From IMG/VR virus record IMGVR_UViG_3300025687_000146, positions 1-35,913 of that record: a stretch of DNA of 35,913 nucleotides; one strand, 5' to 3'. Of this stretch, positions 1-35,913 are shown piece by piece; the stretch's first letter is position 1; each line of letters starts with the position of its first letter. This DNA comes from a virus (taxonomy: Duplodnaviria > Caudoviricetes). The notes under the pieces were generated by a model. That model searched no databases and was not told the origin of the DNA. It saw only the letters and a program-made list of their open reading frames with translations. Position numbers and translations under genes: made by a program.

Positions 1-1
1 A

Positions 2-334
2 AGCGCAGTATTCGGTGACTTGTTAGACTTATTAACAGCTAAGATTGGTTACTTACAAAGTGCACAACAAGTATTCTGGGGATTCTCAGCTATCTTATTG
101 AACACTATGGTAGGACAAATACCTATTGTACCTAGTATGTACATGACTAACACTGCTAACGCAAAACAATTGTTCTTCTTAGACATGAGTGTTATCGAAA
201 TGAGAGTTTTACAAGACTTGACTTACGAAAAACTTGCTAAGACTAACGACAGCGAAAAGTTTATGTTGAAAATCTATGAAGCTTTAATTAACAGAGCTCC
301 AAGTTTCAGTTCATTCATCGATAACATCGCTTAG
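2..334 (+). CDS. Major capsid protein, C-terminal part (HK97 fold, SU10/DUF5309-like), 5' truncated
   Basis: Frame is open from position 2. The C-terminal 'TYEKLAKTNDSEKFMLKIYEAL' resembles the ExLAKTGDSxK end of SU10-like MCPs, and the gene lies upstream of decoration/neck genes. Confidence 0.75.
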   Translation, partial: SAVFGDLLDLLTAKIGYLQSAQQVFWGFSAILLNTMVGQIPIVPSMYMTNTANAKQLFFLDMSVIEMRVLQDLTYEKLAKTNDSEKFMLKIYEALINRAPSFSSFIDNIA

Positions 335-346
335 AGGTGTTAGAGA

Positions 347-619
347 ATGGCAGCAACAACAACAAAACTTGTAGCAGTACCTTTATATCCTGTTGGTGGA
401 AACACTAACGGTGGATATATTTTAGGATATGTAGATAGTGGAGCTAAAGCAGCACAAAACGATATTTGGGAAATAACAAATGCTTCCTCAGTATTGTTAG
501 CTTGGCCTACTTTAGACGCAACGGGAGCAGCTGAGACTCACACAATAGCTACCAATAAAATCACCTTAACAGGTGCTACTGGTACAGCTTGTAGTGGCTT
601 AGTATTGTTCAAACCATAA
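347..619 (+). CDS. Putative capsid decoration / minor virion protein
   Basis: Small A/T/G-rich, beta-type protein right after the MCP, with SD GAGGTG at 335-340. Confidence 0.5.
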   Translation: MAATTTKLVAVPLYPVGGNTNGGYILGYVDSGAKAAQNDIWEITNASSVLLAWPTLDATGAAETHTIATNKITLTGATGTACSGLVLFKP

Positions 620-644
620 AAATAAAATAAGGAGATAAAACAAA

Positions 645-971
645 ATGGCAGCATACGGAGGAACAACAAGTTCTATTGAAGGAAGCCCAGCATTAGGAGT
701 TAAAAGAGTATTCTTTTACACTCAAGACGACGCTGACGCAACCAACACTATAGCAATAACATTAGCTAACTACGGTATTCACCCAAGTGGATTACTAGCA
801 GTTAATAGTTGGGTACACACTACAAACAGCAGTGTTATAACAACTGAAGCTAATACTACAGCTGTTAGTTCAGGAGTATTAACAGTTACTATCGCAGCAG
901 GAACAGATAATGATGCAAGAGTAATTGAAGTAATAGGTCTAGCGACTCAACCTGACTTAACAAGCGCATAA
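645..971 (+). CDS. Putative capsid decoration / minor virion protein
   Basis: Thr/Ala/Ser-rich composition, AGGAG SD, head-gene context. Confidence 0.5.
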   Translation: MAAYGGTTSSIEGSPALGVKRVFFYTQDDADATNTIAITLANYGIHPSGLLAVNSWVHTTNSSVITTEANTTAVSSGVLTVTIAAGTDNDARVIEVIGLATQPDLTSA

Positions 972-1004
972 GGACTAATAATCCTTAACTTTTTTATTTT
1001 TTTT
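969..1004 (+). terminator. Hairpin plus oligo-T terminator after the capsid genes
   Basis: TAAGGA (969-974) and TCCTTA (982-987) form a stem, followed by a T-run at 990-1004. Confidence 0.6.
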
Positions 1005-1036
1005 ATTATATAATCCAATGGAGGAAAAAAAAGAAA

Positions 1037-1225
1037 ATGGTAATGAGAGCAACAATGGTAAAGAAAAAACCTAAACTACCTAAAGGAGTTAAGAAAGTAG
1101 TTGTAGAAGACGAACCTGATACTCAAGTGGTTAAACTTACTAAAGAAGAACCTAAACAAAAAAAGGAATTAAAACCAGTAAGGTATAAAGACGAACAAGG
1201 TAAATACGCCTGGAAGTACGAATAA
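1037..1225 (+). CDS. Small Lys-rich hypothetical protein
   Basis: GGAGG SD; stop overlaps the next start (TAATG). Confidence 0.6.
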   Translation: MVMRATMVKKKPKLPKGVKKVVVEDEPDTQVVKLTKEEPKQKKELKPVRYKDEQGKYAWKYE

Positions 1226-1593
1226 TGAAGAACGTAATATTATCAGGAACTACAGCAGCTGATGGTTCACTAACAGTGACATCAAGCGACGGTGGAGCAA
1301 CCGGATTTATAGAAAAAATCGTTTATGATTATCAAGACGCAGATACAGGAGCTGACTTAACAATAACAGGAGTTGAAGCAGGAGTAAGCATACCTTTATT
1401 AACAGTTACTAACGCAGGAACTGCTGATGTAACATGGTTTCCTAGAACATTAGCTAATAAAGTAGCTGACGCAAGCGCTTTTACTGATGTAGCAGAAAAA
1501 ATCTTTGTGGCAGAAGCAGAATTTAAAGTAGTAGTTGCGCAAGGTGGTAATGCTAAAGACATAAAATTAGTAGTGTATTTGAGTGACGAATAA
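1225..1593 (+). CDS. Hypothetical virion protein
   Basis: Beta-rich composition; translationally coupled to the adaptor gene. Confidence 0.55.
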   Translation: MKNVILSGTTAADGSLTVTSSDGGATGFIEKIVYDYQDADTGADLTITGVEAGVSIPLLTVTNAGTADVTWFPRTLANKVADASAFTDVAEKIFVAEAEFKVVVAQGGNAKDIKLVVYLSDE

Positions 1594-2429
1594 TGGGATA
1601 TTGCACTAGCGCTGATGTTTACAGAATAGCAGGAATAGGAACAGACCAAGTTAGTGAAGCTAACGTAAATAGTTTCATTGCTGCAGCAACAGCAGAAGTA
1701 GACAGGTACACAGGAACTATATGGTTATTCGACGCAGAAAGTGACATGACAGGTAATCCAACAAGTGCAACAAATACGTCACTAACAGATAGCGGTCAAT
1801 CTTGGACTGTAGACGAGTTCAATAATGATTACGCAGTATATATTAGTAGTGGAACAGGAAGCGGACAAATAAGACAAATAACAGATAATGACGAAACAAG
1901 CATAACAGTAAGTACGTGGACCGTTAATCCTGATACTGACAGTGTTTACGAAATATTTTATTCACCATTAGTAAGTGATACAGTAGACGGTAGCGGAAAT
2001 GATACAATGTTCGTTAAGAAACATCCATTATTTAGTTTATCAAGTTTAACAATTGCAGAAACAAGTATAACAACAAGTAATGTATACCAATATGATACTC
2101 AAGGAAAACTCGTATTAAGTAAAGACGCAGAAATGCAATACTTTAGTAATAGTTATCCGCAACAAGTAACAATGAGTTATTATTACGGAGTAAGACCTGA
2201 CAGTAGGTATAAAAGTTTAATTAAGGATTTCACAGCAAGTATTACAGCAATGATGGCTTTAGTTCACCAAATAGGTGGAACATTTGATGACGTAACAAGT
2301 TATTCATTCCCAGAATTTAATGCTAGTAAAGGAGAACCATACACTAACATTAGAGAAGCATGGTTAAAGACTGAAACGAGAATGAGAACTTTAAGACCAT
2401 TAATACCGAGGTACGTACAAATTGGTTAA
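1593..2429 (+). CDS. Head-tail adaptor (gp6/gp15-like) with an inserted beta domain
   Basis: N-terminal 'YCTSADV...FIAAATAEVDRYTG' is typical of connector proteins. There is an internal Thr/Ser-rich insert (TSATNTSLTDSG...GTGSGQIRQIT). Confidence 0.7.
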   Translation: MGYCTSADVYRIAGIGTDQVSEANVNSFIAAATAEVDRYTGTIWLFDAESDMTGNPTSATNTSLTDSGQSWTVDEFNNDYAVYISSGTGSGQIRQITDNDETSITVSTWTVNPDTDSVYEIFYSPLVSDTVDGSGNDTMFVKKHPLFSLSSLTIAETSITTSNVYQYDTQGKLVLSKDAEMQYFSNSYPQQVTMSYYYGVRPDSRYKSLIKDFTASITAMMALVHQIGGTFDDVTSYSFPEFNASKGEPYTNIREAWLKTETRMRTLRPLIPRYVQIG

Positions 2430-2793
2430 TGCAGGAATTAAGTCTCCAGACGATTTTAATAATATTCCTTTCGAGGACTGGAAACAAACAGTTAGTAGAA
2501 CGGCAGTTACTAAAACTACTGATATTTATGGTGATGAAACGTTAACTAATGGTTCTTCGGCTAATATTGAAGCAATATTTTTTGAAGTACCACGTAATAA
2601 TGATTTATGGAATCGTTTTGGTCTAGTAGGTGGAGCGGACGGAATTATTTATGTTAAGACCACTCAAACGCTTAATAAGGATGATACCATAACCGTTAAT
2701 AGTAAAACTTATCGTTGTGATAAAGTAACTACTAGAAGGCCTGGAGGAGTTGCTATGTATAAAGTAGCACCTGTATTTTTAGTGAATGAATAA
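2422..2793 (+). CDS. Putative head-closure protein
   Basis: Size and position after the adaptor; 'TTDIYGDET' and 'DTITVNSKTY' resemble head-closure proteins; TTG start. Confidence 0.6.
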   Translation: MVNAGIKSPDDFNNIPFEDWKQTVSRTAVTKTTDIYGDETLTNGSSANIEAIFFEVPRNNDLWNRFGLVGGADGIIYVKTTQTLNKDDTITVNSKTYRCDKVTTRRPGGVAMYKVAPVFLVNE

Positions 2794-2813
2794 TTACATT
2801 TATAAAGATATAA
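2789..2813 (+). promoter_or_regulatory. Late-promoter-like motif AATAATTACATTTATAAAGATATAA (copy 1)
   Basis: Identical 25-mer at 30073-30097; contains TATA-like TTTATAAA; sits at a gene junction. Confidence 0.6.
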
Positions 2814-2820
2814 AACTAAA

Positions 2821-3207
2821 ATGAAAGTAGAAGCGAACCAACTAAACAAAGACTTAAGACAACAACTTTGGTTAGTAGGTAATGACCTGACTAACTTAAT
2901 GGTTAGGCGTGCTCCAGTCGATACTGGAGGACTAAAAAACAGTATAAGATTCGAAGTTAAAGAAAACGGAGACATAGAATTTTATATGATGGATTACGCT
3001 CCACATGTAGAATACGGAACTAAACCACACAAGATAAGAGTAAAAAACAAGAAAGTGTTAAGTGACGGGAAAAGAATCTTCGGAACAGAAGTAAATCATC
3101 CAGGAACAACAGCACAACCATTCATAAGACCAAGCTTACACCAACTAAGCAAAATCTTAAAAGACCGCCTTGATGGTGCGGAGATAACCGTCAAAGTTAA
3201 CAAGTAA
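2821..3207 (+). CDS. HK97 gp10-like tail completion / neck protein
   Basis: Motifs APVDTGGLKNSI, YAPHVEYGT and HPGTTAQPFIRP. Confidence 0.85.
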   Translation: MKVEANQLNKDLRQQLWLVGNDLTNLMVRRAPVDTGGLKNSIRFEVKENGDIEFYMMDYAPHVEYGTKPHKIRVKNKKVLSDGKRIFGTEVNHPGTTAQPFIRPSLHQLSKILKDRLDGAEITVKVNK

Positions 3208-3229
3208 CTGAAACTTGTAAGGAGAAGAT

Positions 3230-3868
3230 ATGACAGCATACAACCTGAACGAAATAGAATTTGCGATAATAAACGATTTACGACATAATATTACAGACCC
3301 ATTAAGTAGAGGGAGTAGCGGATTAAGCACTCAAAATGGAGACGATGCAGAAACAGATTTTACAATACCAGCATCAAAAAGTCTTTCAATAACAGTTGAC
3401 GGAACACTACAAAAATACGGCGTTGATTATACTATTAATTCTGCGGGAACAACAATAAGTTTTGTTACAGCACCACCTACAGGAACTAATAATGTCGTAA
3501 TAAGTTATAAGTACGGAACTACATGGATATATCCAGATTTTAATAAACAAAACATACAAATAAGTGACTTCCCAAGAATAAGCTGCAACGTAATAAGCAG
3601 TAGTACTCAACCTAACGCAATAGGAGGAGCAAACTTTAGAACATCACTATTATTAAGTATAACAATAGCTAGTAAAACAAGACAAGAAATAAATTCATTA
3701 ATGAACAGTATAAGAGAAAGATTACTAGCACAAGCAAAAAATTACGGTCTATTTGTAATCATAGAACCAAGTGCAGAAAGCGCAATACAAAACAGTAATT
3801 TGCACGACAAAATATTACAAAGAACAATCGATTTCATAATACCATACAAGTTCGAGGTAGTATCATGA
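3230..3868 (+). CDS. Putative tail terminator with an inserted Ig-like domain
   Basis: Lies just before the tail tube; 'FPRIS' terminator-like segment; insert GDDAETDFTI...GVDYTI...TISFVTAPPTG. Confidence 0.6.
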   Translation: MTAYNLNEIEFAIINDLRHNITDPLSRGSSGLSTQNGDDAETDFTIPASKSLSITVDGTLQKYGVDYTINSAGTTISFVTAPPTGTNNVVISYKYGTTWIYPDFNKQNIQISDFPRISCNVISSSTQPNAIGGANFRTSLLLSITIASKTRQEINSLMNSIRERLLAQAKNYGLFVIIEPSAESAIQNSNLHDKILQRTIDFIIPYKFEVVS

Positions 3869-3890
3869 AATCAATGGAGGAACAAATAAA

Positions 3891-4832
3891 ATGAGCAATC
3901 CAAGCACATTAGGATATTTATTAATAGGAAAAGAAACCACGTGGGGAACACCAGTAACAGCAGACAAAGACTGTGGATTACTCATAACAAGTGTTACTCC
4001 TGGGTTCGAAAGAGAAATAGTTAGTACACAAGGATTAAGCAGTATTGAAGTACAAAAAATTACTAGCGGAACCGTTGGTAGTAAACTATCATTGACAGGA
4101 AGTTTGCAACACGCAAGATTGTTTGATTACATTCTTGGAGAAGCAAGTCACGCATTAACTGGAAGTGATACTAAACACACTTTCACTATTGATAACGCAC
4201 CAGTTAGTATGACTGGAGAGACTGGAATAAACGCAAGTACAGATATTGTTTCTAAACTTGATGGTTTATTATGTGAGAGTGCAGAAGTAAACGTAGGATT
4301 AAATAAGGACTTAACTATATCAAGTAATTGGTTAGGAGCAGGTTTAACAAATAGCGCAAGCGCTAGCAGTAGTGTAATAAGTACTTTACCAGTATTCCCT
4401 CAAGCACTATGTAACGTAGAAGTTAATGGAGTAGCAGCAACAGAAGTTCAAAGCGCAACAATAAGTATTAATAAAGTAATTAATAGAGTAGCAGGAACAG
4501 GAAGCGTAGACTACCAACAAGGACACGCAACAAGCATAAAATTCTCATTCAGTGCAACACTGGGATTCAGTGACAAAACTTACCATGATTTATTAATGGG
4601 AGGAACAACACCAGACGGTACGCCAACAGCATTCGATTTCGAAATTTTATGCGATAACGGAGTAACACTAGGAAGTGGAAGAAGAGAGTTCGTACTAGGA
4701 TTACAAAATTGTATGGGTAGTTGGGACCAAGCAATGGAAGTAGAAGGAATAATATTCGTGGAAATAAGCGGAGAAGGAACATTCAAAGAATGCTATAGCG
4801 TAGATAACATCGCAGCAGCATCGTGGGGTTAA
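3891..4832 (+). CDS. Major tail tube protein
   Basis: N-terminal 'LIGKETTWGT' motif, about 310 aa, followed by chaperone and TMP genes; GGAGG SD. Confidence 0.8.
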   Translation: MSNPSTLGYLLIGKETTWGTPVTADKDCGLLITSVTPGFEREIVSTQGLSSIEVQKITSGTVGSKLSLTGSLQHARLFDYILGEASHALTGSDTKHTFTIDNAPVSMTGETGINASTDIVSKLDGLLCESAEVNVGLNKDLTISSNWLGAGLTNSASASSSVISTLPVFPQALCNVEVNGVAATEVQSATISINKVINRVAGTGSVDYQQGHATSIKFSFSATLGFSDKTYHDLLMGGTTPDGTPTAFDFEILCDNGVTLGSGRREFVLGLQNCMGSWDQAMEVEGIIFVEISGEGTFKECYSVDNIAAASWG

Positions 4833-4834
4833 AA

Positions 4835-5149
4835 ATGGTTAAAGAAGTAACAGTACAAAAAGACGGTAAGGAAACAATAATAAAATGTTTACCACCAAAA
4901 GGTAGAGATACAAAGAAAGGTCTTAAAATGTTAATGAAGGCACAGAGTTCAGAAGAAGCTGAAGCTGGTGAAAGAATGAACGAGTACTTAGACTTCTTGG
5001 ACGAAATGGCCTCACGATACACAGGACTAAGTATCGAAGAACTAGATGACTTAACAAGTGAAGACAAGGACAAAATATTATTAGTTTATCAAGACGGAGT
5101 AGCGAGTAAGATAGATTTTTTGAGGTCCTCGTTGAAGCGAGTAAGTTAA
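4835..5149 (+). CDS. Tail assembly chaperone (gpG-like)
   Basis: ATG at 4835; lies between tube and TMP; 'LSIEELDDL' segment; slippery site near the 3' end. Confidence 0.75.
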   Translation: MVKEVTVQKDGKETIIKCLPPKGRDTKKGLKMLMKAQSSEEAEAGERMNEYLDFLDEMASRYTGLSIEELDDLTSEDKDKILLVYQDGVASKIDFLRSSLKRVS

Positions 5150-5370
5150 TCGCAGAAAACAAAACTGGAATAGTTGAACTATTAATTCAACGAGGAAAAC
5201 CGTGGGAGAAACATTCCGCAGACCTTATTGAAGCGTTTGACTATTATGGTTTTGCGCAACAATTCGGATGGACTGATAAACAAGTAGATGAACTAAAAAA
5301 TGAAAGACCAGAAAAGTATAACATGTATAAAGCAATACTTCAAGGAACTGGTAAGGCAGAAAAAAAATAA
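4835..5370 (+). CDS. Tail assembly chaperone, -1 frameshift product (gpGT-like)
   Basis: T TTT TTG at 5116-5122. The -1 frame is open to TAA 5368-5370, has no usable ATG of its own, and encodes 'FGWTDKQVDEL'. Confidence 0.7.
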
Positions 5371-5382
5371 TGGTGAATAATA

Positions 5383-6372
5383 ATGGCAACTGATGTATTA
5401 ACAGCAAAAATAAAGTTTGACATGGGACAATTGTCAGGTGAAGCAGGAGGAGATAGTGGACCTGCAACAGCTGGTGGAGGAACTACTGGTGGTAATACTG
5501 GTAAGAAGTCTTTAGGAAAACTTGGTGGAATACTTGCGGGTATTACTGGTATTGCGGGTATATTATTAGCTATGAAACCTATTGCTGATTTATTAAAACT
5601 AATTATTAATTTTGCTGTATTCGGTATTATAGTAATACTTAAAGGAGTATGGGAAGTTCTTAAAGGTGCTTGGCAAGGCATACTAAATCTTTGGGAGATA
5701 CTTAAAGGGTTATGGGATTCATTAGTAGAATGGTTCAATAACTTAATAAATACGATTAAAGAATGGTGGGATAAAGCAATTACTTGGATTAAAGAATTAC
5801 CAGGAAAAATATGGGAAGCAATAAAACAAGGATGGGACTGGGTAGTTAACGCATTAAATATAGCAATAGAATGGTTAGCAGGACTAGCAGAAAGTATATG
5901 GAATTATATTAAGCAAGGATGGAATTGGGTAATAGAAAAATTACAAGAAGGCTGGGACAAAATAATTGAACTAAAAGATACTTTTGTTGGATGGTTAGGA
6001 AAAGCAGTAGATTGGATTAAAGCACTACCGGAAGATATTTGGAGCTTAATGAGGCAAGGTTTTGATTGGGTTAAGGATAAACTACAAAGTGTTTGGGATA
6101 GTATAAAAGGATTAGCGTCATCAATAGGAAGAGCAATAAAGAACGCTTTACCTGACTGGTTAGGCGGAGAAGACGTTAATGATGCGATAGTAACCAGTGA
6201 TGGAAGAGTGCTAAAAACAAATCCTAACGATACAATAATAGCAACACAAAATCCTGGAGGACTTGGCGGTGGAGGAAAAATATTCAATTTCTATGGAGTA
6301 ACACCACAAGAAATGATGGACGTAATAAAAAAAGAATTAGCTGACGGAGTTAATATGACAAGCAGGTTTTAG
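5383..6372 (+). CDS. Tape measure protein (unusually short)
   Basis: Periodic Trp-containing amphipathic repeats (IWEAIKQGWDWV, IWNYIKQGWNWV), hydrophobic segments, position after the chaperone. Confidence 0.8.
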   Translation: MATDVLTAKIKFDMGQLSGEAGGDSGPATAGGGTTGGNTGKKSLGKLGGILAGITGIAGILLAMKPIADLLKLIINFAVFGIIVILKGVWEVLKGAWQGILNLWEILKGLWDSLVEWFNNLINTIKEWWDKAITWIKELPGKIWEAIKQGWDWVVNALNIAIEWLAGLAESIWNYIKQGWNWVIEKLQEGWDKIIELKDTFVGWLGKAVDWIKALPEDIWSLMRQGFDWVKDKLQSVWDSIKGLASSIGRAIKNALPDWLGGEDVNDAIVTSDGRVLKTNPNDTIIATQNPGGLGGGGKIFNFYGVTPQEMMDVIKKELADGVNMTSRF

Positions 6373-6374
6373 AA

Positions 6375-6812
6375 ATGGTAGATGTAATAATAACAAATGA
6401 TAAAGACGATTTACAATTCAATTTTAAGGTAGCAAATAGTTTTAAGAACAAAAAATATCAACCAAGTATTGACGTACCTTTTATTGGAGCAAGTGCTGCT
6501 AATAGATTAATATTTAAGTTTACCGGACAAGCTCAAGATTACAGTTTTCCATTCGTATTATACGATGATGGAGTAGCAGTAGATAATAGTACTCATACAA
6601 GTCCAGTAATTACTTTAAGCGACCAAATAACTTATTTAATGGAAACCTTTTTTGTTTCGGACTTTGACGCAGAATACACAATAACCGTTAGTAGTGAAGG
6701 AATAAGCGCTACAGGAACAATAGAAAGCATAGAATTAGACACACCTACTGGTGGAAATATAAGAACAGGAACCTTAACGTTTAAGAGGGGAAGTTTGGTG
6801 GGACCAATATGA
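6375..6812 (+). CDS. Putative distal tail protein
   Basis: Position immediately after the TMP; 145 aa, beta-rich. Confidence 0.55.
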   Translation: MVDVIITNDKDDLQFNFKVANSFKNKKYQPSIDVPFIGASAANRLIFKFTGQAQDYSFPFVLYDDGVAVDNSTHTSPVITLSDQITYLMETFFVSDFDAEYTITVSSEGISATGTIESIELDTPTGGNIRTGTLTFKRGSLVGPI

Positions 6813-8803
6813 GTGAATACTTGAGAGTATTTATCGGAGCAACAGAATTAACTTACTCCACCATTGAAATAAATGAGTCTGACGATTACATTATTGACAG
6901 CGCAAAAATAGCTGTTAAAGGAGTTACTGACGTTATTCCTGGAGCAGTAGTAGACATTACTAAAGCTGACGGAACAACAAGTGTTTTTGCTGGAAGAGTT
7001 AATAGCATAGACAAAAGCACTACTTGGACAATAAATATTTTAGGTAATGGTTACGAACTAAATAATTTATTAATTCAAACGGTTTGGGAAAACATGAGTC
7101 CTGAAGAAATTATTGAGGACGTAGTAGATACTTATACTGTTAATCTTACTTATTCAGGAACGAGTAGTTCAGGAGTTACAATAACAAAATATATCGGTAA
7201 CGCTTACGCAATAGATATTATTAAAGACATGCTTGACGTTTTAGATTGGAGCATGACTATAGATTCTAACGATAATGTAGACGTATTCCCTAAAGAAACA
7301 ATTAATAACGGAGCAGTATTCACTAATGGTGATAATGTTAATCTTAGTAATTGGAAAGAAGACAATAATAATTTAATTAATAGAGTAGCTATTATTGGTG
7401 GTTTCGAAAGTTTTAACTTAACAGAAACAGTTGCTGGAACAGGAACAACTTTTTCTTTATCAAAAAAACCACAAGGTAGTATGAGAGCTACTGTTAGCGG
7501 AACTGTTATAGACCCTAGTTTGTATACTGTTAATGCAGACGATAAAGAAATAGTTTTTACTAGTTCAAGAACTAATCCTGTATTTACTTATTCTTATAGT
7601 CGTCCAGTAATTGCTGAAGACCAAGACGATGACAGTATTAATACTTACGGAGAAATATATAAAAGAATACCTGCTCCTTGGTTAACAACAACTAGTGAAG
7701 CTAGAAAGTACGCGGCAGGAGTTATTGAAGCGAGTAGTGAACCACTCAAAAGTGTTAAAGCAATTAGGGGCGGAATAAATTATGATGTAGCACTAGGAGA
7801 AACCGTTAGAGTAATAGATAATGTTAGGGGACAGAATTTATTAATGGTAGTTCAATCAATAACTAAAACTGGTCAAGGAAGCACGATTTATACTTTAGGC
7901 AGTGAAACAATGTTTTTTAATGAGTGGCAAAGAGAAGTTCAAGAACGTATTAAAAAGATTGAGCGACGTTTTAGTAATCAGGAAGATATTGTTTTTAGTA
8001 AAAGACTTAAACATAATATGAAAGTTAATCTTACTCCTGTTACTACGTGGGAACAAGCGAGTCCACAAGATACTTTTTGGTTAAACCATGCTACATTAGG
8101 ACAACTAGGAACAGTAGTTAATGGACATATAGAAAATTTTGAAGCCGATTGTAGTAATAATAGTAATTACGGAACATGGTATGGTACAGGAATAGATGGT
8201 AGTCAGTTCTTGTCTAGTGGTAAAAGACTTAGTTGTGGTTCTTTTAATGGAATAAGTAGATATGTTGTTGCTCAATCAAATCTTGGAGATTTAAGTGGCG
8301 CAGGTAGTATTTGTGCTTGGGTAAATACTAATTCTACAACTCAGAGAATAATAGCTGCTAACATATTTGGAGCAAATAGTAAATTAATATTAGGAATTAA
8401 TTCTGCAACATTTATAGGCACAAGATATGATGGTAGTACAAATGCAGTGAGCAGTAGTGCACTTACTACTAATACTTGGTATCATGTTGCTTTTACAAGC
8501 GACGGAGTAACTGAAAACATATATATTAACGGAGTATTAGATAACGCAGGAACTAGTACTTTATCAATAACGGCAACAAGTAATTTATTTACTGTAGGAA
8601 GAAACGAAAACGGAAGTAATTATTTTAATGGAGAACTAGACGAAGTAATGGTTTTTGATAAAGCAATAAGCCAATCAACAATACAAGATATAATAGCAAA
8701 TAATTTTTATACTAATCATTCAGATTATGGAAATTGTTTATGCTGGTATAGTTTTGATAATCCCAGACTTGGAATAAGAATGGGAACGAGGACAACAATA
8801 TGA
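6809..8803 (+). CDS. Tail hub / baseplate protein with a C-terminal LamG (ConA-like) domain
   Basis: Hub-like 'DDDSINTYGE' and 'LINRVAIIG'; LamG motifs SICAWV, NTWYHVAFT, IYING and YFNGELDEVMVFDKA. Confidence 0.75.
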   Translation: MSEYLRVFIGATELTYSTIEINESDDYIIDSAKIAVKGVTDVIPGAVVDITKADGTTSVFAGRVNSIDKSTTWTINILGNGYELNNLLIQTVWENMSPEEIIEDVVDTYTVNLTYSGTSSSGVTITKYIGNAYAIDIIKDMLDVLDWSMTIDSNDNVDVFPKETINNGAVFTNGDNVNLSNWKEDNNNLINRVAIIGGFESFNLTETVAGTGTTFSLSKKPQGSMRATVSGTVIDPSLYTVNADDKEIVFTSSRTNPVFTYSYSRPVIAEDQDDDSINTYGEIYKRIPAPWLTTTSEARKYAAGVIEASSEPLKSVKAIRGGINYDVALGETVRVIDNVRGQNLLMVVQSITKTGQGSTIYTLGSETMFFNEWQREVQERIKKIERRFSNQEDIVFSKRLKHNMKVNLTPVTTWEQASPQDTFWLNHATLGQLGTVVNGHIENFEADCSNNSNYGTWYGTGIDGSQFLSSGKRLSCGSFNGISRYVVAQSNLGDLSGAGSICAWVNTNSTTQRIIAANIFGANSKLILGINSATFIGTRYDGSTNAVSSSALTTNTWYHVAFTSDGVTENIYINGVLDNAGTSTLSITATSNLFTVGRNENGSNYFNGELDEVMVFDKAISQSTIQDIIANNFYTNHSDYGNCLCWYSFDNPRLGIRMGTRTTI

Positions 8804-9171
8804 CATTATTACAAGGATTATTCGACCAAATAATCAGTGACACAAAAACGGACATGGAAACCTATATGCTTTACGGTAATATAGGAACAGACAATACAAC
8901 AGCAACCAGTAGTGATACTGCATTAGGAACAGAAGTATTCAGGACTCCTATACAAGAATTTGATAGTAGTGCACCAGCAGCAGTGACTATAAGTGTAGAA
9001 ATAGGAGCAGGAGACGCTAACGGAAATACAATACAAGAAGCAGGAATAAATGATACAGCAGTAAGTGGCGGAACGCAATATACAAGAAACGTAGTTAATC
9101 CAATAGGAAAAACAAGCGATATAGTATTATATTTAGATACAACAATAAGTATTGAGGTGGTAGAAGTATGA
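8800..9171 (+). CDS. Putative tail tip / fibre attachment protein
   Basis: 'GTDNT...DTALGTEVFR...IQEAG' pattern, typical of baseplate and fibre N-terminal domains. Confidence 0.55.
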   Translation: MTLLQGLFDQIISDTKTDMETYMLYGNIGTDNTTATSSDTALGTEVFRTPIQEFDSSAPAAVTISVEIGAGDANGNTIQEAGINDTAVSGGTQYTRNVVNPIGKTSDIVLYLDTTISIEVVEV

Positions 9172-9374
9172 GTAGCGAAACAATATTTAACGAAATAATT
9201 ACCTTAATAAATGAAATACACAATATAAGACCTAACATGAAATTCGGAAGAATACTACAATTAAGTATAGACTATCATAAAAGAAAAAAGAATTTAGACT
9301 TAACACAAGTAAGCAGTAAAGAATTAATGACAGGACTAAAATTGTTTAAAGACAAATTGGAGAGTGAACAATAA
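9168..9374 (+). CDS. Hypothetical protein
   Basis: GAGGTGG SD; overlapping start/stop with both neighbours. Confidence 0.6.
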   Translation: MSSETIFNEIITLINEIHNIRPNMKFGRILQLSIDYHKRKKNLDLTQVSSKELMTGLKLFKDKLESEQ

Positions 9375-9943
9375 TGGCATTTACAGTAACAAAAACGTGG
9401 ACGGCAGAAGGTTTAGATTATGCTGACCTTAATCAAAACTTTACTGACGTAGAAACAGAAATAGATAGTATAGAAGCAATACAAGCAGCACAAGGATACC
9501 TAAAATATCAAGACTTAACATCTGGTAGTGTCGGAAACGTTAGTAGTGGAACTTATAAAACAGTAAGTATAACTCCAGCAATGTGGGACCAAAGAAGTTT
9601 ACGAGTTAAATTAGCTATGGATTACGTTACTAGCGGAGGAGGAACTAGGTCTTCGCAAATGGTGTTCGGAGGAACAAGTATAACATTGGCTAGTGGTGGG
9701 AGCTCAACTATTGCTGATAGGTATTATGAAGTAGAATTTTTTAAGACACAAGCAAGTGATGGTTCACAAACCATAGCTTACAGATTATGGAACAGTTCAG
9801 GGACCGGTTTTACTAGCGCAGGAGAAATATCAAGTTTTGACACTAGCGCCAGTAATAATTTAACAATAACTTACACAAGCAGCTTTACTGGAGGAAGCGC
9901 TAGTAGCAGCGTATTATGGATTGAGGTAGTATCGAGAGAATGA
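9374..9943 (+). CDS. Putative tail fibre / receptor-binding protein
   Basis: N-terminal 'YADLNQNF' anchor-like motif and a Ser/Thr/Gly-rich beta C-terminus. Confidence 0.55.
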   Translation: MAFTVTKTWTAEGLDYADLNQNFTDVETEIDSIEAIQAAQGYLKYQDLTSGSVGNVSSGTYKTVSITPAMWDQRSLRVKLAMDYVTSGGGTRSSQMVFGGTSITLASGGSSTIADRYYEVEFFKTQASDGSQTIAYRLWNSSGTGFTSAGEISSFDTSASNNLTITYTSSFTGGSASSSVLWIEVVSRE

Positions 9944-10569
9944 ATTGGCAATACTTAAAACTTTTATGGGATGACACACTAATACAAAACTTGTATAATG
10001 ACATAAGTGTATTAGAAGAACAAAAAGATTTATGTATTACTGATTTGAAAGAAGCAAAAAAAATTATAGATGACTTAATAAAAGAAAATGATATATTAAG
10101 AGCACTAAGTAATCAGGAAGAAACAATAATTGATATTGATGACGAAAGAATAAGTACAGGAACAAAAGAAATAGATAAGAAAAGCCCACACAGTAGTTTT
10201 AGCAGAAGAAAACTATTACAAATCAGTAAGAACATGTTAGCAGCAGATAAAAGATTATACGTCATACAACTCGCTGGTGACACTAATAGTATGGAACCAG
10301 ATATTGACGACCACACAATACTAATATTTGAGCGTTACGATGACGTAGCAAAGACCGTACCATTAAGCGAACAAGACATAGTTCAATACAAACACCCACA
10401 ATACAGTGGTTATTTCGTTCACAGAATCAGAGAAATAAAAAATGGCAAGTACCATATTAAAGGTGATAACAACCGATATTATGACGGCTGGTTTGATGAT
10501 ACAGTGATTAAAGGACGATACGTTGGAAAACTTATCGGAAAAGAAATGGATGGTGAAACCAATGACTAA
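9940..10569 (+). CDS. S26 (Sec11 / archaeal signal peptidase I-like) peptidase with an N-terminal coiled coil
   Basis: Motifs NSMEP, DIVQY, FVHRI and IKGDNN...D match the Ser-His S26B boxes. Confidence 0.75.
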   Translation: MNWQYLKLLWDDTLIQNLYNDISVLEEQKDLCITDLKEAKKIIDDLIKENDILRALSNQEETIIDIDDERISTGTKEIDKKSPHSSFSRRKLLQISKNMLAADKRLYVIQLAGDTNSMEPDIDDHTILIFERYDDVAKTVPLSEQDIVQYKHPQYSGYFVHRIREIKNGKYHIKGDNNRYYDGWFDDTVIKGRYVGKLIGKEMDGETND

Positions 10570-10813
10570 AGAAACTACAGTGAATTATACAATGAAGGAA
10601 ATACTTTACGAAATAAAAAATGATATTAATGAAGTAAAAAATGCTTTAGACTTACATATACACGACGAAACTAATGATATTAAAGAATTAACTAAACACG
10701 TAATGGAAACAAACGGAAAAGTTAAGAACATTAAATGGATAGCAACAACTGCGTTAACAATGACAATGGCATTCGCTGGTTATTTAATAACGCATTTATT
10801 AAGACAAAACTAG
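10562..10813 (+). CDS. Holin-like / XhlA-like membrane protein
   Basis: ATG 10562 with TGGTGA SD; coiled coil followed by one C-terminal hydrophobic helix. Confidence 0.5.
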   Translation: MTKETTVNYTMKEILYEIKNDINEVKNALDLHIHDETNDIKELTKHVMETNGKVKNIKWIATTALTMTMAFAGYLITHLLRQN

Positions 10814-10815
10814 AT

Positions 10816-10840
10816 AATAATTAAATTTATAAATGATAAA
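10816..10840 (+). promoter_or_regulatory. Late-promoter-like motif (variant copy)
   Basis: AATAATTAAATTTATAAA matches 17 of the first 18 nt of the 2789/30073 motif; intergenic. Confidence 0.5.
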
Positions 10841-10895
10841 GAAATAATAAAATAATATTCAAATGCTTCCCTATTAGGAAGTGGAGGAAAATAAA

Positions 10896-11507
10896 ATGGA
10901 AAAGAAAGTATTGAAAGCAGGACTCGCTATTGGTAGCGCAGCAGCACTAGGATTATCATTCTTAGCTGGAGCAGTATCAGTTGACCCTGTAGAGACAGTA
11001 ATAGAAAAAAACATAACTGTATTCGAACAAGTTGAAGTACCTGTAGAAGTACCTATTGAAGTTATCAAAGAAATTAAAGTTGATAACAAGAACTTAGACT
11101 TAGTATTAGAACACATTTATGACAATGATGGAAATGTTGAATACTTGTTAGATGATTTAGACGATGACGAACTTGAATTTGTTGTTGACAGAATTGTTTT
11201 TGTTAATGATGTTAAAGCGCAAGCTTTAGAAATCGTTAAGAAAGAAGGTATTGACGAATTAGATAAAGAAGTAGTTGGAGAAGTCGAGATTGACGAAGAC
11301 GACGTTGAAAGATTCAAATTATATGATGATGACGAAGACGTTTTAATTGATGATATTGATTTTGAAGATGGAGATGCAGAAGTATTAGTAAGAGTAAGAT
11401 TCGAATTAGATGATGACGAAACTAAATATGGAGCATTATACAAGGTTTCTTTTGAGGAAGGCAAGTTTGACGAGCTAGACTTAGAAGAAGTATACGTAAG
11501 AGAGTAA
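10896..11507 (+). CDS. Highly acidic secreted or membrane-anchored protein
   Basis: ATG 10896 after GGAGG; basic-then-hydrophobic signal-like N-terminus, VEVP repeats, very D/E-rich body. Confidence 0.7.
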   Translation: MEKKVLKAGLAIGSAAALGLSFLAGAVSVDPVETVIEKNITVFEQVEVPVEVPIEVIKEIKVDNKNLDLVLEHIYDNDGNVEYLLDDLDDDELEFVVDRIVFVNDVKAQALEIVKKEGIDELDKEVVGEVEIDEDDVERFKLYDDDEDVLIDDIDFEDGDAEVLVRVRFELDDDETKYGALYKVSFEEGKFDELDLEEVYVRE

Positions 11508-11533
11508 ACACTCTCATTTTTTCTTTTTTTTTT
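11500..11533 (+). terminator. Hairpin plus oligo-T terminator
   Basis: GAGAGT-AAAC-ACTCTC (11500-11515) followed by a long T-run. Confidence 0.65.
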
Positions 11534-11544
11534 ATATTCTATAT

Positions 11545-11569
11545 AATAATTAATTTTATAAAGACTTAA
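11545..11569 (+). promoter_or_regulatory. Late-promoter-like motif (variant copy)
   Basis: 21/25 identity to the 2789/30073 motif. ATG 11585 follows with no SD, consistent with a leaderless mRNA. Confidence 0.55.
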
Positions 11570-11584
11570 AACAATAAAATTCTT

Positions 11585-11755
11585 ATGAATAAAGCATTTT
11601 ACCAAAGTCTAACCTTTTGGGGTGTTGTCGCATGGGCAATCGTAGGCGTTTTAGAACAAGCAGCAGTATTGAATCCAGAAGTATCAATATATGCTCAATC
11701 TATCGCTGCAATATTGACCGTCTTAGGAATAAGAAGAGCTATACCATCACCATAA
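11585..11755 (+). CDS. Small two-TM holin-like protein (56 aa, not in the ORF track)
   Basis: Translates as MNKAFYQSLTFWGVVAWAIVGVLEQAAVLNPEVSIYAQSIAAILTVLGIRRAIPSP. The KxxYxSxTxW start and GxRxA end resemble small phage holin-like proteins. Confidence 0.65.
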   Translation: MNKAFYQSLTFWGVVAWAIVGVLEQAAVLNPEVSIYAQSIAAILTVLGIRRAIPSP

Positions 11756-11825
11756 AAATAATTAAGTGGTTAATAATGGTCTTGTTATTAGTTATAACTA
11801 TAAAATGCTCTATTGGAGGATGACC

Positions 11826-12641
11826 ATGGCTAAGAAACAACCTACACTTATTGAATTAATGGAAGAAGAACTTGATAAAAGAACCGCTAGAGAAGTAAAT
11901 TTTGTTCACGCAAAACTACCCGGAGACAGACCGATAATATTACCTTTGAGCGATGTTCACTGGGGAAGTCCAGAATGTAACGTTCCTTTATTCATGGACA
12001 ACATGGAATGGGCTTTTGATAATAAACATGTTTATTTAATATTAAATGGTGACTTATTAGAAGCAAGCACAAGAACAAGTGTAGGTTCTGGCGTTTACGA
12101 ACAGAAAGAAACTGCTGGTAAACAATTAGAAGAAATGTTAGCCATACTTCAACCTTTCGCTGAAGAAAAAAGAATATTAGGAATTACTAATGGAAATCAC
12201 GAAGATAGAATTTATAATATGTCTGGTGTTGATATTACTAGAATAATGGCTGATAGATTAGACGTTCCTTATTTTAAGAACGGAGGATTCTTTAAGATTA
12301 ATGTTGGTAAACAAAATTATCACATGTACGTAACTCACGGTAGTAGTGGAGCTTTATTACCTTATACTAAGATTAAGAAGACTTTAGACTTTGCTCGTTT
12401 TATTAATGTTGACATTTATGCTAATGGTCACGTTCACGATGCACAAGTTCATACTCAAGAATACATGAGTATTAATAATCGTAGTAACAGCGTAGATAAA
12501 CAAATGAGATATTTTATACTTACAGGACATTACTTGAATTATGAAGGTTACGCACAAGCAAAAGGAATGGTACCGGCTAAGCAAGGAACACCTAAGATTA
12601 AGTTACACGGTGATAAAAGAATGATAAGAGTGAGTATATGA
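11826..12641 (+). CDS. Calcineurin-like metallophosphoesterase
   Basis: All five motifs are present: SDVHWG, NGDLLE, GNHEDR, THG and GHVH. GGAGG SD before ATG 11826. Confidence 0.9.
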   Translation: MAKKQPTLIELMEEELDKRTAREVNFVHAKLPGDRPIILPLSDVHWGSPECNVPLFMDNMEWAFDNKHVYLILNGDLLEASTRTSVGSGVYEQKETAGKQLEEMLAILQPFAEEKRILGITNGNHEDRIYNMSGVDITRIMADRLDVPYFKNGGFFKINVGKQNYHMYVTHGSSGALLPYTKIKKTLDFARFINVDIYANGHVHDAQVHTQEYMSINNRSNSVDKQMRYFILTGHYLNYEGYAQAKGMVPAKQGTPKIKLHGDKRMIRVSI

Positions 12642-12958
12642 AAATACCTTTGTTCGGAACTACGTGGGATATAAAGTACGTCACTAACAAAAAAATGCAG
12701 GAGTTGTACGGTGAAGACGGTACTGAGAACGATTATGACGGTATGTGTGATAAGGATAATCAAATACTATATATTAATCGTAACTTACACCCTCACAGAA
12801 AAAACTTAGCTATTGTACACGAATCAATGCACGCATTGTGTGACCACGTAGGCATTCCTGTTGGTGATGAAGAAGAAGAGAAAATTATTAGACACTTCGA
12901 ACACGGAGTATTAGAACTAATAGTTGCTCTACATAAGGTGTTGAAGTTTGAAGAATAA
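12638..12958 (+). CDS. HExxH zinc metallopeptidase-like protein (ImmA/IrrE-like)
   Basis: 'GMCD...ILYIN...IVHESMHAL...EE' pattern. Confidence 0.75.
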   Translation: MKIPLFGTTWDIKYVTNKKMQELYGEDGTENDYDGMCDKDNQILYINRNLHPHRKNLAIVHESMHALCDHVGIPVGDEEEEKIIRHFEHGVLELIVALHKVLKFEE

Positions 12959-13304
12959 TCGTTTCGGTAGTGAAGAACGCCACCAAAAAATTCAGGACAG
13001 TCTAGAAAAACGTTTGCGTGGTTATGGGTATAAGACTTATACTAATATTAATTATTATGATACTAATAAAGAAAGAGTACTTGGTGAAGTTGACATACTA
13101 GCCTTTAAGGTAGACCGCGAAGGTTATTTACGAGATATTAGGATTTATGAAGTTAAAAGTGGTAGTGACGGTTTTAGTCACGCACAAGAACAACTTAAGA
13201 GAGCAAGAAAGTATTTTCGACCAACTAAAAATCATATTGAGCCTAAACTGGTTTATGTTACTGATGACAGACACGGAGCTTTAAAGGCTAGGAGGGTAAG
13301 ATGA
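12948..13304 (+). CDS. PD-(D/E)XK family nuclease
   Basis: GEVDILAF...IYEVKS...AQEQL; TTG start with AGGTG SD. Confidence 0.75.
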   Translation: MKNNRFGSEERHQKIQDSLEKRLRGYGYKTYTNINYYDTNKERVLGEVDILAFKVDREGYLRDIRIYEVKSGSDGFSHAQEQLKRARKYFRPTKNHIEPKLVYVTDDRHGALKARRVR

Positions 13305-13591
13305 GTGATGAAGGAATGAATATATTAATGGACGGTGATGAAGTGCAACCAGTTAGTTTAGACGAATTTGTTGATGCAGTGGATAAGAGTAATAAGTTTC
13401 ATGCGATGAAATTAAAGTGGGGTATGGCTTTGAAGGAACAATTTATGGATTACTTGCATAACCCTACTGTTGAGGTCGAATGTTATTATGATAGGGATTT
13501 GGATACTTATTTTTATGCTGTTAAACCTTATGAAGGTAGTGACTTACAGGATATGATTAATGAACGCTTAGGTATAAAGCCCATAGATTGA
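13301..13591 (+). CDS. Hypothetical protein
   Basis: GGAGGGT SD and ATGA overlap with the upstream gene. Confidence 0.65.
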   Translation: MSDEGMNILMDGDEVQPVSLDEFVDAVDKSNKFHAMKLKWGMALKEQFMDYLHNPTVEVECYYDRDLDTYFYAVKPYEGSDLQDMINERLGIKPID

Positions 13592-13632
13592 TTCTAACAC
13601 ATTATTTTGTTTAGGTATATGAGCTATAATGT

Positions 13633-13658
13633 AAAAGAAAAAGAGCCCTTAACGGGCT
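13633..13658 (-). terminator. Terminator of the minus-strand early operon
   Basis: AGCCC-TTAAC-GGGCT stem (13644-13658) followed on the minus strand by a U-rich run; lies between convergent genes. Confidence 0.55.
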
Positions 13659-13739
13659 TATATGGTATATTTAATCGAGTTCTATCTGTTCTGTACATAG
13701 CTTTCTATACTTGGTCTGTAATTCTCTAACTTTTTCATT

Positions 13740-13997
13740 CTAAATTACCTCCACGTGTTGTGGGTTTCCTATCGCTGTATGATGCCTCAATTCTTCCCTA
13801 ATACTCATTACTTCTTTAGAAATTAATTCTAAAGCTTCAAGAAAAAACAAAGTATCCGATTTCTCGGACTTTTGCTCTTCTTTAACAAGGTGTATTTGAG
13901 TATCAATATCATATAATTCCATATACGACTTTATTCCTTTCATTACCAATTCTTTATCTTCTTTACCAAGGTCTTTACAATTAACTTTAAATTCCAT
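13740..13997 (-). CDS. Hypothetical early protein
   Basis: AGGAG SD places the start at 13997 (MEFKVN...). Confidence 0.65.
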   Translation of the reverse strand: MEFKVNCKDLGKEDKELVMKGIKSYMELYDIDTQIHLVKEEQKSEKSDTLFFLEALELISKEVMSIREELRHHTAIGNPQHVEVI

Positions 13998-13998
13998 T

Positions 13999-14346
13999 TT
14001 AAAAACTCCTAAGTTCTTCAAGTAATTTTTTACGAATAACTTTGTACTTTTGAACTTGTTCAACAGCTTGCCGATAACTAATAATAGCAGCTCGATGTTC
14101 AGCTTTAACTAATTTCTTTGTTCTTGGTCTAACTTTATCTAATTCTTCTTCAACTTTTGTTTCCACAAAGTCAGTCGTATTTTTAGTTCCTAATAATTCT
14201 TGTTTTCTTCGTTCTATACTCTCAGTTAATGCTTGCAATTGTTCTTCTAACTGCATTCTTTTTGTTTCGTCTTGTTCTTGGTCTATCATTACTAATAGTT
14301 TTGTTCTTTCTTTTGCTAGTATGTTCATTGTTTTGTCTTGTATCAT
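13999..14346 (-). CDS. Coiled-coil hypothetical protein
   Basis: GAGGTG SD; E/K/Q/L-rich heptads. Confidence 0.7.
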   Translation of the reverse strand: MIQDKTMNILAKERTKLLVMIDQEQDETKRMQLEEQLQALTESIERRKQELLGTKNTTDFVETKVEEELDKVRPRTKKLVKAEHRAAIISYRQAVEQVQKYKVIRKKLLEELRSF

Positions 14347-14474
14347 TCTTGCACCTCATTATCTTGTTCTTCGTTTATGCACTCGTATCCTTTGTCAGTT
14401 TCGCAATCAAAATGTTCTGCGTTGAAGTCTGTATCTATGTGTTGGTCACAATAGTGACAGTATTGAATACTCAT
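14343..14474 (-). CDS. Small Cys/His protein (43 aa, not in the ORF track)
   Basis: Translates as MSIQYCHYCDQHIDTDFNAEHFDCETDKGYECINEEQDNEVQE; ATGA overlaps on both sides. Confidence 0.6.
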   Translation of the reverse strand: MSIQYCHYCDQHIDTDFNAEHFDCETDKGYECINEEQDNEVQE

Positions 14475-14647
14475 TGTAATTCCCTTATTCTTGCTGGAAT
14501 AACAATTAATTTATTACACTCGTCACAGCATGTTCCTTTATTTACTGGTCTTGCGTTGTTCCCGTATCCAACATGTGTTTCTTTACATATTGAACACTTG
14601 TAACTCATTAAGTTGTCGAAATCGTGTTCTCCTTCAAAGGTTGTCAT
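14471..14647 (-). CDS. Small zinc-binding viral protein
   Basis: CSIC...YGNNARPV..GTCCDECN..VIPAR motif. Confidence 0.7.
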   Translation of the reverse strand: MTTFEGEHDFDNLMSYKCSICKETHVGYGNNARPVNKGTCCDECNKLIVIPARIRELQ

Positions 14648-14751
14648 TATTCCCACACTCCTCTGTAACCAATATGAAACATTTGTCGGTTGAATCTTAT
14701 CGGTTTTTGAGTCAACTGGTATTGTTCGTTTAATTCCTTAATAGATTTCAT
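14647..14751 (-). CDS. Small hypothetical protein (34 aa, not in the ORF track)
   Basis: Translates as MKSIKELNEQYQLTQKPIRFNRQMFHIGYRGVWE and tiles exactly between its neighbours. Confidence 0.5.
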   Translation of the reverse strand: MKSIKELNEQYQLTQKPIRFNRQMFHIGYRGVWE

Positions 14752-14915
14752 TCTCTTAACCCCAACACCCATTCTAACATTGCTCTTCTAGTTCTTAAAG
14801 CAGAAATCCTATAAGGATTATAATCTTCGTAGTCTTCTTCGAGTTTTGCTCTTTCGATTTTTAATCCTTCAATTACTGCTTCCAACATTTCTTCTATTTC
14901 GTATTTACTTCTCAT
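14748..14915 (-). CDS. Small hypothetical protein (55 aa, not in the ORF track)
   Basis: MRSKYEIEEMLEAV...LEWVLGLRE; GGAGGTGA SD; ATGA overlaps. Confidence 0.65.
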   Translation of the reverse strand: MRSKYEIEEMLEAVIEGLKIERAKLEEDYEDYNPYRISALRTRRAMLEWVLGLRE

Positions 14916-15112
14916 TGTGTCACCTCCGAGAAAGCTTGGTAATAAGCTTCCTCAAGTGTTAATACGTCGTACTCGATACCTAAGTTTTTGAGTAATCTTT
15001 CGATTGCTTTTAGGTATGAGTTTTTTCTTAACGTTCTGTCTTCGTCTTTAGGAGTTGTTAGTCCTAATTCTTTTGCTGTTTTTATGATTGCGATTAATGT
15101 ATCCGTTTTCAT
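14912..15112 (-). CDS. Hypothetical early protein
   Basis: GAGGT SD and ATGA overlap. Confidence 0.65.
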   Translation of the reverse strand: MKTDTLIAIIKTAKELGLTTPKDEDRTLRKNSYLKAIERLLKNLGIEYDVLTLEEAYYQAFSEVTQ

Positions 15113-15297
15113 TTTCTTACCTCGTTTAATAAGTGTCCATATTCTTCAAAATCTATTTCCGCAAGGCATTCATAATAACATTTCTTACAGATAGGTCTTT
15201 CTTCACATTCCCCTGCTCCTGTGTCTCTTGTTAGTTTTCCACAATCTTCGCAGGTGTAACATCCACTTCTTTTTTTAAATAATGATGGATTATTCAT
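15109..15297 (-). CDS. Small zinc-finger protein
   Basis: CEDC...CKKC; GAGGTGA SD. Confidence 0.65.
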   Translation of the reverse strand: MNNPSLFKKRSGCYTCEDCGKLTRDTGAGECEERPICKKCYYECLAEIDFEEYGHLLNEVRK

Positions 15298-15380
15298 TGT
15301 GTCACCTCGTTTACTGCCCAGGCAATGATTGCGCCTGGATTTTCGTTGTGTAATTCTTCCAAAGTTATGTATTTATTCAT
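15294..15380 (-). CDS. Small hypothetical protein (28 aa, not in the ORF track)
   Basis: Translates as MNKYITLEELHNENPGAIIAWAVNEVTQ; GGAGGTG SD; tiles between its neighbours. Confidence 0.5.
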   Translation of the reverse strand: MNKYITLEELHNENPGAIIAWAVNEVTQ

Positions 15381-15704
15381 TTATAACACCTCCTCTATTC
15401 TTTTTGTTTTTTCATTGTATTCAGGATGACTAGTGAAATAATCTTCTAATACCATCCACAATGCTTCATCATCTGCCATTATTCTTTTTACGAATTGATT
15501 GAATGTTTCAGTTCTTATTTTGATTTCTTCTGTTACTTCTTCTACGTCTGTGTCTATCCAAGGACAACCAACGTTTCCTTCTGAGTCTTTGAACCATGCT
15601 CCGTCACTTCCGTCCCAGTCTATTTCTATAATGCTTCCTGCTGGTATTGTGTAGTTGTCATTGATTTTGTTGTCTTTTTTTGTTTTGTATGTTTTCCATG
15701 TCAT
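15381..15704 (-). CDS. First gene of the early operon, hypothetical
   Basis: GAGGTG SD favours ATG 15704 over 15731. Confidence 0.65.
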   Translation of the reverse strand: MTWKTYKTKKDNKINDNYTIPAGSIIEIDWDGSDGAWFKDSEGNVGCPWIDTDVEEVTEEIKIRTETFNQFVKRIMADDEALWMVLEDYFTSHPEYNEKTKRIEEVL

Positions 15705-15752
15705 TTTTTGCACCTCTGCGTTGTTTTTCATAATATAAGATTGGTATATACC

Positions 15753-15770
15753 TTTATAAAACTTTCTATT
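15753..15770 (-). promoter_or_regulatory. Archaeal-type BRE-TATA promoter of the early operon
   Basis: Minus strand reads AATAGAAAG-TTTTATAAA, about 22 nt before 15731. Confidence 0.6.
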
Positions 15771-16002
15771 TTTAAGCCTTTTTTAGCCTATTTTAAGCCA
15801 TTTTTACGTAAAAATGATACTTTTTCACGTAAAACTATTAATATAATATACTAAAATATAGTCCAATTACTTTATTTCAATATTGAAAATAAATATTATA
15901 ATATATATATTACATAATATATTTTATAAAATAATAAAATATTAAAAGAGCATAATTATAAAAATAGTATGGTGTGTATAAAAACAAAAATATCAGATTC
16001 TC

Positions 16003-16060
16003 GGGCAAGACTTATGTTTTCATATACGCACCTCGTTTATCAATTCTTTAAGTCTTGCCC
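16003..16060 (+). repeat. Perfect 12-bp inverted repeat with a 34-nt loop carrying an anti-SD sequence
   Basis: GGGCAAGACTTA (16003-16014) and TAAGTCTTGCCC (16049-16060); the loop contains TTTTCAT...GCACCTCGTTTA. Confidence 0.8.
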
Positions 16061-16087
16061 ATTTATTAAATACACAGAGGTGCAGTT

Positions 16088-18853
16088 TTGAATAAACAAT
16101 TTGAACACTTAACAAATATAGAAAAAATAAGCCCTTCGCCATTTAAAATATGCAGGAACAGATTACAAGAAACTAAATGGGTACCACATTATAAAGTTCC
16201 ATTAAACGAAAAAAATACTCCTTGTGACCATAGAACTGTATTAAGTAACGAAGTTATATTTGAATTAGATGCAAGAGCATGGGGTCAGAATAAAAAAATA
16301 GCTCTTATAATACTAGGTGCCCTAGAAGAACTTGAAATTCCGTACTATATGTACGCTACAGGAGGTAAAGGAGTCCATATAAGCATATATTTTAATAAAT
16401 TAGTATTAACTAAAGAACAAACTGAAACATTCAATACTGCGCTACGTTACGGCTTTACATGGAAGCATATACGATTATGGTTATTATATGATATAATATC
16501 TTATGCAGGATTAAGCGCAAGTACCGCAGGTAAAGGCGCAGGATTTATTATAGATACTGCGCCTATTTCATTTAATGAATTATATGACGGAACTCACTTA
16601 ATACGTTCATGTGGAGGTAGACATCAAGTATATAATAAAGAAGCAATGGATACAGAAACACATTACAAAACATTTATTACTAAAGATGACTTAAAATCGC
16701 GAAAACCTAGAGTAACAAACCTTGAACACGTAAATTATCCTAGCGAACTAGAAACATTTGATATTAATACTGAACTATTATTTAATTATATTGAATCTTT
16801 TATTAATAAAGCAATAGAGAATAAACAACAAAAATATGATGATATTAAATTAGATGGAGGTTTTATGGGTTTAGCGTGTATTCAAACATTACTAGATGGA
16901 ACTAGTGAAGGGCAAAGAAGCATGGGCGCACAAATGATTTCATCGGCATTAATACTAGATGATACACCTAAACCGTTAGAAATATTAAAAGATTATACTA
17001 ATAATTGTAAACAAACAGGTGATTCATTTACGCTTAGCGAAGCAACAAATTGGTATACATGGTTACAAAACCAGCCTTCTAATTTCTTTAATCATAAAAT
17101 AATGGAAGAAATGGGATGGTGTGATGGTACTTGTGAATATACAAAAATACTAAAAAAAGACGCTATTAAAGTACTAGAAAACTCTAAGTTGCTAGAACGA
17201 ATAAATAAATATATTGGAATAACAGTAGCTGGAGAAGAAAAAACTAGAGTATTATTATTTTTATTATTATTAAGCTCAAAATTTGATGTAAAAGGCAAAA
17301 ATAAAGGTATTGGGTCATGCTCGCCTCAGAGTATTATACTAAGTAGCAGTAGTAGTAGTGGTAAATCATGGGTAACTAAACAAATACTTAAATTATTTGG
17401 TGAAGATAGCCAAGTATATAGTAGAATGACAGCTAGTGTACTTAATTATTTCCAAGATGTTGATATGACCGGTAAAATCTTGTTTATTGAAGAATTACAA
17501 AGTTTAGACTCATCAAGTAATCAATTACGATTATGGATAAGCGAAGGAACACTTAAATTAGCAAGTGTTGAAAAAGAAAAAGATGATGACGGTGTTGAAA
17601 CTAATAAATTAACAGTTAAAAAGAATATTGGACAACCTGCTTTTATTACAGGTACAGCTGAAGATGAAATTGATGAACAAATGAGTAATAGGTCATGGCT
17701 TATAAGTATGGATATAACTACTTCACAAAATGCTAAAGTACTAGATTTTGCGGATAAAGTAGCAAAAGGTTTAATAGTTGATGATTTTATTGAACAACGT
17801 ATATTACAAGACGCAATAAAAGAATTAAAATCTTATGAAGTTATTATTCCGTTCCTTGATAGACATATATTAAATTTACCAATTGAAGATACACGTGTAA
17901 GAAGAGACTATAATAAGCTTAAAACACTTATTTGTTGTAGTGCTTTATTACATCAGTACCAAAGAGAAATTATTACCACGGATACAGGTAAACAGCTCTT
18001 AATAGCTGAATTTGATGATTACGAAATAGCAAGATATTACAGTATGGAAATACTAGAAAGTTCATTTGTAGGATTAACTAATCAGCAAATGGAAATACTA
18101 AATATTATTAGAGATAGTGCATGGTCACTTAATTTTACTGCGTCTCATATTCAAGTTAAGACAGGTTATAGTCAAAAGAAATGCTATACTATATTAAAAC
18201 AATTAGAAGAAGTTGGTGCAATTATTGTTGATGGAACACGTGAAATAGGTAAAACAACTACATTTATGATTAATACAGCAAAACGATTTGGGAGTTTAGA
18301 ATTGCCTAATAAAGATGATTTTATTGAGAAATTAACCTCTGAAAACACTATAATTGATGGCCAACCTATTCCAAAACCACGACTATTTTCTGAAGAAAAT
18401 GATGAAAATTCTCAGATTTATGACTTTGAAATTGCTAGAAAATTATGGCAAAAATTAGGTGAAAACGAAAATAATAGTCGGAGAAAAATACTAGGTTCAC
18501 CTAAAAAAATAATCATTAAAGCTTTAGAAACGGGTAATACAGACCATCTACCTCCACAATTCCAATTTGTTATAACCTATTCCAAAAACCTATTCCAAAA
18601 GGTATATATACTGTTCGCAAAACGTAAGTCAGATTCGGCCTCCGTTTACAAAACTGATGATAAGCCCGAAAAACTAGGTGAAATGACTAGGTTCACAAAA
18701 GAAGATATAATTAAAATATTTAATGAGTCAAATGAGCATTTAATTGACTTAGTTACATTAACTGATATGGGTATTCCAGAAGTCTTAATAAATAATATGA
18801 AAGCCGATGGCGATTTATACGAAGCTAAACCTGGGAGGTTTATGTTATTATGA
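16088..18853 (+). CDS. AEP primase fused to a PriCT/PriL-like domain, an MCM-related AAA+ helicase and winged-helix domains
   Basis: AEP motifs IFELD, TGGKGVHI and IID; 'EGQRS' and Cys residues; Walker A SSSSGKS, Walker B LFIEE, Arg finger SNRS, sensor-2-like RVRRD. TTG start with GAGGTG SD. Confidence 0.8.
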   Translation: MNKQFEHLTNIEKISPSPFKICRNRLQETKWVPHYKVPLNEKNTPCDHRTVLSNEVIFELDARAWGQNKKIALIILGALEELEIPYYMYATGGKGVHISIYFNKLVLTKEQTETFNTALRYGFTWKHIRLWLLYDIISYAGLSASTAGKGAGFIIDTAPISFNELYDGTHLIRSCGGRHQVYNKEAMDTETHYKTFITKDDLKSRKPRVTNLEHVNYPSELETFDINTELLFNYIESFINKAIENKQQKYDDIKLDGGFMGLACIQTLLDGTSEGQRSMGAQMISSALILDDTPKPLEILKDYTNNCKQTGDSFTLSEATNWYTWLQNQPSNFFNHKIMEEMGWCDGTCEYTKILKKDAIKVLENSKLLERINKYIGITVAGEEKTRVLLFLLLLSSKFDVKGKNKGIGSCSPQSIILSSSSSSGKSWVTKQILKLFGEDSQVYSRMTASVLNYFQDVDMTGKILFIEELQSLDSSSNQLRLWISEGTLKLASVEKEKDDDGVETNKLTVKKNIGQPAFITGTAEDEIDEQMSNRSWLISMDITTSQNAKVLDFADKVAKGLIVDDFIEQRILQDAIKELKSYEVIIPFLDRHILNLPIEDTRVRRDYNKLKTLICCSALLHQYQREIITTDTGKQLLIAEFDDYEIARYYSMEILESSFVGLTNQQMEILNIIRDSAWSLNFTASHIQVKTGYSQKKCYTILKQLEEVGAIIVDGTREIGKTTTFMINTAKRFGSLELPNKDDFIEKLTSENTIIDGQPIPKPRLFSEENDENSQIYDFEIARKLWQKLGENENNSRRKILGSPKKIIIKALETGNTDHLPPQFQFVITYSKNLFQKVYILFAKRKSDSASVYKTDDKPEKLGEMTRFTKEDIIKIFNESNEHLIDLVTLTDMGIPEVLINNMKADGDLYEAKPGRFMLL
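18363..18696. repeat. Iteron-like repeats inside the primase-helicase gene
   Basis: AACCTATTCCAAAA at 18363, 18574 and 18587; ACTAGGTTCAC at 18490 and 18686; AAAAA(T/C)TAGGTGAAA at 18450 and 18669. Confidence 0.7.
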
Positions 18854-19077
18854 GAAAGACGAAACAGAAAAAGTATATTTGTATGAGTTGTAAAGTGTAT
18901 TGTGCATACACTGTTAAATCTACTAGGTTATGCCAAAAATGCTATAGTTATTACTACAAAGTAAAAACAAAAGAGTTACAGGAAATGACACCTGATGAAC
19001 TTATTGCATACATCAATGAATCACAGTCATTAGACAGCGACAGGAATCCAGAAGAGATTCAGTCAGGAGGTGTTTAA
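18850..19077 (+). CDS. Small zinc-finger protein
   Basis: CMSC...CQKC; GGAGGT SD. Confidence 0.65.
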   Translation: MRKTKQKKYICMSCKVYCAYTVKSTRLCQKCYSYYYKVKTKELQEMTPDELIAYINESQSLDSDRNPEEIQSGGV

Positions 19078-19078
19078 T

Positions 19079-19429
19079 ATGACAGAAGAAAAAACAGAAA
19101 TTAGTTGGGACGACGCAGTAAGCGATGGTAAATTCGTAAAATTATTATCGGATGAACCAAAAGAACTCGTTATTAAAGAATGGGTGCTAGAAGCTGTTAC
19201 GAAAACATTCCAAGGTGTAGAAACAGATGAAATTGAATTCAAAGCAGTAGTAATCATGGAAGACGGCGAAGAATGTGACAAAATAATTACAACTACTAGC
19301 AATAGGCTTAAAAAAGGCTTAAGAAAAGTCTTAGAGAGCAAAGACCCAACAATAGATACAGTAAAAATAAGAATAATGAAAGTTGGAGAAGCATTCAACA
19401 CACAATATTCTGTAAAGGAGATGGCTTAA
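19079..19429 (+). CDS. Hypothetical protein, possibly ssDNA-binding (OB-like)
   Basis: GGAGGTG SD; beta-rich; replication context. The function is only a guess. Confidence 0.45.
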   Translation: MTEEKTEISWDDAVSDGKFVKLLSDEPKELVIKEWVLEAVTKTFQGVETDEIEFKAVVIMEDGEECDKIITTTSNRLKKGLRKVLESKDPTIDTVKIRIMKVGEAFNTQYSVKEMA

Positions 19430-19756
19430 ATGCCATCTTCTTTTTTACATGATATGTTCTTGAAACAAACAAATCTTCAAGAAAAACTGGGAAATGATGT
19501 AAATAGTCAAGCATTTATTAATGAAATGATACTATGCACTGTTGATGAATTAATGGAAGCATTACGAGAAACACCATGGAAGAGTTGGAAAAAAAATCAA
19601 GAATTACACACAGAAAAATTCAAAGAAGAGATTATTGATATATGGCATTTTATTATTAATCTATCACTAGCAAGTGGTATGGGACCACAAGAAGTTTATG
19701 ATAGATTTATTAATAAAAACAAAATCAATATTAAAAGACAGGAGGATAATTACTAA
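19430..19756 (+). CDS. All-alpha NTP pyrophosphatase (dimeric dUTPase/dCTPase, MazG-like)
   Basis: DELMEAL...PWKSWK...EEIIDIWHF...KN..N..RQ. Confidence 0.85.
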   Translation: MPSSFLHDMFLKQTNLQEKLGNDVNSQAFINEMILCTVDELMEALRETPWKSWKKNQELHTEKFKEEIIDIWHFIINLSLASGMGPQEVYDRFINKNKINIKRQEDNY

Positions 19757-19757
19757 A

Positions 19758-20195
19758 ATGAAATACGATTTTTATTTAGCAAGTGGTTGGTTTAGTCCAG
19801 ACCAAGAAGCAGGCAGACAAACAATTTTAGATATAGCTAATGAGTTAGGTCTAACATATTTTAGTCCAAAGGATGAAATTGTTTGTGCTCCAGGCGCTAC
19901 GATAGAGCAACAAGAAAAAGTATTTAGTGGTAATATTGATGCAATAAAAAATTCAAGATTTGTTGTTGTCAACACAGCCGGCAAAGACATGGGTACTATA
20001 TTTGAAGCAGGGGCGTCTTATGTATTAAATAAACCTATTATTTATTTGTGTCTAGGGCTAAAAGGTAATTTTAATTTAATGCTTAGTAGAAGTGGTGCAG
20101 CAGTAGCAACAACTAAAGATGAATTAAGAGAACACTTATCTAGAATACAAAATGAACCGTATTACCGAAAAGAATATATAGGTAACATAGAATGA
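19758..20195 (+). CDS. Nucleoside 2-deoxyribosyltransferase / nucleotide N-glycosidase family
   Basis: YLASGWFS, FSP, DMGTIFEAG (catalytic Glu) and NLML; GGAGG SD before ATG 19758. Confidence 0.85.
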   Translation: MKYDFYLASGWFSPDQEAGRQTILDIANELGLTYFSPKDEIVCAPGATIEQQEKVFSGNIDAIKNSRFVVVNTAGKDMGTIFEAGASYVLNKPIIYLCLGLKGNFNLMLSRSGAAVATTKDELREHLSRIQNEPYYRKEYIGNIE

Positions 20196-20692
20196 ACAAA
20201 GCAATACTTGATGAAATGTATAGTCTAAAAAATATAATTAGATATAACAATTTACCAAGAATAAAAGACGAGAGCGTAGCAGAACATAGCTACTTTGTCG
20301 CTCTTATTGTTACCGAATTATACAAAGAATACCGTTTTGATTTAGGTAAAGCATTACTAACAGCTATTGTTCATGATATTGCAGAAATATGGATTAGTGA
20401 TATTCCGCGAAATATTAAAAACAATCATCACGAACTAGAATTATTAATGGATAAAATAGAATTAAATATTGTTAAAGAAAAATATCCTGAGCATTTGTCT
20501 CTTATTAAAGACTTTAATTACAAAAGAACAATTGAAGGATTAATTGTAAAACTCGCAGATTGTTATAGTGTATTACAATACGCAGAACAAGAAGTAAAAC
20601 TAGGTAGTACATTTTATATGCCAGATGTAATAAAACAGGCTAAAAAATATATTAAAATACTAGAAAAAACTTTGAGAGTGTGCAAAAGATGA
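20192..20692 (+). CDS. HD-domain 5'-deoxynucleotidase / dNTPase (YfbR-like)
   Basis: RY...ESVAEHSY...VHDIAE...SDIP...VKLAD. Confidence 0.88.
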   Translation: MNKAILDEMYSLKNIIRYNNLPRIKDESVAEHSYFVALIVTELYKEYRFDLGKALLTAIVHDIAEIWISDIPRNIKNNHHELELLMDKIELNIVKEKYPEHLSLIKDFNYKRTIEGLIVKLADCYSVLQYAEQEVKLGSTFYMPDVIKQAKKYIKILEKTLRVCKR

Positions 20693-21132
20693 AACCAATA
20701 CTATTAATAATTGATGGAATGGATAGAACCGGTAAGACGTCAGTAATAAAAGAAATTAATAAACAAACTAATTACGCGCCTCTTATTATAGATAGAGGCC
20801 CAATTGGGTATAAAGCATATAGCGAATTATTTAATAAAGATAATAAACCAGAAGATTATGATATGCTTGAAACAAGTTTATTACATGTTAATCACTTATG
20901 TGTTTATTTATTTGCTGATGAAAATATAATATACAATAGATGTATTGATACTAATGAACCACTTATTTATAAAGGTATTAGAGAAAACTTAAGGCTATAC
21001 AAAAAATACTATGACAAATCTATTTTAAACAAAATAATACTAGATAGTGGTAAGTATACAACGAAAGAAATAGTAAAAATAATATTAAACGAGGTAGAAA
21101 AAAATGGTAATAAAAATAAATGCAACTTTTAA
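20689..21132 (+). CDS. dNMP (thymidylate-like) kinase
   Basis: P-loop IDGMDRTGKTS, IIDRG and lid Arg; ATGA overlap. Confidence 0.85.
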   Translation: MKPILLIIDGMDRTGKTSVIKEINKQTNYAPLIIDRGPIGYKAYSELFNKDNKPEDYDMLETSLLHVNHLCVYLFADENIIYNRCIDTNEPLIYKGIRENLRLYKKYYDKSILNKIILDSGKYTTKEIVKIILNEVEKNGNKNKCNF

Positions 21133-21364
21133 AACAAAAGGCAATAAAGAAGAAGCACAACCTTTAACACCTAGCGTGTTTATAACAGATAATGATGGAA
21201 CATTACATGTTCATAATTTGGAAGCAGGATTAGAAGTCTTAAAAGATATGATATGGAGAGATTGTTATGCTAAAAGAACTGAACCAAAAAAAGTTACGTA
21301 CAGATATAATATAGAAGAAGTTAAAGAACGAAAAAAACTAGGATACCCGGAGTTGAAACCATGA
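21104..21364 (+). CDS. Hypothetical protein inside the nucleotide operon
   Basis: GAGGT SD; overlaps both neighbours. Confidence 0.6.
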   Translation: MVIKINATFKTKGNKEEAQPLTPSVFITDNDGTLHVHNLEAGLEVLKDMIWRDCYAKRTEPKKVTYRYNIEEVKERKKLGYPELKP

Positions 21365-22197
21365 AAGATTTCCCAGAAGCAATAAGATTTAATGAAAAAC
21401 CAACAACTAAGTATTATAATAGTAAAAATAATATTAAAGTTACAATGTTACAATCTCCACCAAAAGATTTTAGAGATACGTGTTGCGAAATGATTATGAG
21501 TACATGGAAAGATGATGCTAACCAAGAAACATTATATAATGAAGAAATTATTAATGATTTATTTAGTTTTAAAGTGTTACCTAATTCAATGGAAGCCTTT
21601 AATTTTACTTTTAAAATTGAAGGTTTAACTCATATTGAGTCAACACATATGTTAAGACACCGAACTTTTAAAGGTATTCATTACCAATGCAGTGGAGACC
21701 GATTCTTAACTCATGATAGTGTATTTATACCAAGCAGTATAGAAAACTCAGAATTTAATGATAGATATAGAAAAATAACAGAGGACACTAAACAATTATA
21801 TCAAGATATGGTTGATAGTAAAAAAATAAGTTTAATGGATGCACGATACATATTAAATCGTAATCATAGATACTTTGCATACTTTACCATGAATATAAAA
21901 GAAGTACTAGCATTTATTAACCAAAGAAAATGTACAATGATACAACCCGAATTAGATAATGTTATTGCTAAACAAATATACGAGTTGGTAATAAAAGAAA
22001 TTCCTGAGTTATCAAAAGTACTAACGTTGAAATGTGGGCCAAAGTGCCATTTTATAATTAGTAAACCTGAAAGGAACACAAGATTATATAAGCCAGATAA
22101 GACACATGCTAAATACATGACTGATGACCATGGTTCAATATATAATAATACAAGACTTGAAATGGGGTGTGAATACGATGAACAAGATAGAGATTGA
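21361..22197 (+). CDS. thyX: Flavin-dependent thymidylate synthase-like protein (divergent ThyX)
   Basis: FTFKIEG, LRHRTFKGIHYQCSGDR, DARYIL and QRKC..IQPE. The spacing differs from canonical RHRx7S. Confidence 0.75.
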   Translation: MKDFPEAIRFNEKPTTKYYNSKNNIKVTMLQSPPKDFRDTCCEMIMSTWKDDANQETLYNEEIINDLFSFKVLPNSMEAFNFTFKIEGLTHIESTHMLRHRTFKGIHYQCSGDRFLTHDSVFIPSSIENSEFNDRYRKITEDTKQLYQDMVDSKKISLMDARYILNRNHRYFAYFTMNIKEVLAFINQRKCTMIQPELDNVIAKQIYELVIKEIPELSKVLTLKCGPKCHFIISKPERNTRLYKPDKTHAKYMTDDHGSIYNNTRLEMGCEYDEQDRD

Positions 22198-22588
22198 AAT
22201 ACCGCATGTAAGTGATGATTATTTCGAGAAAAAAAATGTTAGTTTTACATTTACTAATCAAGATAAACCATTAGGTGACTTGTTTACTAATACACACGAT
22301 GTTCTATATTATGATAGGTTAAGAGCTGAACTTAACCATTTATTTTATAGATACGAAATCGGGCTACTTGGCAATAGACAAATTATTTTAGTTAGTGATG
22401 AATGTATTAGTATGATACACATACTACCATCACCAGAACTAACTATTGTTAATGTATACCAGCGAAGTTGTAATTACAAAACTTCGTTCAAAGAAGATAT
22501 AGGTTTTATAATAGATTATTTTATGCAACAACATCAAAATGTAGAAATAAATTATAAAATAGGGAGTCTACATTATTATAAAAAATGA
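22178..22588 (+). CDS. Miniature ThyA-fold protein (thymidylate synthase / dCMP hydroxymethylase-like, 136 aa)
   Basis: NRQII, ECISMIH (Cys nucleophile), VYQRSCNYKTSFKED and IGSLHYY; GGGGTG SD before ATG 22178. Confidence 0.7.
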   Translation: MNKIEIEIPHVSDDYFEKKNVSFTFTNQDKPLGDLFTNTHDVLYYDRLRAELNHLFYRYEIGLLGNRQIILVSDECISMIHILPSPELTIVNVYQRSCNYKTSFKEDIGFIIDYFMQQHQNVEINYKIGSLHYYKK

Positions 22589-24384
22589 TACCTAAAAACG
22601 TACTAGTATTTGATATTGAAACAGACGGATTAGATACAAGTAAATGTAATATGAAATCGTTTCATGCGTATTCTTACAAGACCAAAGAATACTATAACTT
22701 ATTCGAAGAAGATATACAACAAATTAAAGAAATATTAATTGACCACCACGCATTTGTAACATTTAATGGTGACCAATTCGATATACCTATACTAGAACGT
22801 ATTCTTGGTTTAAAACTAAGATATAATAGGTCACTTGATTTATTAAAGCTTATTAGAAAAAGAGAATCCTTGATAAGATATAAAGGGTTTAAATCAAAGT
22901 CTTTAGCAAATGTTTGTAAAGTATTAGGATTAGAAGAACTTAAACAAGAAGGATTCGATTATACAATACTACAACAAGATAGTTTCACACAAGAAGAAAA
23001 AGCGTTAATAATTAAGTATGGTAAACAAGATATTAAAACAACAAAATCCTTATTTGAATACTTGTATAAATATTTCTATTTTTATAAAGACCATATTAGT
23101 AAAAAAGATAATGATAACTGGGCATGGTTAATGACAAGCCCTGGAACTTATGCGTATAAAGCAGTATGCCATTTATCTGGTATTAAAGAAGAATGGCCAA
23201 GTGACGCAGAAACAGAAGCTAATAAACAGACTAGTCTAACTTTCCCAGGAGGATATGTTAGTAAACCAAGCAGTAAACTAGAAAGAGGCAAAATATATTG
23301 TCTTGATTTCAATAGCGCGTATCCTCACGCTTATATGATGATGAATTTATTCGGGTACGATTGTACTTGTTGTACACCAGAAGAAAAATTTACTGGTACC
23401 GATATATATAAATTAAACGGTGCTTATTGTACAAAAAAACTAAATCCAATAAGTGAAACTATTAAAAAATTATATCATACACGATTAAAATATAAAAAGA
23501 ACAAGGACCCAAGAGAAGTAGCACTAAAAATAATTTTAAATACATTATACGGTATTTGTGGTAATCCAACTTTTAAAAACGTATTCAATCTTAATACAGC
23601 TAAGGATTGCACATTATTCGTTAGAGAAACATTAAAGTACGCAAGAAATGAATTTGATAAAATGGGTTACAGAATTATTTATAGTGATACTGACAGTATA
23701 TATTTAGCAGATGATTTCAATGACGAAAAACGATTAATGAAAGTTAAAGATAAAATTATTAAAAAAATAAATGAGGATACACCTTTCCCACAAAGTACTT
23801 ATGACCTTGGTATCGATGACAGAATTAAGTTCATGTTTTTTCCTGGAGAAAAAAAGAAATCATATTTGTATTTAAATAATGAGAACAAAGTAGTAATAAA
23901 AGGTTTACCATTAATTAAAAATAATGCTAGTCATTTAAGCATGGTAATATTCAAGAAATACATTGAACCTATTATTATTAAAGACCACGAAGTATTATTT
24001 AATAGTAAACAATTATATTCATGGATAAAAACAGAACTAGAAAATGATATAACACTCGCAGGAATAGAATGGAAAGTAGATAAACCGTCGTCTTATAAAA
24101 ATAAAACACAAATACAGTATCAAATAGCAGAAGAATATGGAAAAGGAATACACTTGCTTATACCAAATATAAGAGGAATAGGTATAGGTAAAGCCAAGAG
24201 TTATTGTACTATTGATGAATTCAAAAAATATAATATTAAATGGAATGAAATAGACTTAGAAAAAACGTATAGTGAATTACAAATCTTTACAGAAGGAACA
24301 CTAAAACAAATAGCAATAAAAATAAAAAGTAAAAATGGTAAGAAGTTAATGATACCTAATACTCTTGGAGATTGGATACAATGA
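22585..24384 (+). CDS. polB: Family B DNA polymerase (minimal, with 3'-5' exonuclease)
   Basis: ExoI FDIET, ExoII FNGDQFD, ExoIII YGKQD; polymerase motifs DFNSAYP, KIILNTLYG, YSDTDS, KKSY and KGL. Confidence 0.95.
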   Translation: MIPKNVLVFDIETDGLDTSKCNMKSFHAYSYKTKEYYNLFEEDIQQIKEILIDHHAFVTFNGDQFDIPILERILGLKLRYNRSLDLLKLIRKRESLIRYKGFKSKSLANVCKVLGLEELKQEGFDYTILQQDSFTQEEKALIIKYGKQDIKTTKSLFEYLYKYFYFYKDHISKKDNDNWAWLMTSPGTYAYKAVCHLSGIKEEWPSDAETEANKQTSLTFPGGYVSKPSSKLERGKIYCLDFNSAYPHAYMMMNLFGYDCTCCTPEEKFTGTDIYKLNGAYCTKKLNPISETIKKLYHTRLKYKKNKDPREVALKIILNTLYGICGNPTFKNVFNLNTAKDCTLFVRETLKYARNEFDKMGYRIIYSDTDSIYLADDFNDEKRLMKVKDKIIKKINEDTPFPQSTYDLGIDDRIKFMFFPGEKKKSYLYLNNENKVVIKGLPLIKNNASHLSMVIFKKYIEPIIIKDHEVLFNSKQLYSWIKTELENDITLAGIEWKVDKPSSYKNKTQIQYQIAEEYGKGIHLLIPNIRGIGIGKAKSYCTIDEFKKYNIKWNEIDLEKTYSELQIFTEGTLKQIAIKIKSKNGKKLMIPNTLGDWIQ

Positions 24385-24821
24385 TAATACTACAAGACAC
24401 AAGGGAACAAAAACCATATTGGAGGAATAAAAAAAATGAAATCGAAACAAAAACGCTCAAAACAGGCGACTATTCAATTAAAGGTATGGAAACACGAATT
24501 GCTATCGAAAGAAAAAGTATGGCGGACTTATTTGGTACTCTCGGAAAAGGACACAAAAGATTTAAACGCGAAATCTCTAGAGGTTTGGAAATGGACTATT
24601 TTGGAATTTATATCGAAGGTACTGAAGAGAAAATTAGAAATAAGGATTTCCCTGGTAGCTATTACAGTAAGATGCGAGGATTTATTATACTTAAAATCCT
24701 TAAGACCATTGAGACTCGCTACGGAGTTGATGTCGTATACTGTGATAACAGAAACGGGTGCAAAAAAGCAATCAAAAAAAAATTTAAAGATTTCATAGAG
24801 GAACACAATGATAAAATCTAG
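24381..24821 (+). CDS. ERCC4/XPF-domain nuclease (putative resolvase)
   Basis: DTREQ, TGDYS and IERKSMADL. Confidence 0.9.
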   Translation: MIILQDTREQKPYWRNKKNEIETKTLKTGDYSIKGMETRIAIERKSMADLFGTLGKGHKRFKREISRGLEMDYFGIYIEGTEEKIRNKDFPGSYYSKMRGFIILKILKTIETRYGVDVVYCDNRNGCKKAIKKKFKDFIEEHNDKI

Positions 24822-25047
24822 AATAGGAATATTAGATAAAATAAGACCACGAGTAACTAAAAAAGGTCAAAAAGTTTTGACTGTGTGGATACAAGGGATA
24901 GATTACACTTGTTGGGAATGCCGTGATTATACAATGTGGATGAACAAACAAGTTAAAGTAATATACAAAGAAGCACCGTACGGTGATAACATATTATATA
25001 TTGGAGAACCAAATAAAATAATACCATTAGAGGTAATGATAAAATGA
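24808..25047 (+). CDS. Small hypothetical protein, possibly OB-fold
   Basis: 'RVTKKGQKVLTVWI' resembles OB-fold strands; GAGG SD. Confidence 0.5.
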   Translation: MIKSRIGILDKIRPRVTKKGQKVLTVWIQGIDYTCWECRDYTMWMNKQVKVIYKEAPYGDNILYIGEPNKIIPLEVMIK

Positions 25048-25448
25048 CAATAAAACAATTATTTGAACAATGTAATGATATAGCACAAAATAGTGATTGC
25101 AAACGCGGTAAAGTAGGCGCTATACTCATACGAAAAAACAATAGTATTATAGGAACAGGCTATAATACTATTCCAAATAAAACACCTTGTACTAATACTA
25201 ATTGTGATATGAGTAAACGTTGTAAACAAACCGTTCATGCTGAAATCGCTGCTTTATTAAATATTAATTCGCGCAAAGACTTATACGCAATAATATTATC
25301 ATTATCACCGTGTTTAACATGCGCTAAAATAATAGTATACGCTGGAATACAAAAAGTTTATTATGACAAAAAATATTCAAATCCGGATGGAATAAATTAT
25401 TTAAAAAATAACGGAATAAAAATAATACAAAAGGAGGAATTAAAATGA
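25044..25448 (+). CDS. dCMP deaminase
   Basis: C.RGKVGA, TGYN, VHAE and SPCLTCAK zinc-deaminase motifs. Confidence 0.9.
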   Translation: MTIKQLFEQCNDIAQNSDCKRGKVGAILIRKNNSIIGTGYNTIPNKTPCTNTNCDMSKRCKQTVHAEIAALLNINSRKDLYAIILSLSPCLTCAKIIVYAGIQKVYYDKKYSNPDGINYLKNNGIKIIQKEELK

Positions 25449-25747
25449 AAAGAAAAACAATACTATACGCAATAACATTATTACTTTTTATAATATTTGC
25501 GGTGATAGTAATGGCAGCACCAAAAGTAGTACCAACAGATAAAGGATGGAGTTTTCCAAGTAGTCAAACATGTGTTAATCAAGAACCAATAAAACACTTA
25601 AGGTGTGATTTTGATGTTTGTTATAGTAAAGAAAGAATAATATATTACGCTTTATGGGATGAAGTAGTAATAACTACAAAGACAGAACAGTATCTTCTCA
25701 CTAACGAATTATTAAGTGATTGGATATGGAGGTATTATAATGAGTGA
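25445..25747 (+). CDS. Membrane-anchored or secreted hypothetical protein
   Basis: Basic N-terminus followed by a hydrophobic helix; AGGAGG SD. Confidence 0.65.
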   Translation: MKRKTILYAITLLLFIIFAVIVMAAPKVVPTDKGWSFPSSQTCVNQEPIKHLRCDFDVCYSKERIIYYALWDEVVITTKTEQYLLTNELLSDWIWRYYNE

Positions 25748-25982
25748 TAAAGAATTAACACTAGAAGACTTCTTAGCAAAATTACAACACAGAGCTGAAG
25801 CAGTTAATCTTCACGGGAAAATGTTGTATGGCGATGATGAAGCATATAAAGCAATGGAACAATTAAGAGCATTAGTAGATGACGGATTAAGATGGAGAGG
25901 AACAAGTATGAAACCAGTATTTTATGAAACAGAGAAAGGAAGACTGTACTGGACTTACAGGGTAGGAAGTGATGAAGAATGA
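25740..25982 (+). CDS. Hypothetical protein
   Basis: GGAGGT SD places the start at 25740 (MSDKEL...). Confidence 0.6.
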   Translation: MSDKELTLEDFLAKLQHRAEAVNLHGKMLYGDDEAYKAMEQLRALVDDGLRWRGTSMKPVFYETEKGRLYWTYRVGSDEE

Positions 25983-26338
25983 ATTTTTGCAAAGAATGCC
26001 ACGAAACCCCTTGTATGTGCGGTGAAGAAATACCAAGAATGACTGCGGGATGCACAATGTGTGGGAATAGTTTTGAAGGAAACCCCTTTAAAGAAAATAT
26101 TTGTCCAAGATGTGTTCACGAAAAAGTATTAAAAATACCTTATCCCGTTAATAAAGACGACCCTATAAGATGGGACTTCAGCCAAAAAGAAATAGAAAGG
26201 ATGATGTATTTATTGGAAGCGATAGATAATTATTTGTATAGATATCATGAAGACCAATTAGTAGGGTTTGTAAGACAACTAAAGGATGATTGGCAAAGAA
26301 AAATAGACTGGAACATAGAACGAGGAAACTGGAAATGA
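25979..26338 (+). CDS. Cys-rich (zinc-binding) hypothetical protein
   Basis: CKEC...CMC and CTMC...CPRC. Confidence 0.65.
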   Translation: MNFCKECHETPCMCGEEIPRMTAGCTMCGNSFEGNPFKENICPRCVHEKVLKIPYPVNKDDPIRWDFSQKEIERMMYLLEAIDNYLYRYHEDQLVGFVRQLKDDWQRKIDWNIERGNWK

Positions 26339-26748
26339 CCAGTGACGGGCACTTCAGAAACATAAAAGGATACTATCATTGCGAAACCTGTGATATGGAC
26401 ATAAAATGTTGGAGAACACACAAAAAAAGTAAAAGACACCAAAATAATGGAATAGAACAAAGAGGAGGATGGCACATGAACACAAAAAAACCAGTAAGGT
26501 ATTATAACAAAACAAAACTAGTATGCTTAAGTAACAAAGTAGTAATAGTTAATAACGATAATTTACAAACGTTTAAAGGATTCATGACTGCGGAATGGGA
26601 TAAAGGAGAAACAATATTATTAAGTACAGGGAATAAAGCAGTAATGATGTATTTGAATGAAGAAAGAACTATTAAAAAGCATGAAACTATGGGTTTGGTT
26701 GATACTTTGTTATTGTATCGTAATAGGAAAACTTTATATAATAGTTAA
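26335..26748 (+). CDS. C2H2 (matrin/U1-like) zinc-finger protein, with a possible internal start at 26476
   Basis: CETCD...HKKSKRH; strong internal SD GAGGAGG before the in-frame ATG 26476. Confidence 0.55.
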   Translation: MTSDGHFRNIKGYYHCETCDMDIKCWRTHKKSKRHQNNGIEQRGGWHMNTKKPVRYYNKTKLVCLSNKVVIVNNDNLQTFKGFMTAEWDKGETILLSTGNKAVMMYLNEERTIKKHETMGLVDTLLLYRNRKTLYNS

Positions 26749-26760
26749 TATGCATAATAT

Positions 26761-26788
26761 AATATATATATTGTAATATATATATTGT
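26761..26788. repeat. Tandem 14-bp repeat AATATATATATTGT x2 upstream of terS
   Basis: Each unit contains the palindrome AATATATATATT, which also occurs at 15900-15911. Confidence 0.7.
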
Positions 26789-26848
26789 ATATTAATAATA
26801 TTTAAAAACACATAATACAAAATATATAATAGAAAATATACATTCAAG

Positions 26849-27310
26849 ATGACAAACAAAAACACTAACAAAAAAGGAAAAGAACCATACCCAGGAGCAA
26901 CAAAAAACTTAATACCAATAAAAAAAGGACAAACAGACATACCAAGAAAAGGAGGACAAAGCAAAAGTCCAGCAAAACAATTAGCCTCCAGAATAAACGG
27001 AATACTAGGAAACAAAAAACTAGACCCGACACAAACTTACATATTACAATTAATGAAAGATAAGAACTATTTAGCATTAGCTAACGAGTTCATAACACTA
27101 AACAGCACAGAAGGCTACAAAGACCCGGAAAGAAGAGACAAAGTAATAGCACAATTACAAGCATACATGCCAAAAACCAATCTTAATTATAACGTAAACG
27201 ATAACCAAGGAGCAATAGACATAATATTCAATATACTAAATAATAACCCAAAATGGAAAGATAGCATACCAGTAATAAGTGAAGCACTAAAAGAGAGGAC
27301 AAAACAATAA
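26849..27310 (+). CDS. Putative terminase small subunit
   Basis: 'KNLIPIKKGQ...RKGGQS' N-terminal motif; first gene of the packaging operon, upstream of TerL. Confidence 0.6.
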   Translation: MTNKNTNKKGKEPYPGATKNLIPIKKGQTDIPRKGGQSKSPAKQLASRINGILGNKKLDPTQTYILQLMKDKNYLALANEFITLNSTEGYKDPERRDKVIAQLQAYMPKTNLNYNVNDNQGAIDIIFNILNNNPKWKDSIPVISEALKERTKQ

Positions 27311-27513
27311 TGAATCCATTCACGCACAAAATAATGTGTAAGTGTGACGAACAAAAAGGAATACACAGTAATACAAGAGGCGTATACCGAGCGTACATGT
27401 GCAAGAGCAAAATAATACTCAAATGTAAGACCTGCAACAAAAAACAAGAATACAGTATCGGAGGCGTAATAATACATGAAAACAAACCTAGAAACTATGA
27501 TGAGGGAGAGTGA
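27310..27513 (+). CDS. Small zinc-ribbon protein
   Basis: CKC...CKTC; TAATG coupling. Confidence 0.55.
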   Translation: MNPFTHKIMCKCDEQKGIHSNTRGVYRAYMCKSKIILKCKTCNKKQEYSIGGVIIHENKPRNYDEGE

Positions 27514-27730
27514 TGACGTAATGGGAAAACTAAAAGATGACATTATAGAAGAATGGCGAGTAGCCGAAGAAATAAAAGAAGCAGGAGTAAGCAGGGAAGT
27601 ATTCATTAAAGCAATGAAACAAGAAATACCAAGGTTAAGACAACCAGACCTTATAGTCAATGAAGAAACATTCTTAAGAGTGTATTATGACAAAACACCT
27701 TTTTGGTGTAGAGGAGGACAACAAAAATGA
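27476..27730 (+). CDS. Hypothetical protein
   Basis: GGAGG SD and operon tiling. Confidence 0.55.
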   Translation: MKTNLETMMRESDDVMGKLKDDIIEEWRVAEEIKEAGVSREVFIKAMKQEIPRLRQPDLIVNEETFLRVYYDKTPFWCRGGQQK

Positions 27731-28143
27731 CAGAAGAAATAAAACCAATAAGGAAAATAACGTTTGATGAAAGAAGAAAAGAATTAATAACAACAGTAAC
27801 AATAGATAGTATGAAAGCACCAAACGGAGAAAGCAGTCCAGACTTCGGAAGTAATAAGAACGTGCAAGTACTAAAAGAAAAAGGTATTAAAGTATTATAT
27901 AAGGACTTGAACGAACAAAAAAATAATTTTCAAAGACAACATAAACAAATAGAACAACAATTGTCACAATTAGGAGAAGTAGAAGTTGATGAAGAGTTCT
28001 TGGCAAAAATGCGTGCTGCTAAAGAAATGGACCAGAAACAACAATTAGAAGACGCAAAAAAGAATGCTGAACAAATGATAGAAGACATTAATAAACAATT
28101 AAGAGAAGTTAAAGAAGCAGTGAAGGAACATATTAAGTTATGA
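27727..28143 (+). CDS. Coiled-coil hypothetical protein
   Basis: GGAGG SD; Q/E/K-rich heptads. Confidence 0.7.
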   Translation: MTEEIKPIRKITFDERRKELITTVTIDSMKAPNGESSPDFGSNKNVQVLKEKGIKVLYKDLNEQKNNFQRQHKQIEQQLSQLGEVEVDEEFLAKMRAAKEMDQKQQLEDAKKNAEQMIEDINKQLREVKEAVKEHIKL

Positions 28144-29633
28144 ACGAAGAACAGTTTAAGCAATGGCGCTTGAACGAATTAACTGCCGAGTGCACTTACG
28201 ATAATTATTTAGCGTTTCGGCAGGAGTTCATAGCTCCTCACATGAATCTTCCTTTTGTTGAAGAAGATTATAATAGGGAGATGTGGGATGAGTACTGGAC
28301 GCATGGTGAGTGCGTTCAAGAAATTAGTAGAGGACATGGTAAGACTGAAGACGGAATACACATGAGAATGTATCTTGGTCTTTGCCAACCTTTTAATCCT
28401 CGTTATGAAGAAGCACTTGGTAAACCACACCGAATGAATGAGTTCTTATTAATGAGTAGTGACAGTACTGCAGTTAGTGAAGTAAGAGATAGATTAGTAA
28501 GTTATTTCTTAGCTGATGATACACTAGCAAAATTATTACCTGGAGGAACAAGTAAGAAAGATTCTAATAGCAGATTTAATACAAGCAAGATTAATTTAAA
28601 TAATGGAACAATATATCATTTCAGGCCATTAAAGACTAAGAGGGGATTGCACGTTGATGATATATGGTTGGACGACCCTACAACAGAATCTTCAACACTT
28701 ACTGATAAACAAACAATAGACTTTCTTTATGGTGCGATTATGCCAATGGGAACGGCGAAACAAGCATACTTAACAGTTACGGGAACACCAATAAGAATGA
28801 CCGACGTATTAAACGTTATGGCTAAGAGTGGAGCATATTTTCATAGGAAAAGACCAGCTTATAATGATGAAGGAAAAATATTAAGTAAAAGATTCACTAA
28901 AGAAATGCTTAGTAAGATTAAACAAAAAATTGGTAGTATGAAGTTTTCTGCTGAGTACTTACTTAATCCTATTGATGACGGTATAAGTCTTATTAAGAAG
29001 ACATGGATTGATTCTTGTAAACGTGATAGTATTGGTTTTCAGAAACATCGTGGAGGATTCGATACTGTAGTGGTAGGTGTAGATTTTAGTTTTGGTGATA
29101 CTGAATACTCACGTGGTGGAGGAGATTATTTTGTTGCAGTGGTTATTGGTCTTAATGGTGATAAGAAACAAGTACTGAATATTTATCGACGTAAAGACTT
29201 ATCTACTGTTGAACAATTAGCTTATATTAAAGAATTACACGCGGTTTATAAATTTGATAAGATAGCACTAGAGTTTAATAGTATAAGAGCACTCGCTGGT
29301 AGTTTAAGGGATTTGAATCTTCCACTAAAACTTTATAATACAGGTAATGTTGACGAAAAGGATAAAAAGAATCCTGACTTCAGTCGTGTTATTAGTGTTA
29401 GTAAGAGGAACTTAATTATTCGTCAAGGAACTCATTTAGAGAATGAAATGGTATTATTACCTTATAGGGATGAAGCAACGAAAGAAATGATAGACTTGTA
29501 TAGTGAGGAAGCAACGTCTTGGGCTTTGGAAGAAGATAAAGTTATAGAATTAGGTAGACATCCTGACATTCCTATCGCTTTAGGTTATGCTTTGGAATGT
29601 GTTGATGAGTCAATGTTCATAATACAATGGTGA
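28140..29633 (+). CDS. terL: Terminase large subunit
   Basis: Walker A SRGHGKT, RGLH, Walker B IWLDD, TGTP, FSAEYL; RNase H-like VGVDFS, GDY and HPD. Confidence 0.92.
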   Translation: MNEEQFKQWRLNELTAECTYDNYLAFRQEFIAPHMNLPFVEEDYNREMWDEYWTHGECVQEISRGHGKTEDGIHMRMYLGLCQPFNPRYEEALGKPHRMNEFLLMSSDSTAVSEVRDRLVSYFLADDTLAKLLPGGTSKKDSNSRFNTSKINLNNGTIYHFRPLKTKRGLHVDDIWLDDPTTESSTLTDKQTIDFLYGAIMPMGTAKQAYLTVTGTPIRMTDVLNVMAKSGAYFHRKRPAYNDEGKILSKRFTKEMLSKIKQKIGSMKFSAEYLLNPIDDGISLIKKTWIDSCKRDSIGFQKHRGGFDTVVVGVDFSFGDTEYSRGGGDYFVAVVIGLNGDKKQVLNIYRRKDLSTVEQLAYIKELHAVYKFDKIALEFNSIRALAGSLRDLNLPLKLYNTGNVDEKDKKNPDFSRVISVSKRNLIIRQGTHLENEMVLLPYRDEATKEMIDLYSEEATSWALEEDKVIELGRHPDIPIALGYALECVDESMFIIQW

Positions 29634-29711
29634 AATAATAATGTGCGAAAAACATAATGTACCAAGAAGTGATTGTTTAGATTGCTTAAACGAATGCTAC
29701 GAGGACGAAGA

Positions 29712-30077
29712 ATGAAAACTTGTCAAGACTATCATCACAAATGTAATGCTGATTGTTGCAGACTATTCGTATTAGACGATGTAAACAAAAGTGTTTATAA
29801 GTTTAAAACAAATAATAAAGACATACAAAAATATTATCGTTTAAGAGGAGCAAGAATTGTTCGTGACACAATAATCATTAATATTAAGGATTACAGGATA
29901 GTTAAAGAAAATAATAAGTTATTAATGTATAGGGATTGTGATTGGTTAGATAATGATACATTATTATGTAAGCATCACGATATTAAACCATTGATTTGTC
30001 GAGAGCTTAATTGGGATACTAAGGACTTAAAGAAGTTTTATTTAACTCCTAATTGTATGTTTAATGAAAAAAAATAA
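29712..30077 (+). CDS. YkgJ-like CxxCxxCC cysteine-cluster protein
   Basis: C.....KCNADCC...CDWL...LCKHHDIKPLICR; GAGG SD before ATG 29712. Confidence 0.75.
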   Translation: MKTCQDYHHKCNADCCRLFVLDDVNKSVYKFKTNNKDIQKYYRLRGARIVRDTIIINIKDYRIVKENNKLLMYRDCDWLDNDTLLCKHHDIKPLICRELNWDTKDLKKFYLTPNCMFNEKK

Positions 30078-30097
30078 TTACATTTATAAAGATATAA
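30073..30097 (+). promoter_or_regulatory. Late-promoter-like motif (copy 2, identical to 2789-2813)
   Basis: Exact 25-bp match; precedes the portal operon. Confidence 0.6.
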
Positions 30098-30132
30098 GAC
30101 AAATATACTTTGTTATCACCCACATCACTCTC

Positions 30133-30318
30133 ATGCAATTAAAGAAATACCTACCAAAAAAGGTTACTGTAATAGAAGTACCTATAAACGAACACGCAGA
30201 TAATGCTAAAGCAGTAACAGACCTTATTAAGAGACTAGAATTGGGTGAGCACAAAGACTTTTTAGTATTAAGCAATGATAAAATAAAAACAATGAGAGTA
30301 AGAACAAAATGGTTTTAG
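30133..30318 (+). CDS. Small hypothetical protein
   Basis: Start placed at ATG 30133 because the upstream part of the ORF overlaps the promoter motif. Confidence 0.5.
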   Translation: MQLKKYLPKKVTVIEVPINEHADNAKAVTDLIKRLELGEHKDFLVLSNDKIKTMRVRTKWF

Positions 30319-30557
30319 GAACAAATGATGAAATAGCATTAAGAGTATCCCTTAAAGGAGGGCCAGGAAGTGGGCCAAAAAAAGGACAACGTAAGAAACC
30401 AAAATATGGCCCAGACCATAGATATTACGCACCTCCGGGTAAAGTTAGTTTTGATTTAGTTAATGATATGCTAAGTTCAGGAAAATTATCAAAACAACAA
30501 GCTCAGCAATTATTATCTGGCGGAAACGTATACCATAAACCGAAGGCAAAGAAATAA
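30309..30557 (+). CDS. Small basic protein with a KGGPGSG motif (possible internal head protein)
   Basis: LKGGPGSGPKKG; lies immediately before the portal. Confidence 0.55.
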   Translation: MVLGTNDEIALRVSLKGGPGSGPKKGQRKKPKYGPDHRYYAPPGKVSFDLVNDMLSSGKLSKQQAQQLLSGGNVYHKPKAKK

Positions 30558-30558
30558 A

Positions 30559-33441
30559 ATGGTTCTAATAAGTACAACAGACTACGAAATACCGACAGAC
30601 GGACAATTAATTATTGACAGAAAGAAAGACCCAGGACAACCAAAAGCGTACATTCCAGAATATCTTTACAAACCACCTTATGGATTCCCAAGAAAGAGTG
30701 ACTTAAGAACAATAAGGAAACTAGCCGCAACACCGTACGTTCACTTAATAGTAAGAACACTAGCACAACAAGTAGGAACGACCAAATGGGAAATAAGAGT
30801 AAAAGAAGAATTTCAAGAAGACGGAACAGACTATAGTCAAGACATTAACGAAATAACGAAATTCTTCAAGAACCCAAACGATAACGATGATAGTTGGGAA
30901 GACTTATTAGTAGGATGGGCAACAGACATATTAGAATTAGATAGTGGAGTAGGAGTAAAAGTCTTTAATAAAATGGGAGACATGGTACAAGTAGTAGCAA
31001 GGGATGGAGCAACATTCCTAAAAAATCCAAGCGTTTACGGAATGATGAGTGACCGAGCAGATATTATACCACCACTAGGATTCGATACAGAATACGCAAA
31101 ACCAAGCGTTACAAACCCATTCGTAGCAGGAGAAGAAATAAACGTAGAAAGAGAAAAATTTTTACGAGGATTCTATGACGCAAACCTAAAACAAAAAGCT
31201 GCATACTTCCAATACGGATGGACAGCAGGAAGAATGCCAATACCCTTCGGAAGAAGAGAAATAGTATGGTTCAGTAGTAATAAAAGAACAGACACAATAT
31301 ACGGACGCTCACCAGTAGAAGTCCTCGGAGATACACTGTTCACGTTGTTATACGGCAACAGTTTCTCCTTGGACATGTTCATTAATAATAATATACCAGC
31401 AGGAATAGTGCAAATAATTGGAGCTAACAATCAAGACATAGAAGCTTTTAAACACAGGTTCGAAGATAAGTTTATTCAAAAGGACGTTTTTAGTAATAAG
31501 AAGAAACAATGGTGGAATGCTCCAACGGTTAATCAAGAAGTTAAATGGACACCTTTTAATTTATCAAGTAATGAAATGCAAGTATTAGAGAGTCAACAAT
31601 GGTACCTGAAAATAGCAGCTTCTTGCTTTGGTCTTACACCTAGTGAATTAGGATTTACTGAAGACTCTAATAAAGCAGTGGATATTAATCAAGGAACAGT
31701 ATTTAAAAGAAAAGCTTTACAACCTTTACTTCGTTTAATAGAACAAAGAATTAATACGCAAATAATGCCAGAGTTCAGGGTTGAAGCTTTAGAGTTCAAG
31801 TTTGATGATTACGACCATGACGAAGACAAGAAAAAACACGATATACTAGACCAAGAAATCCGTATGGGTGTTAAAACTCCTGAAATGGTTGCTCAAGAAT
31901 TAGGTATTAATGTTGAAGAATTAAAGGCGGGAAAAGAGGAAGAGCGAGCTCAAAGAATGGAAGAACAGGGTGTGTTTAGTGACTTCGGGGGTGATGCCGA
32001 GGGTAACCAACCCAATGGGCAAAAATCTCTACAAGGACCTTTATTAAAGTGGAAGTATATTAGAAGGACTGGTGGTCCTGGTAATTACACTTATTGGTAT
32101 AGAAATCCTAAAACAGGTAAGTTAGTTGCAGGAGACAAACCAAAAGAAGAATCTAACAGTACAGATTTAGAAAAACTAAATTCTATAGAACAAGACTTAA
32201 AGAATGACGATAAAGAAATTAACAAAATATGGGAAAGAGTAGAAAAAAAAGAAATAACACAAGACGAAGCGATTAAGTTATTAAAACCTTACAGGGACGC
32301 TCACGCAGGAAGAGTAAAACAAATAATTAATATGAGTATACCAGTAAAAAATGTTAAGTTCGGTAATGGAGATACAGGAGTAGTTAGGGAAGCACAAAAA
32401 GGTAATGGTGGACATATTGAAATGATGAGTCCAGACGATTTCTTAAAATTAACTAATGTTAAAGATGATGACGATGCGGCAGTGTTTGGTAATGAAAGAA
32501 GTTTAATAAAAATAATTAAAGGAGTTAGTTCTGGTAATGAGTTCCAACCAGGATTTTTAGATTATTCAAAAGGTAAAATAACAGACCATGAAGGAAGACA
32601 TAGGGCGTTAGCAGCTAAAGTTATGGGTATTAAAAAAATTCCTGTTGGTATAATAGGTATTGACCACGGAAGTTTTGACGTAAACAAAACTAAACACCAA
32701 GATATTAATTATAAAAACACTAATAATCCTTTGTTTAACAAAGAAGAAGAACTAAGCAAAGCAGTAAACAATTTCTTGGAAGAACAATACAAAGAACTAG
32801 AATCACTAATTAAACAATTGCCTAAAGACCAATTAAGTAATTTAAACAAGAAGTCATTAATTACAGAAATAATTGATAAAGCAATGAAACTATTTAATCC
32901 AAAAGGATTAGTATTAAGTATTAGTAAAGTAATTAAAGAATCTTATATTGAAGGTAATGACGTTATAGAAAAACAATTCGATAGGAACGTACTACCTAAT
33001 AATGAAATACTGTTAGCGCTAGAAAAAATGACTTTTGATAATATTCAAGGAGCAACTGATGATTTCAAGAATAAACTCAGGGGCATACTACAGCGTGGAG
33101 TATTAAATGATAGAGGTGTTAAAGAAATCAGTGCCGAACTTCGTGAACAATTAGACTTAACAAGGAATAGAGCAGACGTTATTGCTCGTACTGAAGTTAA
33201 TGCAGCATTTAATGAAGGTAGTTTGCAAGGAGCTAAAAGTATTGGTTTACCCTTAGATAAGATTTGGGATAGTCAATTAGACGCTCGTACAAGCCCAGTA
33301 TGCAATAGTTTAGACGGGACTAGGGTTAGTATAGATAAACCGTTTAAGTACAAAGGAGACAGCTTTATGAGGCCTCCAGCGCATCCTAATTGCAGGAGTA
33401 GAATAAGATATATATTAAAGAACGAGGAGGATAAACAATGA
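30559..33441 (+). CDS. Portal protein fused to a ParB/Srx-like domain and a MuF (SPP1 gp7-like) domain
   Basis: Portal motifs YGRSPVE, PAGIV, FGLTPSELG and LQPLLRLIE; EGRHRALAAKVMGIKKIPV; MuF motifs IARTEV, DARTSPVC and PPAHPNCRS. Confidence 0.88.
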   Translation: MVLISTTDYEIPTDGQLIIDRKKDPGQPKAYIPEYLYKPPYGFPRKSDLRTIRKLAATPYVHLIVRTLAQQVGTTKWEIRVKEEFQEDGTDYSQDINEITKFFKNPNDNDDSWEDLLVGWATDILELDSGVGVKVFNKMGDMVQVVARDGATFLKNPSVYGMMSDRADIIPPLGFDTEYAKPSVTNPFVAGEEINVEREKFLRGFYDANLKQKAAYFQYGWTAGRMPIPFGRREIVWFSSNKRTDTIYGRSPVEVLGDTLFTLLYGNSFSLDMFINNNIPAGIVQIIGANNQDIEAFKHRFEDKFIQKDVFSNKKKQWWNAPTVNQEVKWTPFNLSSNEMQVLESQQWYLKIAASCFGLTPSELGFTEDSNKAVDINQGTVFKRKALQPLLRLIEQRINTQIMPEFRVEALEFKFDDYDHDEDKKKHDILDQEIRMGVKTPEMVAQELGINVEELKAGKEEERAQRMEEQGVFSDFGGDAEGNQPNGQKSLQGPLLKWKYIRRTGGPGNYTYWYRNPKTGKLVAGDKPKEESNSTDLEKLNSIEQDLKNDDKEINKIWERVEKKEITQDEAIKLLKPYRDAHAGRVKQIINMSIPVKNVKFGNGDTGVVREAQKGNGGHIEMMSPDDFLKLTNVKDDDDAAVFGNERSLIKIIKGVSSGNEFQPGFLDYSKGKITDHEGRHRALAAKVMGIKKIPVGIIGIDHGSFDVNKTKHQDINYKNTNNPLFNKEEELSKAVNNFLEEQYKELESLIKQLPKDQLSNLNKKSLITEIIDKAMKLFNPKGLVLSISKVIKESYIEGNDVIEKQFDRNVLPNNEILLALEKMTFDNIQGATDDFKNKLRGILQRGVLNDRGVKEISAELREQLDLTRNRADVIARTEVNAAFNEGSLQGAKSIGLPLDKIWDSQLDARTSPVCNSLDGTRVSIDKPFKYKGDSFMRPPAHPNCRSRIRYILKNEEDKQ

Positions 33442-33713
33442 TATTAGAAGTAGAAATGGACGTATTCAAACTATTAACAGCAGGAGGAACAAGCCCAGTA
33501 TACATGCTAGACGGATACGAAAAAATAACAGTATACACAGCAAAACCACCAATGATAATAAAAAGCACGTACGTAGTGCCAATTGATGAAGAAACAGGAG
33601 TTCCAGGAACAGAAGACTTACAAATGTGGAAGACAGACTTCTTCACAGACGCAATACCAATACTTAGTGCTAAAGAAGAACACAGTGTTAAAATGAAGAT
33701 TACGAGTGAATAA
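33438..33713 (+). CDS. Hypothetical protein
   Basis: GGAGG SD and ATGA overlap. Confidence 0.65.
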   Translation: MILEVEMDVFKLLTAGGTSPVYMLDGYEKITVYTAKPPMIIKSTYVVPIDEETGVPGTEDLQMWKTDFFTDAIPILSAKEEHSVKMKITSE

Positions 33714-33982
33714 TGGCGTTACCAAAGAGTAGAGAGGATAGAGAACAAAGAAAGTTCGTAGAGAACACTGACGGTGACGTTGCTGTAAGAGTGCTTAATT
33801 TTGGTGACTTAATACCTGACAGTTATGATTATATAGCATTAACTTATGTTGCTGCAGGTAATGGTGCTGGACAAATAGAAACAGTAACTTATAAGACAGG
33901 AGGGGCTAGTGGAACGACTATTGCCGTACTTACGTTAGCGTATAACGGCGATAATAATTTGTCCTCAGTTACTAAAGCATAA
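33713..33982 (+). CDS. Hypothetical virion protein
   Basis: YDYIALTY...TVTYKTGGASGT...LTLAY pattern; coupled to the fibre gene. Confidence 0.6.
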   Translation: MALPKSREDREQRKFVENTDGDVAVRVLNFGDLIPDSYDYIALTYVAAGNGAGQIETVTYKTGGASGTTIAVLTLAYNGDNNLSSVTKA

Positions 33983-35913
33983 TGGTATCTTACACTTTTA
34001 ATCCTTTCACTGGTAAACTTGATGCTTTAAGTATTGAGGATTTAAGTCCTTACGTTCCTTATACTGGAGCAACTGCTGATATTGACTTAGGTAATTATGC
34101 TTATACACAAAATCAAGCAACTAGTAATGTTAATTATTTTGGTTTGTCTAATATTCGTGGAATGAGAGTAACTAATGCTATAGATGCCGGTACTGGCGGT
34201 TATTTCTTTTTTAGTGCTACAGATAATGTTGGAACTATGAAGTTTGACCCTAAAGATTACGCTACTAATGTTGAATTGCGTTTTGACGGAGAATTTAATC
34301 GTATTGAAATTGATAATCCTATTTTAATTGATGCCAGTGGTAGTGGTAGTAGTGACCCTGACATTCAGATTCAGAACGGTACTGACATTACTAGCATGAC
34401 TTCTTCACAAATAACCACTACTGACGGCAGTGTTGCTACTTTAATTACTGCAGCGACTATTGAGGGTTCTCCTACTATTATTCAAGACCAGAACGAACAA
34501 GACACTAACGTTTTAGAAGTTATAGATGGTAGTGTCAGTGCTACTCCTTCAGGAACTGCCTCGTGTTTATACGATAATGCTTTTCCAGGAGACTATGATG
34601 ATTTCTGGACTGGTAACGGAACTTCTTGGTTGACTGACTTATCCGCTGGTGATTTAATAAGTATTAATGGTGAGTCGTGGACTGTTAAGACTGTTTCTTC
34701 AGATACTCAAATGTATACTGTTAAGAGTCCTCAATTATATCTTCCTTTTGGAGGCCCTACTTATGGACCTTACAGCATTACTGTTGACGGAGCCATCGGT
34801 TTATTGATTAATAGCGATGGTAAGTTCGAGTCTGATTTATTGCCTGAAGCAGATTCTAATTTTGGTCTTGGCAGTACTAGTTTGCGTTGGATTAATACAT
34901 GGACTGACAATCTTAATGGTAGTGACGTAACTACTTTATTGAGCGAAGTTAGTGATGCTTATGCTCACATAACAGCAGACGGTAGCAGTCACACTTTCAT
35001 CAATCAATCAGTTACTACTACTGCAGACCCAACATTTAATGACTTAACATTAACTACTAATTTAACAACTCCACAAATAACTTCTACAGGGGGTGCGGGA
35101 AGTACTTTTACTCCCATAGCTCATTACTTATTTAATGATGACGCAACTGATGAAATAAGTGGTTACGACTTTACGACAGTTTCGGGAGCAACTTATAATA
35201 CAGGAAAAATTAATAACGCAATATACTTTGACGGTATTGATGATTACGCGCAAATTACTGATGACGGAACTCTTGACTTAAATAGTGATTTCAGTATAAG
35301 TTTTTGGATGCGTTCAGCAACTTCAGGAAGTAATGATTCAATGATTGAAAAATGGCAGTCTAGTGGAGCTAGAAATTTCGTTATTTTCCAAGGAAGCTCA
35401 GGAGTACTAATTGCACAAGTAAGCGACGGTACTGCAGTAAATATTATAGGAAGCACTGATTTAAGTGATGACGCCTGGCACCACGTAGTATTCGTTAGGG
35501 ATAGGACTGGTGACAATCAATTAAAATTATACGTTGATAATTCTAGTGACGCAACACCAGTTACTGATGGCCGAGGAACAATAACTAATAACGCAGTCGT
35601 TGCCGTAGGTAGAAGAAGCAACGGAACTCAACACTGGCAGGGTTATATTGACGACTTAAGATTTTATGACAAGGCATTATCTACTGAAGAAATATCGGCA
35701 ATTTATAATTCTGATAGTGGAACAGAAACTAGTACTTTGGGAGGTTTAGGTCCTGGTCCTTTAACTATTACTGACGGAACCGATACGTTAGTTTTTAATC
35801 AAGGCGGTTTACAATTCGATTTAAGTCCAGCAATAACCACTCCTGAAGAAGGACTATTATACTGGAATAGTGACGATGGAACACTTAATCTTGGAATGCC
35901 TGGAGGCAATGTT
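33982..35913 (+). CDS. Fibre-like virion protein with a LamG domain, 3' truncated (not in the ORF track)
   Basis: Frame is open from ATG 33982 to the window end (644 codons). Motifs FNPFTGKLD, YVPYTGAT and QSVTTTADPTF; LamG at about 35110-35720 (FDGIDDY, WHHVVF, GYIDDLRFYDKAL). Confidence 0.8.
   Translation, partial: MVSYTFNPFTGKLDALSIEDLSPYVPYTGATADIDLGNYAYTQNQATSNVNYFGLSNIRGMRVTNAIDAGTGGYFFFSATDNVGTMKFDPKDYATNVELRFDGEFNRIEIDNPILIDASGSGSSDPDIQIQNGTDITSMTSSQITTTDGSVATLITAATIEGSPTIIQDQNEQDTNVLEVIDGSVSATPSGTASCLYDNAFPGDYDDFWTGNGTSWLTDLSAGDLISINGESWTVKTVSSDTQMYTVKSPQLYLPFGGPTYGPYSITVDGAIGLLINSDGKFESDLLPEADSNFGLGSTSLRWINTWTDNLNGSDVTTLLSEVSDAYAHITADGSSHTFINQSVTTTADPTFNDLTLTTNLTTPQITSTGGAGSTFTPIAHYLFNDDATDEISGYDFTTVSGATYNTGKINNAIYFDGIDDYAQITDDGTLDLNSDFSISFWMRSATSGSNDSMIEKWQSSGARNFVIFQGSSGVLIAQVSDGTAVNIIGSTDLSDDAWHHVVFVRDRTGDNQLKLYVDNSSDATPVTDGRGTITNNAVVAVGRRSNGTQHWQGYIDDLRFYDKALSTEEISAIYNSDSGTETSTLGGLGPGPLTITDGTDTLVFNQGGLQFDLSPAITTPEEGLLYWNSDDGTLNLGMPGGNV

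Follow-up and report, generated by a model that had tools for sequence, protein, structure and literature searches.

The window is the whole 35,913-nucleotide stretch of tailed-virus DNA that was analyzed. Eleven intact genes lie on its + strand between positions 19,430 and 25,448 (Table 1). Gaps between successive genes range from +1 to −29 nt and include six ATGA-type 4-nt overlaps, which indicates translational coupling. The earlier note had described a coupled run of nucleotide enzymes and polymerase here; every gene that it named is present, and Pfam, PHROG and AlphaFold confirm the families. The HMM and structure searches that it proposed called each family, and the ThyA-like fold emerged from the AlphaFold model and a family profile.

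Table 1. Genes of the cluster, with corrected start codons for NDT, the kinase, ThyA* and the ERCC4-type nuclease.
Feature	Positions	Strand	Basis
Predicted dimeric dUTPase/MazG-type dNTP pyrophosphatase, 108 aa	19430..19756	+	Pfam dUTPase_2 E 1.7e-15; PDB 1W2Y E 4e-6
NDT, nucleoside 2'-deoxyribosyltransferase/N-hydrolase-family, 145 aa	19758..20195	+	PF05014 Nuc_deoxyrib_tr E 8e-13; PDB 6EVS E 1e-7
HD-domain YfbR/DatZ-like 5'-deoxynucleotidase, 166 aa	20192..20692	+	HD_3/YfbR-like E 3.4e-16; PHROG 7076 E 3.9e-22
P-loop dNMP kinase-like, 147 aa	20689..21132	+	PHROG 761 thymidylate kinase E 1.6e-8; Pfam weak (0.027)
Hypothetical, 86 aa	21104..21364	+	No meaningful family match; not conserved
ThyX*, non-canonical flavin-dependent thymidylate-synthase fold, 278 aa	21361..22197	+	Thy1 E 4.4e-20
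ThyA*, minimal thymidylate-synthase-fold core, cytosine-type, 136 aa	22178..22588	+	AlphaFold, Foldseek, family profile
Family B DNA polymerase (PolB) with proofreading domain, 599 aa	22585..24384	+	PF00136 (DNA_pol_B E 7e-18), PF13482
ERCC4-type nuclease, 146 aa	24381..24821	+	PF02732 E 5.6e-11; PHROG 3490
Hypothetical, second small gene without assignment, 79 aa	24808..25047	+	No family match
dCMP deaminase, accessory, 134 aa	25044..25448	+	PF00383 E 3.9e-19; PHROG 174 E 2.9e-34

The AlphaFold model of ThyX* (pLDDT 94.1) matches ThyX and Streptomyces PolB in Foldseek (E about 1e-9), and the protein scores 43.5 bits against TIGR02170, below the cut-off of 87.9. Residues were numbered as in the T. 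maritima enzyme (TM0449) and counted over 73 non-redundant ThyX* homologs. His53 of ThyX stacks onto the folate pteridine, as described in the available text of PMC11940539. This position is Leu in 73/73 homologs, and the catalytic Ser88 is Cys, Arg90 is Gly or Ala and Tyr91 is Asp, again in 73/73 each. The RHRx7S motif with Ser88, Arg90 and Tyr91 is absent from ThyX*. The family also carries Thr or Ser for R74, His for Q75 and Ala for E86, and the replacements in the window protein are H53 to L73, R74 to T95, Q75 to H96, S88 to C110, R90 to G112 and Y91 to D113. The uracil-activating Arg174 and the flavin-binding Arg78 and Arg80 are kept in 73/73 each. R147 and Q180 are retained too, and W49, D160, N200, R265 and a C-terminal extension are new, the four residues being invariant. 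We take R74 and R90 to be phosphate ligands, and their loss suggests that the substrate may not be a dNMP. A canonical ThyX lies in the same locus as ThyX* in 11/37 non-redundant loci (43/80 raw loci), and these copies keep the His and Ser-x-Arg-Tyr motifs (43/43). ThyX* therefore probably does not make dTMP, given the residues lost and a canonical enzyme so often nearby.

ThyA* has no Pfam match (no PF00303). Its AlphaFold model (pLDDT 94.7) resembles thymidylate-synthase-family structures (VIA Z 9.9, rmsd 3.1, 132 aligned). The top Foldseek match is the HY126 dCMP hydroxylase AfhB (9IQU, E 6e-5; 9IQC is also top), tied with ThyA structures, and AfhB and ordinary ThyA structures each give Z 9.9 against ThyA*. 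The nearest structure by sequence is the T4 dCMP hydroxymethylase gp42, which the family profile matches with E 3.6e-8. The thymidylate synthase core is conserved over 65 aligned rows, with Cys146 in 64/65, Arg166 and Ser167 in 62/65 and His207 in 61/65, the rest being gaps. The cytosine-specifying Asp (Ec177, T4 179) is found in 62/65 rows, with 3 gaps. The window protein has C76 (Ec C146), R96/S97, N99 (Ec D169), D107 (Ec N177 / T4 D179) and H132. It thus lacks the folate-binding Asp169, a position that is Asn in 39/62 aligned ThyA* sequences, Asp in 16 and another residue in 7, and at 136 aa it lacks a full-length domain (about 245-265 aa). The earlier note had proposed assaying the enzymes with CH2-THF. 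It is probably the carbon donor for neither synthase, and that assay would therefore likely be blank.

Of the catalytic triad, the window NDT retains Tyr6 and Glu83 and has Asn59 in place of the acid/base Asp. Among ThyX*-linked NDTs, Tyr and Glu are found in 62/62 and the acid/base Asn in 60/62; this Asn also occurs in 7/7 NDTs linked to the SP-15 protein gp130, and Asp occurs in 2/2 salvage-type controls. In a quick tree the Asn-type enzymes do not form one clade, and the two controls nest inside them on weak branches. The window enzyme retains Asp77 and Asn106, a pair presumably typical of nucleoside-level enzymes. The pair is kept in 62/62, as in the nucleoside-level 6EVS, where dNMP N-hydrolases of the DNPH1/Rcl/MilB type presumably have small uncharged residues that accommodate the 5'-phosphate. 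The phage enzyme DmtZ, described in the available text of PMC12884076, is an active NDT that moves sugar onto a modified base and naturally has Asn at the acid/base position.

The synteny search that the earlier note called for found the same families around ThyX* across dozens of non-redundant viral loci, so the grouping is not due to chance. NDT is the sole strict partner of ThyX*, present in 37/37 loci whose two flanks each span at least 6 kb and in 49/51 with at least 2.5 kb. An HD or a HAD nucleotidase, the two being mutually exclusive, occurs in 45/51 of the latter loci, a dUTPase/MazG in 33/37 of the former and a dCMP deaminase in 7/37. The conserved core is ThyX*, NDT and the nucleotidase, and not the ThyX plus ThyA pair that had been supposed; ThyA* was not found in two complete relative genomes searched (G003 and G004). 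A kinase is present in 51/53 ThyA* loci and is fused to ThyA* in 25/53 matches. PolB and ERCC4, counted in the module by the earlier note, are both present, but they and the 86-aa gene lie outside the conserved module: among 86 sources, window included, PolB and the 86-aa gene occur in the window only and ERCC4 in one other locus. PolB is genome-specific and has intact catalytic motifs, and a search of 50,697 phage records gave no match to it; at the equivalent place GR1 and pBS32 encode a PHP-domain polymerase. The archaeal host supposed in the earlier note is a putative one. The best NCBIfam matches of PolB, ERCC4 and a signal peptidase are archaeal-type models, all below cut-off. The module is not specially archaeal as had been thought, for it occurs in the cultured Geobacillus phage GR1 and the plasmid pBS32 of a B. 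subtilis laboratory strain. Among 185,579 species genomes scanned, ThyX* was found in 2 loci only; otherwise it occurs in viruses and phage-plasmids. No published characterization of the module was found in the literature searched.

It is very probable, as the earlier note had proposed, that pyrimidines are modified here at the precursor level and that the genes do more than supply dTTP: the ThyX* residues are lost, a canonical ThyX adjoins in many genomes, the family is almost confined to viruses and phage-plasmids, and the clusters of some relatives include glycosyltransferases. The GR1 cluster has a gene of the T4 alpha-glucosyltransferase family (E 6e-53) and a nitroreductase, and a relative's cluster (L177) encodes a TAGT-like protein (E 8e-5, below the Pfam cut-off). 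Glycosyltransferases inside these clusters point to a hydroxyl-bearing base; Pfam and PHROG find none in the window. Judged from sequence, some modified pyrimidine is likely to be made.

From the established folds, residue losses and gene linkage, we infer the scheme that follows, in all its chemical steps as well as in its base and donor. ThyX takes free formaldehyde via a flavin N5-carbinolamine and then reduces the exocyclic alkylidene, according to the available text of PMC8316439. Since this chemistry accepts a free aldehyde and NDT is the strict partner of ThyX*, we tentatively favor a folate-free, flavin-dependent reaction in which deoxyribose reductively alkylates C5 of a pyrimidine dNMP. 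The nucleotidase and NDT would free 2-deoxyribose, and ThyX* with reduced FAD would join the sugar aldehyde to the pyrimidine C5 and then reduce the adduct. The product would be a 5-(3,4,5-trihydroxypentyl) base, which the kinase would feed toward DNA. ThyA* is likely an accessory domain of the dCMP type that depends on its Cys and, with the kinase, either activates the substrate or tailors the product; the dNTP pyrophosphatase probably keeps down the canonical dNTP that would compete. NDT and the nucleotidase could also merely degrade canonical nucleotide, which would speak against the deoxyribose route.

Phages with known pentyl-linker thymidines offer a parallel. SP-15, Carin-5 and YerA41 each have a Thy1-family protein and an NDT, and by alignment reading their Thy1-family proteins appear to lack the His. 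NDT is present in 9/9 phages found carrying the SP-15 gp130 protein. A search of the 50,697 phage records with the Carin-5 NDT matched only 7 of these 9 and GR1. The mass of dU plus deoxyribose minus O was computed as 346.14 Da. YerA41 contains a 'T + 104' nucleoside of 346 Da, left unexplained in the available text of PMC9023294; the agreement is at unit mass only and concerns YerA41, not the ThyX* family. A 1978 paper reportedly, by its title, found ribose label in the DHPU chain. DHPU synthesis precedes replication, according to the available text of PMC5977210. SP-15 gp130 and ThyX* are not orthologs (hhalign probability 3%), SP-15 is absent from the ThyX* tblastn matches, and its NDT is missing from the matches of the window NDT. 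The SP-15 link is therefore one of analogy and a shared NDT type.

It is unlikely that ThyA* is instead a mini dCMP hydroxylase making 5-hydroxy-dCMP in an O2- and flavin-dependent reaction, with ThyX* giving reduced flavin or using its new Cys to hydroxylate, and with canonical nucleotide purged by NDT and the nucleotidase. The D169N and N177D pair of the window ThyA* is the signature given for 5-hydroxy-dCMP synthases in the available text of PMC13326640. The top fold matches are AfhB entries, the GR1 nitroreductase and T4-type glucosyltransferase would fit, and the palindrome pattern (below) is consistent with cytosine modification. However, many aligned ThyA* sequences lack Asn at 169, AfhB matches no better than ordinary ThyA structures, and ThyA*, about 100 residues short of AfhB, was not found in the two complete relatives. 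Contigs assigned by binning to Clostridia and Ruminococcus, which are anaerobes, also carry the module with ThyA*, and the strict NDT link is left unaccounted for.

Another folate-independent C5 modification is also doubtful, whether, for example, formaldehyde or acetaldehyde gives one or two carbons to yield a 5-methyl-, 5-hydroxymethyl- or 5-ethyl-pyrimidine or, in a variant of the same reading, ThyX* modifies a free base or nucleoside and NDT swaps the base onto deoxyribose. ThyX can use formaldehyde, the core from which ThyA* derives is of the dCMP hydroxymethylase type, and T4-type glucosyltransferases act on hydroxymethylcytosine. Loss of R74 and R90 fits a non-phosphorylated substrate, and DmtZ (PMC12884076) is a known phage NDT that moves sugar to a modified base. 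Against this, the recurring neighbor families of ThyX* include no conserved one-carbon supply gene, and the SP-15-type parallel is left unaccounted for.

Ordinary nucleotide supply, with ThyX* an atypical dTMP synthase, the remainder salvage and pool cleaning, and the DNA canonical, is improbable. ThyX* is the single Thy1 match in the window, GR1 and pBS32, and searches of GR1, pBS32, G003 and G004 gave no PF00303 ThyA match. A dUTPase with a dCMP deaminase usually provides dUMP, and all contigs were sequenced by standard methods, with GATC avoided nonetheless. Yet folate and catalytic residues are lost throughout the ThyX* family, canonical ThyX shares some of its loci, a nucleotidase and an N-glycosidase would waste dTMP, and relatives have fused or neighboring glycosyltransferases. 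Counter-defense or host poisoning, in which the module alters or destroys nucleotides and its product stays out of viral DNA, is very improbable: the module has three nucleotide-degrading enzymes and DNA damage makes pBS32 lethal to its host, with no particles seen, but the available text of PMC10601692 that describes this ascribes toxicity to SigN itself, ThyA* has a linked or fused dNMP kinase, and replication genes surround the cluster.

For the modified pyrimidine, the sequence hints lean somewhat toward cytosine over uracil. Cytosine is favored by the Asp at 177 of ThyA*, by T4 gp42 as its nearest structure and by the palindrome pattern. GATC is depleted in the window (0 observed, 60 expected) and GR1 (117 versus 255) and is not depleted in G005, and GGCC and GCGC are depleted in none of the three, in counts made without an unmodified control on mutually related loci, of which GR1 may replicate as a plasmid. 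Uracil is favored by the retained R174 of ThyX*, the dCMP deaminase of the window and a PF03167 domain, which we take to be a uracil-DNA glycosylase domain, in 3/62 PolB relatives.

ThyX* shares its fold and the RHR flavin motif with ThyX (T. maritima TM0449, PF02511, TIGR02170) and Streptomyces PolB. With the T4 pathway (gp42, gp1, gp56, alpha-glucosyltransferase), the module shares the Cys, Arg-Ser, cytosine-specifying Asp and His of ThyA*, a kinase, a dimeric dNTPase and, in GR1, the glucosyltransferase family. In contrast, gp42 has 246 aa, the folate-binding Asp is mostly Asn in ThyA*, and the T4 pathway needs neither a ThyX-fold protein nor an NDT. The 5-hydroxy-dCMP synthases (RB69 gp48, DLP3 gp80, HY126 AfhB) use folate-free chemistry, and AfhB is a tied-top fold match, whereas ThyA* is much shorter, varies at position 169 and is linked to ThyX* and NDT. 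With the Z-genome enzymes DatZ, MazZ and DmtZ (PMC12884076), the module shares an HD hydrolase, a MazG-like enzyme and an NDT with the acid/base Asn. Unlike that system, the window has pyrimidine-type synthases and no PurZ. The substrate of DmtZ is dAMP, whereas the window NDT has the Asp/Asn pair presumably typical of nucleoside-level enzymes. SP-15-type phages resemble the module in a divergent Thy1-family protein, an Asn-type NDT and an HD or HAD phosphatase per genome. SP-15 encodes gp127 (NDT), gp129 (reductase) and gp130 (Thy1-like) and keeps a canonical ThyX alongside (gp9), as some ThyX* loci do. Unlike ThyX*, gp130 has about 410 aa and, by alignment reading, apparently two ThyX-like halves. 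These phages lack ThyA* (0/5 clear matches), their products are uracil derivatives whereas the ThyX* hints lean to cytosine, and they avoid GC-only palindromes (in SP-15, CCGG 1/21 and GGCC 0/13), which ThyX* genomes do not. If the sugar-derived-chain reading is true, it would suggest a route to the long-unexplained modified base of SP-15.

The earlier note had proposed that a run of coupled nucleotide-metabolism genes in the window encodes a DNA base-modification pathway. The run comprises eleven genes, it is intact and coupled, and the family assignments stand. The window holds the greater part of the genome of a tailed virus (genes for the major capsid, portal, terminase, tail tube and tape measure; GC ~33%), and a longer contig of 39.9 kb exists. 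Archaeal-type models were the best matches for the family B DNA polymerase (PolB), the signal peptidase and the ERCC4 nuclease, all with scores under the model cut-offs, and the window PolB had no matches in 50,697 phage records.

Positions of the module, its components and other features observed in the window and in related loci
Record	Positions	Feature	Observation
Window	6809-8803 and 33982-35913	Two large proteins with LamG/concanavalin-like domains	Among virion genes
Window	9940-10569	Signal-peptidase-like protein (S24/S26)	Virus-encoded; archaeal type I model best, score under cut-off
Window	13600-16080	Candidate origin or early region	GC skew and AT skew both change sign; mostly minus-strand or non-coding, between structural and replication blocks
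Window	16088-18853	921-aa protein	Weak N-terminal primase-polymerase match, helicase-like middle; start codon uncertain
Window	19430-25448	Gene cluster with the module	
Window	22178-22588	ThyA*	136 aa
SP-15 (L082)	28730-31911	gp127-gp130	gp127 resembles two NDT copies in tandem, each half supplying part of the active site; gp130 resembles a tandem ThyX
pBS32 (L245; NC_021809.1)	7965-13956	Module in a phage-like plasmid	NDT (WP_013603320), HD, kinase-like, ThyX* (WP_013603328), ThyA* (WP_013603329)
L095	158-1780	C-terminal 260-aa domain fused to ThyX*	GT-A glycosyltransferase-like by eye; no Pfam or PHROG matches
L173		Stand-alone homolog of the domain fused in L095	Directly upstream of ThyX*

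The predicted model of ThyX*, the flavin-dependent thymidylate-synthase-fold protein of the module, matches the structures of ThyX and of the ThyX-fold Streptomyces PolB (pLDDT 94.1). An ESM Atlas search returned only unnamed clusters (<0.9). Residues were numbered on T. maritima ThyX by hand count and verified against residues named in papers. All 73 ThyX* clusters replace His53 with Leu, Gln75 with His, Ser88 with Cys and Tyr91 with Asp; Arg74 is Thr or Ser, Arg90 is Gly or Ala, and Arg78, Arg80, Arg147, Arg174 and Gln180 are retained throughout. In canonical ThyX, His53 is described as stacking on folate (PMC11940539), Ser88, Arg90 and Tyr91 as helping carbon transfer, and Arg174 as activating dUMP (PMC8316439). 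A second, canonical ThyX with intact motifs lies within 6 kb of ThyX* in 43 of 80 loci (the best 80 of 134 viral matches). Because the folate and catalytic residues are gone, flavin-type residues are kept and a canonical ThyX is often nearby, the sequences indicate that ThyX* is very probably a flavoenzyme with a job other than that of canonical ThyX.

ThyX* has 63 further homologs at E <= 1e-20. Loci were gathered from the best 80 of 134 and the best 80 of 153 viral matches and from the best 80 of 189 metagenome matches; 243 sources gave 228 full-length proteins (7 fragments <240 aa were excluded), which formed 73 clusters at 90% identity. Neighborhoods were compared in 37 clusters whose flanks reach 6 kb or more on each side, including the window and the cultured Geobacillus phage GR1, and in a second set of 51 with flanks of at least 2.5 kb. 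A synteny search, named in the earlier note as a check on the cluster, placed a nucleoside 2'-deoxyribosyltransferase/N-hydrolase-family protein (NDT) beside ThyX* in 37 of 37 well-flanked clusters. The other partners in this set are dUTPase-2 (33), a kinase (23), an NAD-dependent epimerase (20), ThyA* (18), canonical ThyX (11) and dCMP deaminase (7). The nucleotidase is of the HD type in 21 of the 51 clusters and of the HAD type in 24; no cluster has both and 6 have neither. Across 185,579 species genomes, ThyX* turned up in only 2 loci, both on MAG contigs. Plasmid records covering at least 80% of ThyX* number 41, and among the matches listed (15) all are Bacillus. The whole module is carried by GR1 and by pBS32 of B. 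subtilis NCIB 3610, so it can be studied now in laboratory strains that are harmless. Gene order is the same in the two; pBS32 is without the glucosyltransferase and nitroreductase of GR1, and a GIY-YIG gene occupies the place where the glucosyltransferase would stand.

Alongside the folds, residue patterns and gene linkage demonstrated for the module, we propose a route in which a nucleotidase and the NDT would release deoxyribose. The reduced FAD of ThyX* would capture the sugar aldehyde, as ThyX does with formaldehyde, or the new Cys would activate the ring; C5 would be alkylated and a reduction would then leave it with a trihydroxypentyl chain. The modified nucleotide would be handed to the polymerase by the kinase, together with ThyA* in those genomes that have it, and glycosyltransferases may decorate the base in some relatives (GR1, L177 and, judged by eye, L095). 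As a whole mechanism, this deoxyribose-alkylation route is plausible and is put forward tentatively. A possible, on balance doubtful, extension is that ThyX* is a C-C bond-forming flavoenzyme that joins a DNA pyrimidine to free deoxyribose to make a nucleotide of 5-(trihydroxypentyl)cytosine or of its uracil equivalent, a product absent from the papers searched, in widespread viruses, pBS32 included, and that the same NDT-plus-ThyX logic underlies the linkers of phages SP-15 and YerA41.

The thymidylate-synthase-fold core ThyA* bears on an alternative chemistry. It has no Pfam matches, and a confident predicted model fits the fold. The family profile (30 rows) matched T4 dCMP hydroxymethylase (E 3.6e-8) ahead of L. 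casei 1NJC and HY126 AfhB. Among 65 non-redundant rows, Cys146 is conserved in 64, and the Arg166/Ser167 pair and the Asp that specifies cytosine are each conserved in 62 (E. coli ThyA numbering), the remainder being gaps; position 169 is Asn in 39, Asp in 16 and another residue in 7. D169N is reported as a mark of flavin-dependent dCMP hydroxylases (PMC13326640). The window ThyA* shares this substitution, whereas the ThyA* family does not conserve it, and hydroxylation of the pyrimidine is an unlikely reading of the module. Some other folate-independent modification is given the same low standing. Ordinary dTMP supply is improbable given the lost ThyX* residues and the nearby canonical ThyX; ordinary thymidylate synthase is how the named ThyX* relatives here are annotated, and thousands of such genes may be so labeled. 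A module role outside DNA is very improbable.

Every ThyA* locus counted was reached via ThyX*, and searches seeded with ThyA* returned no loci. ThyA* is fused to a kinase in 25 of 53 matches and lies far from ThyX* in two large genomes (G005 and G006); it was not found in G003 or G004, both of them complete, by a search for which pBS32 served as the positive control. A 217-aa neighbor family considered as a divergent ThyA* gave no match to it, and comparison rejected a ThyA* within SP-15 gp127 or gp130.

We lean toward cytosine over uracil as the modified base. Cytosine is favored by the invariant Asp in ThyA*, by a T4 alpha-glucosyltransferase-family gene in the GR1 cluster and by restriction-site usage. 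Points for uracil are Arg174, the presence of a dCMP deaminase, the analogy with SP-15 and domains of uracil-glycosylase type on 3 of 62 relatives of the window PolB (P0128, P0137 and P0144). The extra domain is PF03167, a uracil-DNA glycosylase (UDG) domain, and it parallels the fusion of UDG to A-family polymerases in phages with modified T. In palindrome counts made without an unmodified control set over the 37 ThyX* loci that span 15 kb or more (depleted, <0.35 of expectation), CCGG, GGCC, GCGC and CGCG are depleted in none (testable in 21, 31, 27 and 15 loci, respectively) and GATC in 9 of 37. GATC is wholly absent from the window (0 observed, 60 expected), where GAATTC (2/11), GATATC (1/7) and CATATG (1/6) are also low; G005 has no depletion of any site counted. 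SP-15 depletes GC-only sites (45 kb examined), and over 80 kb each phage GXN1 depletes GGCC (2/12) and Carin-5 depletes CGCG (1/8). GATC is not depleted in Carin-5 or YerA41 (80 kb each), and GC-only counts in YerA41 are too low for judgment (80 kb). The pattern in ThyX* loci is what modification of cytosine, not thymine, would leave.

The window NDT matches 8 phage records, including GR1, GXN1, Carin-5, YerA41 and GN1. NDT, a reductase and the Thy1-like gp130 adjoin one another in SP-15, and an NDT is present in 9 of 9 phages found to have gp130 relatives. The acid/base position is Asn in 60 of 62 ThyX*-linked and 7 of 7 gp130-linked NDTs and Asp in 2 of 2 salvage-type controls; the active phage hydrolase DmtZ is reported to have Asn there as well (PMC12884076). 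A quick tree did not resolve a shared clade of the ThyX*-linked and gp130-linked NDTs. Sequence/profile comparison rejected gp130 as a ThyX* ortholog, and release of deoxyribose 5-phosphate from dNMP by the NDT is weakened, as it appears to keep the residues of nucleoside-level enzymes. A FabG-like reductase lies near gp130 in both phages with 88-Da linkers (SP-15 and Carin-5); the YerA41 linker is 104 Da.

The thymidines of SP-15, Carin-5 and YerA41 are described as bearing five-carbon-sized linkers, and the accessible text of these papers proposes a hydroxymethyl-dU route and does not mention NDT (PMC5977210, PMC12686479, PMC13697223, PMC9023294). Synthesis of the SP-15 dihydroxypentyluracil (DHPU) is reported to precede replication (PMC5977210). 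The product expected of reductive alkylation, dU plus deoxyribose less one oxygen, is 346.14 Da and matches the 346 fragment of YerA41 at unit mass only. The calculated neutral mass is 345.15 for the cytosine counterpart, trihydroxypentyl-dC, and 243.09 for 5-hydroxy-dC, the product expected of hydroxylation. Ribose label was reportedly found in the DHPU chain, going by the title of a 1978 study. The origin of DHPU and of the YerA41 linkers has been unexplained since the 1970s; if true, the NDT-plus-ThyX logic would account for both, and it offers a concrete, testable route to the pentyl linkers of all three phages.

Literature searches, with most subscription journals and supplements outside their coverage, found no paper characterizing the module, none on GR1 and none joining trihydroxypentyl, uracil and phage. 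Base modification at the precursor level is an established kind of system; neither the ThyX* enzyme family nor the chemistry proposed for it is known. To our knowledge, the characterized viral C5-pyrimidine precursors are products of ThyA folds using folate (hmC, hmU and mC) or flavin and O2 (hoC). Because it is a widespread ThyX fold without a folate site and is strictly tied to a sugar-releasing enzyme, the ThyX* family points to chemistry unlike the known ThyA-fold routes, and the module probably makes a new DNA base.
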